The position numbers were made by a program, and so were the translations under genes. Below the pieces are notes generated by a model, which saw only the letters and a list, made by a program, of their open reading frames with translations, searched no databases and was not told the DNA's origin. From an uncultured Oscillospiraceae bacterium (GTDB lineage: Bacteria; Bacillota; Clostridia; Oscillospirales; Oscillospiraceae): DNA of 60,822 bases. Where the stretch lies: assembly GCA_964652075.1 (NCBI GenBank), contig CAZYZQ010000001.1, positions 1,538 through 62,359 on the forward strand, read 5' to 3'. Position 1 is the first letter of the stretch, and each line of letters starts with the position of its first letter. Positions 1 through 60,822 of the stretch are shown here, piece after piece.

Positions 1-64
1 CCGCAGTACTATAATCAAAATCCGGCAGACGCGGAGACTTGCGCTGCGGCAGATTTTGTCCCAT
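1..64 (-). CDS. Partial CDS, 5' end only (continues past the window start); possible Y1 / RAYT-type (IS200-like) transposase N-terminus
   Basis: The reverse strand reads GAAGGAGGA then ATG (complement of 62-64), followed by MGQNLPQRKSPRLPDFDYSTA with no stop before position 1. It is absent from the ORF track because it is open-ended. The R-L-x-x-F-D-Y-S motif is what I recall at the N-terminus of REP-associated Y1 transposases. Only 21 codons are visible, so the family call is weak. Confidence 0.3.
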   Translation of the reverse strand, partial: MGQNLPQRKSPRLPDFDYSTA

Positions 65-85
65 AAATCCTCCTTCATATTCAGT

Positions 86-113
86 CGCAGGCCGCCCGGT
101 TGGGCGGCCTGCG
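86..113 (-). terminator. GC-rich hairpin downstream of the SLH-protein gene
   Basis: Perfect 12-bp stem CGCAGGCCGCCC / GGGCGGCCTGCG with loop GGTT, 16 nt past the stop of the 129..1364 gene. There is no clear U-tract on the minus strand. Confidence 0.5.
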
Positions 114-128
114 GTGGGTTTGTGGGGA

Positions 129-1364
129 TTATTTCATGTTGAAGAGGAAGGTGACGATCTCCGCGCGGGTGGCGGGGGCCTTCGGGGCGAGGATGGCGCC
201 CTCGGGGCTGGTGCGCGCGGTGTAGATGCCGGACAGCACCGCCCACCGCATCGCATCGCCTGCCCAGTCGGCAATCTGCGTCACGTCCAGATAGCCCGCC
301 ATGCCCATGGCCGCCTCGTACTTGGGCGAACCGGCGAAGCGGTAGATCATCAGGATCGCCTCCTGCCGGGTGACCGGCTCGTTGGCGGCCAGCGTCGCGC
401 CGCGGCCCTTCATGATGCCCGCGCCGCACGCCCACTGGAGCGCCGGGATCGCGTACTCGGGCAGGCGGAACGCGTCCTCGTAGCCGAGGATATTCGTGTT
501 CTCACCGACGCTGACGTCCATCCCGCGCGCCTGGGCCTCGCGGAAGAGCATCGTCGCGAACTCCGCACGAGTGATTGTGTTGTTCGGGCGGAAGGTGCCG
601 TCCGGGTAGCCGTTGATCAGCCCGCGCTCGGTCGCCCAGTTGATGGCCTCCTCCGCCTGATGGCCGTTCGTGTCGGAGAAGGCGCCGACCGTCACCATGC
701 AGACCGGCGGGACGATGACGCGCCCGTCCGGGTCGCCCACGGCGGAGACGAGATACGTGCCGGCCTTGTCGAAGGTCAGCGTCGCGGTGCCGTCTTTGCC
801 CGTGACGGCGTCGGTCTTCTTGCCGTCAACCGTCAGCGTCGCGCCCTGGCAGGCCGACGTGCCCGCGTAGTCCACGACAGACAGGGAGAAGGTCTTCGCG
901 TGGCCGACGGCCGCGCCGTCCGTGTTCTCGAAGAAGGTGTAGCCGTCCGACCAGCCGGTCGTGTCGGCATAGAACCAGAAGCACAGATAGTCGCTCTGCG
1001 CGACCGTCTCCCCGACGCCCATGGCGAAGGCGTTGTTGTGGTAGTAGCCGCAGTCGGAGCTTTCGACGCCGAGGAACTTTGTGATCTGCGGGCCGTACTG
1101 GCTCTCCACCGTCTCATAGCCGTCCGGGCAGTAGGCCGCGTGCAGGGCGCGGAACGCGTCGTCAATCGTGGCGCCCTTTTCCACCTTGACGGGGACATAG
1201 GCCAGCGTTGTGCCGTCCTTCGCGGTCATGAACGCGCTGTCCTGGCAGGCGGAGATGTAGACCGTGATCTCCTCCTCCTCCGCGCCCGCTGCGAGCGCGG
1301 CCGGAAGCGCGCAGACAAGCAGCGCCAGCGCCAGCAGGCATGCGAGAAGCTTTCTTGCTTTCAT
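129..1364 (-). CDS. Secreted cell-surface protein with three C-terminal S-layer-homology (SLH) repeats
   Basis: 411-aa ORF with a signal peptide (MKARKLLACLLALALLVCALPAALAAG). SLH-type repeats include FSDTNGHQAEEAINWATERGLINGYPDGTFRPNNTITRAEFATMLF, YEDAFRLPEYAIPALQWACGAGIMKG and YLDVTQIADWAGDAMRWAVLSGIY. The N-terminal half has no function I can assign. Confidence 0.85.
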   Translation of the reverse strand: MKARKLLACLLALALLVCALPAALAAGAEEEEITVYISACQDSAFMTAKDGTTLAYVPVKVEKGATIDDAFRALHAAYCPDGYETVESQYGPQITKFLGVESSDCGYYHNNAFAMGVGETVAQSDYLCFWFYADTTGWSDGYTFFENTDGAAVGHAKTFSLSVVDYAGTSACQGATLTVDGKKTDAVTGKDGTATLTFDKAGTYLVSAVGDPDGRVIVPPVCMVTVGAFSDTNGHQAEEAINWATERGLINGYPDGTFRPNNTITRAEFATMLFREAQARGMDVSVGENTNILGYEDAFRLPEYAIPALQWACGAGIMKGRGATLAANEPVTRQEAILMIYRFAGSPKYEAAMGMAGYLDVTQIADWAGDAMRWAVLSGIYTARTSPEGAILAPKAPATRAEIVTFLFNMK

Positions 1365-1484
1365 ATTGATTTCCTCCTGTTTCCGACCCGACGCGGGCCG
1401 TTATTTTCACACATTTATTATATCATGCCCTCCTGCGGAACACAATAGGGTTTTTGGTTTGTCTCAGCCAAACTTGCAGAAACG

Positions 1485-1520
1485 CGCAAAAAACCGCCCC
1501 GGCGCACGGCCCGGAGCGGT
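1485..1520 (-). terminator. Rho-independent terminator of rpsF-ssb-rpsR
   Basis: On the minus strand, stem ACCGCTCCGG / CCGGGGCGGT (one mismatch) is followed by TTTTTTGCGC, 13 nt after the rpsR stop. Confidence 0.75.
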
Positions 1521-1532
1521 TTTGCTTGCAGT

Positions 1533-1766
1533 TTAGTCTGCGACGTAAGGCAGCAGGGCGATCTGACGCGCACGCTTGATCGCGATCGTCAGCTGGCGCT
1601 GATGGGCAGCGCAGGTGCCGGTCGTGCGGCGGGGCAGAATCTTGCCGCGCTCGGAGGTGAAGTGCTTGAGCTTCACCGTATCCTTATAGTCGATTGCAGT
1701 GGCCTTGTCAACACAGAAGGTACAAACCTTTCTGCGCTTACGCGGACGGCCTTTCTCGTTCGGCAT
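1533..1766 (-). CDS. rpsR: 30S ribosomal protein S18 (bS18)
   Basis: 77 aa. [50 protein letters not shown] is the classic bS18 sequence. Confidence 0.97.
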
Positions 1767-1819
1767 AACGAAATCCTCCTATTCTCAAGATGATTCAGGC
1801 ATATTGCTTTTCAAAAAGT

Positions 1820-2323
1820 TCAGAACGGCAGCTCGGAATCGTCGCCCTCCAGCATGGAGAAGTCGCTCTCGGTGCTCGGGGCGGGATTGTAGGCCGGCTG
1901 CTGCGGGGCGAAGCCCTGTGCGGGCGCGCTGTAGCCGCTCTGCGCGGGCGGGGCGAAGCTCTGCCGCGCGCCGCCGTCAAAGCCGCCGGCCTGCTGGCTG
2001 CTCTGGCGGGAATCGCCGAAGTAGACGTTGTCGGCCACGACCTCGGCGGAGCGGCGGTTGTTGCCCTCCTTGTCCTGCCAGCTGCGGATCTGCAGGCGGC
2101 CGGAGACGACGGCCATGCGCCCCTTGGTGAAATACCGGGAGACGAACTCCGCGGTGTTCCGCCACGCGACGATGTCGATGAAATCCGTCTCCTTCTCGCC
2201 GGACTGCGACTTGAAGTCGCGGTCAACTGCGAGGGAAAAGGACGCGACGGCGATGCCGCTGCCCGTGCGGCGCAGCTCGGGATCGCGGGTCAGGCGGCCC
2301 ATGAGAACGATGTGGTTCAGCAT
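1820..2323 (-). CDS. ssb: Single-stranded DNA-binding protein
   Basis: 167 aa. It has an N-terminal OB fold (MLNHIVLMGRLTRDPELRRTGSGIAVASFSLAV...), a Gly/Gln/Pro-rich linker and the acidic tip DDSELPF. Confidence 0.97.
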   Translation of the reverse strand: MLNHIVLMGRLTRDPELRRTGSGIAVASFSLAVDRDFKSQSGEKETDFIDIVAWRNTAEFVSRYFTKGRMAVVSGRLQIRSWQDKEGNNRRSAEVVADNVYFGDSRQSSQQAGGFDGGARQSFAPPAQSGYSAPAQGFAPQQPAYNPAPSTESDFSMLEGDDSELPF

Positions 2324-2335
2324 GAGAAGCCCTCC

Positions 2336-2632
2336 TTAGACCTCGGCGTCGGTGATGAGCGCGCGCATGATGCCGTCGGTGATCTTGAAGACACGCTCCA
2401 GCTCCATCGGGAACTCGGGCTTGGACTCCATGGTCATCAACACATAGTAGCCCTCGGGCTGGTCGTTGATCGGGTACGCCAGACGGCGCTTGCCCCACTC
2501 ATCGATGCTCGTGAGCGTGCCGTGCTCCTCAACCAGTGCCTTGAACTTTTCGACCAGTGCCTGGATGCCCTCCTCGCCCTTGGCCGGGTCGATGATATAG
2601 AGCACCTCGTACTTGCCAGTGATCTTTGCCAT
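2336..2632 (-). CDS. rpsF: 30S ribosomal protein S6 (bS6)
   Basis: 98 aa. YEVLYIIDP ... GKRRLAYPI ... GYYVLM is typical of bS6, and the conserved rpsF-ssb-rpsR order is present. Confidence 0.97.
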   Translation of the reverse strand: MAKITGKYEVLYIIDPAKGEEGIQALVEKFKALVEEHGTLTSIDEWGKRRLAYPINDQPEGYYVLMTMESKPEFPMELERVFKITDGIMRALITDAEV

Positions 2633-2713
2633 TGTTTTCGCACCTCCTTATGGACTTGTGGCCGCCGGACGCGCCGGCGGCAAGGATTGGCCTGCTTTCT
2701 TGCAGGCCGAATT

Positions 2714-2741
2714 ATTATAGCAGATTTTGCCGCAATGTCAA
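2714..2741 (-). promoter_or_regulatory. Sigma-70-type promoter for rpsF-ssb-rpsR
   Basis: The minus strand reads TTGACA (2741-2736), a 16-nt spacer ending in TGC, then TATAAT (2719-2714). Two GC hairpins (GGCCTGC-AAGAAA-GCAGGCC, GCCGCCGG-CGCGT-CCGGCGGC) lie in the leader before the GGAGG RBS. Confidence 0.7.
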
Positions 2742-2774
2742 GAAAAATTTCCTGCGCCCCCGCGCCATTTCAGG

Positions 2775-2803
2775 TTGACAGGTTTTAACTCGTGTGGTAT
2801 ACT
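2775..2803 (+). promoter_or_regulatory. Sigma-70-type promoter for the 2845 gene pair
   Basis: TTGACA (2775-2780), a 17-nt spacer, then TATACT (2798-2803), about 40 nt upstream of the GGAGG RBS and the ATG at 2845. Confidence 0.7.
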
Positions 2804-2844
2804 TTAGGTAATAAGATGTAAATCTTCACCGGAGGCGATGCACA

Positions 2845-3657
2845 ATGAAAAAATCACTGCTCGCAGGCGCGGGGCTGCTGCTTATCGCCGCGCTGGTGCT
2901 GGGCTTTCTGACACTGCAGGGCATCCGGCCCTCAAAAAAGGACTATCAGCTGGACTCCCCGCTGGACGCCGCGCCCACGCTCGTACTTGCCGAGCGCGTC
3001 TCAGCGTGCCGGTATCAGGTGGAAAAGACGCCAGAACGCCAGAATTTCATCCTCCCGGATTTTCAGCGTGTCGCAAGCTCTGACTGGCGCGTCGTGCGCG
3101 TCTACGCGGGCGACCCACTGCTCGAGGGGCAGACCATCACCATCCGCGAGGTGCAGGGCTACACAGACAGCGCCCGACAGGCCGGGCAGGGCTGGCGCTA
3201 CCACCGCGCGGCGCTAGCAAAGCAGGAGCGAATCGTCGTGCAGCTGGGCATGGACGCGGGCGAGCGATCCGGCGGTCTGCGCTTCTTCGCCGCCGTGGAG
3301 GAAGACGGCACGGTGAAAAGCAAAACGCCCACGACGCTGGACGCCCTCGAGCAGGCCGTCTGGCCGCGCGACACCTTCTACCTGCGCTGGGACGGCGCGC
3401 TCTATCGCTACGATGGGCCGTATTACGGCATGCCGTCGTATGCGGATTACCAGCAGATCGAAACGTCGCTCACGTACAGCGATACGGACGTTCCCACGGA
3501 GGACGGCGCGTGTAACTGGCCGGACGCCGGGCAGGTCCTGTCCATCTGCCTGAGTAAGAACGCCACGCATCTGTTCACGACCTCCTTCGAGAAGCCATAC
3601 GAGGTTCCCTTCGGCACCGCCGCCTGGGAGCGCTGGGTGCGCGTGGAGCAGGACTGA
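2845..3657 (+). CDS. Membrane-anchored/secreted hypothetical protein, paralog 1
   Basis: 270 aa with a GGAGG RBS and an N-terminal hydrophobic anchor (MKKSLLAGAGLLLIAALVLGFL). It shares GDPLLxGQTITIREVQG...AGQGWR..RAAL and FYLR..G.LYR.DG blocks with the next gene. Confidence 0.8.
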   Translation: MKKSLLAGAGLLLIAALVLGFLTLQGIRPSKKDYQLDSPLDAAPTLVLAERVSACRYQVEKTPERQNFILPDFQRVASSDWRVVRVYAGDPLLEGQTITIREVQGYTDSARQAGQGWRYHRAALAKQERIVVQLGMDAGERSGGLRFFAAVEEDGTVKSKTPTTLDALEQAVWPRDTFYLRWDGALYRYDGPYYGMPSYADYQQIETSLTYSDTDVPTEDGACNWPDAGQVLSICLSKNATHLFTTSFEKPYEVPFGTAAWERWVRVEQD

Positions 3658-3734
3658 GGGCGCGGGCGCGCCACTTCTTCACGCCTTCACTTCTTCACTT
3701 TTCACTCGTGCAAAGCACGAACGGAGGGATTCCC

Positions 3735-4556
3735 ATGAAAAAATGGCTGCTGCTCGCCGTGGCGCTGCTGCTCGCGCTCGCGTTGGCGCTGGTGATCCTC
3801 CTCTCGTTCGGCGCGCTGGAGACGGCGGACTATCACATGCGGCGCCTGCCCGCGCCGGACGCCGACACAACGCTTGTGCTGGCCGGGCGCGTATCCAGCT
3901 GCGAATATATGGCCGAGCCGGAGGCGCAGACCCCCGACTTCACCTCCCAGTCCGCGCGCCGCGTCGCCTTCTGCGACTGGTGCGTCACGGAGGTCTTTCT
4001 CGGTGATCCGCTGCTTGTGGGGCAGACCATCACCATCCGCGAGGTGCAGGGCCGCGCGGACAGCCTCCGCCTTGCCGGGCAGGGCTGGCGCTTTCGCCGC
4101 GCCGCACTGGAAAAGCCCGAAAGGATCCTCGCGGAACTGGATCTGCGCGCGGACGGCTCTGCATCGCTCCGCGCGCTAGCCGACGTTGCGGAAAACGGCG
4201 CGATCACCAGCCTGAACTGGCCGTCCGGCACGACGCTGGACGAGGTATGCAGCGCGCCGTGGCAGCGCAACGTCTTCTATCTGCGGTTGGGCGGCGACCT
4301 CTACCGGCTGGACGGCGCGACCGACGCGCCGGACACGCCCGGACGCGCGGTGCATTTTTCCTTCTGCGACGAACCGCTCCCGTCTGAGGACGGCACCTCC
4401 AACTGGAACCACGCCCCGCAGATCACGCGCATCTGCGTTGTGGCGGGCGCCCTTCTCACCTATTCCGGCCGCGCGGACGCGCAGACCGGCTCACACTGGC
4501 TGCGCTGGGAGCGCGTGGATCAGGGCTGCGGCCGCAGTGGCAGCTCAGCGACCTGA
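3735..4556 (+). CDS. Membrane-anchored/secreted hypothetical protein, paralog 2
   Basis: The start is moved to the ATG at 3735, preceded by GGAGGG at 3723-3728 (the track starts at 3708). The N-terminal anchor is MKKWLLLAVALLLALALALVILL. It is a clear paralog of 2845..3657, with the identical nucleotide stretch CAGACCATCACCATCCGCGAGGTGCAGGGC in both. Confidence 0.8.
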   Translation: MKKWLLLAVALLLALALALVILLSFGALETADYHMRRLPAPDADTTLVLAGRVSSCEYMAEPEAQTPDFTSQSARRVAFCDWCVTEVFLGDPLLVGQTITIREVQGRADSLRLAGQGWRFRRAALEKPERILAELDLRADGSASLRALADVAENGAITSLNWPSGTTLDEVCSAPWQRNVFYLRLGGDLYRLDGATDAPDTPGRAVHFSFCDEPLPSEDGTSNWNHAPQITRICVVAGALLTYSGRADAQTGSHWLRWERVDQGCGRSGSSAT

Positions 4557-4867
4557 TGCATCAGATCGTCCAGATCGCCGTTGCCGCCGAGCGTGTTATG
4601 GTAAACTTCATGCATCTCGCGCAGCAGGCGCCGGTCGTCGAAATCGACGCATCCCGCCAGCAGGTACGCCTGCCCGAGATGGCGGATGCGGTCGAGCAGG
4701 ACGTAGCGCATCGCGGTCTTCAGCCCGTCCAGCTCCGCGCCGCACGCGTCCTTTTTCCGCTCGCGCCGGTCGCGGCGGTGGCGCAGCGCCTCGCCGAGCT
4801 GATTGATGAGCGCCGCCACCGCACTGCCGCCGAGCACCGCGCAGAGGAGGGTCACAACTCCATTCAT
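4520..4867 (-). CDS. Small N-terminally anchored hypothetical protein (phage-associated type?)
   Basis: 115 aa with one N-terminal TM helix (VVTLLCAVLGGSAVAALI), a basic stretch, then LLDRIRHLGQAY...YHNTLGGNGDLDDLMHQV. Its 3' end overlaps the convergent gene by 37 nt. Confidence 0.6.
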   Translation of the reverse strand: MNGVVTLLCAVLGGSAVAALINQLGEALRHRRDRRERKKDACGAELDGLKTAMRYVLLDRIRHLGQAYLLAGCVDFDDRRLLREMHEVYHNTLGGNGDLDDLMHQVAELPLRPQP

Positions 4868-4937
4868 GCCAACACCTCCCTTCCCTTATTACGCCTGCGC
4901 GCCTGTTTTTTGCACGGGTACGTGCAAAACCGCCGCA

Positions 4938-4964
4938 GGGGCGTACACATAAGTGCGCCCCTGC
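4938..4964. repeat. REP-like palindrome (degenerate copy)
   Basis: GGGGCGTACACATAAGTGCGCCCCTGC is related to the two palindromes at 41672-41696 and 41753-41778. It is preceded by a second hairpin, TTTTGCACG-GGTA-CGTGCAAAA (about 4911-4932). Confidence 0.6.
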
Positions 4965-5004
4965 GGCGTTGCTGGGTGGATTTTTCGCATTCGCAGCTGC
5001 GCGC

Positions 5005-5036
5005 AAAAGGCTCCCGGAACGAATCCGGGAGCCTTT
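5005..5036 (-). terminator. Terminator hairpin downstream of the large GH gene
   Basis: AAAAGGCTCCCGG-AACGAA-TCCGGGAGCCTTTT is a perfect 13-bp stem with A/T runs on both sides, ending 5 nt before the stop at 5041. Confidence 0.75.
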
Positions 5037-5040
5037 TGTT

Positions 5041-7698
5041 TTAGTTGTATGCCAGCGTCACGCGGCCGAGAATCCCGCTCGGCGGCAGGATCTGGAAGCC
5101 GCTCCACGCCGCGCCCGCGTCGGGCGCCATGGCCTGTACCTCGGCGGCGGGCGTCGTGGCAAGCTCGATGCGGATCGTGTTCTTCCCCTCGACCAGCTGG
5201 CCGGACAGGTCGAAGCGGTACGGCGCGTGCAGGCGGCGGCCCACGGACGCGCCGTTGACGAAGACCTCGGGCGCCTCATAGGCGTCCTCAAGCTCAAGCA
5301 CGGCCTGCCGCACGCCGGGCAGCTCGACCTGCTTTTCGTAGCACAGGTAGCCGGAGAAGTCCGGCAGCTCATCCAGCACGTTTTCGAGGCTATCGACGCG
5401 CTGCGCGCCGGAGAAGGTCGGATAGTCCGTCGCGCGGCAGCAGCTGCGCAGCCAGCCGGACGACAGGTCGCGGCGCGTGCCGCTCAGCGCGGGCGCGGGG
5501 CGCTGCGGATGCGCGTCCGTCTCACCGAAGACCAGCAGCCGCGCGTCAAGGGCGCCGAGGTGCAGGCGGATGCGCACGCCGCCGCCCTCCTGATGCCACT
5601 CGACCGGGCGCAGGCAGTTCTCCTCCGCGTCGTAGGCCGCGACGGGGCCGCGGGCGGCGACCCAGAGGGTGTCGTCAAAGGCGGCGGCGGTGTCCTCGTT
5701 GAACAGCATCAAAAGCGGCTGCTCCTGCTCGTACAGGTACGCGCGCAGATCCGGCGCGGGATGCGCGGTCTGCACGTCGAACAGGCCGAGCGAGCGCAGC
5801 ATGTCGGACAGGCGCGCCGGCTCGACGGCGGTGCAGCGGCGCAGCGCGGCCATCAGGCGCTCCGATTCGACCGGATCGGCGGCGTCGGCCACGCCCTCCG
5901 GCAGGCCGCCCACAAACAGGACGGAGAAGTCCGTCACCTGCGCGATAAAGCGCGCCGTCGCGGCGGGCAGGTACGCGGCATACGGCACCACGAGCGCGTG
6001 CAGCGCCACGCCGTTCACGGTCAGCGTCTGGCCGTCAAAGCGCGCGTCATAGCGCGCAAAATCGGCAAACAGGTCGTCCGGGACGATCTCAAAGTCGATC
6101 TGGTGCTCCATCAGGTCGCGCGCGGGCACCTGCACGCGCATCGCCTCGCCCGCCCACGACGCATCGACGTGGTAGAGCAGCGCCGCCGTCGCGCGGTGCG
6201 TGCCGCCGTTCAGCAGATGCGCCATCCGGTTGACATAAAGCATCAAATCTCCAAATCTTGTAAACTGCGCGTTGTGGCCGTGCGCGTAGTAGTGCGGCGG
6301 GCAGTCGGGGTCGGGGTACGCCTTCGGAGAGAAGGCGTGCGGGACGAACCAGTTCACGCCGCGCGCGAGCAGGTGGTTCACGATGTACCACTGATCGCGC
6401 ACGCCGCAGCTCCAGCCGTACGCGCCGAAGCACTCGCACATCGTGCGGCCCCTCTTTTTCGGGTCGATGTGCCCGAGGCTCGCGCCGAGCTTGGCGAGCG
6501 TGTAGTGGAAGAATTCGCCCGAGTCGCGCCGGATCTCGCGCTCGCGCAGGCGCATCGCACGCTGCGCGCCGGGCACGATCTGCCCGCCGATATCATCGAT
6601 GCCGGCCATGTCCTGCCCGTCCAGCGCGCGGAAGAAATGGCCGAGCGTCGGGCCGAGACGCGCATCCTGATTGTGGTCCTCCACGATATGGCCGATGTAC
6701 TGCACGCCGTGGTCGCGGCACCAGCCGCCGAGCTGGCCGCCGAAGCAGCGCGAGACGAGGTTCGTGACCGCGTCCATATATGCCTTGCGCACGCGCGCGG
6801 TGATCTCTGCCGGCAAAAAGTCCGACCAGAGCGCGGGCGCGGCCTTCATCCAGTCGCGGCCGAGCGCCGCTTCCATCAGCGCGGGCATATGGCGCGACCA
6901 CGGCAGCTGCATGGCCGGATTGCCGATGTCCTCGTCGAACTGGAAGCCCTGCGTGTTGCCGATGGCCGGCTCGTCGGAGAAGAAGCCGAGGATCGTCCTG
7001 CCGAACTCATCCTGATAGCGCGCCCAGTGCGGCTCGTAGACCGCGTCGATCAGCACGCGCACGGACGCCTCGTCGAGCATATTGATATAGGCCGGGTTGC
7101 CGCCGCCGTTCTGCGTGAAGTAGATCACATAGATCGCCCACGCGCCCGCCGGGACGCTCCAGCGCAGCACGCCGTCCGTCACAAACGGCGTCAGGTCGAC
7201 CGGGTCCTGCCGCCGGTCGGTGCGGACGGCCGTGACGTAGAGCAGGCGGTCGGTGTCGAAGGTGCGCACACCGGGCGCGGGCGCCTGCCACGGCTTCGTC
7301 AGGTTCCGCGCCATGGCCGCGACATTGCGCGTGATCGCGGGCAGCGGGCCGGTGACGGACGCCATCTGGCAGTAGAGATACTGCTTGCACAGCTCGTCGG
7401 GCACCTGCGCCATTTTGCCGTTGGCAAAACCCGTGGGGAAATGGCTGTCGTCGAGAATCCAGATCTTCATGCCGTATTTTTTGCACTCGTCCAGAATCAC
7501 GTCCACATCGTGCCACCACTGCGGCCCGGCGTAGTCCGGATGCGGCCGCGCCTCCAGGCAGACCGCGCCGATGTTCGATTCGTGGATCTTCCGCACGTAC
7601 TCGCGCAGCGTGGCCTCATCCTCGCCGTGCTGCCAGAAAAACGGCAGGATGTAGTTCTCGCCGCGCCCTTCCAGCAGGTCGTTCAGTCGGGAAATCAT
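5041..7698 (-). CDS. Large glycoside hydrolase (N-terminal TIM-barrel type, C-terminal beta-sandwich); possibly alpha-L-rhamnosidase-like, family unresolved
   Basis: 885 aa with an AAAGGAG RBS. The N-terminus YILPFFWQHGEDEATLREYVRKIHESNIGAVCLEARPHPDY...KYGMKIWILDDSHFPTGFANG follows the PFxW..G / barrel-opening pattern of large bacterial exo-glycosidases. It is adjacent to and co-oriented with rhaB. Confidence 0.85.
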   Translation of the reverse strand: MISRLNDLLEGRGENYILPFFWQHGEDEATLREYVRKIHESNIGAVCLEARPHPDYAGPQWWHDVDVILDECKKYGMKIWILDDSHFPTGFANGKMAQVPDELCKQYLYCQMASVTGPLPAITRNVAAMARNLTKPWQAPAPGVRTFDTDRLLYVTAVRTDRRQDPVDLTPFVTDGVLRWSVPAGAWAIYVIYFTQNGGGNPAYINMLDEASVRVLIDAVYEPHWARYQDEFGRTILGFFSDEPAIGNTQGFQFDEDIGNPAMQLPWSRHMPALMEAALGRDWMKAAPALWSDFLPAEITARVRKAYMDAVTNLVSRCFGGQLGGWCRDHGVQYIGHIVEDHNQDARLGPTLGHFFRALDGQDMAGIDDIGGQIVPGAQRAMRLREREIRRDSGEFFHYTLAKLGASLGHIDPKKRGRTMCECFGAYGWSCGVRDQWYIVNHLLARGVNWFVPHAFSPKAYPDPDCPPHYYAHGHNAQFTRFGDLMLYVNRMAHLLNGGTHRATAALLYHVDASWAGEAMRVQVPARDLMEHQIDFEIVPDDLFADFARYDARFDGQTLTVNGVALHALVVPYAAYLPAATARFIAQVTDFSVLFVGGLPEGVADAADPVESERLMAALRRCTAVEPARLSDMLRSLGLFDVQTAHPAPDLRAYLYEQEQPLLMLFNEDTAAAFDDTLWVAARGPVAAYDAEENCLRPVEWHQEGGGVRIRLHLGALDARLLVFGETDAHPQRPAPALSGTRRDLSSGWLRSCCRATDYPTFSGAQRVDSLENVLDELPDFSGYLCYEKQVELPGVRQAVLELEDAYEAPEVFVNGASVGRRLHAPYRFDLSGQLVEGKNTIRIELATTPAAEVQAMAPDAGAAWSGFQILPPSGILGRVTLAYN

Positions 7699-7812
7699 GG
7701 GGCAGCTCTCCTTTCAAACTATAAAAATGTCAGTATTTTCCAACATGTGCCGCAAATCGCGCAGCTTCCGCAGGGCGCGCAGCCGGGACGCAGCGAAATT
7801 TTTCATGTTCTT

Positions 7813-8100
7813 CCAATAGAACATCCCTCGTGACCTCCCCGGAGGGGGAGGTGGCACGGGCGATAGCCCGTGACGACACCCCGCATATTCTCGCGGGGCG
7901 TCCCGAGGCCCGTTCCTTTGGGCCGAGGGTAAGGGGGATAATTTTTCGCGAGAGGGAGGGCCGCGAAAGGGACATAGCGGCTTGGGTTTTACGAATTCGC
8001 CGAAAGCCTTTTTGCATCGCAAGTCCCTACCGCATCCCCCTTCAGGCGGCTATCGCCGCCAGCTCCCCCTCTGGGGCGCTCACGAAAGCCGTTCTATTGG
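7813..8100. repeat. Mosaic hairpin repeat element, copy A (CCAATAGAAC ... GTTCTATTGG termini)
   Basis: A 288-bp intergenic element. Both ends and much of the interior recur as the reverse complement at 35353-35585. It contains the hairpins CACGGGC-GATA-GCCCGTG, GGCGGC-TATC-GCCGCC and CCCCGC-ATATTCT-GCGGGG. Confidence 0.8.
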
Positions 8101-8124
8101 TGGTACGGTGTGCATTTTGCGCCG

Positions 8125-9537
8125 TCACATCTTTCGTCCGGCCTCGTACCGCCGGATCGGAAAGCTCCTTCTCACGCACGCGCGGGCCGCGTTGAGATCG
8201 GGCAGCGCCCCGCGGGCGAGAAGCTGTGCCAGCAGATTCCCGATGGCCGTCGCCTCGCCCGGCCCGGCGAGAACCGGGATGCCGCAGGCCTCGGCGGTCA
8301 GGCGGTTGAGGTAGTCCGCGTTCGAGCCGCCGCCGACGATATGCAGGCACGCCGGGCGTGTGCCCGTCAGCGCCGTCAGCTCGTCCACCGTCCGGCCGTA
8401 GCACGCGGCAAGGCTGCGATAGACAACGCGCGCAACCTGCCACGCACTCTTCGGCACGGCCTGCCCGCTCTCGCGGCAGGCGTCCCGCACGGCCTCGGTC
8501 ATACTTTCCGGCGCGAGGAAGCGGCTGTCCGCCACATCGACAAGCGACGCGATCGTCTCCCGCTCCGCGCGGTCGCAGAGCGTGGCGAAGTCCGGCCGCC
8601 CCGCCGTCTCGCGCCGGACGGACTGGATCATCCACAGGCCCATGATATTCTTGAGGAAGCGGTAACGGTATTCATACCCGCCCTCGCTTGTGAAGTTGTG
8701 TGCCCGCGCGCGGCCGGAGCAGTCCGCCGCGTCCCGCTCGACGCCCATCAGGCTCCACGTGCCGGACGACAGATACGCCGCGCCCTCTCCCTCCGCCGGG
8801 ACGGCCAGCACGGCGGAGGCCGTGTCGTGCGTCGCGGGGACGATGACGTCGCAGTCGAAGCCCACCTGCGCCGCGCTCTCCGGTGTCAGGCGGCCCAGCG
8901 TCGTGCCGGGCGGAACAATTTTCTGGAACAGCCTGCGCGGGTAGCCGAGCGCGTCGATCAGCGCCCAGTCCCAATCGCGCGTTATGGGGCTGAGCAGCTG
9001 CGTCGTCGTGGCGTTGGTATACTCCGTGGCCATGCGGCCGGTCAGGCGGTAGTGCAGGTAGTCCGGGATCAGCAGCATCGCCTGCGCCGCCGCGAGCTGC
9101 TGCGGCGCGGTTTGCTTCACGGCCATCAGCTGGTAGATCGTGTTGAAGCTCTGCTTCTGGATGCCCGTACGGGCGTAGAGCGCCGCCTCCGGGATCGTCT
9201 CATAGACGCGCGCGTCCATGCCCTGCGTGCGCGCGTCGCGGTAGCCGACGGCCTTGCCGATCCGCCGCCCGTCGCCGTCCAGCAGCACGAAGTCGACCGC
9301 CCACGTGTCGATGCCCACGGCGACCGGCGTTTTGCCCTGCGCGTGCGCGGCGCGCATCCCCGCCAGCACGTGGGAGAAAAGCGCGTCCACATCCCAGCAC
9401 AGCGTCCCGGACCCGTCCGGCGTCTGGCCGTTTTCAAAGCGGTAGACCTCCTCGGTTTTGAGGATTCCATCCTCAATCCAGCCCAGAATATGGCGGCCGG
9501 ACGAAGCGCCGATATCGACGGCGAGATAGTAGTTCAT
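8125..9537 (-). CDS. rhaB: Rhamnulokinase
   Basis: 470 aa in the FGGY family. The N-terminus MNYYLAVDIGASSGRHILGWIEDGILKTEEVYRFENG is characteristic of RhaB, and it sits in a rha gene context. Confidence 0.9.
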   Translation of the reverse strand: MNYYLAVDIGASSGRHILGWIEDGILKTEEVYRFENGQTPDGSGTLCWDVDALFSHVLAGMRAAHAQGKTPVAVGIDTWAVDFVLLDGDGRRIGKAVGYRDARTQGMDARVYETIPEAALYARTGIQKQSFNTIYQLMAVKQTAPQQLAAAQAMLLIPDYLHYRLTGRMATEYTNATTTQLLSPITRDWDWALIDALGYPRRLFQKIVPPGTTLGRLTPESAAQVGFDCDVIVPATHDTASAVLAVPAEGEGAAYLSSGTWSLMGVERDAADCSGRARAHNFTSEGGYEYRYRFLKNIMGLWMIQSVRRETAGRPDFATLCDRAERETIASLVDVADSRFLAPESMTEAVRDACRESGQAVPKSAWQVARVVYRSLAACYGRTVDELTALTGTRPACLHIVGGGSNADYLNRLTAEACGIPVLAGPGEATAIGNLLAQLLARGALPDLNAARACVRRSFPIRRYEAGRKM

Positions 9538-10520
9538 GATGTTGCCTCCTGTTCTGAACGGTGCGCGGCGCGGTACTGCGCCGGGGTGCAGCCGAAGCGC
9601 GCGGCAAAGCGGCGGTAGAAGAACGCCGCGTTTTCATACCCGACCGCCGCCGCGACCTCCGTGACCGGCAGGTCGGTATTGCGCAGCAGCGTCGTGGCCC
9701 GCGCGAAGCGGACGGTGTGCAGCAGCTCCGTGAACGTGCAGCCCGTCTCGGCCTTCAGAAGGCGCGAGAGGCGGCAGTCGGTCGTGCGCTCGCGCGCGGC
9801 CAGCTCCTGCAGCGAGCACAGGCGGTAGTGCTCCTCGATATACGCCAGCGCGCGCAGCACCAGCGCGTGCTGCTCCTCCGCCCGGGTGCGCACGACGAGA
9901 TGGTCGGAGTAGCCCGCAAGGTGCTGCAGCAGCAGCGACAGCGTCGCCTGCTCGATCTCGCCGCGCTCTGTCCCGCCGGCCTGAAGCAGCAGGATCAGGT
10001 TTTCCAGCAGGTTCTGCACCGGCACGGACGAGGCAACGTCGAAGACCAGATAGTCCGGCACGCCCCGCTGCCCCGCGTTCATGAGAAACAGCCACAGCGG
10101 GTTTTCCGCGTCGAGCGCGGCGGCGGTCGCGTCGAAAAAGCGCGGCAGCAGGATGAAGTTCACGGCCAGATCGTCCTGCCCCGCGGGCAGGATCTCGTGC
10201 TCAACCGTCTGGTTGAGGATCATCAGGTTGCCCGCGTGCAGCTCGAGCGTCTCGCGGCCGTCGATGATGTGCGTCGTGTGGCCGGACAGCATGTAGACCA
10301 TCTCGACATAGTTGTGCCGGTGGCGGGGAAAGCGGACGAAGCGCGCGTGCATCCGCATCCCACACAGGTGCCCCGGCGGCAGCAGCCGCGCCTGATCGAC
10401 GAGCGACTGCGTGCGTGAATAATAGGACATATCCGCGCCCTGCTTCCCGGCGAGATACGCCCGCTCCTCCGGCGTGATACGCCGGAGCTGGTCGATGGTT
10501 GCCCGCTGCATTCCGCGCAC
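9534..10520 (-). CDS. AraC-family transcriptional regulator (cupin sensor + HTH), probable rhamnose regulator
   Basis: 328 aa with a cupin-like N-terminal half (FPRHRHNYVEMVYMLSGHTTHIIDG) and a C-terminal AraC HTH (TFTELLHTVRFARATTLLRNTDLPVTEVAAAVGYENAAFFYRRF). A 4-nt ATGA overlap links it to rhaB. Confidence 0.9.
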   Translation of the reverse strand: MRGMQRATIDQLRRITPEERAYLAGKQGADMSYYSRTQSLVDQARLLPPGHLCGMRMHARFVRFPRHRHNYVEMVYMLSGHTTHIIDGRETLELHAGNLMILNQTVEHEILPAGQDDLAVNFILLPRFFDATAAALDAENPLWLFLMNAGQRGVPDYLVFDVASSVPVQNLLENLILLLQAGGTERGEIEQATLSLLLQHLAGYSDHLVVRTRAEEQHALVLRALAYIEEHYRLCSLQELAARERTTDCRLSRLLKAETGCTFTELLHTVRFARATTLLRNTDLPVTEVAAAVGYENAAFFYRRFAARFGCTPAQYRAAHRSEQEATS

Positions 10521-10575
10521 CTTCTCCCCTTTTTTTCTCCATCATAGCGGACAAACCGCCCAGCGTCAAGTATTT

Positions 10576-10610
10576 GCAAAATCGGATATACCGGACGCAA
10601 AATCGGATAT
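10576..10610 (+). promoter_or_regulatory. Tandem direct repeat, candidate AraC/RhaS-type operator for rhaA-rhaD
   Basis: GCAAAATCGGATAT occurs twice (10576-10589 and 10597-10610), 21 bp apart centre to centre. The second copy ends 22 nt upstream of a TAGGAT -10 candidate (10633-10638). Confidence 0.6.
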
Positions 10611-10700
10611 TGTTTTTTCCCGCGCAATCCGCTAGGATGGACACAGAAGAGAAACCGAATCCGGGCGCCGCCCCGCGCCCCTGTAAAGGAGAATTGCGAT

Positions 10701-11951
10701 ATGACAGTCTATGAATCCGCAAAAGCGCGCTACGCCGCGCTCGGCGTCGACACGGAGGCCGCGCTCTCGCGTCTTGCCTCCATTCCGATCTCGCTGCACT
10801 GCTGGCAGGGCGACGACGTGGTCGGCTTCGAGCCGCACGCCGGCGCGCTCTCCGGCGGCATCCAGACCACCGGCGACTATCCCGGCCGCGCCCGCACCCC
10901 CGAAGAGCTGATGGCCGACCTCGACGAGGTGCTGGCCATGCTGCCGGGAAAACACCGCCTGAACCTGCACGCAAGCTACGCCGTCTTCGCCCCCGGCGAG
11001 GCCGTCGACCGCGACCGGCTCACGCCCGCGCACTTCCAGCCGTGGATTGACTTCGCCAAGGCGCGCGGCCTCGGCCTCGACTTCAACCCCACGTGCTTCT
11101 CCCACCCGATGGTGAAGGACGGCCTGACGCTCTCCTCGCCGGATGAGACGGTGCGCCGCTTCTGGATCGACCACTGCAAGGCCTGCCGCGCCATCGCGTC
11201 GGAATTCGCGCGTCAGCTCGGCACGGAGAGCGTCGTGAACATCTGGATTCCGGACGGACTGAAGGACGAGCCCGCCGACCGCCTCGGCCCGCGCGCCCGC
11301 TTTGCTTCGGCGCTCGACGAGATCTACGCCGTCCCCGCGCCGGGCGTTGTCGACTGTCTGGAGAGCAAGGTCTTCGGCATCGGCGTGGAGAGCTACACCG
11401 TCGGCTCGAACGAGTTCTGCCTCGGCTACTGCGGCACGCACAAACATGTCTTCCCCCTGCTCGACAACGGCCACTACCATCCGACAGAGTCCGTCGCGGA
11501 CAAGATCCCGGCGCTTTTGCTGTTCTTCGACCGGCTCGTGCTGCACGTGACGCGCGGTGTGCGCTGGGATTCCGACCATGTTGTTCTGCTGACGGATGAG
11601 ACGCGCGCGATTGCGCAGGAGCTGGTGCGCTGCGACGCGCTCGGACGCGTGCCGGTCGCGCTGGACTTCTTCGACGCGTCCATCAACCGCGTCGGCGCAT
11701 GGGTCACCGGCGCGCGCGCGATGCGCAAGGCGCTGCTCGAAGCGCTGCTGACCCCGCACGAATCCCTGCGGCAGATGCAGAACGAGAGCCGCTTCACAGA
11801 GCGCATGATGACAACCGAGGCGCTGAAAACCCTCCCCTTCGGCGCGGTCTGGGACGAGTTCTGCGCCCGCGAGAGCGCGCCGGACGACCTCGCCCTCTAC
11901 CCCCGCGTCGCGGCCTACGAACAGAAAATTTTGCCGGAACGGGCGGAATAA
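10701..11951 (+). CDS. rhaA: L-rhamnose isomerase
   Basis: 416 aa, collinear by eye with E. coli RhaA (SLHCWQGDDV.GFE, GGIQTTGDYPG.AR, RLNLHA, FWIDHCKA, ESK.FGIG.ESYTVGSNEF, RWDSDHVVLL, DFFDASINR). Confidence 0.97.
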   Translation: MTVYESAKARYAALGVDTEAALSRLASIPISLHCWQGDDVVGFEPHAGALSGGIQTTGDYPGRARTPEELMADLDEVLAMLPGKHRLNLHASYAVFAPGEAVDRDRLTPAHFQPWIDFAKARGLGLDFNPTCFSHPMVKDGLTLSSPDETVRRFWIDHCKACRAIASEFARQLGTESVVNIWIPDGLKDEPADRLGPRARFASALDEIYAVPAPGVVDCLESKVFGIGVESYTVGSNEFCLGYCGTHKHVFPLLDNGHYHPTESVADKIPALLLFFDRLVLHVTRGVRWDSDHVVLLTDETRAIAQELVRCDALGRVPVALDFFDASINRVGAWVTGARAMRKALLEALLTPHESLRQMQNESRFTERMMTTEALKTLPFGAVWDEFCARESAPDDLALYPRVAAYEQKILPERAE

Positions 11952-11965
11952 CTGCTTCGCACCCG

Positions 11966-12206
11966 CGATAGAACAGCCCCCGCAAAGCTCCCCCCAGTGG
12001 GGGAGCTGCCCCAGTGCGCACACTGGGGCTGAGAGGGGATGCAGTTACAAGTCTGTACAGCACTGAAATCCATGCGAAAAAGATTCGCGCAGGCTGCTGC
12101 AAACGCCCGGCCTTTGTACAATCCTTTGGTGCAGCCCCTCTCAGTCACGGGCTTTCGCCCGTGCCAGCTCCCCCCGAAGGGGGAGCTTAGCGGAGCTGTT
12201 CTATCG
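11966..12206. repeat. Mosaic hairpin repeat element, copy C (CGATAGAAC ... GTTCTATCG termini)
   Basis: A 241-bp element between rhaA and rhaD. It contains GCTCCCCCC-AGTG-GGGGAGC, CCCCAGTG-CGCA-CACTGGGG, CACGGGC-TTTC-GCCCGTG and GCTCCCCCC-GAA-GGGGGAGC. Confidence 0.75.
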
Positions 12207-12265
12207 AAGGTACGGCACAAGACGGGACAGAGCACTACAACGCTGAAAACACAGGAGGACATACA

Positions 12266-13087
12266 ATGAACATTCTCGACGCGCCCTTTGTACAGGGCTT
12301 TTTACGGATGATGGACGACGGCTGGCGGCAGGGCTGGCATGAGCGCAACGGCGGCAACCTCTCCTACCGCATCCCGCGCGCGGATGTGGAGGCCGTCTCG
12401 GCGCACTTTACGCCGCAGGCGTGGCAGGAGATCGGCGCGGACGTGCCGGCGCTCGCGGGCGAATACTTCCTCGTCACCGGCTCCGGCAAGTTCATGCGCA
12501 ACGCGACCATTGCCCCGGAAGAGACCGTCGCCATCATCGAGCTGGACGGAACCGGCACGCGCTACCGCATTGTCTGGGGCCTGACCGCCGGCGGGCGGCC
12601 GACCAGCGAGCTGCCGAGTCATCTGATGAACCACGCCGTCAAGGTCGCGGCGAAGGGCGACGGCTACCGCGTGATCTACCACGCGCACCCGGCCAACACG
12701 ATTGCGCTGACCTTCGTCCTGCCGCTGACGGACGAGGCGTTCACGCGCGAGCTGTGGGAGATGGCGACGGAGTGCCCCGTCGTCTTCCCGGACGGCGTGG
12801 GCGTCGTGCCGTGGATGGTGCCGGGCGGCCGCGAAATCGCCGTCGCGACGAGCGAGCTGATGAAGCGCTACGACGTCGCGATCTGGGCGCACCACGGCAT
12901 GTTCTGCGCGGGGACGGACTTCGATCTGACCTTCGGGCTGATGCACACGGTCGAAAAATCGGCGGAAATTCTCGTCAAAGTCCTCTCGATGGGCGGCAAG
13001 CGCCAGACCATCCGGCCCGACGACTTCCGCGCCCTCGCAAAGGACTTCAAAGTCACATTGCCGGAGCGGTTTTTGTTTGAGAAATAA
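12266..13087 (+). CDS. rhaD: Rhamnulose-1-phosphate aldolase
   Basis: 273 aa, collinear by eye with E. coli RhaD (GW.ERNGGNL, VTGSGKF.RN, WGLT....PTSELP.H, H.HP.N.IALT, VVFPDGVG..PWMVPG, EKSA..LVKV.SMGG..QTI). Confidence 0.97.
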   Translation: MNILDAPFVQGFLRMMDDGWRQGWHERNGGNLSYRIPRADVEAVSAHFTPQAWQEIGADVPALAGEYFLVTGSGKFMRNATIAPEETVAIIELDGTGTRYRIVWGLTAGGRPTSELPSHLMNHAVKVAAKGDGYRVIYHAHPANTIALTFVLPLTDEAFTRELWEMATECPVVFPDGVGVVPWMVPGGREIAVATSELMKRYDVAIWAHHGMFCAGTDFDLTFGLMHTVEKSAEILVKVLSMGGKRQTIRPDDFRALAKDFKVTLPERFLFEK

Positions 13088-13130
13088 TCCCGCACTACGG
13101 GGAGATTTCCTGTAAACAGCGGCGCGCCTC

Positions 13131-13451
13131 CGATAGAACAGCCCCCATTCTTGGCTCGCCGCAGGCGCTGACGCCTCGGCCCAAAGGAAATGGCCTCGGC
13201 GCGCCCCGCCTGAAGATGCGGGGTGTGAGAGGGAGGCGGTAGGGAGTACGTTATTTAGAGATCCCCGCGCGGGGATACCTCTCAGTCGGCTATCGCCGCC
13301 AGCTCCCCTCAAGGTGAATTGGCCGTAGGCCAAGACCGCGCCCACAGGCGCGTGTCGGAGCCAACCGCCCGCAGGGCGGCTCTTAGGCGGAGACGAAAGC
13401 GGCCTGGGCCGTTGCGAAGGGGAGCCAAGGACGTGGGGATTGTTCTATTGG
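13131..13451. repeat. Mosaic hairpin repeat element, copy D
   Basis: A 321-bp element from CGATAGAACAGCCCCC to GGGGATTGTTCTATTGG. Its interior segment at about 13174-13228 is the inverted counterpart of about 7876-7936 in copy A. It also carries the GGCGGC/TCGGC-TATC-GCCGCC module. Confidence 0.75.
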
Positions 13452-13584
13452 AGGATTATACAAGATTTCTAGCCCCTTCAAAAAATCCTCCCTCTTATTT
13501 TCAAAATTTGCAAGCCTTTTCAAAACTTCTCGCGGCGAAGCCCCGAAATATGTGCTATACTTTTGGCAAAGGAGGAATGCATTC

Positions 13585-14046
13585 ATGCCAAAACGTACCA
13601 CTGAGGAGGGCACGCTGCGCAATGTGCGGTGCCCGAAAACAGGCGAGATCGTCGGCTTTTGCTTCGGCGTGCGCCTGCCGCGCTACCGCGGGAATATGCT
13701 TTCGCTGATTAACGGCTATTATGTCAACGTCGATGGAGAGGAGTTCCCGCAGGACGCCATGCGCTTTGCCGTCAACGGCAAGCCGCCGCGCACCTGGGCC
13801 GAGATCCGCGAGGCCGTCTGGGAGCACTGGAACTACCGCGACACCGCCTACCTGTACATCGAAAAGCCCGGCGGGCTGGCCCCCGGCAAGCACACCGTCC
13901 TGGCCGTCGTGTCCAACTTCGAGCAGTACGGCTACATGCCGACCGACCAGGAGCGCGTGGACAACGTGATCGTCCCCACCGCCGCGGGCACCGGCTTTGC
14001 CGAGTCCGGCGCGGCGCAGGAGCTGGAATTACAGGAGGAGGAATAA
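13585..14046 (+). CDS. Small subunit-like protein of C-glycoside deglycosidase (DUF6379 / DgpB-CarC-like)
   Basis: The start is moved to the ATG at 13585 behind AAAGGAGGA (the track starts at 13552), giving 153 aa. GEIVGFCFGVRLPRYRGNMLSLINGYYVNVDGEEFP..MRFAVNGK...WEHWNY...YLYIEKPGGLAPGKH matches my recollection of the beta subunit family. A 2-nt gap separates it from a TIM-barrel partner, the same small-then-large gene order as dgpB-dgpC. Confidence 0.55.
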   Translation: MPKRTTEEGTLRNVRCPKTGEIVGFCFGVRLPRYRGNMLSLINGYYVNVDGEEFPQDAMRFAVNGKPPRTWAEIREAVWEHWNYRDTAYLYIEKPGGLAPGKHTVLAVVSNFEQYGYMPTDQERVDNVIVPTAAGTGFAESGAAQELELQEEE

Positions 14047-14048
14047 CC

Positions 14049-15092
14049 ATGGCCATTCATCGCGGCGTATCGTCATACAGCTACCAGAACCTGATCTTCG
14101 CGCGGAAAATGGACCACCGGGAGTTCATCCGCACCGTCACGCAGGACCTGCACACCGACGGCATCGAGCTGATCGACGAGACCTTTATCGACAACTACCC
14201 CTTCCTCTCCGAGGAATTTGAATACGACTGGAAAAACACCATCGCCCGCTACGGCGCGAAGTCCGTCACGATGGACATCTACCTTGACGTGCTGCAGTTC
14301 CGCGACCACGTCATGAACTACGACGAGGCCGCCGAGCGGCTGCGCCGGGATCTCCGCATCGCAGCGCGGCTCGGCTTCCAGAACGTGCGCTGCCTGATCA
14401 CGATTCCGGTCGAGGTCATTGAGCAGTGCATCCCGCTGGCCGAGGAGCTGAACGTGCGCATCGGGCAGGAGATCCACGCGCCGATGCCGCTGGTCTACGA
14501 CCCCGCGCACCCGCGCAAGTTCCACTTCAGCGCCCCCGCCGACGAGGTTGACCGCATGATCGACCTGATCGAGCGCACGGGCACGAAGCATGTCGGCTTT
14601 GTGCCGGACATGGGCCTGTTCCAGCACGGCCTGACGCCGATCATGTTCGCGCAGGCGCGCAGGCGCTGCCCCGTGCCCGAGGCGGTTGACTACCTTGAAG
14701 AGAACAAGGGCAAGATGCCCGACCCGGAGTTGCTGGCCAAGATGACCGAACAGTTCGGCGAGGCCGCCTGCGCCCCGCTCATGCGGATGATCGTCACGCA
14801 GGGCAGCGCGAAGCCCGAGGAGCTTCTGAAGGTGCTGCCCTACACCGTCTCCATCCACGGCAAGTTCTACGAGATGGTCGAGGATCCCAAGAACCCCGGC
14901 CACTACTACGACCCGTCGACCGACTACGCCGAGATCTTCAAGTATCTCAAACAGGGCGGCTTTGACGGCTACATCGACTCCGAGCTGGAGGGGCAGGGCT
15001 ACTGCAACGACCTGCCCGACGAGCAGATGCTCGACGAGCGCGAGCAGGTTCGCCGCCAGCACCAGATGTGGCTCGACCTCGGCGCGGTCTGA
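14049..15092 (+). CDS. Xylose-isomerase-like TIM-barrel protein; C-glycoside deglycosidase large (catalytic) subunit-like
   Basis: 347 aa with sugar-phosphate isomerase/epimerase-type barrel motifs (DGIELID, RIAARLGFQNVRC, VRIGQEIHAPMP, HVGFVPDMG, SIHGKFYEM, GYIDSELEGQ). It is apparently translationally coupled to the preceding small gene. Confidence 0.6.
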   Translation: MAIHRGVSSYSYQNLIFARKMDHREFIRTVTQDLHTDGIELIDETFIDNYPFLSEEFEYDWKNTIARYGAKSVTMDIYLDVLQFRDHVMNYDEAAERLRRDLRIAARLGFQNVRCLITIPVEVIEQCIPLAEELNVRIGQEIHAPMPLVYDPAHPRKFHFSAPADEVDRMIDLIERTGTKHVGFVPDMGLFQHGLTPIMFAQARRRCPVPEAVDYLEENKGKMPDPELLAKMTEQFGEAACAPLMRMIVTQGSAKPEELLKVLPYTVSIHGKFYEMVEDPKNPGHYYDPSTDYAEIFKYLKQGGFDGYIDSELEGQGYCNDLPDEQMLDEREQVRRQHQMWLDLGAV

Positions 15093-15140
15093 GCGTGTTA
15101 TCCCGTTTTTCATTTCCCAATCTTCTTTCTCCCCTCGCAC

Positions 15141-15184
15141 GCGGCTCCGGCGGCCCATCCCGCCGGAGCCGCACTTTTTTCTTC
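15141..15184 (+). terminator. Rho-independent terminator after the TIM-barrel gene
   Basis: GCGGCTCCGGCGG-CCCATC-CCGCCGGAGCCGC followed by ACTTTTTTCTTC. Confidence 0.85.
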
Positions 15185-15250
15185 GCCCCACGGTGTGCTA
15201 TGATCGGGTTAACACGGCGCACACGCGCCGGACGAAACGGAGGGAAGATT

Positions 15251-15880
15251 GTGACCGTGATTTACGGGTATATCCGCGTCAGCACGCGGGAGCAGAACGA
15301 GGACCGGCAGCTGATCGCCATGCGCGAGGCGGGCGTGGCCGAGCAGAACATTTTTCTGGACAAGCAGAGCGGCAAGGATTTCGAGCGCCCCGCCTACCGC
15401 CGCCTGCTGCGGCGCATGAAACGCGACGATCTGCTCTATATTAAGAGCATCGACCGTCTGGGGCGCAACTACGCGGAGATTCTGGAGCAGTGGCGCGTCC
15501 TGACGCGGGAGAAGGGCGCGGACATCGTCGTGCTGGATATGCCGCTGCTCGACACGCGCCGCGGCCGCGACCTGATGGGCACGTTCCTGTCGGACATTGT
15601 CCTGCAGGTGCTCTCGTTCGTCGCGGAGAACGAGCGCGTGAACATCCGCCAGCGGCAGGCGGAGGGCATCGCCGCTGCAAAAGCGCGCGGCGTGCGCTTC
15701 GGCCGGCCGCCCCGGCCGCTGCCCGCGCCGTTCCCCGCCGCCTACCAGCGCTGGAAGGACGGGAAAATCTCCGGCACCGCCGCCGCGCGGCAGTGCGGCC
15801 TGCCGCTCGCGACCTTCCGCTACCGCGCCGCGGCCTACGAAAAGGCCGGGCCGCCCGTTGACGCGGCGGAAAATTGCTGA
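15251..15880 (+). CDS. Small serine recombinase (resolvase/invertase family)
   Basis: The start is moved to the GTG at 15251 behind GGAGGG (the track starts at 15068). VIYGYIRVSTREQNEDRQ carries the catalytic Ser motif, followed by LLYIKSIDRLGRN and a C-terminal HTH (ISGTAAARQCGLPLATFRY). About 209 aa. Confidence 0.9.
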   Translation: MTVIYGYIRVSTREQNEDRQLIAMREAGVAEQNIFLDKQSGKDFERPAYRRLLRRMKRDDLLYIKSIDRLGRNYAEILEQWRVLTREKGADIVVLDMPLLDTRRGRDLMGTFLSDIVLQVLSFVAENERVNIRQRQAEGIAAAKARGVRFGRPPRPLPAPFPAAYQRWKDGKISGTAAARQCGLPLATFRYRAAAYEKAGPPVDAAENC

Positions 15881-15886
15881 TATAAT
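15858..15886 (+). promoter_or_regulatory. Sigma-70-type promoter for the SDR gene, embedded in the recombinase 3' end
   Basis: TTGACG (15858-15863), a 17-nt spacer, then TATAAT (15881-15886). The recombinase stop codon lies inside the spacer. Confidence 0.6.
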
Positions 15887-15936
15887 GGTAATAACTTACA
15901 GAAAGCGCCGCGGCGCGGCGCATGGAGGGACAACCT

Positions 15937-16683
15937 ATGGAACTGGAAAACAAAGTTGCAATCGTCACCGGCGGCAGCCGCGGCATCGGCTACGCCACCG
16001 TACGCGCGTTCTTGCAGGAGGGCGCGGCCGTCGTGCTCTGCGCCAGCCGGCAGGAGACGGCGGATAAGGCCGTCGCACAGCTGCGCGAGGAGCTGCCCGG
16101 CGCGAAGGTCGAGGGCATCTGGCCGGAGCTTTCCGACTATGACGCCGTAGCCGCCGCGTTCGACGCCGTGGCGGAGAAGTACGGCAAAATCGACATTCTC
16201 GTCAACAACGCGGGCATCTCAGAGTCCACGCCGTTCGGCAAGTATACGGCCGAGACCTTCAAGAAGGTCATGGATCTGAACGTGACCGCCCTGTTCAACT
16301 GCTCCCGCGCGGCGAGCGCGTACATGGAGCGGCAGGGCAGCGGCGTCATCCTCAACACGTCCTCGATGGTCAGCATCTCGGGCCAGCCGGGCGGCGTGGC
16401 CTACCCGACCTCGAAGTTCGCGGTCAACGGCTTTACGCTCTCGCTTGCGCGCGAGCTGGGGCCGAAGGGCATCCGCGTCAACGCCGTCGCGCCCGGCATC
16501 ACGGAGACGGACATGATGAAGGCCGTGCCGAAGTCCGTGATCGAGCCGATGATCGCACGCATCCCGCTGCGCCGCCTCGGCCAGCCGGAGGACATCGCCA
16601 ACGCGTTCGTCTTCCTCGCCTCCGAGAAGGCGTCGTATATCTCCGGCGTCGTGCTGAGCGTCGACGGCCTGATGCGCACGTAA
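15937..16683 (+). CDS. Short-chain dehydrogenase/reductase (FabG-like)
   Basis: The start is moved to the ATG at 15937 behind GGAGGG. It has TGGSRGIG (cofactor-binding), NNAG, and the S...YPTSK catalytic motif. 248 aa. Confidence 0.9.
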   Translation: MELENKVAIVTGGSRGIGYATVRAFLQEGAAVVLCASRQETADKAVAQLREELPGAKVEGIWPELSDYDAVAAAFDAVAEKYGKIDILVNNAGISESTPFGKYTAETFKKVMDLNVTALFNCSRAASAYMERQGSGVILNTSSMVSISGQPGGVAYPTSKFAVNGFTLSLARELGPKGIRVNAVAPGITETDMMKAVPKSVIEPMIARIPLRRLGQPEDIANAFVFLASEKASYISGVVLSVDGLMRT

Positions 16684-16696
16684 TCGCCCTGCATAC

Positions 16697-16735
16697 AAAA
16701 AGCGGCAAACCGGTTCCGGTTTGCCGCTTTTGTTG
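16697..16735. terminator. Bidirectional terminator between the SDR gene and the GH43 gene
   Basis: AAAAGCGGCAAACCGG-TTCC-GGTTTGCCGCTTTT is a perfect stem flanked by an A-run and a T-run, placed between convergent genes. Confidence 0.85.
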
Positions 16736-16740
16736 TGTCG

Positions 16741-18378
16741 TTATTCGTCCCAGCCCTCGTAGTGGAACCACTCGAAGGCGGCGGTGTTTTCGCTCTGCGC
16801 GCCGTTCGAGGTGGCGTACATGCCGAGCATCGTGCCGACCATGCAGCCCATGCTCTCCGGGTTCAGGTCGCCGATGTCCACATGCGTGCCGAGCGGCGCC
16901 ATGCCGGTTCCGTCCACATCGCAGGCGGCGCTGCCGTCCTCGATGCGGCCGGTGATGCGCAGAACCGCGGTGTCGCCGCACGGGGTCTCGGCCACAACCT
17001 CCTCGGTCGTCTTGTAGCGGAAGTCCGGCATATGGGGCATGCCGCTCATCCACGTGCTGACCTTCACGAAGCGGACGATCTGCCGACCGGCCGCGTCCAT
17101 CGTGCGCTCCACGCGCAGCTGGTTGTTGTTGCCCTGCATCATGACGATGCCGGCCGCCTCGTTCTCCGCTGTCGCGTGGAAGCGGAGCTTCGCCGTGATC
17201 CGGAAGCTGGTGTGGCGCTGGCGGCGGAAGACGACGGACACATCGTTGTCCGGAACATACCGACTTCCCTCGCGCGCGGTCTTGAGCGGATGGCAGACGC
17301 TGTTCGGCAGCAGCTTCAGCTCAAGCTTGCCGTCAGCGAGCTTCCAGAAGTCCTGGCTCGGCGTGCCCCAGAGGTTCCACGGCAGCCCCAACCGGTCGCC
17401 GTCGAAGTCGTCGAAGCCCTCCTCCGGGTCCACGGGCGTCCACGGCAGTTTCTCGTCCGCCGGGTAGCGCCACTCGACCTTGCCGGTGTCCGGCGCGCAG
17501 ACCGGCCACTCCCGATCCCAGATCACGGGGACAATGTAAGTCTCGCGGCCGAGGTTCTTGTGGTTGCCCGGGAACTGGCGGCTGGCGAGGAAGACCATGT
17601 ACCAGTTGCCGTCCGGCGTGTCCACCCAGTCGCCGTGGCCGACGTTTGCAATCTGCGCCTCAAAGCCGAAGTTGCGGTGCGTCAGGATCGGGTTGCCCTT
17701 GTAGCCGTCGAAGAAGCTGCGCAGCTCTTTACTGCGCGCGACGGCGCAGCAGTGGTAGTGCTCCGTGCCGCCCTCGGCAATCAGCAGGTAGTAGTAGTCG
17801 CCGATGTGGTACAGATGCGGCGCCTCCGGCGAGCTGGCCACGCGCAGCGCGCAGTCCCAGAGCGTCCACGGCTCGCCGACCACGCGGAAGTTCTCAATGT
17901 CGTACTCGGCCACCCAAATACCGCGCTCCATCGCGCCGCCCGGGCGCTCGACGACATTGCCCGTGCCCAGCACATAGCACTTGCCGTCGTTGTCGAAGAA
18001 CAGCGACGCGTCGATGCCCGGCACATCGTCCAGATAGTGCGGCTGCGACCACGGCCCCTTCGGGTCGGTGGCCGTGATGATGTAGTTGCCCCGGTCACAG
18101 AAATTCGCGTTGATGATGTAGAAGGTGCCCTCATGGTAGCGGATCGTCGGCGCCATGACACCGCCGGAGAGCGTGTTCACCTGTACGATCAGCTGCTCCG
18201 GCCTGTCCATCGCATAGCCGATCTGCTCCCAGTTCGCCAGATCCCGGCTGTGAAAGATCGGCAGGCCCGGGAACAGCTCAAAGGTGGATGTCACAAGGTA
18301 GTAGTCTTCGCCAACACGGCAGATCGACGGGTCGGGATAGAAGCCGGGCAGGATGGGGTTTTGGATCTGATGCTTCAT
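16741..18378 (-). CDS. GH43 beta-xylosidase / alpha-L-arabinofuranosidase
   Basis: 545 aa. The N-terminus NPILPGFYPDPSICRVGEDYYLVTSTFELFPGLPIFHSRDLANWEQIGY is the canonical GH43 XynB-type opening, with a C-terminal beta-sandwich domain. Confidence 0.93.
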   Translation of the reverse strand: MKHQIQNPILPGFYPDPSICRVGEDYYLVTSTFELFPGLPIFHSRDLANWEQIGYAMDRPEQLIVQVNTLSGGVMAPTIRYHEGTFYIINANFCDRGNYIITATDPKGPWSQPHYLDDVPGIDASLFFDNDGKCYVLGTGNVVERPGGAMERGIWVAEYDIENFRVVGEPWTLWDCALRVASSPEAPHLYHIGDYYYLLIAEGGTEHYHCCAVARSKELRSFFDGYKGNPILTHRNFGFEAQIANVGHGDWVDTPDGNWYMVFLASRQFPGNHKNLGRETYIVPVIWDREWPVCAPDTGKVEWRYPADEKLPWTPVDPEEGFDDFDGDRLGLPWNLWGTPSQDFWKLADGKLELKLLPNSVCHPLKTAREGSRYVPDNDVSVVFRRQRHTSFRITAKLRFHATAENEAAGIVMMQGNNNQLRVERTMDAAGRQIVRFVKVSTWMSGMPHMPDFRYKTTEEVVAETPCGDTAVLRITGRIEDGSAACDVDGTGMAPLGTHVDIGDLNPESMGCMVGTMLGMYATSNGAQSENTAAFEWFHYEGWDE

Positions 18379-18397
18379 ATGGTCTTTTCTCCTCTTC

Positions 18398-19951
18398 TCA
18401 ACGCTTGTTGAGCTTCAAGTAATACTGGGACGGCAGCTCCTTCGTGTGGGGCGCGCCGCGCTCGTCGCCGTTCAGGATGCGGCCGCGGTGCCACGCGCCG
18501 TCGTACCACTCGCCCTCCTCGTAGCGCTCCAGCTCCACCTTGACGTTTTCGCCGGCCTTGGGCAGGAAGCTGAAATTCAGGCGCGTGCCGACCAGCAGGA
18601 ATTCGTCCTCGCCAAGCTCCACGATAAATCCGCCGGAGCCGGGCTTCGATGCCGCGCTCTTGCTGAACTTCACCAGAATATCGTAGTTCGAGAACTTGCA
18701 GATGTGCTGCCGGATATCGTCGTCGCGGTAGATGAACGCCTGCAGCTGCCGGGTGCCGCGCTTTTCCAGAAGCAGCGGATAGAGGTTCCGGAGCATCCGG
18801 TACGCCGTGCCGAGCGCCTCGGCCGTGCCCGTGGTGTCAAACGCCGCGGGGTCGATCTCGAGCATCATCATAACCGCCATCGGGATCGGCTCCTTCCGGC
18901 TTTCCGGCATGTTGATATCCTCAATGCCGAAGGGAGAGAAGCACAGCGCGTTGCAGCCCGCGACCGCATAGAGTGCGAAGGTCGCGCTGGCGGCGTCCTT
19001 TCGGATCTCCGGAATGAACAGCGGATTGCCGTTTTTGGAATACGCGTCCATGACATTGGCGACGTACGGCACGTAGATATCCGGGCCGAAGCCGAACAGC
19101 GACGGCGCCGCCGCGCGCCAGATCGGGTGCATCCGGCAGATCGGGCCGCCGGAGGGATGGCCCATACCGGCGCGGTAGGGCGGCTGCTCCAGCCATGAGT
19201 TGACATAACACGGCAGATCCAGCTCCCGCTTGCCGGCGGACGCGATCTTCTCCACCGCGCTGGCGTAGCCGTAGGCCATCAGGCTCTCGGCGGCATCGTC
19301 GCCGAAGGCCTCTGTCCACGTGCCGGAGACGCCCAGCTTCTCTTTCAGAATTTCCGGAACCTCGCGGTTAAAAATCGCGGTCGCGGCCTCGCCGTAGTCG
19401 CGCTCGGAGCCGGGCCTGTTGCCGTGGAAGCCGATCTCGTTCTCAACCTGCATGACGATGACGGTGTGATCCGGGTCTGTCTCGCGCAGATGCGCCATCA
19501 GATGGACAAAGGCGTTTTTGTCCTTCTCGACCGCCGCCTCGCAGAACGGGGAGATCGTGTAGTAGTCCGCGCCGTCGATCATCTTGCAGGTGAAGTACGT
19601 CTCAGGATCGCGCTTGACCCAGCCCGGCACATACATGGAGCTGCCGTTTTTCCACAGGCCGAACCAGAGCAGCGTCAGGCGATAGCCCCGCTCGCGCGCC
19701 TGCGCGACGACAGCGTCGATGGTAGAAAAGTCGAAGCTGCCCTCCTCCGGCTCGATCTCCTCCCAGGTGACCGGGAGAATCAGGGAATTGAGGTGCATTC
19801 CCTCCAAATTCGGCCAGACATTTTCCAGCATATAGTTCGGATCGGAGGCCGAGGAGTTGTGCACCTCGCCGCCGAGCGCCAAAAACGGCTTGCCGTCGAC
19901 CAAAAGCGTCGGCATCCCGCCGACCAGTTTGACTTCGGGTAATGTAGACAT
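18398..19951 (-). CDS. GH35/GH42-like TIM-barrel glycosidase with DUF5597-like C-terminal domain (putative beta-galactosidase)
   Basis: The start is moved to the ATG at 19951 behind AAAGGAG (the track starts at 20074), giving 517 aa. Motifs include GGEVHNSSAS, LNSLILPVTWEEIEPEEGSFDF, RLTLLWFGLWKNG and VIVMQVENEIG. Confidence 0.8.
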   Translation of the reverse strand: MSTLPEVKLVGGMPTLLVDGKPFLALGGEVHNSSASDPNYMLENVWPNLEGMHLNSLILPVTWEEIEPEEGSFDFSTIDAVVAQARERGYRLTLLWFGLWKNGSSMYVPGWVKRDPETYFTCKMIDGADYYTISPFCEAAVEKDKNAFVHLMAHLRETDPDHTVIVMQVENEIGFHGNRPGSERDYGEAATAIFNREVPEILKEKLGVSGTWTEAFGDDAAESLMAYGYASAVEKIASAGKRELDLPCYVNSWLEQPPYRAGMGHPSGGPICRMHPIWRAAAPSLFGFGPDIYVPYVANVMDAYSKNGNPLFIPEIRKDAASATFALYAVAGCNALCFSPFGIEDINMPESRKEPIPMAVMMMLEIDPAAFDTTGTAEALGTAYRMLRNLYPLLLEKRGTRQLQAFIYRDDDIRQHICKFSNYDILVKFSKSAASKPGSGGFIVELGEDEFLLVGTRLNFSFLPKAGENVKVELERYEEGEWYDGAWHRGRILNGDERGAPHTKELPSQYYLKLNKR

Positions 19952-20083
19952 GGTAGTGCTCCTTTCAGGATGTTCTATTTTATCGTACTGCGCCACGTTT
20001 TCCCGGGCGTAGCGTGCGCTTTGTCTCCCTGTACCACGCTCAGCCGTGCGGCATACACCGCACGGCTGAGACAATTCCTGTTC

Positions 20084-21661
20084 TTATTTGTTCAGCCAGT
20101 CGTCGAGCTGGGCATTGATCGTGTCCATATAGGTCTGGAAGCCCGCCGCGTACAGCGCGTTCAGGAACTCCTCGTTCAGCTCGTCCGTGTAGCCGCCTGC
20201 GCGCAGGGTCGGCTTATATTCCAGCGTGACCTGCGTCAGCGCCGCAAGCTCCGTGGACAGGTTGCCGGTGTCGAGCACGAAGCCCATCAGCGAGGAGACC
20301 GCCGCGGCCTTCAGGTTCTCCTCCGCGCGGGCGCGGAAGTCGCCGCCCTGGCCGACCCACGGCAGGATCAGGAACTGGTTGCCGCAGATCCAGTCGGAGC
20401 TGTGGTAGTTGACGGAGGAGATCTCCTTGCCCTCCGGGTACACGCCCTCGCCGTTCTCGTTGATGAGGTAGTCCTCTCCCTCGACGCCCCAGCAAAGCGT
20501 GGTGATCAGCTTCTCGTTGGTGTAGAGCAGGTTCAGGAACTTCATCGCGGCCTCCGGCTCCTCGGCCGTGGTCGGGATGAAGGTGCCCCAGCTGGAAACG
20601 GAGGAGGTCGTGACCATGCCGGAGAAGACCTCGATCAGCTTCAGCGGGTGGCCGATCTTCTCCACCTTGGAGGCATCCGAGCCGAATTCGGTCGTGGTGA
20701 ACTGCGAGAAGATCAGGTTGTTGTGCATTCTCTCGTCGCCGCCGTCGCCGTTTTCAATCGCGGATTCGGGGTAGATGTAGCCCATCTCGTTCCACTTCGC
20801 GGCAAGGCGCTGATCCTTCAGGTAGTCCTCGTCCTCCCACAGGCTGGTGAGCGCGCCGTCCTTGTAGATCACAAGACCGAGGCCGTCGCCCGCCGTGTCA
20901 TAGGCGGTGCCGGTCATCTTGACCGGGTCGAGGATCGCGTTCTGCCACAGGAAGACGCTGACCTGCTGGGAGTTCGGCCAGAGGTCGGTGTTCGTCTTGA
21001 CGGACTCGTAGATCTCCTCCACGTCGGCCCATGTCTCGACCGCCTTGTCCTGCAGGCCCAGCTCCTCCAGAATGTCCTGCCGCATGACCAGATAGCCGTT
21101 GGAGTTGCACTGGCGGTAGGTCGGGACGCCGTAGATCCGGCCGTTCAGGGAGTCGCCGTAGATAAAGTCCCCCAGCGCGGCCTTGATGCCCTGGCCGTAG
21201 GTGTCGAGCAGGTCGGTGATGTCCATGACCTGGCCGTTGGAGTACAGGGAGGCCACGCTCGTGGACGGCATCGGGGACAGGTCGCACAGATCCATGACCT
21301 CGCCGCCGGCGAATTTGATCGGAACCTGCGTGTTCAGATCCGCAATGGAGAGGTACTCAATGTTGACGTGGACGCCGATCTCCGCCTCGGTGATCTCGTT
21401 GATCGCCGCGGTGACCGCGTCGGTGTTGTTCAGGGTGCCGATCACCATGTGGACATAGTTGATCTCCGTGATTTCTTCCGGTTCGTCTTCCTCATCATCG
21501 GGAATTTCAGGGGTGTCTTCTTCGTTCGGGGCTTCTGTCTGGGTCTGCGCCGGGTTCTCCGTCGGGGCGTCTTCCTTTGCGGACTTGTTCCCGGAGGCGC
21601 AGGCTGCCAGCAGCGTCAGGCACAACGCCGCAACCAACAGAGCTGCAAGAAACTTTTTCAT
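20084..21661 (-). CDS. Large extracellular solute-binding lipoprotein (ABC transporter SBP, family 1 type)
   Basis: 525 aa with a lipobox (LTLLAAC) followed by an acidic low-complexity linker. It is a paralog of 32787..34430. Confidence 0.85.
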   Translation of the reverse strand: MKKFLAALLVAALCLTLLAACASGNKSAKEDAPTENPAQTQTEAPNEEDTPEIPDDEEDEPEEITEINYVHMVIGTLNNTDAVTAAINEITEAEIGVHVNIEYLSIADLNTQVPIKFAGGEVMDLCDLSPMPSTSVASLYSNGQVMDITDLLDTYGQGIKAALGDFIYGDSLNGRIYGVPTYRQCNSNGYLVMRQDILEELGLQDKAVETWADVEEIYESVKTNTDLWPNSQQVSVFLWQNAILDPVKMTGTAYDTAGDGLGLVIYKDGALTSLWEDEDYLKDQRLAAKWNEMGYIYPESAIENGDGGDERMHNNLIFSQFTTTEFGSDASKVEKIGHPLKLIEVFSGMVTTSSVSSWGTFIPTTAEEPEAAMKFLNLLYTNEKLITTLCWGVEGEDYLINENGEGVYPEGKEISSVNYHSSDWICGNQFLILPWVGQGGDFRARAEENLKAAAVSSLMGFVLDTGNLSTELAALTQVTLEYKPTLRAGGYTDELNEEFLNALYAAGFQTYMDTINAQLDDWLNK

Positions 21662-21724
21662 GTCGTGTTCTCCTTTTTAAGATATATTTCTTCTCCCGCG
21701 CTGTCGCGCGTGAAAATTCTCAGG

Positions 21725-22420
21725 TTATGCCTGCCCGTAGTAGGCGTGCGCGCCGTGCTTGCGCGCGAAGTGCTTTTCCACGATATGCGCGGGCGCGGGC
21801 TGGGCGTTGGGATTGACCTGCCGCGTCAGGAGCGCCATGCGGGCGACCTCTTCGAGCACCACGGCGTGGTACACGGCGGCGGCCGCGTCGCGGCCCCATG
21901 TGAACGGCCCGTGGTTGCAGCAGACGACGGCGGGTACGTGCAGCGGATTGATGCCGCGCGCGCGGAGCGTCCCGACGATCACGTTGCCCGTCTCCGTCTC
22001 GTAGTCCCGCGCGATCTCCTCCGGCGTCAGCGGGCGCGTGCAGGGGATCGGGCCGTAGAAGTAGTCGGCGTGCGTCGTGCCGAAGCACGGGATGTCCTCC
22101 CCGGCCTGCGCCCAGGCCACCGCGTGGGCGCTGTGCGTGTGGACGATGCCGCCCAGCTCCGGGAAGGCGTTATAGAGCACAAGATGCGTCTTGGTGTCCG
22201 AGGACGGGCGGAGGGTTCCCTCCACAATGTTGCCGTTCAGATCCAGCACAACCAGATCGTCCGGCCGCAGCGCGTCATACTCCACGCCGGACGGCTTGAT
22301 GACGAACAGGCCAGCATCCCGGTCGATGCCCGAGACGTTGCCCCAGGTGTACGTCACAAGGCCGCGGCGCGGCAGCTCCATATTCGCCTCATAGACCGCC
22401 TGTTTCAGTGCTTCCAGCAT
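21725..22420 (-). CDS. araD: L-ribulose-5-phosphate 4-epimerase
   Basis: 231 aa of the class II aldolase/epimerase type. Motifs include [42 protein letters not shown] and HADYFYGP. Confidence 0.95.
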
Positions 22421-22430
22421 GTATCACACC

Positions 22431-23894
22431 TCATTTCAGCTTCCACGCCAGATCCATCAGGAACAGTTTGTCCTCGAGCTGATCCGGGGTGGTATCCTTT
22501 GCGATATGCACGAACTCAATTTCCATCATGCGTGCCCAGTCGCGCAGCTGCTCCGCGCTGACGTCGTAGCTGAGCACCGTGTGGTGCGCGCCGCCCGCCC
22601 GGATCCAGCACTCGAGGCCGGTTGTGAGATCCGGCATGGCCTTCCACATGACGCGGGCCACCGGCAGGTTCGGCATCGGCATAATCGGCTTGACCGCCTC
22701 AATGTCCTGCACGATCAGGCGGAGCCGGCCGCCCATGTCGATCAGCGAGGCCACCACGGCGGGGCCGGCCTTGCCCTCGAAGACAAGGCGGGCCGGGTCC
22801 TCCCGGTTGCCGATGCCCAGCGGATGTACCTCAATTCTCGGACGGTCCGCCGCGACGCTCGGGCAGACCTCGAGCATATGCGCGCCGAGGCTGTACTCCT
22901 GCCCCTTCACGAGGTGGTAGGTGTAGTCCTCCATAAACGCGGACGCGCCGTTGCCGCCTTCGCCCATCGCCTTGAGAATTGCGGTCATGGCGGCGACCTT
23001 CCAGTCGCCCTCGCCGCCGTAGCCGTAGCCCTGCGCCATCAGGTGCTGGGAGGCAAGGCCCGGCAGCTGGCGCATGCCGTACAGATCCTGGAAGGTATTG
23101 GAGAAGGCCCGGCAGCCCTCGCGGTCCATCATCTTTTTCATCGCGATCTCCTCGCGCGCCTGATAGCACACGGTCTGAAGGTCGCCGGTTGCAAAGTCAT
23201 ACTGCGCGCGGTAGGTTTCCATCAGCGCGTCGATCTCCGCGTCCGTGACCGCGTCCATCTCCGCGACCAGCTCGCCGACCGGCCAGGTGTTGACCTCCCA
23301 GCCGAGCTTTCGCTGCGTCTCCACCTTGTCGCCCTCGGTGACGGCAACCTCGCGCATATTGTCGCCGAAGCGCATGACCTTCATCTGCTTCGAGACGGCC
23401 ACGCCGGCGGCGGCGCGCATCCAGTCGCCAAGGCGTTTCTGCACAGGCGCGTCCTGCCAGTAGCCGGCGATGATCTTGCGCGGCAGGCGCAGGCGCGCGG
23501 CGATAAACCCGTGCTCGCGGTCGCCGTGCGCGGCCTGATTCAGGTTCATAAAGTCCATGTCGATCTCGTCGTTCGGGATCTCGCGGTTGTACTGCGTCGC
23601 GAGGTGGCAGTATGGCTTTTGCAGGCTATTTAGCCCCGCGATCCACATCTTGGACGGGGAGAACGTGTGGCACCAGGTGATGATACCGGCGCAGCTGTCC
23701 TGATAGTTCGCCTCCTTGACCACCTCGGTGATCTCCCGGCTGGTCTTGGCCGTCACCTTATAGACGAGCGGGAACGGCAGCACGGCCGACAGCTTCTCCG
23801 CCATCTCCTGTGCGCGGGCCGCGACGGTTTCCAGCACCTCCGGGCCGTACAGGAACTGGCTGCCCACGACAAACCAGAATTCGTATTGCTTCAT
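22431..23894 (-). CDS. araA: L-arabinose isomerase
   Basis: The start is moved to the ATG at 23894 (MKQYEFWFVVGSQFLYGPE), 5 nt after the stop of the upstream kinase gene (the track starts at 23960). 487 aa, with the FGDNMR and HTVLSY motifs typical of AraA. Confidence 0.95.
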   Translation of the reverse strand: MKQYEFWFVVGSQFLYGPEVLETVAARAQEMAEKLSAVLPFPLVYKVTAKTSREITEVVKEANYQDSCAGIITWCHTFSPSKMWIAGLNSLQKPYCHLATQYNREIPNDEIDMDFMNLNQAAHGDREHGFIAARLRLPRKIIAGYWQDAPVQKRLGDWMRAAAGVAVSKQMKVMRFGDNMREVAVTEGDKVETQRKLGWEVNTWPVGELVAEMDAVTDAEIDALMETYRAQYDFATGDLQTVCYQAREEIAMKKMMDREGCRAFSNTFQDLYGMRQLPGLASQHLMAQGYGYGGEGDWKVAAMTAILKAMGEGGNGASAFMEDYTYHLVKGQEYSLGAHMLEVCPSVAADRPRIEVHPLGIGNREDPARLVFEGKAGPAVVASLIDMGGRLRLIVQDIEAVKPIMPMPNLPVARVMWKAMPDLTTGLECWIRAGGAHHTVLSYDVSAEQLRDWARMMEIEFVHIAKDTTPDQLEDKLFLMDLAWKLK

Positions 23895-23899
23895 CCTCT

Positions 23900-25402
23900 T
23901 CAAGCCCTTTCTGTGGCGCACCGCTCCACGTGCAGCGCGTCCTGATAGGCGGCAAGCCACCTGTCAAACCCCGCCCTGTCCGCACCGTCCGGCGCGACCG
24001 TCGTGCCGGTGGCATGCGCGAACACGCGGGTGTTCAAAAATTCCTCCAACGGCTTCCCGTTGTCATCGAGATACGCCGCGAGCAGCGCCATGCCGTACGG
24101 CCCGCCCTCGCCCGCCGTCTCAAGGCAGGTCACCGGCGCGTTGCACGCCGCCGCCAGATAGCGCTGGCAGACGCCCGGCGTCTTAAACAGGCCGCCGTGG
24201 CCGGTCAGGCTCGTGATGCGCACATGCTCCGAGGCCAGAATGTCCATGCCGATCTTCAGCGTCGCCATGGTGGCATAGAGCTGGGCGCGCAGGAAATTCG
24301 CCAGCGTAAAGCGGCTCTCCGGCGTGCGGAGCACCAGCGGGCGTCCCGCGTCAAAGCCCGTCACCGGCTCGCCCGCGAGGTAGTTGCACACCAGCATCCC
24401 GCCGCAGTCCGCCTCGCCCTCGAGGCTCTTGCGGTAGAGCTTCGTATAGATCTCGTCGCGGCTGCCGCCGAGCAGCTCGGCCGCCTCGCCGAGCACGGAC
24501 ACCCATGCGTTCATGTCGTTCGTGCAGTTGTTGCAGTGTACCATCGCGACCGGCTTCCCGGTCGGCGTCGTCACCAGATCCAGCTCCGGATGCACCGTCG
24601 AGAGCGGCCGCTCCAGCACGACCATCGAAAAGATCGAGGTACCGGCGGAGACGTTGCCGGTCGTCGGGGCCACGGCGTTCGTCGCGGTCATGCCGGTACC
24701 GGCGTCGCCCTCCGGCGGCGCGAACGGGAGGCCAACCGGGAGCAGGCCGTCCAGCAGCGCCGCGCCCGCCTCGGTCAGGTGCCCGGCGCATACGCCAGCG
24801 GGGAGCACGCGCGGCAGAATGTCGCGCAGCTTCCACGGATAGCCGGACGCCAGTTCGTCAAACTGCGCGAGCATCCGCTTATCGTAGTCCAGCCCGTCAA
24901 TCGGGAACATGCCGGACGCCTCGCCGACGCCGAGCACGTTCTCGCCGGTCAGCGCATGGTGGATATAGCCCGCCAGCGTCGTAATGTGGGCGATTTTTTC
25001 CACGTGCGCCTCGCCGTTCAGCATTGCCTGATACAGATGCGCAATCGACCAGCGCTGCGGGATCTGGAAGCCGAACAGCGCCGTCAGCTTCTCCGCCGCC
25101 ACGCCCGTCATGGTGTTCTGCCACGTGCGGAACGGCGTCAGCAGGTTCCAGTCCTTGTCAAACGCCAGATAGCCGTGCATCATGCCCGAGACGCCCGCGG
25201 CCGCGATGCCCGCGCGGTCCGGCAGCGCGGCGAGCGCCGTTTTCAGCCCGCGCCACGCGTCCGCCATGTCGTAGGTCCAGACGCCGTCCACGCGGCTGCT
25301 TTTCCACGTAAAATCGCCGGACGCGACCGGCGCGAACGAGGCGTCGATCAGCGCCGCCTTGATGCGCGTCGAGCCAAATTCAATGCCGAGATACCGTTTC
25401 AA
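23900..25402 (-). CDS. FGGY-family sugar kinase, probable L-ribulokinase (AraK-type)
   Basis: 500 aa. The N-terminus MKRYLGIEFGSTRIKAAL matches the ATPase fold of the FGGY/ASKHA family. It is the first gene of the ara operon. Confidence 0.85.
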   Translation of the reverse strand: MKRYLGIEFGSTRIKAALIDASFAPVASGDFTWKSSRVDGVWTYDMADAWRGLKTALAALPDRAGIAAAGVSGMMHGYLAFDKDWNLLTPFRTWQNTMTGVAAEKLTALFGFQIPQRWSIAHLYQAMLNGEAHVEKIAHITTLAGYIHHALTGENVLGVGEASGMFPIDGLDYDKRMLAQFDELASGYPWKLRDILPRVLPAGVCAGHLTEAGAALLDGLLPVGLPFAPPEGDAGTGMTATNAVAPTTGNVSAGTSIFSMVVLERPLSTVHPELDLVTTPTGKPVAMVHCNNCTNDMNAWVSVLGEAAELLGGSRDEIYTKLYRKSLEGEADCGGMLVCNYLAGEPVTGFDAGRPLVLRTPESRFTLANFLRAQLYATMATLKIGMDILASEHVRITSLTGHGGLFKTPGVCQRYLAAACNAPVTCLETAGEGGPYGMALLAAYLDDNGKPLEEFLNTRVFAHATGTTVAPDGADRAGFDRWLAAYQDALHVERCATERA

Positions 25403-25470
25403 GCTCCATCTCTCCTCACGGCACGCGGCGCAGGCCGCCGCGGCCGTCCCGTTTTCTGTTGTGTCTTTGG

Positions 25471-25495
25471 ATTTGTCATATTAAATATAACAAAT
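25471..25495. promoter_or_regulatory. 25-bp palindrome, candidate operator upstream of the ara operon
   Basis: ATTTGTCATAT-TAA-ATATAACAAAT has 10 of 11 positions symmetric and lies about 70 nt upstream of the kinase start, in the AT-rich divergent region shared with araR. A second perfect inverted repeat, AATATGCCG-TGTTTC-CGGCATATT, lies at 25612-25635. Confidence 0.5.
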
Positions 25496-25772
25496 TCGCC
25501 AGAAATGTCAATACATTTTTCTGGATTTTTTCATTTTCAGGCTTTTACACAATACAAATTTTCCGCGTGTCCGCCGCCGTTTTCGCTGGTAAACGGCTTG
25601 AAAACGTAGAAAATATGCCGTGTTTCCGGCATATTCCCACCATTTTCGGTTGATTTTCGCCGCGGGCGCTTCAAAAATTACGGACAAATTTTCATTTCCT
25701 CTTGCATTTTCCGCCGAAAACGCTATAATAAAAATGACGAATCTAAGACAAACAGAAAAGGAGTTCGGTTTC

Positions 25773-26846
25773 ATGCCGCCGAAATATCAGCTTCTGGCCG
25801 CCAGCCTGCGGCAATCCATTCTGGACGGAACCTACCCGCCCGCCTCCCTGCTGCCGACGGAGCAGGCCCTGTGCGAGTCCTCCGGCTACAGCCGCCAGAC
25901 CGTGCGCAGCGCGCTCGGCGAGCTTGTGCGCGACGGGTTCATCGAGCGTGTACAGGGCCGCGGCTCGGTCGTGCTCCGGCGCGCGCCGTCCGCAACCGCG
26001 CAGCCGCGCTCTGTCGCGGTCATCACGACGTATATCAGCAACTACATCTTCCCGTCGCTCCTGCGCGACATTGAGACGGAGCTGACCGCCAACCGCTGCA
26101 TCCCGCTCCTGTTCTCCACGAACAACCTGTTCTCCGTCGAGCGGCAGGCGCTGCAGGCGCTGCTGCTCTCGCCCTCGCTCGACGGCGTGATCGTCGAGGG
26201 GACGAAGACCACCCTGCCGAACCCGAACCTCGGGCTGTACCGGGAGCTGCTCGGGCGCGGCGTGCCGCTCGTGTTCATCAACGGCTGCTGCGCCGAACTG
26301 CGGAGCTTGCCCTGCGTGTTCGACGACAACGCCGCCGGGGGCCGGATGCTGGTGGAGTATCTGGCGAAAAAAGGGCACAAAAAAATCGCCGGCCTGTTTA
26401 AGAGCGACGACATTCAGGGCCAGCAGCGCTTTTCCGGCTATATGGAGGGGCTGGCCGCCTGCGGGCTGGAGCTGGACGACAGCCGCCTGTTCTGGTACGA
26501 CACGCAGTCGCTGAACAGCCTCTCCTCGCCGGAGCACGACCTCGCCCCCGCGCTGCTTGGCGCGCTGGACGGGTGTACGGCGGCCGTCTGCTACAACGAC
26601 GAAGCCGCGCTCCGGCTGGTACACGGCCTGCTGCGGCGCGGCCTGCGCGTGCCGGAGGACATGGCCGTCGTCAGCTTCGACAACAGCCGTCTGGCCGAGC
26701 TGTGCCCCCGGCCGCTGACCTCGCTCTCCCACGGCGCGCACAGCGTCGGCAAAACCGCCGTGCAGACGCTCCTCGCCCGCATGGAGGGCCGCGACGCGCC
26801 GTCGGTCGAGGTTCCGTGGGAGCTGATCGAGCGCGAGAGCGGCTGA
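25773..26846 (+). CDS. araR: AraR-type repressor (GntR HTH + LacI/PBP-like sugar-binding domain)
   Basis: The start is moved to the ATG at 25773 behind AAAAGGAG (the track starts at 25620). It has an N-terminal GntR wHTH (LPTEQALCESSGYSRQTVRSALGELVRDGFIERVQGRGSVV) and a periplasmic-binding-protein-like C-terminal domain. It is divergent from the ara operon. Confidence 0.88.
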   Translation: MPPKYQLLAASLRQSILDGTYPPASLLPTEQALCESSGYSRQTVRSALGELVRDGFIERVQGRGSVVLRRAPSATAQPRSVAVITTYISNYIFPSLLRDIETELTANRCIPLLFSTNNLFSVERQALQALLLSPSLDGVIVEGTKTTLPNPNLGLYRELLGRGVPLVFINGCCAELRSLPCVFDDNAAGGRMLVEYLAKKGHKKIAGLFKSDDIQGQQRFSGYMEGLAACGLELDDSRLFWYDTQSLNSLSSPEHDLAPALLGALDGCTAAVCYNDEAALRLVHGLLRRGLRVPEDMAVVSFDNSRLAELCPRPLTSLSHGAHSVGKTAVQTLLARMEGRDAPSVEVPWELIERESG

Positions 26847-26878
26847 GAAGCGCCGGAGCCGGAACGCCAATATGGAGA

Positions 26879-26924
26879 ACCCCCGCGACCCCGCGTGCAA
26901 CACGCGGCGCCGCGGGGGTTTTGC
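26879..26924 (+). terminator. Compound hairpin terminator after araR
   Basis: The outer stem is AACCCCCGCG / CGCGGGGGTT and the inner stem is CCGCGTG-CAA-CACGCGG, followed by TTTTG. Confidence 0.6.
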
Positions 26925-26937
26925 TGCGCCGCCCCTT

Positions 26938-27420
26938 TTAATACAGCCCGTGGTACGCCGGCAGCGGGTAATCCAGCTCGTAATTCCGGCACAGTGAAAT
27001 AAATTCCTTCGCCGACGACGTGAGAAATTTCTCCCTGTGATAGACAATGTGAAACTTCCGCCGGAACTCCAGCCCCTCCACCTGAATCGCCACAACAAGC
27101 CCCCGCTCCAGCGCGCCGGCGACCAGGCGGCGCGGCAGCACCGCGATCCCCAGCCCGTCCATCACCGCGTTCACCAGCGCCGTCGTGCTCATCGCCTCCC
27201 AGTAGGGGCTGATCGTGAAGCCCGCCCGCTCCACCGTGCGGTCAAACGTCTCCCGCGTCCCGCTCCCGTGCTCGCGCAGCAAAAACCGCTGCGCGCGGAA
27301 CTCCTCCAGCGTCAGGGTCTGCCCCTGCGCAAACCGGCCGTCCGCCGGGCCGATCACGCTGAGACTGTCCTCCATATACGCCTCGCTGACAAGCGCGGGC
27401 GTGTGGGGGATGCCCTCCTC
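26938..27420 (-). pseudogene. LysR-family regulator remnant (C-terminal substrate-binding half only; HTH missing)
   Basis: The 145-aa ORF plus about 15 upstream in-frame codons (EEGIPHTPALVSEAY) match only the distal part of a LysR effector domain (EDSLSVIGP...FLLREHGSGTRETF...STTALVNAVMDGLGIAVLPRRLV). Further upstream the frame runs antisense into chrA, so the N-terminal ~150 aa of a normal LysR are absent. The upper boundary is approximate. Confidence 0.65.
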
Positions 27421-27443
27421 CGGGAGAGAAAGGCGGGGAAACC

Positions 27444-28007
27444 ATGATCTATCTTTCGCTGCTCTGGAGCTTTTTTCAGATCGGCCTGTTCAGCATCGGC
27501 GGCGGCTATGCGGCGGTGCCGCTCATCCAGCACCAGGTCGTCGATCTGCACCCCTGGTTGCGTATGACGCAGTTTGCGGACATTATGACGATTGCGGAGA
27601 TGACGCCCGGCCCCATCGCCATCAACGCCGCGACCTTTGTCGGAATTCAGGTCGCGGGCATCCCGGGCGCGCTCGTCGCAACCGCCGGCTGCATTCTGCC
27701 CTCCTGCGCCATTGTCACGGCGCTGGCCTTCCTCTACTACCGCTTCCGCAGGCTGACGCTGGTGCAGGGCGTTCTGGAGGGGCTGCGGCCCGCCGTGATT
27801 GCCATGATCGCTTCGGCGGCGCTCTCCCTGCTGATCCTGTCGCTCTACGGCCAGCGCACCCTGCCACCTGATTTGCGCAGGATCAATTTTATCTCCGTCG
27901 CGATCTTTGCGGCAGCTCTGTTTATTCTACGCAAATGGAAAATAAACCCCATCCTGGTCATGCTGGGCGCGGGAGCAACCGGCGTGCTGTTATATTCCGT
28001 ATTCTAA
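27444..28007 (+). CDS. chrA: Chromate transporter family protein, half-size (single copy)
   Basis: 187 aa. FFQIGLFSIGGGYAAVPLIQHQVVD..WL...FADIMTIAEMTPGPIAINAATFVG is the ChrA signature. The family usually occurs as a full-length duplicated protein or as two adjacent half-size genes. Confidence 0.88.
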   Translation: MIYLSLLWSFFQIGLFSIGGGYAAVPLIQHQVVDLHPWLRMTQFADIMTIAEMTPGPIAINAATFVGIQVAGIPGALVATAGCILPSCAIVTALAFLYYRFRRLTLVQGVLEGLRPAVIAMIASAALSLLILSLYGQRTLPPDLRRINFISVAIFAAALFILRKWKINPILVMLGAGATGVLLYSVF

Positions 28008-28021
28008 CGGAGGGATTCCAG

Positions 28022-28546
28022 ATGAAATATACGATGAAAGCCGGCGTGCTTTATCAAGGAAATCACATGCTGGCCCGGTTGAAAGGCTCATGCAGCGCTC
28101 AGGAACGGCGCGTCTTTCTTGCAGACGGAAAGCTGATTCTACGGGCAACGATACAGACGCTCCATGATCCCGCCAGAAAAGACGGGGATGTGCGCCTGCG
28201 GCGCTACATTCTGGTTGATACAGCCGGAAAGGAATGCGCAGTTGCAAAACCCGATTACGCAGAGGGAGATGATCCTGAAATCGTCGGTTGGCCCATTTAC
28301 AGGATGCCGAGTGTCGACCATGCACAGTTCCTGTATCACGATGCCGCTTATCTGCTCTGCGTGGAAAACCGTCAATCCTATTGTATGACAGACAAGTCCG
28401 GAAACATTGTGGTTCACATTTTTCATAGAGGTCTTGTCGGTGGGTGGAACATTGACGCAGACGGCGCCTTCCCGCCCGAGCTGGTCTGCGGCATTTTTAT
28501 CTGCTGCCGCTATATGGAGCACGAAAACGAGTTTCAAAGCGTATAG
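28022..28546 (+). CDS. Hypothetical protein
   Basis: The start is moved to the ATG at 28022 behind GGAGGG (the track starts at 27935), giving 174 aa. GC is locally lower than in neighbouring genes. I recognise no motif with confidence. Confidence 0.6.
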   Translation: MKYTMKAGVLYQGNHMLARLKGSCSAQERRVFLADGKLILRATIQTLHDPARKDGDVRLRRYILVDTAGKECAVAKPDYAEGDDPEIVGWPIYRMPSVDHAQFLYHDAAYLLCVENRQSYCMTDKSGNIVVHIFHRGLVGGWNIDADGAFPPELVCGIFICCRYMEHENEFQSV

Positions 28547-28735
28547 CGCCGGCCCGCAAATCCCAGCGGGAGCGAACGCAGGGAACGGCCGCCGTGACAG
28601 GCGCGGAAAACAGCTGCAAAAACCCCCGCGACAGCCGCACAGCTGCGGCCGCCGCGGGGGTATCTGTTTGAATACCGCTGTGAAACCGGAAGCGTCACAG
28701 GGCGCGGCTGCCGCGTCGGGGCCCTCCCGCCCCGC

Positions 28736-31090
28736 CTATCTCACCGAAAGCCTTGCCTCTTCGCCGTCTGTCTTTGCCGTCAGCACTGCCTTCCCGTCCG
28801 GGCCGAGCAGCACCGCTGCCAGAGCGCGGCCGTAGCAGGTGGTGTACACACCCGCCGTGAAGCGCTCCTCCGTCCGCGACCGGGCGCTGCCGAAGCCGAG
28901 CAGCGTGCCGCCCTCCACCGTGACCGTCACCGGCCGGTCGGCGCAGCTCTCCACGACGCCGTTTTCGCCCACGAGCTCCACGTCCACAAAGACCAGCGCG
29001 CCCGGCCCGGTTTTTTCGCCCGGCTCCTGCGTCAGCCGGAGCGTTGTTGCGCCCTGCGCGGATTCGAGCCTGCTGTAGCCCGTCTGGTTGCCCGACGCAT
29101 CGTAGCTGAACGCCTCGAGGACGCCCGGCTCGTAGACGCAGTCATAGGCCGCGACGCCTTCCTCCGGCGCCTTCACGCCAAGCGAGCTCCCGTTGATCCG
29201 CAGCTCCACAGACGGCGCCCGGCTGTAGACCTCCACGCTTGTCGGGTTGCCCGCGCAGCCCGCGAAGCTCCAGCTGGGGATCGCGTTCGAGCCGCGCCAG
29301 CCGCCCTTTGCCGGCACAACGCCCGGGTGGCAGACGTCGGGGCTGACGGCGATTGCGGGCGCGGTGCGCAGATCCCACGCCGCCTGCGCCAGGTACAGTT
29401 CGCCCGTCGGCGTGCCGAGCAGATCCATCGCGCCGACCTCGGCCAGCAGCCACGGATAGGGCTTCGTGAAGCCCGCGCCGTCGGCGTCGTAGGCCCACGC
29501 GCCGACGCCGACCTCGCCGATGTAGTCCAGCGCCGTCCACATGAAGTCGCCGATCAGATACGGCATGGCCTTCACGGCCTCCCAGTTGCGGTAGATGCAC
29601 TGCGGGAACGTCTCCGAGCCGACGATGACGCGCTCCGGGTGCAGCCCGCCCTCCAGCTCGTAGCGGCCGTACGCGTAGTTGTACCCGGCCACGTCCACCT
29701 TTTCAAAGAGCGGCGCGGAGGCCCTGTCCGCCGCCGGGCTGCGCGTTGTCAGCTCCATCTTGGCGCCGAGCTGGGAGGTCAGCTCATTGAACTTTGTGGA
29801 GTCCATCCCCTCGAACTGCTTCTCGAACGTGCCGCCGGAGCCGTCCAGATTGGGGTCGAACGCCTCGTCCCCGATCTGGCTGTTGTAGAGGATCATGATG
29901 TTGCAGCCCACCGTGACAAGCCGCGTATCGTCCAGCCGCCGGAAGGCGTCCGCCAGCTTGCCGGCCAGCTCGACGCCCTTCTGCTCCGCCGGCTCGGAGA
30001 TCTCGTTGCCGATCGAATAAAACAGCACGGACGGGTGGTTGTAGTCCGTCTCCACCATTGCGCGGATATCCGCCTCGTAGTTGTCCATAAAGTCCAGGCC
30101 GTAGTCAAAGCGCGTCTTGCGCTTGTACCACATGTCCCAGCCCTCGTCCATGACGTACAGGCCGAGCCGGTCGCAGGCGTCCAGCAGCGCGGGCGAGGCC
30201 GGGTTGTGCGCGATGCGCAGCGCGTTGAAGCCCGCGTCCTTGAGGAGCCTTGCCTTGCGGTACTCGGCCTCCGGGAACGACGCCGCGCCGAGCACGCCGT
30301 TGTCGCTGTGGATGCAGCCGCCGCGCAGCAGCGTCTTTTCCCCATTCACGAACAGGCCCTGCGGCGAGCAGGTCACCATGCGGATGCCGAAAGTCGTCTC
30401 CGCCGTGTCCGCGACCGCGCCGTCTTCTTTGACCACGGCTCTGCAGGTGTAGAGCGCGGGGTTCGTCTCGTCCCACAGCGCCGCGTCCGGAATTGTGATC
30501 TCCGCCTGCACCCCCGTCGCCGTCGCGACCGTCCGGCCGCTGCGCAGGATCTCAAGCTCCGCCTCGGCGGCGTTCGTGTCCACGGAAACCTGCACTACCG
30601 CCGGCTCCAGCGAGACAGTCTTCACCCGCAGGCCGTACGGCTCGATCCGCGTCCTGCCGCCGACCCAGAGCCACACGGGGCGGTAGATGCCGCCGCCGGA
30701 GTACCAGCGGCTGTTCGGCACCTCGCTGTTGTCGGCCTCCACCTCGATCCGGTTGCTTTCTCCGGCCCGCACCGCGTCCGTCACGTCGAGCCGGAACGGG
30801 CTGTAGCCGTAGCGCCAGCTGCCTACGGTCTTGCCGTTGACGCGGACGGTCGCGTTGCGGTAGACGCCCTCGAAGTGGAGCAGCAGCCGCTTCCCGGCGT
30901 ATTCGGCCGGCGCCTGCCACAGCTTCTCGTAGCAGTACACGCCGCCCGGGAAATACGCGCCGCCGCTGCCGCTCTTCTCGTCCGGATGGCGCCGCTGGAG
31001 CTGCATCGCGTCGTGCGGCAGGATCACCGGGCGCTTTTCCGCGCCCTTCAGGCCGTAGCGCCAGCCGTCTGTAAACAGGATTTTCTCCAT
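28736..31090 (-). CDS. GH2 glycoside hydrolase (beta-galactosidase / beta-glucuronidase family)
   Basis: The real start is the ATG at 31090 (MEKILFTDGWRY), giving 784 aa. The 1443-aa track ORF is an upstream read-through artefact. GH2 hallmarks include FEGVYRNATVRVNG, RWYSGGGIYRPVWL, GFNALRIAHNP, HPSVLFYSIGNE and AGYNYAY. Confidence 0.92.
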   Translation of the reverse strand: MEKILFTDGWRYGLKGAEKRPVILPHDAMQLQRRHPDEKSGSGGAYFPGGVYCYEKLWQAPAEYAGKRLLLHFEGVYRNATVRVNGKTVGSWRYGYSPFRLDVTDAVRAGESNRIEVEADNSEVPNSRWYSGGGIYRPVWLWVGGRTRIEPYGLRVKTVSLEPAVVQVSVDTNAAEAELEILRSGRTVATATGVQAEITIPDAALWDETNPALYTCRAVVKEDGAVADTAETTFGIRMVTCSPQGLFVNGEKTLLRGGCIHSDNGVLGAASFPEAEYRKARLLKDAGFNALRIAHNPASPALLDACDRLGLYVMDEGWDMWYKRKTRFDYGLDFMDNYEADIRAMVETDYNHPSVLFYSIGNEISEPAEQKGVELAGKLADAFRRLDDTRLVTVGCNIMILYNSQIGDEAFDPNLDGSGGTFEKQFEGMDSTKFNELTSQLGAKMELTTRSPAADRASAPLFEKVDVAGYNYAYGRYELEGGLHPERVIVGSETFPQCIYRNWEAVKAMPYLIGDFMWTALDYIGEVGVGAWAYDADGAGFTKPYPWLLAEVGAMDLLGTPTGELYLAQAAWDLRTAPAIAVSPDVCHPGVVPAKGGWRGSNAIPSWSFAGCAGNPTSVEVYSRAPSVELRINGSSLGVKAPEEGVAAYDCVYEPGVLEAFSYDASGNQTGYSRLESAQGATTLRLTQEPGEKTGPGALVFVDVELVGENGVVESCADRPVTVTVEGGTLLGFGSARSRTEERFTAGVYTTCYGRALAAVLLGPDGKAVLTAKTDGEEARLSVR

Positions 31091-31363
31091 TGTTTCCCCT
31101 TCCCCCTCCCCGCGCGCGGCGGGAAAGCGTCCAAATCCGCGGCGGCACATGTCGTGCCGCCGCCTTCCGATATCTTCATTGTAACACAACCATTTCCGGA
31201 AGTCCAGCCCCCACCGGCGCCCCGCTCGTTGGGGGCCTGCGCGGACAAATCCGCAGAATAGGTGGAGGAAACCGGACAATCCGTGCGGATGGGATTGACT
31301 TTTTTCCCGCAACCCGGTAGCCTGAAGCCAGCCCGTACACCGGGCAGAACGGAGGAACCCATT

Positions 31364-32650
31364 ATGTCCCAGCTCCCTTCCCTGTGCGATTCTGTCCACT
31401 TCGCCGGCCTGCGCGCCAAGCTGCCCGACTACCGGCAGCAGGAGCGCGTGCGAAACGGCTGGCTCCGCCGCCGCTTTGAAACGATCCTGCCCGCGCTCAT
31501 GCGGCGCACCGGCATCGACCTCTGGGTCGTCTGCTGCCGGGAGTACAACGAGGACCCGGTGCTCACCACGCTCGTGCCCTGCGCGATGATGACCGCGCGG
31601 CGCACCACGATGCTGGTGTTCCATCTGCAACCGGACGGCACCGTCCGGCCCATGGCCATCACCCGGCCCGGCGTGGGGCTGGACGGCTACTACGAGGCCA
31701 TGTGGGCGCGCGGCGCGGAGAGCCAGTGGGAATGCCTGAACCGCGTGCTCACCGAGTGCGCGCCCCGGCGGATCGGCATCAACCGCTCCGAAACCTTCGC
31801 CTTTGCCGACGGCCTGTCCCAGACGCTCTACGAGACGCTCTGTGCCAGCCTCAGCCCGGAAAACAGGGCAAAGCTCTGCCCGGCCGAGGCGCTCTGCGTG
31901 GGCTGGCTGGAGACGCGCCTGCCCGAGGAGATGGCCGCCTACGACGGCATTGTCCAGCTGGCGCACGCGCTGATCCGCGAGGCCTTCTCCAGCCGGGTGG
32001 TCACGCCGGGCGTCACCACCAATCTGGATGTGAAATACTTTATGCTCCAGCAGGCGAAGGAGCTGGATCTCGCGCCGTGGTTCGACTACGAGGTGTCCAT
32101 CACCCGGGCGGGCGTGGGCGTGATTGAGGCGGAGACGGTCATTCTGCCGGGCGACCTTTTGCACTGCGACGTGGGCATCCGCTGCCTGAACCTCTGCACC
32201 GACGCGCAGGAGAACGCCTACGTGTTGCGCCCCGGCGAGACGGAGGCCCCGCCCTTTTTGCAGGCGCTGCAGCGCCGGATCAACCGGCAGCAGGACATTG
32301 TGCGCGCCTGCTTTCAGGAGGGCCGGACGGGCAACGAGGTGCTCGCCCTTGCCCGCGCGCAGGCGAGCGCCGAGGGGCTTGGCCCCTGCATCTACACCCA
32401 CCCGCTCGGCTACCACGGCCACGGCGCGGGGCCGATGATCGGCCTGTGGGATATGCAGGAGGGCGTGCCCGGCACCGGCGACTACCCGCTCCACAACGAC
32501 ACCTGCTACGCCCTCGAGATGAGCTGCGAGGCGGATCTGCCTGAATGGGGCGTCCGGTTCTTTTTCGGCGCGGAGACAGAGCTGCTGTTCACCGGCGGGC
32601 AGACTTACTATCTGGGCGGGCGGCAGACGGCGCTGCACCTGATCCGCTAA
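31364..32650 (+). CDS. M24-family metallopeptidase (Xaa-Pro aminopeptidase / creatinase fold)
   Basis: The start is moved to the ATG at 31364 behind GGAGGA, giving 428 aa. The pita-bread fold motifs are present: LHCDVGI, HPLGYHGHG and the metal-ligand pattern D..D..H..E..E. Confidence 0.8.
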   Translation: MSQLPSLCDSVHFAGLRAKLPDYRQQERVRNGWLRRRFETILPALMRRTGIDLWVVCCREYNEDPVLTTLVPCAMMTARRTTMLVFHLQPDGTVRPMAITRPGVGLDGYYEAMWARGAESQWECLNRVLTECAPRRIGINRSETFAFADGLSQTLYETLCASLSPENRAKLCPAEALCVGWLETRLPEEMAAYDGIVQLAHALIREAFSSRVVTPGVTTNLDVKYFMLQQAKELDLAPWFDYEVSITRAGVGVIEAETVILPGDLLHCDVGIRCLNLCTDAQENAYVLRPGETEAPPFLQALQRRINRQQDIVRACFQEGRTGNEVLALARAQASAEGLGPCIYTHPLGYHGHGAGPMIGLWDMQEGVPGTGDYPLHNDTCYALEMSCEADLPEWGVRFFFGAETELLFTGGQTYYLGGRQTALHLIR

Positions 32651-32786
32651 TCCGGTCAAAACCGGAGAATAGGTGGACAAAATCAGTACAAGCTCGCGCA
32701 AAACCTTGACAGCCAGATTTTTGCCGTTTATGCTGAGAACAGCAGGACACAGCGCCTGCAAACCTGTAAAAAGAAGGGAATATGCA

Positions 32787-34430
32787 ATGAAAACGTGGAA
32801 AAAGCTTCTTTCCCTGCTGCTGGTTGCCGCACTCTGCCTCGCTCTTCTGGCCGCGTGCGCATCCAAGACGGAAACGCAGCCGGAAGACACGCCCACGCAG
32901 GAACCGCAGGACAGCGAGCCCGCCGAAAACCCGCAGGACGGCGAAGCGCCTGCCGAGACCTCCGAGGATGAGAACCCGGCCCCCGCTGAGGACCCCGACG
33001 ACGGGGAGGAGGACGAGACGGTCGAGATCGTCATGGCCATCCTGGACATGAAGGGCGACAACAGCAACTACGACGCCAAGATCGAGGAGGCCGTCAACGC
33101 CATCACCGGCCCGGCCATCGGCGTCACCGTCGATCTGAAATACTACGACTACGGCAACTACGCGACCCAGATCTCGCTGGCCGTCTCCGGCGGCGAGGTG
33201 CTGGATCTGGTCAACATCGTGCCGCTGCCCGGCATCGCGTTCAACGAGCTCTACTCCAACGGCGAGCTGCTGGACATCTCCAGCTATCTGGCTGAGGACT
33301 ACGCAAAAGACCTTATGAACGTGGTTGGCGATTACGTCGGCGGCTACAGCATCGGCGGCGGCATCTATGCCGTGCCGACCTACCGCATCTACACCTCCGA
33401 CAACTACATCGTCATGCGCAAGGACATTCTGGAGGAGCTGGGCATGGTGGAGCTGGCCGAGAACCTGTCCACCCAGACCGAGCTTGACCAGATCTTCGGC
33501 GCGGTCAAGCAGAACACCGATCTGTACCCGATCGGCGGCTCCAAGCGGCTGGAGAGCCCCACGTCCTACCGCTGCTTCCATGTGGAGAACTTTGCCGACT
33601 CCCTCTCGTGGGACAACCTCGGCGACAGCACCTACCTGCTGATGACCGACAAGGACGGCCATGTCTTCAACGGCTTCACCGACCCGAGCTTCGAGCAGAT
33701 GTGCCAGAACTTCACGGGCTGGATGGAGAAGGGCTATATCTGGCCGGACACCATCACGAACGAGGACACCAGCGACTCCATCATCAAGCAGGGCGTGATC
33801 TTCTGCACCATGGACCTGTCCGAGTACGGCGTCGAGGTGGCCAAGAAGGAGACCACCGGCTATGAGGTCGTCTGCCCGCGCGTTGCCTACGGCGAGGTCA
33901 CGAACTCCCGCGTCATCGGCTTCGGTCTGGGCGTCCCCGTCACCTCCGAGGAGCCGGAGGCCGCGATCCGCTTCCTGAACCTGCTCTACAACAGCTCCGA
34001 GCTGATGAACATTCTGACCTGGGGCATCGAGGGCGAGGACTATGTGACCCTCCCCACCGGCGAGATCGACTACCCCGAGGGCCTCGACCCCAGCACGGTT
34101 GAGTACCACAACGCCGACTACCTGCTGGGCAACCAGTTCCTGGACGCCCCGTGGGCCGGCAACGGCGGCGACTTCCGCGCCCGCGCGCTGGAGGTCAATG
34201 AGAACGCGCAGATCTCCCCGTATCTGAGCTTCGCGCTGGATGTCTCGGCGCTGGGCGACCAGATCACCGCCATCGGCAGCGTCGTGGACGAGTACACCCC
34301 GAACCTGATATCCGGCTACTACACCCCCGAGCTGTACCAGCAGTTCGTGGAGAAGCTGGAAGCCGCCGGCGCGCAGACCTACATTGACGCCTGCCAGACC
34401 CAGCTCGACGCATGGGCCGCCGCGCAATAA
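32787..34430 (+). CDS. Large extracellular solute-binding lipoprotein (paralog of 20084..21661)
   Basis: The start is moved to the ATG at 32787 (MKTWKKLLSLLLVAALCLALLAAC lipobox), giving 547 aa. It has an acidic linker, then blocks shared with the other SBP (GGEVLDL, GIYAVPTYR, IVMRKDILEELG, VKQNTDLYP, FLNLLY, WGIEGEDY, GGDFRARA). Confidence 0.85.
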   Translation: MKTWKKLLSLLLVAALCLALLAACASKTETQPEDTPTQEPQDSEPAENPQDGEAPAETSEDENPAPAEDPDDGEEDETVEIVMAILDMKGDNSNYDAKIEEAVNAITGPAIGVTVDLKYYDYGNYATQISLAVSGGEVLDLVNIVPLPGIAFNELYSNGELLDISSYLAEDYAKDLMNVVGDYVGGYSIGGGIYAVPTYRIYTSDNYIVMRKDILEELGMVELAENLSTQTELDQIFGAVKQNTDLYPIGGSKRLESPTSYRCFHVENFADSLSWDNLGDSTYLLMTDKDGHVFNGFTDPSFEQMCQNFTGWMEKGYIWPDTITNEDTSDSIIKQGVIFCTMDLSEYGVEVAKKETTGYEVVCPRVAYGEVTNSRVIGFGLGVPVTSEEPEAAIRFLNLLYNSSELMNILTWGIEGEDYVTLPTGEIDYPEGLDPSTVEYHNADYLLGNQFLDAPWAGNGGDFRARALEVNENAQISPYLSFALDVSALGDQITAIGSVVDEYTPNLISGYYTPELYQQFVEKLEAAGAQTYIDACQTQLDAWAAAQ

Positions 34431-34503
34431 CCTACCGCATCTTCCTTTTCTTCCCCCAAAGCAGAAGGCACAGGCTGCCAAACGGCGGCCTGTGCCTTCC
34501 TGT

Positions 34504-35313
34504 CTATTCGCTCCCGCCGTTGCGGGCGCGGTATTCCCGTGTGTTGAAGCCCGTCTCCCGATGGAAGATCCGGGCGAAATACTTCACATCCGAAAAGCCG
34601 CAGCGCGCCGCGATCTGGGCCACCGGCAGATCCGTCGTGAGCAGCAGCTTGCGCGCCGCGTCGATCCGCAGCCGGTTCAGATACGCAACAGGCGGGCAGT
34701 TGTAGAACCTGCGGAACTGCTTGCGCACGTAGTCCGCCGTCATGGGAATCGCCCGAATGGCGTCCGAGACCTTGAACGCCGGGTCAAACAGGTGCTCCTG
34801 CATGGTCTGCACCAGACCGAGCAGCTCCGGAATCGGCTGCGGGATCTGCCAGCCGATCAGGATGTGCTGCATGGTGCTCTCGATGCTGCGCAGGATATTC
34901 ATCCAGTTGGCCGTGCCCTGATGGATAATCCGGTCATAGAGGGCGATCAGGTCGCGGAAGGAGTGGTAGGCGTCGTCCTGAAAGACGGCAATCTGGTCGT
35001 TCGGCAGCAGCGACGTCATCACGCCCACGCAGTAATCGTCGAAAAACGTATCGGTCACGTTCCGGTGCGGCACATAGGGCGGGACGCAGAAGATCGTCCC
35101 CGGCGTGAAGGGATAGCGCCGGTCCCCGGACTCCAGCGCGCCCTCGCCGCTCAGAATCAGGATGATCTCCCAGTTGTGGTGCGCATGGGGCGGCTGGCGC
35201 AGGGATTCCTCCGCCGTGATCCGGCCCGCGTTCCCGCAGAACGCCACCGGCAGATCATTCGGTATGATACACACCTCGGGCGGCAGATTCGCCGCCTGCC
35301 GGGCCTTCGCCAT
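34504..35313 (-). CDS. AraC-family transcriptional regulator (cupin + HTH)
   Basis: 269 aa with a cupin half (HAHHNWEIILILSGEG) and a C-terminal AraC HTH (DLPVAQIAARCGFSDVKYFARIFHRETG). Confidence 0.9.
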   Translation of the reverse strand: MAKARQAANLPPEVCIIPNDLPVAFCGNAGRITAEESLRQPPHAHHNWEIILILSGEGALESGDRRYPFTPGTIFCVPPYVPHRNVTDTFFDDYCVGVMTSLLPNDQIAVFQDDAYHSFRDLIALYDRIIHQGTANWMNILRSIESTMQHILIGWQIPQPIPELLGLVQTMQEHLFDPAFKVSDAIRAIPMTADYVRKQFRRFYNCPPVAYLNRLRIDAARKLLLTTDLPVAQIAARCGFSDVKYFARIFHRETGFNTREYRARNGGSE

Positions 35314-35352
35314 GGGGATCCCTCCTTGTATTTTGAACGCATCACCGCACCC

Positions 35353-35585
35353 CCAATAGAACGTCTTTCGTAAGCGCCCCAGAGGGGAGCTGGCGGCGAT
35401 AGCCGCCTGAAGGGGGACGCGGCAGGGATCTGTGATATAAAAAGACTTTCGGCAAATTCGTAATATCCAAATCCAAGCGTCTTATTCGTAGCCCTTCATC
35501 TCGCGCAAGTCCATCCCCCTTTCGTCACGGGCTTTCGCCCGTGCCACCTCCCCCTCTGGGGAGGTCACGGGGGACGTTCTATTGG
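35353..35585. repeat. Mosaic hairpin repeat element, copy B (inverted relative to copy A)
   Basis: A 233-bp element. Its reverse complement aligns with 7813-7875 and about 7990-8100 of copy A, including both CCAATAGAAC/GTTCTATTGG ends. It lacks about 55-70 bp of the interior of A. Confidence 0.8.
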
Positions 35586-35812
35586 AAGACTGTGTAAAAT
35601 TCCAGCGCATCCCGGCGGCGTGGCAACCACGTCGCGACGCGAATGCCAGGGAATGTCCCATCTTTCGCCATTATACCACACGCGCTTCTCCGCTGCAAAG
35701 GCATATTTTGCGTCCGGTTTTCTCCACCTATTGTCCTCTTTCATATCTTGTGCGGCGGGGGACTTTCCATTATAATAGAACCAAAGACAAATACCTGAAG
35801 GAGGAACCCCCT

Positions 35813-36760
35813 ATGATTAAAGTCGGTCTGATTCTCTACTCGGTTCGGGACCACATGATTCAGGACCCGATGGGCACCGTGGAGGCCGTGGCCAAGCTGG
35901 GCTACAAGAACATCGAGGTCTGCAACCACGACGCCATGCACGACTACGGCTGCGGCTTCGGCATCCCCGCGGCGGATCTCAAGGCCAAATTCGACGAGTA
36001 CGGCTCCCGCGTCGTCTCGGCCCATATCTTCCCCTTTGAAAAGACAAATCTGGACGAGATCATCAAGTATAACGCCACCCTCGGCAACCACAACATCGTC
36101 AACCCCAGCGACCTGTTCACGACCTACGACGCGCTGATGCGCCAGTGTGAGTTCTACAACCGCAGCGCCAAGCGCCTGTACGAGGAGGCCGGGATGCGGA
36201 TGCTCTACCACAACCACACCATGGAGTTCCGCACCTTCGGCGGCCGGACGATCCTCGACCTGATGATGGAGAACACCGACCCGCAGTACGTCGGCCTTGA
36301 GCTGGACACCTTCTGGACGATGCGCTCCGGCCTGAACCCGCAGGAGGTTCTGCGCCACTTCGGCAAACGCGTCAAGCTGCTGCACCAGAAGGACTTCGCG
36401 TGGGACTCCCTCGACCCGATCAACCAGCTCGGGCTCGACCCGGCGGAGCGCGAGATCAAGCCGGGCCAGTCGTTCGGCATCAACGGCGACAGCGACTACG
36501 CCAAGACCGGCGGCAAGGGCAGCCGGAAGCCCCTGACCCCCGAGGAGGAGCGCGCCCGCTCCATCGAGCTCTCCGCCTACACCGAGATCGGCGACGGCAT
36601 CATGGACATTCAGGGCATCATCGACACGGCCACGGAATACTGCGACGTGGAGTACATCATTCTGGAGCAGGACGCCACGCGGATGCCCACCCAGATGGAG
36701 TCCATCGCCCACAGTATGGAGTCCTTCCGCAAGTTCCGGAACATCTCCTGGGACAATTAA
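35813..36760 (+). CDS. Sugar-phosphate isomerase/epimerase (xylose-isomerase-like TIM barrel)
   Basis: The start is moved to the ATG at 35813 behind GAAGGAGGA, giving 315 aa. Motifs include GYKNIE, LYHNH..EF, GLELDTFW and HQKDF, with an unusual ~50-aa charged insertion (DPAEREIKPG...EERARSIE). Confidence 0.85.
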   Translation: MIKVGLILYSVRDHMIQDPMGTVEAVAKLGYKNIEVCNHDAMHDYGCGFGIPAADLKAKFDEYGSRVVSAHIFPFEKTNLDEIIKYNATLGNHNIVNPSDLFTTYDALMRQCEFYNRSAKRLYEEAGMRMLYHNHTMEFRTFGGRTILDLMMENTDPQYVGLELDTFWTMRSGLNPQEVLRHFGKRVKLLHQKDFAWDSLDPINQLGLDPAEREIKPGQSFGINGDSDYAKTGGKGSRKPLTPEEERARSIELSAYTEIGDGIMDIQGIIDTATEYCDVEYIILEQDATRMPTQMESIAHSMESFRKFRNISWDN

Positions 36761-36772
36761 AGGCAACAAGCT

Positions 36773-38095
36773 ATGACAAACTATACGGTTCTGCGCCACC
36801 TGCGCCTGATCCCTGGCGACGGCAGGCCGGCCGTCGAGGACGCGGTGCTGGCCATGCGCCACGATCCATCTGATCCCGCCGCCGACCGGCTGCTCTACTG
36901 CGGCCCCGCGCCGGCGTTTGACCCGGCGCAGGTTTCGGACGGAACTGTCCGGGAGCTGGATCTCTCGGGCGGCTGCTACACGGCCCTGCCCGGCCTCATC
37001 AACACCCATGTCCATCTCGATTTGCAGCTGCCCTATCTGCCCTACTATCTGGACACCTGGGGCAACGCGTACCGGGCGTTGGTCGTCTATCGCCGCGCCG
37101 CCGAGGCGCTTTTGCAGGGCGTCACCACGGTTCGCGGCACCGGCATCGTGGGCGAGTCGGAGCTGGCGGTGAAAAAGGCCGTCTCGAACGGCCTTCTCTG
37201 GGGGCCGCGGATCATCTCCTGCGGCTCGCCGCTCGTGCCCCACGCGGGCCACGGCTACACCATCCCCGGCTCCATCCAGTGCAGCGGCCCGGACGAGTTC
37301 ATCCGCGCGCTGCGCGGCCAGCTGGCGGCGGGCGCGGATCAGATCAAGATCATGTACACCGGCGGCCTGGCCGGCGCCTTCGAGGGCACGATGGACATCC
37401 AGATGACCGAGGAGGAGGTGGCCGCGTGCATCCGCGTGGCGCATGGCAACAGCCGCAAGGTCAGCGCCCACCTCTCCAACGACGCGGCCATCGCGCAGGC
37501 GGTGCGGCTCGGCATCGACGGCGTCGAGCACGGCTACACGCTCTCCGCGCAGACCGTGCAGGCCATGGCGGCGCAGGGCACCTACTACACCCCGACGCTC
37601 TGCGTCTCCCACTGCAACGACTATATGCAGCGCCTCGGCGTCCCGGCCTACACGCTGGAAAAGCAGGCGTCTGCCGCCGCCGCGCATATCGAGTCCTGCC
37701 GCCGCGCCGCGCAGGCGGGCGTCACCCTCTGCACCGGCACGGATTTACTCCCCTCCGACCCCATCGGCGGCACCTGTGCCACCACGCGCGAGACGGAGCT
37801 GCTCGTCGAGGAGATCGGCCTGACGCCGCTGGAGGCCATTCAGGCCGCCACATGGAACGGCGCCCGGCTCTGCGGCGTCGAGCGTGAGACCGGCTCGCTG
37901 GAGGCGGGCAAGTGCGGCGACTTCCTGCTGGTGGAGGGAAAACCGGACCAGCAGATCCGCGCGCTGCGGAACCTGCGGCTCATCGCCCGCAACTGCCGTA
38001 TCGTGCGCAGCCGCCTGCCCGGCCTGCAGGAGGACAATCTGACCCTCCTGCCTCCCGGCGTCCCCTGCGAGGGCGGCGTGTTCAAAACCTGGTAA
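36773..38095 (+). CDS. Amidohydrolase-superfamily metal-dependent hydrolase
   Basis: 440 aa. The metal-binding motif is LPGLINTHVHLDL, followed by a later HG, a GTD motif, and the C-terminal GSLEAGKCGDFLLV typical of the family. It sits 12 nt after the TIM-barrel gene. Confidence 0.88.
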   Translation: MTNYTVLRHLRLIPGDGRPAVEDAVLAMRHDPSDPAADRLLYCGPAPAFDPAQVSDGTVRELDLSGGCYTALPGLINTHVHLDLQLPYLPYYLDTWGNAYRALVVYRRAAEALLQGVTTVRGTGIVGESELAVKKAVSNGLLWGPRIISCGSPLVPHAGHGYTIPGSIQCSGPDEFIRALRGQLAAGADQIKIMYTGGLAGAFEGTMDIQMTEEEVAACIRVAHGNSRKVSAHLSNDAAIAQAVRLGIDGVEHGYTLSAQTVQAMAAQGTYYTPTLCVSHCNDYMQRLGVPAYTLEKQASAAAAHIESCRRAAQAGVTLCTGTDLLPSDPIGGTCATTRETELLVEEIGLTPLEAIQAATWNGARLCGVERETGSLEAGKCGDFLLVEGKPDQQIRALRNLRLIARNCRIVRSRLPGLQEDNLTLLPPGVPCEGGVFKTW

Positions 38096-38105
38096 AGATA
38101 CCCGG

Positions 38106-38133
38106 CCCCCGCCGCCTGTTCGGGCGGCGGGGG
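38106..38133. terminator. GC hairpin between convergent genes
   Basis: CCCCCGCCGCC-TGTTCG-GGCGGCGGGGG is a perfect 11-bp stem. The U-tracts are weak on both strands. Confidence 0.5.
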
Positions 38134-38142
38134 TTATCAGCC

Positions 38143-38523
38143 TTAGTACAGCAGATCCGTGTTCTTGATCTGCTCCTCGGTCAGATGCTGGATGCAGTCC
38201 CAGTGCTCGGCGAGCTGGCCGTTCTCGAGGCGGTAGATATCGACGACGATATTCTCCACCTTCCCCGGCTCGAGCACCGCGAGGTTGTGCGAGATCACGA
38301 CGTCGCCGTCCTCGTACAGGTGCTTGATGTACAGGTGCAGGTTCGGGAACGCGCCGCGGAAGCCCTTGTGGAAGGCCTTGAAGCCCTCGCGCCCCTGCGC
38401 GACGGTCGGATTGTGCTGGTGGTAGTCCTCGCGCATGTACTGGTCGATCAGGCTGTCGTTGCCGTTGTTGAAGACCTCCTCCGTGAAAAGGCGGACAATC
38501 TCTGCATTGGTCATGGAAGCCAC
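38143..38523 (-). CDS. SnoaL-like / NTF2-fold protein (ester cyclase-like)
   Basis: 126 aa. The pattern EEVFNNGN..LIDQYM.EDY.QHNP....G.EGFK.F......AFP......KHL..DGD.V is typical of SnoaL-like polyketide-cyclase-fold proteins. Confidence 0.75.
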   Translation of the reverse strand: MASMTNAEIVRLFTEEVFNNGNDSLIDQYMREDYHQHNPTVAQGREGFKAFHKGFRGAFPNLHLYIKHLYEDGDVVISHNLAVLEPGKVENIVVDIYRLENGQLAEHWDCIQHLTEEQIKNTDLLY

Positions 38524-38616
38524 TCCTTTATGTTTTGTTGTGAGTCAATCATAACAGAGATTTGTTTTTTCCGCAAGACGTGATATGATAAAGAAAACGC
38601 CGAAAGGAGCGATTCT

Positions 38617-39261
38617 ATGGTTGATCTCGGCCCATGGGCGCAGTTTATCGCCCCGGACCCCGCGCTGATGGCGCGCGTGGAGCAGGCGTATGCGCAGACG
38701 ACAGTATTTCCCCCGCGTGAAGACCTCTTCACAGCCTTCCGCCTGACGCCGCCGGCGCGCGTGCGCGTCGTCCTCCTCGGGCAGGACCCCTACCACGAGC
38801 CGGGGCAGGCGCACGGGCTGGCCTTCTCGGTGCGGGATGGCGTGAAGCTGCCGCCGAGCTTGCGCAATATCTATCAGGAGCTGGAAGCCGATCTGGGCGT
38901 CGCGCCGCGCGCGTCCGGCGACCTGACACACTGGGCGGAGCAGGGCGTGCTGCTGCTCAACGCCGTGCTGACCGTTGAGCAGGGCAAGGCGGGCAGCCAC
39001 GCATCCTTCGGCTGGCAGGCCTTCACCGACGCCGCCGTCGCCGCCGTCCGGGACTTTCCGCAGCCGGTCGCGTTCGTCCTCTGGGGCGCGCAGGCGCAGA
39101 AGAAGGCGCGCATCGCCGAGGATAGCCCCCATCCGCGCCTTGTCCTCCAGTCCGCGCACCCCAGCCCCCTGAGCGCGTATCGCGGCTTCTTCGGCAGCCG
39201 CCCGTTCTCCAAAATCAACGCGTTTTTGGCCGGGCACGGCGAACAGCCGATTGCGTGGTGA
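38617..39261 (+). CDS. ung: Uracil-DNA glycosylase
   Basis: 214 aa with motifs VVLLGQDPYH, QAHGLAFSV, LPPSL.NI and VLLLNAVLTV, and HPSPLSA near the C-terminus. Confidence 0.95.
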   Translation: MVDLGPWAQFIAPDPALMARVEQAYAQTTVFPPREDLFTAFRLTPPARVRVVLLGQDPYHEPGQAHGLAFSVRDGVKLPPSLRNIYQELEADLGVAPRASGDLTHWAEQGVLLLNAVLTVEQGKAGSHASFGWQAFTDAAVAAVRDFPQPVAFVLWGAQAQKKARIAEDSPHPRLVLQSAHPSPLSAYRGFFGSRPFSKINAFLAGHGEQPIAW

Positions 39262-39370
39262 CAGAACCTACAAAAAGGCGTGCGCGGATTTTGACAAGTC
39301 CCACAATAGCGCTTCCGGTGATTTCATGATAAAGTAGAGAGAAACAAAACGAGGATCGGAGGGATCTCCC

Positions 39371-41602
39371 ATGCAAAAGATTGAAAAAGACGGCTACTGC
39401 CTCTATCCCCAGCCGAACGGCCCGACGCTCGGCGCGTCGTCCGCGCCGATTCTGGAGCGGGACGGGAAGCTTTTCAAGAATTTGGCACGCACCGGCGAGC
39501 TGCTGCCCTATGAGGATTGGCGGCTTTCGCCCGAGGAGCGGGCGGCGGATCTGGCCGCGCGGCTGTCAATCGAGCAGATCGCGGGCCTGATGCTCTACTC
39601 GCCGCACCAGTCCGTGCCGGGCGTGCGCGGCTTTCTCGGCCCCGCGCCGACCTACGGCGGCAAGGAATACGCCGAATCCGGCGCCAAAATGTGGCAGATG
39701 ACCGACCAGCAGAAGCAGTTTCTGGCGGAGGATCACGTGCGCCACGTGCTGCTCGCGGGCGTTGACGAGCCGGAGGCGGCCGCGCGCTGGTCGAACGAGA
39801 TGCAGAAATACGTCGAGGCGCTGCCGTTCGGCATCCCGTGCAACAACTCCTCCGACCCGCGCCACGCGGCGACGGATTCCGGCACGGAGTTCCGCACCGT
39901 CTCACAGGTCTCAAAGTGGCCGGAGGGCATCGGCATGGCCGCCATGTTCGACCCGGACCGCGCCCGCGCCTACGGTGAAATCGTCTCGCGCGAGTACCGC
40001 GCGATGGGCATCACCACGGCGCTCGGCCCGCAGGTAGACCTGTCCACCGAGCCGCGCTGGATGCGGCTGGAGGACACGTTCGGCGAGCACCCGGCCATGG
40101 CCGCGCAGCTGGCCGCGACGATCGTCGACGCGATGCAGACAACGCAAGGCTCCGAAACCGGCTGGGGCCGCGACAGCGTGCTCGCCATGGCCAAGCACTG
40201 GCCGGGCGGCGGCCCGCTGGAGGGCGGGCGCGACGCGCACTACCGCTTCGGCTGCTACGCCGTTTACCCCGGCGGCGGGTTTGAAGCGCACCTGACGCCG
40301 TTCACCGAGGGCGCGATGAAGCTGCCCGGCGGGACGAAGTGCGTCAGCGCGATCATGCCCTACTACTCCGTCACCACCGCGCCCGAGGCGGACAATGCGG
40401 AGAAGGTCGGCAACGCCTACAACCGCCGCCTGATCACGGAGCTGCTGCGGGGCAAGTACGGCTTCGACGGCGTCGTGTGTACCGACTGGGGCGTGCTGGG
40501 AGAACCGAATCAGGAGCCGGACATGTTCGCGGGTCAGTGCTTCGGCGCGGAGTCGCTGACAGAGGCCGAGCGCTACCTGCGCGTGCTGCAAAACGGCGTC
40601 GACCAGTTCGGTGGCTGCTCGGACAAAACGCCGGTGCTCGCGGCCTACGAGCTGGGCTGCGCGCGCATCGGCAAGGACGAGATGGACGGGATTTTCCGCA
40701 CCGCCGCGCGCCGGCTGCTGCAATCCATGTTCCGCGTCGGCCTGTTCGAGAACCCGTACCTCGACCCCGCCGAGAGCCGCGACTTCGTCGGCTGCGCCGA
40801 GAATCAGGCGCAGGGCTTTGCCGCGCAGCTTGCGTCGATGGTGCTGTTGAAGAACGAAAAGCAGACGCTCCCACTGGCCGCGGGGACGAAGGTCTATATC
40901 CCGAAGCGCCACGTCCTGCCGCGCAAGCACTTTGTGCGCGTGATCATGACCGAGGAGCAGACGGTTGACCCCATCGCGGACTGGCAGCTGGACGGCCGCC
41001 TGACGCGCGCCGCGACGCCGGAGGAGGCGGACGTGTGCGTCGTCTTCGTCGAATCGCCGCTGAACAGCGGCGGCTACCGCAAGGAGCGCCGCGAGGAGAC
41101 CGGCAGCGGCTATGAGCCGATCTCCCTGCAATACCGCCCCTACACCGCAGCTACCGCGCGCGAGAAGTCGCTGCAGGGGGACGACTACGAGCTGGGCGGC
41201 CCGGAGCGCGGCTATCGCGGCGTGACGGTCACCTGCCCGAACGAGTCGGATCTGGACAACGTCATCGCCGCAAAGAGAAGCGGCAAGCCGGTGGTCGTCG
41301 TGATCCGGATGCACAACCCGGCGGTGCTGGCCGAGCTGGAGCCGTACGCGGACGCGATTTTAGTCGAGTACGGCGTTGAGCGCCGCGCCGTGACTGCGCT
41401 GTTGACCGGCGAGGCGGAGCCGAGCGGCCTGCTGCCCCACCAGCTGCCGCGCGACATGCAGACCGTCGAGGCCCACTGCGAGGACAGGCCCTTCGACCTG
41501 ATCCCCTACACCGACGCGGCCGGCCACACCTACGACTTCGCCTACGGCATGAACTGGCAGGGCGTGATTACGGACGAACGCACAAAGAAGTGGAAAAAAT
41601 AA
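39371..41602 (+). CDS. GH3 glycoside hydrolase (beta-glucosidase / beta-xylosidase type)
   Basis: 743 aa. GH3 blocks include LSIEQIAGLML, the AKHWPGGGP motif, and GFDGVVCTDWG containing the nucleophile Asp. Confidence 0.9.
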   Translation: MQKIEKDGYCLYPQPNGPTLGASSAPILERDGKLFKNLARTGELLPYEDWRLSPEERAADLAARLSIEQIAGLMLYSPHQSVPGVRGFLGPAPTYGGKEYAESGAKMWQMTDQQKQFLAEDHVRHVLLAGVDEPEAAARWSNEMQKYVEALPFGIPCNNSSDPRHAATDSGTEFRTVSQVSKWPEGIGMAAMFDPDRARAYGEIVSREYRAMGITTALGPQVDLSTEPRWMRLEDTFGEHPAMAAQLAATIVDAMQTTQGSETGWGRDSVLAMAKHWPGGGPLEGGRDAHYRFGCYAVYPGGGFEAHLTPFTEGAMKLPGGTKCVSAIMPYYSVTTAPEADNAEKVGNAYNRRLITELLRGKYGFDGVVCTDWGVLGEPNQEPDMFAGQCFGAESLTEAERYLRVLQNGVDQFGGCSDKTPVLAAYELGCARIGKDEMDGIFRTAARRLLQSMFRVGLFENPYLDPAESRDFVGCAENQAQGFAAQLASMVLLKNEKQTLPLAAGTKVYIPKRHVLPRKHFVRVIMTEEQTVDPIADWQLDGRLTRAATPEEADVCVVFVESPLNSGGYRKERREETGSGYEPISLQYRPYTAATAREKSLQGDDYELGGPERGYRGVTVTCPNESDLDNVIAAKRSGKPVVVVIRMHNPAVLAELEPYADAILVEYGVERRAVTALLTGEAEPSGLLPHQLPRDMQTVEAHCEDRPFDLIPYTDAAGHTYDFAYGMNWQGVITDERTKKWKK

Positions 41603-41661
41603 ACCCAACCGGGGCGGCAGCAAAAACGCTGCCGCCCCGATGCGCGCAAGCGAGGCACCAC

Positions 41662-41778
41662 CGATAGAACCGTAGGGCGCACCTGCGTGTGCGCCCGTGC
41701 GGGAAATCTGGCGCAACGAATCGGCCCCGGCGAATACGTACCGTGTCGCAGCGGGCGCACACATAGGTGCGCCCCTAC
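41662..41778. repeat. Inverted pair of GTAG-headed REP-like palindromes (BIME-like), preceded by a solo CGATAGAAC terminus
   Basis: GTAGGGCGCAC-CTGCGT-GTGCGCCC lies at 41672-41696. Its inverted partner GGGCGCAC-ACATAG-GTGCGCCCCTAC lies at 41753-41778. CGATAGAAC at 41662-41670 matches the terminus of the mosaic repeat family. Confidence 0.7.
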
Positions 41779-41920
41779 CCGTAAATCGGGGAATTGCGCG
41801 CGCTCCGTTGCGCCGCACCCTGACACCAAAATTTTACTTCCGTACCTCTTGACCAAAAAGGGGAAACGGCATACAATATCTTTGTATAAACCGCACAAAA
41901 ACAATCCGGAGGGATGCACG

Positions 41921-43423
41921 ATGCAAAAACGCAAGGGTGGGCGCGTGTGCGCCGTCTGCGAGCTGGGCACCGACCGCATCACGATGCAGGTCGCGCAGAA
42001 TAAAAACGGGCGCGTGGCCGTGCTCGACCGGCTTGAGTGCTTCTTCGACCTTGAAAAAGAGATCCAGTCGACGGGCCTCATCTCCGGCCGGAGCGTCGCG
42101 GCGATCTCGGATATCCTGGCGGGCTTCCTGCGCGTCATGCGCGACTACGGCGTCGAGTCCTCCCGCGCGTTCGGCACGAGCTTCCTGCGCCACGCGGAGA
42201 ACTGCTCGTTCGTGCTCGGCCAGCTCGCCGTGCGCACCGGGATGCAGATCGAGATCATCTCCGACGACGAGGAGAAGACGCTGCTGTACTGGCAGATGCA
42301 CAAGGCGATGAACGACATCGAGCACGACGGCGAGCGCTATCTCTGCGTCGTCCCGGGCACGGACTCGGTCGGCCTTGCGCTGCAAAGCTCCAAGCGCCAG
42401 CGCTCGCGGCAGAACCTGCCTGTGACGCAGTTCGACATCGTCTCGATGCGGATGCAGATCGCCGACGACACCGACGATATCTCTGCGGTCATGGCGGAAT
42501 ACCTGAACGTCGTCACCGAGGGCGTCGTGCCGTTCGGGCTGACGAAGCAGGTCAAGAGCCTCGTTGTGGCCGACAGTGAAATTGAATCCATCGCCCGCGC
42601 CTGCGGCGTCACGCTCTCGCACGGCGCGTGTACCATCAAGGCGGGCAGCCTTTCCAAGGCGGCGCGCGCCATCATGCCGCAGACGCCCGAGACGGCGGAG
42701 CAGACGCTCTCGCTCTCGGCCAAATCAGCCAAAAACGTCTACGCCTCGATCCTGCTCTACGACCAGCTCGCCGCGCTGTGTAAGGTTGACACCGTCGTCG
42801 GCCTGTACGGCGGCCTGACCGCCGCCGTGCTCGAGCAGATGCTCATCAAGCCCCAGCGGCAGGTCTACGAGTCCTTTGTGCGCGAGAACGCGCTCGGCTG
42901 CGCCCGGACGCAGGCGAAAAAGTGCGGGTGCAGCATGGAGCACGTCGAGCTGGTCGCGCGCTTCGCGGGCGAGATGTTCGACAAGCTCCGCCGCCACCAC
43001 GGCCTTGACAGCCGCGCGCGGCTGAAGCTCCAGCTCGCGGCGCTGCTGCACAACTGCGGCTACTTTGTCGATTTGCAGCACCACGCGGCGTGCTCCGACC
43101 GGTTCATCTCCACCTTCTCCGTCTCCGGCCTCGACGACGAGGAGACGCGCTGGGTCGCGGCGATCCAGTCCGGCGCGCCGTCGGAGGATCTCGCGGTCAT
43201 GCGCCTGCGCGCCATCTTCCAGCTCGCGGACGCGCTCGACGCGTCCAAGCGCCAGAAGCTGCAGGAGCTGAATCTGCGCATCGACCCGGAAAAATTCGTC
43301 ATCACGACAATCTGCGACGAAAATCTCTATCTCGAGCAGCGCGCCTTCGCGCAGGCGGCCGCGCTGTTCCAAAAGGTCTACGGCCTGCAGCCGGTCCTGA
43401 ACGTCAAGTCGGGACTGCTGTAG
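41921..43423 (+). CDS. ppx: Exopolyphosphatase / guanosine pentaphosphate phosphohydrolase (Ppx/GppA family)
   Basis: The start is moved to the ATG at 41921 behind GGAGGG (the track starts at 41687), giving 500 aa. It has an ASKHA-fold N-terminal half and an HD-like C-terminal half (LLHNCGYFVD). It is adjacent to ppk1. Confidence 0.85.
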   Translation: MQKRKGGRVCAVCELGTDRITMQVAQNKNGRVAVLDRLECFFDLEKEIQSTGLISGRSVAAISDILAGFLRVMRDYGVESSRAFGTSFLRHAENCSFVLGQLAVRTGMQIEIISDDEEKTLLYWQMHKAMNDIEHDGERYLCVVPGTDSVGLALQSSKRQRSRQNLPVTQFDIVSMRMQIADDTDDISAVMAEYLNVVTEGVVPFGLTKQVKSLVVADSEIESIARACGVTLSHGACTIKAGSLSKAARAIMPQTPETAEQTLSLSAKSAKNVYASILLYDQLAALCKVDTVVGLYGGLTAAVLEQMLIKPQRQVYESFVRENALGCARTQAKKCGCSMEHVELVARFAGEMFDKLRRHHGLDSRARLKLQLAALLHNCGYFVDLQHHAACSDRFISTFSVSGLDDEETRWVAAIQSGAPSEDLAVMRLRAIFQLADALDASKRQKLQELNLRIDPEKFVITTICDENLYLEQRAFAQAAALFQKVYGLQPVLNVKSGLL

Positions 43424-43467
43424 CGATATAGTCAGGCCAGATGCCCGCCTCGTTCTGCGTCGCACCT

Positions 43468-43520
43468 TCAATAGAACAGCTCCCCCTTCGGGGGGAGCTT
43501 AGCGAGGGCTGTTCTATTGA
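43468..43520. repeat. Minimal (53-bp) copy of the mosaic repeat family
   Basis: TCAATAGAACAGC - TCCCCC-TTCG-GGGGGA - GCTTAGCGAGGGCT - GTTCTATTGA has both termini plus one hairpin module, and lies between ppx and ppk1. Confidence 0.75.
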
Positions 43521-43605
43521 TGGTGCTGTACAAATTTGCAGCTGCATCCGCCCTGACCATCTGGTTTTGACACCGTACTACTTCCCGAAAAAAGGAGGAA
43601 TCCCC

Positions 43606-53144: not shown

Positions 53145-53153
53145 TGATATAAT
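53145..53153 (+). promoter_or_regulatory. Extended -10 promoter element upstream of the two-component operon
   Basis: TGATATAAT (TGn + TATAAT at 53148-53153) lies 27 nt before the ATG at 53180. No good -35 element was seen. Confidence 0.45.
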
Positions 53154-53179
53154 CATTTGTGGGAAAGGAACAAGATACT

Positions 53180-53851
53180 ATGAGGATTTTACTTGCTGAG
53201 GATGAGCGCTCTCTTGCAAGGGCAATTGTGAAAATTTTTGAAAAAAACAATTATTCTGCCGATGCGGTTCATAACGGAGAAGATGCCCTCCAGTATATTG
53301 AGTCGGGGAATTATGATGTTGCTGTACTGGATATCATGATGCCTAAAATGGACGGTATCACTGTATTAAAGAAAGTAAGGGAACACGGTAATTCCATTCC
53401 GATTTTGATGCTTACAGCAAAATCGGAGGTTGATGATAAGGTGCTGGGGTTGGATAGCGGAGCGAACTATTATCTTACCAAACCCTTTGACTCCAAAGAG
53501 CTGCTGGCAAGTATACGGGCCATTACAAGAACCGGAACGACTTCAGATTCCAAGCTTTCATTCGGTAATATCACATTGGATCGGGCCACCTTTGAACTTT
53601 CATCATCAACGGGTAGTTTTCGTCTGGCTAATCGGGAATTTCAAATGATGGAGCTTCTAATGGCAAATCCACATCATATTATTTCGGCCGAACGCTTTCT
53701 GGAAAAGATATGGGGGTACGATACCGAAACGGAGATCAGCGTTGTTTGGGTGTACATTTCCTACCTTCGCAAAAAATTACTCGCACTTCATGCAGACATT
53801 CAGATTAAAGCTTCCAGAAACGCAGGCTACGCTTTGGAGGAATCCACATGA
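53180..53851 (+). CDS. OmpR-family response regulator
   Basis: The start is moved to the ATG at 53180 (MRILLAEDE), giving 223 aa. It has a receiver domain (DVAVLDIMMPKMDG, LMLTAK) and a winged-helix output domain (LANREFQMMELLMANPHHIISAERFLEKIWGYD). Confidence 0.95.
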   Translation: MRILLAEDERSLARAIVKIFEKNNYSADAVHNGEDALQYIESGNYDVAVLDIMMPKMDGITVLKKVREHGNSIPILMLTAKSEVDDKVLGLDSGANYYLTKPFDSKELLASIRAITRTGTTSDSKLSFGNITLDRATFELSSSTGSFRLANREFQMMELLMANPHHIISAERFLEKIWGYDTETEISVVWVYISYLRKKLLALHADIQIKASRNAGYALEEST

Positions 53852-55161
53852 TACGAAAACTGAGAACGAAGTTCATCTTTTTGGCCATGTCCTCACTGTT
53901 TGTCCTTTTGCTGTTTATTATCGCTGGTATGAATCTACTAAACTATAATTCAGTGGCAAGAGAAGCGGATGAGATATTATCCATAATTTCGCAGAATAAA
54001 GGTATTTTCCCGGATTTCGGCGAAAATCGGGACGGAATGTTCCCTGCAGATATGTCACCGGAGATTCCGTATGAATCGAGATATTTTTCTATTCTATTAA
54101 GTGATTCCGGTCAAGTGCTTCATGCTGAAATGAGTCAGATTATCGCTGTGGATAAAGATACGGCGACCGAGTATGCGAATAAAATTATTCAATCAGATAG
54201 TAGCAGTGGGTTTGTAGATAACTTCCGATATATTAAGACACAGGAGGAAAACGGTATCCGTGTTACTTTTCTTGACTGCGGAAGGAAACTGGATATTTTT
54301 CAGAACTTTTTGATCATCAGCATCATCATGGCACTATCAGGGTATCTCGTTGTATTCGTTGTTATATCCATATTTTCAAAAAAATTCATCCACCCCGTCG
54401 CAGAGAGTTATGAGAAGCAAAAACGCTTCATCACGGATGCCGGACACGAGATCAAAACGCCGCTTACAATCATAAACTCCAATGTCGATCTCCTGAAAAT
54501 GGATATCGGGGATAACGAATGTTTGGAAGACATTCAGCAGCAAGCAAAACGACTTACTGCGCTAACAAACGATCTGATTTATTTGGCGCGCATGGAGGAA
54601 TCCGAGAATACATTGCAAATGATTGAGTTTCCGGTTTCTGAAATAGTGCTGGAAGCCGCAATGCCATTTAAAACATTGGCAGAGACTCAACAAAAACAAT
54701 TCGTATGTAATGTGCAACCGATGTTATCCATGCAAGGGAACGATAAAACCATACAGCAATTGGTCTCCATACTTATGGATAATGCCATTAAATATTCGCC
54801 GTCCAACGGGGTTGTATCGCTAAATTTGGTGCGCCAAAATAAAAATCTTGCCCTGATCGTATTTAATACAACCGAAACCTTTGTTCCATCCGAAAGCCTT
54901 CATCATGTGTTTGACCGTTTCTATCGAACCGATCCTTCCCGCAATTCAGAAACTGGCGGTCATGGCATCGGGCTTTCAGTTGCAAAAGCCATCGTTACAG
55001 CGCACAATGGGCAAATCAACGCGCAAACGCAGGATGGGCACTCTTTTCAGATCACAGCAACTTTTCCTATTAATAACCACGAAAAAGGTGCGCCTCCAAC
55101 TCCGTGGAGACGCGCCTTTTCATATCTGTTCGGGTGCCACCCAAAAACGATCTGCTTTTAA
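53848..55161 (+). CDS. Sensor histidine kinase
   Basis: 437 aa with two TM helices flanking a ~130-aa outside loop. It has an H-box (FITDAGHEIKTPLT), N-box (LMDNAIKYSP) and G-boxes (DRFYR.D, GGHGIGLSVAK). A 4-nt overlap links it to the regulator gene. The last ~30 codons run through a terminator-like hairpin. Confidence 0.93.
   Translation: MIRKLRTKFIFLAMSSLFVLLLFIIAGMNLLNYNSVAREADEILSIISQNKGIFPDFGENRDGMFPADMSPEIPYESRYFSILLSDSGQVLHAEMSQIIAVDKDTATEYANKIIQSDSSSGFVDNFRYIKTQEENGIRVTFLDCGRKLDIFQNFLIISIIMALSGYLVVFVVISIFSKKFIHPVAESYEKQKRFITDAGHEIKTPLTIINSNVDLLKMDIGDNECLEDIQQQAKRLTALTNDLIYLARMEESENTLQMIEFPVSEIVLEAAMPFKTLAETQQKQFVCNVQPMLSMQGNDKTIQQLVSILMDNAIKYSPSNGVVSLNLVRQNKNLALIVFNTTETFVPSESLHHVFDRFYRTDPSRNSETGGHGIGLSVAKAIVTAHNGQINAQTQDGHSFQITATFPINNHEKGAPPTPWRRAFSYLFGCHPKTICF
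55086..55121 (+). terminator. Terminator-like hairpin inside the 3' tail of the kinase ORF
   Basis: AGGTGCGCCTCC-(8 nt)-GGAGACGCGCCT (one wobble pair and one mismatch) followed by TTTTC. It lies 40 nt before the annotated stop. Confidence 0.45.
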
Positions 55162-55215
55162 GTCCAGTTAAGCCTTCTGTACTATAATCACAATAAATTC
55201 TTAGGAGGAGGTGAT

Positions 55216-55872
55216 TTGTGTTTGACCCACGAAGAATTCTATGGTTCGGCATTAGATGACCTGAAGCTGGCGAAGCAACAGCTTCTCGAACTGGTTCACC
55301 TGTATTCTGATACTGAAACAAAAGACAGTCCGTTTAAGGCTGTCGTATACTGCTGTTCGCGCATAAAATCACCGAGCAGTGTTATACAAAAACTGGAACG
55401 GCTGGGCTTTGCACAAACTGTCGAGACCGCATTGACCAATTTATACGATGTTGTTGGTATACGTGTCGTCTGTTCTTTTGCGGAGGATGTATACCGAATT
55501 GTCGCATGGCTCAAAAAGCAATCGCTAATCCAGTTTCAAAATGAAAAAGATTATTACGCGTACCCAAAGCCAAACGGATACCGAAGTTATCATGTTCAGT
55601 TAAAGGTTTTTATTGCAGAAAACAAAGTATTTCCTGCCGAGATACAGGTTCGCACGATTGCTACAGATTTTTGGGCAACGCTGGAACACCAAATCAAGTA
55701 CAAAAAGAATTTACCACATGAAACCATCATTCGTAATGAGCTTAAGCAATGCGCAGATGAAATAGCCTCCGTTGATTTATCTATGCAAACAATCCGAGAC
55801 GTCATCCGCGAATCGCTTCTCATAGCTGAAAATAAGGAAGAAGGAGGAAAACACAATGGACTATCGTCATGA
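55216..55872 (+). CDS. Small alarmone synthetase, RelQ/RelP type ((p)ppGpp synthetase, RelA_SpoT domain only)
   Basis: 218 aa with a TTG start just after AGGAGGAGGTG. It is collinear by eye with B. subtilis RelQ: SRIKSPSSVIQKLER, DVVGIRVVCSF.EDVY, YAYPKPNGYRSYH and EIQVRTIATDFWATLEH.IKYK. Confidence 0.9.
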   Translation: MCLTHEEFYGSALDDLKLAKQQLLELVHLYSDTETKDSPFKAVVYCCSRIKSPSSVIQKLERLGFAQTVETALTNLYDVVGIRVVCSFAEDVYRIVAWLKKQSLIQFQNEKDYYAYPKPNGYRSYHVQLKVFIAENKVFPAEIQVRTIATDFWATLEHQIKYKKNLPHETIIRNELKQCADEIASVDLSMQTIRDVIRESLLIAENKEEGGKHNGLSS

Positions 55873-56527
55873 ATGGAAGCACGAGATCAATACTTCTGAT
55901 ATGATTGCCATTCGCCATAGGCTACGGGCTGTAGCGAAACCTGACCCACATACTGTAGACGACAAGTATCTGATCCGAAGTCTTTATTTTGATGATATAA
56001 CAGACAAGGCTTTGCGAGAGAAGCTGGACGGCATAAATCAGCGGGAGAAGTTCCGAATCAGATATTATAACGGAAATGTTTCCCTTATCCATTTAGAAAA
56101 AAAGAGCAAACGAAATGGGCTGGGTGCCAAAGACATGGCTGTCTTAACCGAAACGGAAGCGCAAGCTATCGTAGATGGGAATCTGGACTGGATGCCATCG
56201 TCAAACCGCCCGTTGGTTCGGGAACTATACAGCAAAATGAAGTCAAATGGTCTGCGTCCGAAGACTATTGTGGATTACACCCGAGAACCCTTTGTGTACG
56301 CTCCCGGTAATGTCCGGGTCACGCTGGATTACAACATCCGCACAGGTTTAGGCTGCACTGATTTTTTGAATGTAAACTGCATCACCATTCCTGCCGGAGA
56401 CGCCCCCATTATTCTGGAAGTGAAGTGGGACGAGTTCTTGCCGGATATTATCCGGGATGCCGTTCAACTCACGGGGCGCCGTGTCTCAGCGTTTTCCAAG
56501 TATGCACAGTGCCGTATCTACGGGTAG
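55856..56527 (+). CDS. VTC-domain protein (CYTH-like triphosphate-tunnel, polyphosphate-polymerase-domain family)
   Basis: 223 aa with a GAAGGAGGA RBS, overlapping the synthetase gene by 17 nt. YRHEWKHEI, IRSLYFDD..DKAL.EK.DG...REKFRIRYYN, IHLEKKSK..GL..K, RPKTIVDYTREPFVY..GNVRVTLD and ILEVKWDEFLP....AFSKYA.CR follow the bacterial VTC-domain pattern as I recall it. Confidence 0.8.
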   Translation: MDYRHEWKHEINTSDMIAIRHRLRAVAKPDPHTVDDKYLIRSLYFDDITDKALREKLDGINQREKFRIRYYNGNVSLIHLEKKSKRNGLGAKDMAVLTETEAQAIVDGNLDWMPSSNRPLVRELYSKMKSNGLRPKTIVDYTREPFVYAPGNVRVTLDYNIRTGLGCTDFLNVNCITIPAGDAPIILEVKWDEFLPDIIRDAVQLTGRRVSAFSKYAQCRIYG

Positions 56528-56582
56528 CCGATCAAAAAAATTCTCACCTTTCTCAGTCATGTCTACGAAGGGAGGTCTTGAT

Positions 56583-58460
56583 ATGATGAAGAGAATTCTT
56601 TCCATGTGCATGGTTCTCACAATGCTCACCGGCTGCGGAGCAGGCGTGGAGCAGCAGAGTGCGGCAAATGCGACTCAAACTCTCAATATATCTGATGAAG
56701 AAATTCAGGCGATGACCCTGGAGAGCACGAATGATATACCGCTTTCCGAATACGAAAACATGGAAGTCCTCGTACAATACAGCGACGGAAGCGTTGAGGT
56801 GCTGTCCTTTGAAGACGAGGAAAGTCTCGCCGAAGGGCTTGAACAGCTATCACAGGATGAGGCTGTTGCATGGTTTCAGCCAAACTACTCCTATGAGACA
56901 AGCGCTCTTTCAACAACCGATACACTGACTGCTTACCAGTGGGCGCTCTCCAATGACGGCAGTTTCCAGATGGAAGAAAAGCAAAATCGGTATCCCGTCT
57001 ATGAATCTCCGTTTGGGACGCCGTATGCGCCGTGGCAGTGGATCATGCCGAACTTTATCGGAACGCCCGGAGGCTTTCGCCGCTCAGGTTTCAGTGCCAC
57101 ATCTGCAGAACAGATTTCTGCAGAGCCCGGTATTGATATCAATGTTGAGGACGCATGGGCTCTCTACGACGGAGGCAGCCGTGATGTTGTAATTGCTCTG
57201 ATCGATACAGGTATTGATTATACCCATGAGGATCTGCAGGACGTTATTTGGACTAACACCGGCGAGATCCCCGGAAACAATGTGGACGACGACGGCAACG
57301 GTTATGTCGATGATGTGTACGGGTGGAACTTTTATAATAACAACAATCGGGTCTATGTCAGCAGTACAGACGACAGCCACGGTACTCATGGTGCCGGAAC
57401 GATTGCAGCATCCGCTGACAACGGGATCGGCATTTCCGGGATCACGAACAGCGATCATGTAAAGATCATGTCACTCAAAGCGCTGGGCGGCTCAGACGGA
57501 AGCGGCTCCACCGCCTCGATCATTCGAGCGATCCAATATGCGGAGGCAAATGGCGCGTCGATCTGCAACCTCAGTCTCGGCAGCTCCACCAATGACCGCG
57601 CGTTGTATCAGGCCATTGCCAATTCCTCCATGCTGTTTGTAGTCGCAGCGGGAAATGATGGGGCGGACACAGATACGAACCCCTGTTATCCCGCATCCTA
57701 TGAGCTGGACAATATTATTTCTGTGGCAAATCTGAACTACAACGGAGCGCTGCATTACAGCTCGAACTATGGCACAACTTCCGTTGACCTGGCGGCTCCT
57801 GGTTCCTATATCCTCAGCACCACGCCGGGAAACAATTACAGCTATATGACAGGAACCTCTATGGCGGCACCTATGGTCACCGCTGCCGCGGCCATGCTCT
57901 ATTCCTATTATGACGATATTACACTGGCCGATGTGAAGGATATTCTCCTGGCCTCTGTGACGGAGCTTGACACATTGACCGACAGTGTGGCGACAGGTGG
58001 CATGCTGAACCTCGGAGCTGCGATGGCCTATGATACAAGCACGCTGTCACATGAGACATGGGATGCATCAGTTGTAATTGACAGTGGGACCGCTCCTGAG
58101 ATCCTTGCTGAAACGGTTTCACAGGGAAACAGCACTTATTTGGTGGTGCAGGTGACCGATGCGGACAACGATCTTTCTGTTACTGCGTATGCTTCGGGAA
58201 CACTTACCGCACAGCAATTCCAAAGCGGTGCTGTAGGCAAAGCATTTTCTGTAGACAGCACCGGTAAAGTGATTTTCTCTGTGCAGAGCAGCGGGACCTT
58301 TACCTTCTATGCCCGTGACAGCATGGGAAATGAAACCGTAAAAACTGTTTCAGTCACAGCTCGGCAAAACGATTACCGCTCGAGTCCTATCGGAGACAGG
58401 AACCGAAACTCATGGCCAAACCAAACACCGACCGGGATTGCCTGGAGAGGTATGCGGTAG
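56583..58460 (+). CDS. S8 (subtilisin-like) serine protease, lipoprotein
   Basis: The start is moved to the ATG at 56583 behind GGGAGG (the track starts at 56457). It has a lipobox (MLTGC). The catalytic triad motifs are ALIDTGIDYTHEDL, HGTHGAGTIAA and GTSMAAPMVTAAAAML. A C-terminal beta-rich domain follows. Confidence 0.92.
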   Translation: MMKRILSMCMVLTMLTGCGAGVEQQSAANATQTLNISDEEIQAMTLESTNDIPLSEYENMEVLVQYSDGSVEVLSFEDEESLAEGLEQLSQDEAVAWFQPNYSYETSALSTTDTLTAYQWALSNDGSFQMEEKQNRYPVYESPFGTPYAPWQWIMPNFIGTPGGFRRSGFSATSAEQISAEPGIDINVEDAWALYDGGSRDVVIALIDTGIDYTHEDLQDVIWTNTGEIPGNNVDDDGNGYVDDVYGWNFYNNNNRVYVSSTDDSHGTHGAGTIAASADNGIGISGITNSDHVKIMSLKALGGSDGSGSTASIIRAIQYAEANGASICNLSLGSSTNDRALYQAIANSSMLFVVAAGNDGADTDTNPCYPASYELDNIISVANLNYNGALHYSSNYGTTSVDLAAPGSYILSTTPGNNYSYMTGTSMAAPMVTAAAAMLYSYYDDITLADVKDILLASVTELDTLTDSVATGGMLNLGAAMAYDTSTLSHETWDASVVIDSGTAPEILAETVSQGNSTYLVVQVTDADNDLSVTAYASGTLTAQQFQSGAVGKAFSVDSTGKVIFSVQSSGTFTFYARDSMGNETVKTVSVTARQNDYRSSPIGDRNRNSWPNQTPTGIAWRGMR

Positions 58461-58529
58461 TGAATATCCGCAATATGGCCATTCGTATAAAACCGATCTC
58501 ACATTTCATAAGACAAGGAGAATTCTACC

Positions 58530-59201
58530 ATGACATTCAGCGATATTTTTAAATCCAGCTTTCTGGAAAATGTGTCTGCTGTCAGTGCCTTTGATATGGC
58601 CCTGGCTCTTATCCTCGCCTTTGGGCTTGGCATGTTTATCTTTCTGGTCTATAAAAAGACCTACCAGGGCGTGATGTACTCCTCCAGCTTCGGCGTGACG
58701 CTGCTGGCTTTGACGATGATCACAACACTGGTCATCCTGGCCGTCACCAGCAATGTGGTGCTGTCCCTTGGCATGGTGGGTGCTCTGTCTATTGTTCGTT
58801 TCCGTACCGCAATCAAGGAGCCGCTGGACATTGCCTTCCTGTTCTGGTCCATTGCCGCCGGTATTGTTCTGGCAGCTGGCATGATCCCGTTGGCGGTGAT
58901 TGGAAGTGTTATTATCGGTGTTATCTTGCTCGTTTTCGTAAACAGAAAATCTCACAGCAATCCGTACATAGTCGTTTTGCAGTGTGCTGATCACGAGAGT
59001 GAAACTGCAGCCAAAGCGTATCTTGATCAGACGACATATAAATGCACCGTCAAGAGCAAGTCGGCTCAAAAGGGCCTGATTGAATTGAACCTGGAAATTC
59101 GGCTCAAAAACGACAACACTGACTTTATTAACGAGCTTTCCGAAATGCCGGGAATCGGCAGTGCAGTTCTGGTGAGTTATAATGGAGACTATATGGGGTG
59201 A
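58530..59201 (+). CDS. DUF4956-like polytopic membrane protein
   Basis: 223 aa with four N-terminal hydrophobic segments, including the motif LSLGMVGALSIVRFRTAIKEPLDIAFLFW, then a ~80-aa soluble C-terminal domain. This family is the usual genomic partner of bacterial VTC-domain genes. Confidence 0.8.
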   Translation: MTFSDIFKSSFLENVSAVSAFDMALALILAFGLGMFIFLVYKKTYQGVMYSSSFGVTLLALTMITTLVILAVTSNVVLSLGMVGALSIVRFRTAIKEPLDIAFLFWSIAAGIVLAAGMIPLAVIGSVIIGVILLVFVNRKSHSNPYIVVLQCADHESETAAKAYLDQTTYKCTVKSKSAQKGLIELNLEIRLKNDNTDFINELSEMPGIGSAVLVSYNGDYMG

Positions 59202-59207
59202 TACGAA

Positions 59208-60822
59208 ATGTCAACGAGCAAGCATATTGATCTCATTTGCTTAGTCGTTTCCATTTTCGCCTTACTTCTCACCGGATTGTTTATCAACGGCGAAGCCCTT
59301 GGGCTGACACCAATTGAAGATGGCGATGCCGGGAGCGATCAGTTTACAGCCAATGATCTCAACGCGGACTGGGATACTTCCTCCGCGACCCAAATCACAC
59401 TGACCGGAGATAGCGGCAGCGTGAAAGGCAGTGGTGCCTACATCGACGGCGGTGATATACACATTCTGTATGCGGGTGAATATGTGATCTCCGGTGAATT
59501 GTCCGATGGCAGTGTGATCATCGACGCAGGTGACACCGACAAGATCTGGATCCTTCTGAACGGTGTCTCCCTGCACTGCGAAGACAGCGCAGCTATCCTG
59601 ATAGAGCAGGCAGAGAAGGTGTTTTTGACTCTTGCAAGTGGAACGGAAAATTCTATTTCAAGTGGTACAGAATATACAGAGAGCGCAGTCTCAAATGGAA
59701 TTGATGGTGCGATCTATTCCAGAGATGACCTGACCATCAACGGCAGTGGCTCTCTTACCGTAACAGCCGCATACAAGCACGGCATAGTCGGCAATGATGA
59801 TCTTGTGATTACCGGCGGCACAATCAATGTAACAGCGGCACAGGATGGCGTCCACGCCAACGACAGCGTGAGGTTCGCAAATGCTGATCTCACTGTCAAC
59901 GCTGGGGACGATGGCATCACCGTATCCAACGACGACGAGACTGCCTATCTCTATGTGGAGTCCGGTAACATCAACATTCTATCCTGCTATGAAGGACTGG
60001 AAGCCATCGATATCACCATCGCCGGTGGTACAATTGACATCCGGCCTACGGACGATGGGATTAATGCTAATGGACGGGGTAGCAATTCAGCAATCAATAT
60101 CACAGGCGGCGATATCACCATCATTAACGAAACAGGCCGCGACGCAGATGGCTTGGATTCCAATGGTGACATCTATATCAGCGGTGGAAATACTTTTATC
60201 AGTGTCAGTACTTCAAGCTGTGCTCTGGACTATGGCAGTGAGAACGGCGGCGTAAGTGAGGTCAGCGGCGGCACGGTTATTGCAGCGGGCGGCAGTTCTA
60301 TGGCAGAGGGGTTTGACTCCACGTCAGAACAGAATTTCATCATGTACACTACCTCCACAGCCGCTTCTGGTACAACTGTTACCTTAAAAAACGAAGCGGG
60401 AACCACGCTGATATCAGAATCTATCCCGTGCAGCTTTTCCTCTATTGTAATCAGCACGCCTGAGTTACAGTTGGGCGAAACCTGTTCCATTTCCATTGGT
60501 GATAGCTTAGATGAGATCACAGTTGATAACTCCTCCAGTTCGGGCGGCTTCGGTATGGGTGGTATGTTCGGCGGTGGTATGCAGCAAGGTGGTTTCGGCA
60601 TGGGAGACATGTTTGGCGGACGCGGTGGAAAAGCAGGCCAATTCTCTGGCAACCAGCCAAATGCCAGCGATGAAAATACAGCGGAAAGTCAGCCGCAAGA
60701 TATGCTGGAAATGCCTAATGGTGATACACCACAGATGCCGGATGGTAATTTTTCGGACGGCGAAGCTCCACAGATGCCAGATGGCGATTTCTCGGACGGC
60801 GAAGCTCCACAGATGCCAGACG
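59208..60822 (+). CDS. Secreted/anchored parallel-beta-helix-like protein (Cthe_2159 / carbohydrate-binding-domain family-like), 3' end outside the window
   Basis: This gene is not in the ORF track because it has no stop in the window. The ATG at 59208 lies 6 nt after the DUF4956 stop, and I read the frame open for 538 codons to the window end. It has an N-terminal anchor (HIDLICLVVSIFALLLTGLFI). Repetitive G-x-I/V-x-I/V-x-G/A-G/D turns follow (ITGGTINVTAAQDGVHAN, LTVNAGDDGITV, ITIAGGTIDIRPTDDGINAN, ITGGDITIINE). A Gly/Met-rich segment and PQMPDG-FSDGEA repeats complete the visible part. Confidence 0.8.
   Translation, partial: MSTSKHIDLICLVVSIFALLLTGLFINGEALGLTPIEDGDAGSDQFTANDLNADWDTSSATQITLTGDSGSVKGSGAYIDGGDIHILYAGEYVISGELSDGSVIIDAGDTDKIWILLNGVSLHCEDSAAILIEQAEKVFLTLASGTENSISSGTEYTESAVSNGIDGAIYSRDDLTINGSGSLTVTAAYKHGIVGNDDLVITGGTINVTAAQDGVHANDSVRFANADLTVNAGDDGITVSNDDETAYLYVESGNINILSCYEGLEAIDITIAGGTIDIRPTDDGINANGRGSNSAINITGGDITIINETGRDADGLDSNGDIYISGGNTFISVSTSSCALDYGSENGGVSEVSGGTVIAAGGSSMAEGFDSTSEQNFIMYTTSTAASGTTVTLKNEAGTTLISESIPCSFSSIVISTPELQLGETCSISIGDSLDEITVDNSSSSGGFGMGGMFGGGMQQGGFGMGDMFGGRGGKAGQFSGNQPNASDENTAESQPQDMLEMPNGDTPQMPDGNFSDGEAPQMPDGDFSDGEAPQMPD
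60729..60822 (+). repeat. 39-bp in-frame tandem repeat (13-aa unit PQMPDG[ND]FSDGEA), truncated by the window end
   Basis: Units at 60729-60767 and 60768-60806 differ at a few positions. A third unit starts at 60807 and is cut off at 60822. Confidence 0.85.

Follow-up and report, generated by a model that had tools for sequence, protein, structure and literature searches.

The CssRS–HtrA/HtrB system of B. subtilis combines an OmpR-type regulator with a kinase carrying a large outside loop flanked by two TM (transmembrane) helices, and controls extracytoplasmic proteases or folding factors. VraR of S. aureus is a NarL-type regulator. The VraRS regulon, with relP/relQ, places a RelP-type synthetase-only enzyme under an envelope-sensing two-component system (TCS) (PMC7533549), a combination that the locus described here appears to share. 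The yeast VTC complex (3G3Q/3G3R, 8I6V) pairs a triphosphate-tunnel enzyme with a dedicated membrane protein. Bacterial cassettes of VTC, DUF4956 and a secreted or anchored third protein are represented by the cotH/polyphosphate-polymerase/DUF4956 group of pel loci (Whitfield et al. 2020, PMC7112168; S. intermedius SIR_1592-1594, PMC12345266) and by C. perfringens NELoc-2 (PMC2879425).

The locus belongs to this cassette family and lies at the end of the window, the whole 60.8-kb stretch of DNA that was analysed. Its VTC protein shares with the yeast complex the tunnel fold, the aligned triphosphate/Mn2+-binding residues and, very probably, the equivalent of K458, whereas it is a stand-alone domain with neither SPX nor a fused Vtc1-type TM domain; it is partnered in the membrane by DUF4956, a protein with no relation to Vtc1, its predicted site is the bacterial cytoplasmic membrane, and an ectoprotein makes up the third component. 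Unlike the pel-locus group, the window cassette has a Cthe_2159 beta-helix gene instead of cotH, lacks pel genes and other recurrent neighbours, includes a protease gene, and is headed by a TCS and a small alarmone synthetase (SAS). Stand-alone cassettes are found in 77 Clostridia species, whereas PMC12345266 states that the trio does not occur outside pel loci. In contrast to VraRS, the response regulator (RR) is OmpR-type, and the SAS gene lies directly behind that of the histidine kinase (HK) and overlaps the VTC gene. The likeness to CssRS consists of an OmpR-type TCS with a large loop and of HtrA and cyclophilin genes that bear the regulator box in relatives (no orthology compared), to which the window regulon adds the SAS and the VTC cassette. 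Compared with Cthe_2159 of Clostridium thermocellum (PDB 4PEU), which is of the same beta-helix family, the window protein is N-terminally TM-anchored, has a Gly/Met-rich repeat tail and is operon-linked to VTC–DUF4956.

We read the cluster as a regulon of gut or rumen Clostridia that responds to envelope stress (secretion or cell-wall) and includes a Vtc4-like polymerase cassette, and give this reading an even chance of being right. It would be a lead to a widespread, uncharacterised bacterial polyphosphate and cell-surface system.

Gene content and origin of the cluster

Seven ORFs, all on the same strand, were listed between 53159 and 60822 of the window, and every Pfam family proposed for them in the initial annotation, including RelA_SpoT, VTC, DUF4956, Peptidase_S8 and Cthe_2159, scored above its gathering cut-off (Table 1). 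The cluster consists of seven real genes, and the Pfam assignments stand. The RR (Response_reg and Trans_reg_C) had 78–84% identity to its counterparts in the orthologous operons L150, L007, L147 and L092, and the HK (HisKA and HATPase_c) was 61–64% identical to those of L007, L150 and L147. The RR and HK genes share 4 nt, and the HK ORF exceeds those of its closest orthologues by about 26–29 aa. The predicted TM helices of the HK occupy residues 9–27 and 155–173, giving an extracytoplasmic loop of 127 aa, in agreement with the annotated loop of ~130 aa. The annotated terminator-like hairpin was found, but it falls within the 3′-terminal part of the HK ORF.

Table 1 Features of the cluster and its divergent neighbours (window coordinates).
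Feature	Position	Strand	Evidence or remark
DUF4340 protein, ABC_transp_aux (GldG-like), ABC-2 permease, ABC ATPase	46035..50819	-	Pfam
Membrane-anchored cyclophilin-type peptidyl-prolyl isomerase, 455 aa	51178..52545	-	Pro_isomerase 1.4e-45; gene call on record
RNA-polymerase alpha-CTD-like helix-hairpin-helix protein, 77 aa; divergent operon gene 1	52565..52798	-	RNA_pol_A_CTD 1.1e-11
Regulator box 1 (putative), TTTTTAGTACAGTTAAGGT	52835..52853	-	PWM match; 8 nt 5′ of extended -10 TGTATAAT
Regulator box 3 (putative), TTTTAGCTACAGTTAATGT, before RR-HK	53029..53047	+	PWM 18.3 bits, outside training set; 8 nt 5′ of -10-like TAAGTT
OmpR/PhoB-family RR, 223 aa	53180..53851	+	Pfam; gene call on record
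Sensor HK, two TM helices	53848..55161	+	Pfam and TM prediction
GC-rich hairpin with short T-run, weak terminator or attenuator	55090..55113	.	Within HK ORF 3′ tail
Regulator box 2 (putative), TTTTAAGTCCAGTTAAGCC; SAS-VTC operon promoter	55156..55174	+	PWM match; 8 nt 5′ of TATAAT 55183-55188
RelP-like SAS, 216 aa	55222..55872	+	RelA_SpoT 3.8e-31
SAS 3′ end/VTC start overlap, 17 nt, ATGGACTATCGTCATGA	55856..55872	+	SAS stop 55872, VTC ATG 55856
Soluble Vtc4-like triphosphate-tunnel protein, 223 aa	55856..56527	+	VTC PF09359 1.9e-36
Lipoprotein subtilase, 625 aa	56583..58460	+	Peptidase_S8 4.3e-49
DUF4956 polytopic membrane protein with soluble C-terminal domain	58530..59201	+	PF16316 2.9e-12
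Membrane-anchored Cthe_2159 beta-helix ectoprotein, repeat-bearing Gly/Met-rich tail	59208..60822, runs past window end	+	PF14262 1.4e-69

The low-GC block had been taken for foreign DNA. The drop in GC is real, from about 64% up to 45.7 kb to 42–52% beyond, but a foreign origin is indistinguishable from a chimeric assembly join. Within the block, the GC content is 42–43% for RR, HK and SAS and 48–52% from VTC to Cthe_2159, and the closest VTC cassettes (84–87% identical, in genomes of 44–60% GC) are without SAS. The annotated lipoprotein subtilase (start 56583; lipobox LTGC; motifs DTGID, HGTHGAG and GTSMAAP) is indeed located between the VTC and DUF4956 genes, but its insertion is private to the window contig: the protease was missing from 77 related cassettes, and relatives carry HtrA instead, at other positions. 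The two GC classes, the SAS-free closest cassettes, the adjoining 64% GC DNA and the contig-specific S8 gene would all fit a meaningless mosaic, in which recombination or metagenome misassembly brought a mobile VTC cassette together with an RR-HK-SAS module, S8 being a passenger. We regard this as very improbable, because an independent assembly of run SRR10165007 yielded a 100% identical 6.1-kb contig extending from HK to Cthe_2159, orthologous operons with the identical 17-nt SAS/VTC overlap occur on 14 contigs from other samples, and many species have the regulator box ahead of their SAS, VTC, HtrA and cyclophilin genes.

The VTC–DUF4956–ectoprotein cassette

A VTC protein had been annotated, and both this call and the conservation of the basic tunnel residues were borne out by alignment, family conservation and fold. 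The VTC family profile matched Vtc4 (3G3Q) at 1.1e-8. In a Foldseek search with the AF2 model (pLDDT 94.9), the best PDB matches were Vtc4 structures (3G3R, E 1.4e-13, TM 0.74), and other triphosphate-tunnel enzymes ranked lower. By profile alignment, the protein retains the Vtc4 catalytic residues R264/R266, E279/K281, Y359/R361, R373 and E426/K428 as R67/R69, E81/K83, Y141/R143, R154 and E188/K190. Across 51 diverse VTC members, most of these were invariant and R154 and K190 nearly so; S214 was invariant and K215 nearly invariant. Pairing by motif and spacing, without a printed alignment, equates K8 with K200 and S214/K215 with S457/K458, whose Vtc4 counterpart a fragment profile did not retrieve; the protein very probably retains the Lys that active Vtc4 has and inactive Vtc2/3 lack. 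Mutation of the corresponding Vtc4 residues lowers polyphosphate in yeast, and K458 is the only such residue lost in Vtc2/3 (10.1101/2023.01.27.525886). In the literature searched, no bacterial VTC-only protein has been shown biochemically to make polyphosphate; we infer that polyphosphate is the VTC product and that it may be exported. A further point against this reading is that, for S. intermedius, the relevant passage of PMC12345266 names only the DUF4956 and CotH mutants, and no VTC mutant, among those with lowered Pel-dependent aggregation.

The recurrence of VTC, DUF4956 and beta-helix genes together, mentioned in the initial annotation, was confirmed in related species, where genes were called by crude ORF selection. 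DUF4956 lies directly 3′ of VTC at 75 of 77 loci, and a third co-directional gene follows at 68 of 72, mostly after a gap of 9–12 nt (6 nt in the window, 59202–59207, as annotated). This third gene encodes a CotH kinase at 50 of the 68 loci, in line with the suggestion that CotH is a frequent neighbour, and a Cthe_2159 beta-helix protein at 17. The N-terminus MSTHKxIDxIC...LFMNGExLG is common to both kinds, and a C-terminal TM helix is present in most of the proteins. No other recurrent families were found in a survey of the flanks of related loci. The cassette core is VTC, DUF4956 and a membrane-anchored ectoprotein, a very common, self-contained unit. The window ectoprotein (Cthe_2159 Pfam 234.8 bits; phmmer 2.3e-29 to 4PEU) has the annotated anchor, a TM helix at the N-terminus, and the annotated tail, with a stretch rich in Gly and Met and a 13-aa repeat (PQMPDG[ND]FSDGEA) that occurs twice; its full-length relatives comprise 598–638 aa and have a second TM helix at the C-terminal end.

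DUF4956, 68–82% identical across 60 species, is a polytopic membrane protein as annotated, but with three strongly hydrophobic and two weaker predicted helices in place of four. It showed no similarity to the Vtc1-type channel in a profile comparison, and its model (pLDDT 59.7) was unreliable, with the C-terminal domain not resolved. As DUF4956 is unrelated to the Vtc1-type channel and poorly modelled, we infer the suggested translocase role only tentatively. Its similarity to MgtC/SapB extends over nearly the full length at sub-threshold scores (27.8 bits in NCBIfam, where the cut-off is 214; Pfam MgtC E 0.49), making it at most remotely MgtC-like. MgtC proteins are regulators and are not known to be transporters. 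VTC and DUF4956 might accordingly serve intracellular phosphate or energy homeostasis without export, with DUF4956 as an MgtC-like regulator whose ligand-binding C-terminal domain anchors or controls polyphosphate or other tunnel-enzyme activity, and with the ectoprotein as a separate, co-regulated surface factor. Besides the weak MgtC similarity, no channel has been demonstrated for the DUF4956 family, and PMC12345266 assigns the S. intermedius homologue an MgtC-type TM domain and a cytoplasmic ACT domain. We nevertheless consider intracellular homeostasis unlikely: the third gene is tightly coupled, and its N-terminal anchor is conserved while CotH and beta-helix ectodomains swap, which argues for a membrane-spanning three-part machine; moreover, PPK1 and Ppx are already encoded for cytoplasmic polyphosphate, if the contig is real.

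Alarmone synthetase, regulator box and proposed regulon

The SAS, which probably starts at TTG 55222 as called on the independent contig, keeps the synthetase motifs. It had been annotated as RelQ-type, an assignment that the PDB matches do not support, since S. aureus RelP (6EWZ, 8.1e-37) matched better than RelQ/YjbM (5e-22); CapRel-type toxSAS matched at 1.6e-7. The annotated 17-nt overlap with VTC is exact. The same geometry recurs in L150–L153 and L147, all carrying the near-identical 17-mer ATGGATTACCGGCATGA, with which L147 ends, with three synonymous differences, so the linkage is not unique to this contig, but it is confined to a small sub-clade, and only one of the 77 VTC loci in related species has a SAS. 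The orthologous operon of the other samples reads RR-HK-HtrA-SAS-VTC-DUF4956-CotH (identity of L150–L153 to the window: RR 80%, HK 64%, SAS 58%, VTC 73%, DUF4956 86%), and L071 and L097 have an equal gene set in different orders. The SAS is part of a conserved RR-HK-SAS module.

The overlap, kept in the sub-clade, could alternatively mean that VTC is a tunnel hydrolase acting on a nucleotide made by the SAS, e.g. (p)ppGpp/pppApp, in a synthetase/hydrolase or toxSAS/antitoxin couple; many triphosphate-tunnel enzymes, including those lower in the Foldseek list, are hydrolases, and the SAS of L149 likewise overlaps its downstream gene. That gene, however, encodes a cyclophilin, so the overlap is a habit of the SAS clade rather than a VTC-specific trait, and the 76 cassettes without SAS indicate that the alarmone is dispensable for the core function. 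As the SAS is also near housekeeping RelP and far from toxSAS, and VTC has Vtc4 as its nearest structural match and appears to keep the active-polymerase Lys, we consider a hydrolase couple rather improbable.

Evidence for the stress regulon comes from a 19-bp direct-repeat box, TTTTAAGTCCAGTTAAG, 8 nt 5′ of a -10 hexamer before SAS (at the annotated TATAAT), RR-HK and a divergent cyclophilin operon. Matches of at least 12 bits number just three in the window, all at promoters of this cluster; the box was defined from eye-picked sites, and two of the three belonged to the training set. Related loci contained 31 matches that reached 18 bits or more, compared with 1.6 for shuffled sequence, and the box lies ~45–50 nt 5′ of SAS, VTC, HtrA, RR, cyclophilin and Cthe_2159 genes there. 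The recurrence of the box before the same genes in relatives defines a regulon and upholds the suggested link between the TCS and the 55.2-kb promoter; the box is most likely the binding site of the RR, and box 3 probably reflects autoregulation.

In the proposed regulon, the sensor would signal to the RR, which would bind the box in the usual -35 place and activate three promoters: its own, that of the alpha-CTD-like and cyclophilin operon, and that of the SAS-VTC-S8-DUF4956-Cthe_2159 operon. The RelP-like SAS would raise cytoplasmic (p)ppGpp, and VTC, translationally coupled to it, would most likely convert ATP gamma-phosphate to polyphosphate at the membrane. DUF4956, as a presumed obligate partner, would dock VTC and pass or present the polymer to the outer face, where the N-terminally tethered beta-helix ectoprotein (a CotH kinase in most relatives) may bind or use it. 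The lipoprotein subtilase, or HtrA in relatives, would contribute extracytoplasmic proteolysis. The kinase stimulus and a chemical link between alarmone and polymer are presumed in this scheme; in E. coli, exopolyphosphatase is inhibited by (p)ppGpp, which offers a possible link.

In the divergent operon, the alpha-CTD-like gene has an RBS (GGAGGTG) before its ATG at 52798, downstream of the box and TGTATAAT. The cyclophilin has a TM helix at residues 249–267 of the 482-aa ORF 51178–52626, corresponding to about 222–240 of the product, and its isomerase domain lies outside. Cyclophilin homologues follow SAS in L007 and L149 and are box-bearing in L007 and L142. The ABC transporter genes beyond are possible regulon neighbours: the PWM scan found no box upstream of the window's own ABC ATPase gene, and the best-scoring box, in L067, is followed immediately by the gene for an ABC ATPase with 57% identity to the product of 49803–50819, a gene that runs divergently from RR-HK-VTC.

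The seven-gene cluster and its VTC protein

Seven ORFs in one orientation fill the cluster interval in the low-GC part of the window (Table). In profile searches, each family named for them in the initial annotation scored above its own Pfam threshold (RelA_SpoT 3.8e-31, VTC 1.9e-36, Peptidase_S8 4.3e-49, DUF4956 2.9e-12, Cthe_2159 1.4e-69); the response regulator (RR) carries Response_reg and Trans_reg_C domains and the histidine kinase (HK) HisKA and HATPase_c domains. The outside loop of the kinase, estimated earlier at about 130 aa, measured 127 aa between TM helices 9–27 and 155–173. The TATAAT element, the 17-nt overlap between the small alarmone synthetase (SAS) and VTC genes and the 6-nt gap upstream of the beta-helix gene were all found as described, and the beta-helix protein has the N-terminal TM helix and the Gly/Met-rich tail with two 13-aa repeats ascribed to it. 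The terminator-like hairpin placed after the kinase gene also exists, but the 3' part of the kinase ORF runs across it. This ORF encodes 437 aa versus about 408–411 aa in its closest orthologues (~26–29 aa extra), and its original stop was probably lost; the extra tail spans the hairpin and reaches the regulator box. A separate assembly of run SRR10165007 yielded a 6.1-kb contig that extends from the kinase gene to the beta-helix gene at 100% identity, with gene calls that indicate the starts of the SAS and of the S8 subtilase, the latter with the lipobox LTGC. The subtilase matched its Pfam profile with 167.8 bits, and its translation contains the triad motifs DTGID, HGTHGAG and GTSMAAP. The window proteins that were looked up are all nameless singleton clusters, and the DUF4340 protein has no database record with the start assigned here. 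The seven-gene observation was thus confirmed, and its reading as an envelope module with a VTC–DUF4956 synthase/translocase was partly supported.

Table. Positions of features in the window and at related loci
Feature	Position	Strand	Remarks
Seven-gene cluster	53159-60822	+	RR, HK, SAS, VTC, S8 subtilase, DUF4956, Cthe_2159
Box	55156-55174	+	before SAS; -10 TATAAT
Box	52835-52853	-	before small alpha-CTD-like and cyclophilin genes; -10-like TGTATAAT
Box	53029-53047	+	before RR-HK; -10-like TAAGTT; outside training set
TATAAT	55183-55188		
Hairpin	55090-55113		
Extra kinase tail	55086-55161		
SAS start	55222		SRR10165007 contig
SAS/VTC overlap	55856-55872		17 nt
S8 start	56583		SRR10165007 contig
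Divergent operon	51178-52798	-	77-aa alpha-CTD-like protein, membrane cyclophilin
ABC-2 genes	46035-50819	-	ATPase, permease, GldG-like auxiliary, DUF4340 protein
ABC ATPase	49803-50819		57% identical to L067 ATPase
L067 ABC ATPase	752-1795		preceded by best-scoring box
Ppx/GppA and PPK1	41921-45705		just before GC break
PPK1	43606-45705		four PPK domains
Composition break	~45706-46034		
L005 SLH + Cthe_2159 protein	13433-16594		1053 aa
L149 SAS and cyclophilin	8001-9966		17-nt overlap
L007 Cthe_2159 and NAGPA genes	2906-5652		

The VTC protein (223 aa) consists of the VTC domain only, which matched PF09359 with 126.2 bits against a cut-off of 23 (model positions 2–230 of 235). It has no TM helix and no SPX domain, and the Vtc1-type (DUF202) TM domain is likewise missing, the neighbour being DUF4956. 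A single-sequence phmmer search of the PDB returned no solved structure for VTC or DUF4956. The VTC family comprises 4474 clusters (50% identity) at E ≤ 1e-3 among 1.84 billion representatives, and a profile of 51 diverse members from that search retrieved the Vtc4 catalytic domain from the PDB (1.1e-8). In the HMMER profile alignment, R67 and R69 correspond to Vtc4 R264 and R266, E81 and K83 to E279 and K281, Y141 and R143 to Y359 and R361, R154 to R373, and E188 and K190 to E426 and K428. R67, R69, E81, K83, Y141, R143, E188 and S214 are invariant in the 51-member alignment, and R154, K190 and K215 nearly so. In Vtc4, K200, R264, R266, K281, Y359, R361, S457 and K458 are required for polyphosphate in vivo, E426 is an Mn2+ ligand in the cryo-EM study, and of the listed residues only K458 is replaced in Vtc2 and Vtc3, the inactive subunits (10.1101/2023.01.27.525886). 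K8 is very probably the equivalent of K200, and S214/K215 (FSKY) that of S457/K458 (FSKF), as assigned by motif and spacing only; a profile of the C-terminal fragment, searched for the K458 equivalent, did not retrieve Vtc4. The aligned basic tunnel residues that had been set as a check on the VTC assignment are therefore conserved, and the stand-alone enzyme very probably has the full catalytic residue set intact.

The confident AlphaFold (AF2) model of the VTC protein (pLDDT 94.9, pTM 0.90) has the triphosphate-tunnel fold, a closed beta-barrel. In a fold search, its top 13 PDB matches were Vtc4, Vtc2 or Vtc3 chains, the best being Vtc4 (E 1.4e-13, TM 0.74), ahead of other tunnel enzymes. 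Longer VTC proteins, searched for fused domains, carried no second domain; in the lone VTC+DUF4956 "fusion" (P0311) both domains are truncated, and a frameshift seems likely.

A cassette with an interchangeable outside domain

The nearest VTC relatives (84–87% identical) lie in a three-gene VTC–DUF4956–Cthe_2159 unit without SAS or S8. A survey with one genome per GTDB species gave 80 loci with VTC 65–79% identical, nearly all from Clostridia of the rumen or gut (Oscillospiraceae, Lachnospiraceae and others), with ORFs from a simple script caller and labels from phmmer. DUF4956 follows VTC immediately in 75/77 surveyed loci. A same-strand third gene is present in 68/72, mostly 9–12 nt downstream, and by Pfam it encodes CotH in 50 of the 68 and Cthe_2159 in 17, which bears out the recurrence of the VTC–DUF4956–beta-helix association given in the initial annotation, with CotH as the usual alternative. 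CotH and Cthe_2159 third genes share the strikingly conserved N-terminus MSTHKxIDxIC, a TM helix and then LFMNGExLG (loci L013–L092), and most of their products end in a low-complexity tail (Gly/Met-rich in many) followed by a C-terminal second TM helix. From these counts and the common N-terminus, the cassette consists of VTC, DUF4956 and an ectoprotein with CotH or a beta-helix outside, the outside domain having been swapped on a constant membrane anchor. In the window the third gene is Cthe_2159 (234.8 bits in Pfam; structure 4PEU, 2.3e-29) and not CotH. The S8 gene separates VTC from DUF4956 there, so that the direct adjacency of the CotH–VTC–DUF4956 cassette is broken; this insertion, which the initial annotation had singled out, is present in the window and confined to this contig. 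In one close relative (L005), the beta-helix gene of the cassette is directly followed by a gene for a second such protein, of 1053 aa, in which SLH domains accompany Cthe_2159.

Of ~65 assessable loci, 40 have a two-component system no more than three genes upstream of the cassette (20 co-directional, 20 divergent); an upstream SAS gene was found in one surveyed locus only. Besides the two-component system, the genes flanking the cassette at 77 loci include no recurrent family; for contiguity with pel genes (pelDEADAFG), no recurrent glycosyltransferase or pel family was found in these flanks, nor in the window at 46–60.8 kb. The cotH/polyphosphate polymerase/DUF4956 group at Gram-positive pel loci is the same cassette (PMC7112168; PMC12345266), and C. 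perfringens NELoc-2 also holds this group (PMC2879425). Unlike the pel-adjoining group, the window cassette stands alone. Cultured carriers are Butyrivibrio sp. INlla18 and AC2005 and Parablautia muri D42-62. The cassette has been noticed previously and never characterised; the present locus departs from it in the beta-helix in place of CotH, the joining to a two-component system and SAS, and the S8 insertion.

No other part of the cassette is as well conserved as DUF4956 (PF16316, 47.1 bits against a gathering threshold of 30.6), which shows 68–82% identity over 60 species and an invariant stretch around SNVVLSLGMVGALSIVRFRTAIKEP. It was previously taken for a four-TM protein; its predicted topology has instead five helices, three of them strongly hydrophobic and two less so, then a soluble C-terminal domain. 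The family profile gave only noise against the PDB, and the model from a two-clade alignment (pLDDT 59.7) was too poor for a fold search. Membership in MgtC/SapB was rejected (PRK09977 of NCBIfam, 27.8 bits versus 214; Pfam MgtC, E 0.49, 11.2 versus 31.4 bits), and sequence comparison allows a remote kinship at most. Because this similarity is sub-threshold and the model poor, the role that we infer for DUF4956, as a docking site or a conduit, is based on the order and conservation of the genes rather than on structure. That VTC–DUF4956 has a regulatory, MgtC-like role confined to the cell interior would draw on that distant kinship, and we consider it unlikely. VTC is constantly paired with a membrane protein and an ectoprotein, which directs attention to the cell surface.

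The alarmone synthetase and the regulator box

The SAS (216 aa) has RelA_SpoT as its sole domain, without hydrolase or regulatory C-terminal domains. It had been called RelQ-type, which did not hold: GTPPhKinYjbM (NCBIfam) scored 117 bits against a cut-off of 320, and the better PDB match was S. aureus RelP (6EWZ, 8.1e-37; RelQ/YjbM 5.4e-22). It is also closer to B. subtilis YwaC than to RelQ/YjbM. The motifs RxKxxxSxxxK, DxxGxR, GYRSxH and EIQxRT..W...EH are invariant in an alignment with nine relatives. CapRel-type chains (7ZTB/9ERV) matched at 1.6e-7, against 8e-37 for RelP, and most SAS relatives have no overlapping partner gene; a toxSAS/antitoxin reading is ranked low.

For SAS relatives (≤72% identical), the usual setting is an RR-HK-SAS module that lacks VTC. 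Among the 120 best SAS clusters, four have the C-terminus ...GL[SP][SA], which marks a reading frame that crosses ATGGAYTAYCGNCATGA. Loci L150–L153 (14 contigs from several samples) have the order RR-HK-HtrA-SAS-VTC-DUF4956-CotH with the identical 17-nt overlap geometry, at 80% (RR), 64% (HK), 58% (SAS), 73% (VTC) and 86% (DUF4956) identity to the window, and the RR-HK-SAS module of L147 ends in the same 17-mer; the overlap, for which uniqueness to this contig had been a concern, thus recurs elsewhere. In L149 (MAG GCA_965355535.1) the SAS overlaps a membrane cyclophilin gene and not VTC by 17 nt, followed by FtsX and ABC genes, and overlapping at the 3' end seems habitual in the window-type SAS clade. 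That VTC hydrolyses the SAS product would make direct sense of the coupled SAS and VTC genes; with nearly all surveyed cassettes without an upstream SAS, we regard this as improbable. Other arrangements are HK-SAS-HtrA-VTC-DUF4956-CotH (L071), HK-VTC-DUF4956-Cthe_2159-SAS with a very divergent cassette (L097, a human gut sample), and a Cthe_2159 gene adjoining RR-HK-SAS in divergent orientation (L007). These loci indicate a recurrent association, in varying order, of the SAS clade and its two-component system with the VTC cassette or Cthe_2159, a membrane cyclophilin and a protease acting outside the cytoplasm. We hold the reading of the cluster as a meaningless mosaic to be highly improbable. 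In L007 a phosphodiester glycosidase gene (NAGPA, PF09992) comes after the divergent Cthe_2159 gene. Enzymes of the NAGPA type strip sugar-1-phosphate caps, and the L007 glycosidase is a hint that surface glycans may be phosphodiester-linked.

The regions upstream of SAS, VTC, HtrA and RR genes were compared across loci with an orthologous kinase. They share the motif TTTTAAGTCCAGTTAAG, a 19-bp box with two TTAAG repeats 10 bp apart, of which we found no description in the literature searched. With up to three mismatches allowed, the window (60.8 kb) contains the exact site and one two-mismatch site only, where zero are expected by chance; a weight matrix from 13 sites gave three matches only at ≥12 bits (Table). 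The distance from box to -10 is exactly 8 nt at all three window promoters, the geometry expected of an OmpR/PhoB-type activator standing in for a -35 element. The regulator has the domains of this type, and its predicted site consists of tandem repeats at the -35 position of the three promoters. The 55.2-kb promoter was unlisted by a generic promoter scan because it has no -35 match; the box fills that place. In 1.7 Mb of related loci there were 31 matches at ≥18 bits versus 1.6 in block shuffles, and 17 at 20 bits versus 0.1; near-identical duplicate loci inflate these raw numbers, and the sites were initially chosen by eye. These boxes lie about 45–50 nt upstream of SAS, VTC, HtrA, RR, cyclophilin and Cthe_2159 genes. 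Judged from such predicted sites, the box ties the parts of the cluster into one regulon.

Further genes lie beside it. The divergent operon of the window encodes a stand-alone RNA-polymerase alpha-CTD-like protein and a membrane cyclophilin with a long cytoplasmic N-terminal region and the cyclophilin domain outside. The ABC-2 genes of the window also adjoin the regulon, and at the related locus L067 the best-scoring box precedes a homologue of their ATPase, divergent from RR-HK-VTC.

Proposed function and genomic setting

The locus is best read as a regulon for envelope or secretion stress, in which the kinase would sense something outside the cell and the regulator would switch on folding and proteolysis factors (the cyclophilin and S8 here, HtrA in other loci) together with the RelP-type alarmone synthetase and the VTC cassette; the alarmone part has precedent. 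The Vtc4-like polymerase would dock on DUF4956, with the ectoprotein held alongside by its conserved TM helix, and the polymer or its phosphoryl groups would be consumed outside the cell. We therefore favour the synthase/translocase idea of the initial annotation in modified form. The swap of a kinase for a polyanion- or carbohydrate-binding beta-helix on one anchor fits a shared external ligand. As a tentative proposal, VTC–DUF4956 may be a third, hitherto unrecognised bacterial polyphosphate route, a coupled synthase-exporter that brings a phosphoanhydride-rich polymer to the external face of the membrane, where an anchored CotH kinase uses the polymer as phosphoryl donor or a beta-helix captures it on wall polysaccharide, under an envelope-stress two-component switch and, in one sub-clade, in fixed ratio with a RelP-type SAS. 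ATP is lacking outside the cell, where a CotH kinase would act, and the proposal bears on the phosphoryl donor question for extracytoplasmic CotH kinases. PPK1 and PPK2 are the accepted sources of bacterial polyphosphate; if the proposal is true, a stand-alone Vtc4-like enzyme present in thousands of sequence clusters would be a further one. In a study of S. intermedius, a passage on mutants that affect aggregation names those in DUF4956 and CotH and not a VTC mutant (PMC12345266). The present locus contributes a regulon with its regulator box, translational coupling to SAS that is conserved, and the interchange of CotH and a carbohydrate-binding beta-helix on one anchor, and a widespread, unstudied Vtc4-like enzyme with membrane and surface partners becomes directly testable.

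GC content is about 64% over the first ~45.7 kb of the window and 42–52% over the remainder. GC3 is 0.92 in PPK1 versus 0.41–0.62 in all downstream block genes, and composition breaks immediately past the GC-rich PPK1 terminator hairpin. A Ppx/GppA-family phosphatase and a complete PPK1 are encoded just before the break; provided that the contig is genuine, classical polyphosphate enzymes of the host lie beside the VTC block. At the break we saw no integrase and found no tRNA and no repeat. The low-GC block continues to the end of the 62,359-nt contig; same-run Logan contigs of the block (1.7–6.1 kb) stop short of the junction, and the ABC permease was found on a single other contig (1.7 kb). 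The block may represent an island or, alternatively, a chimeric join in the assembly. Within it, RR, HK and SAS have 42–43% GC versus 48–52% from VTC to Cthe_2159. Near-identical VTC cassettes sit in genomes of 44–60% GC, so the cassette seems to be passed among Clostridia.
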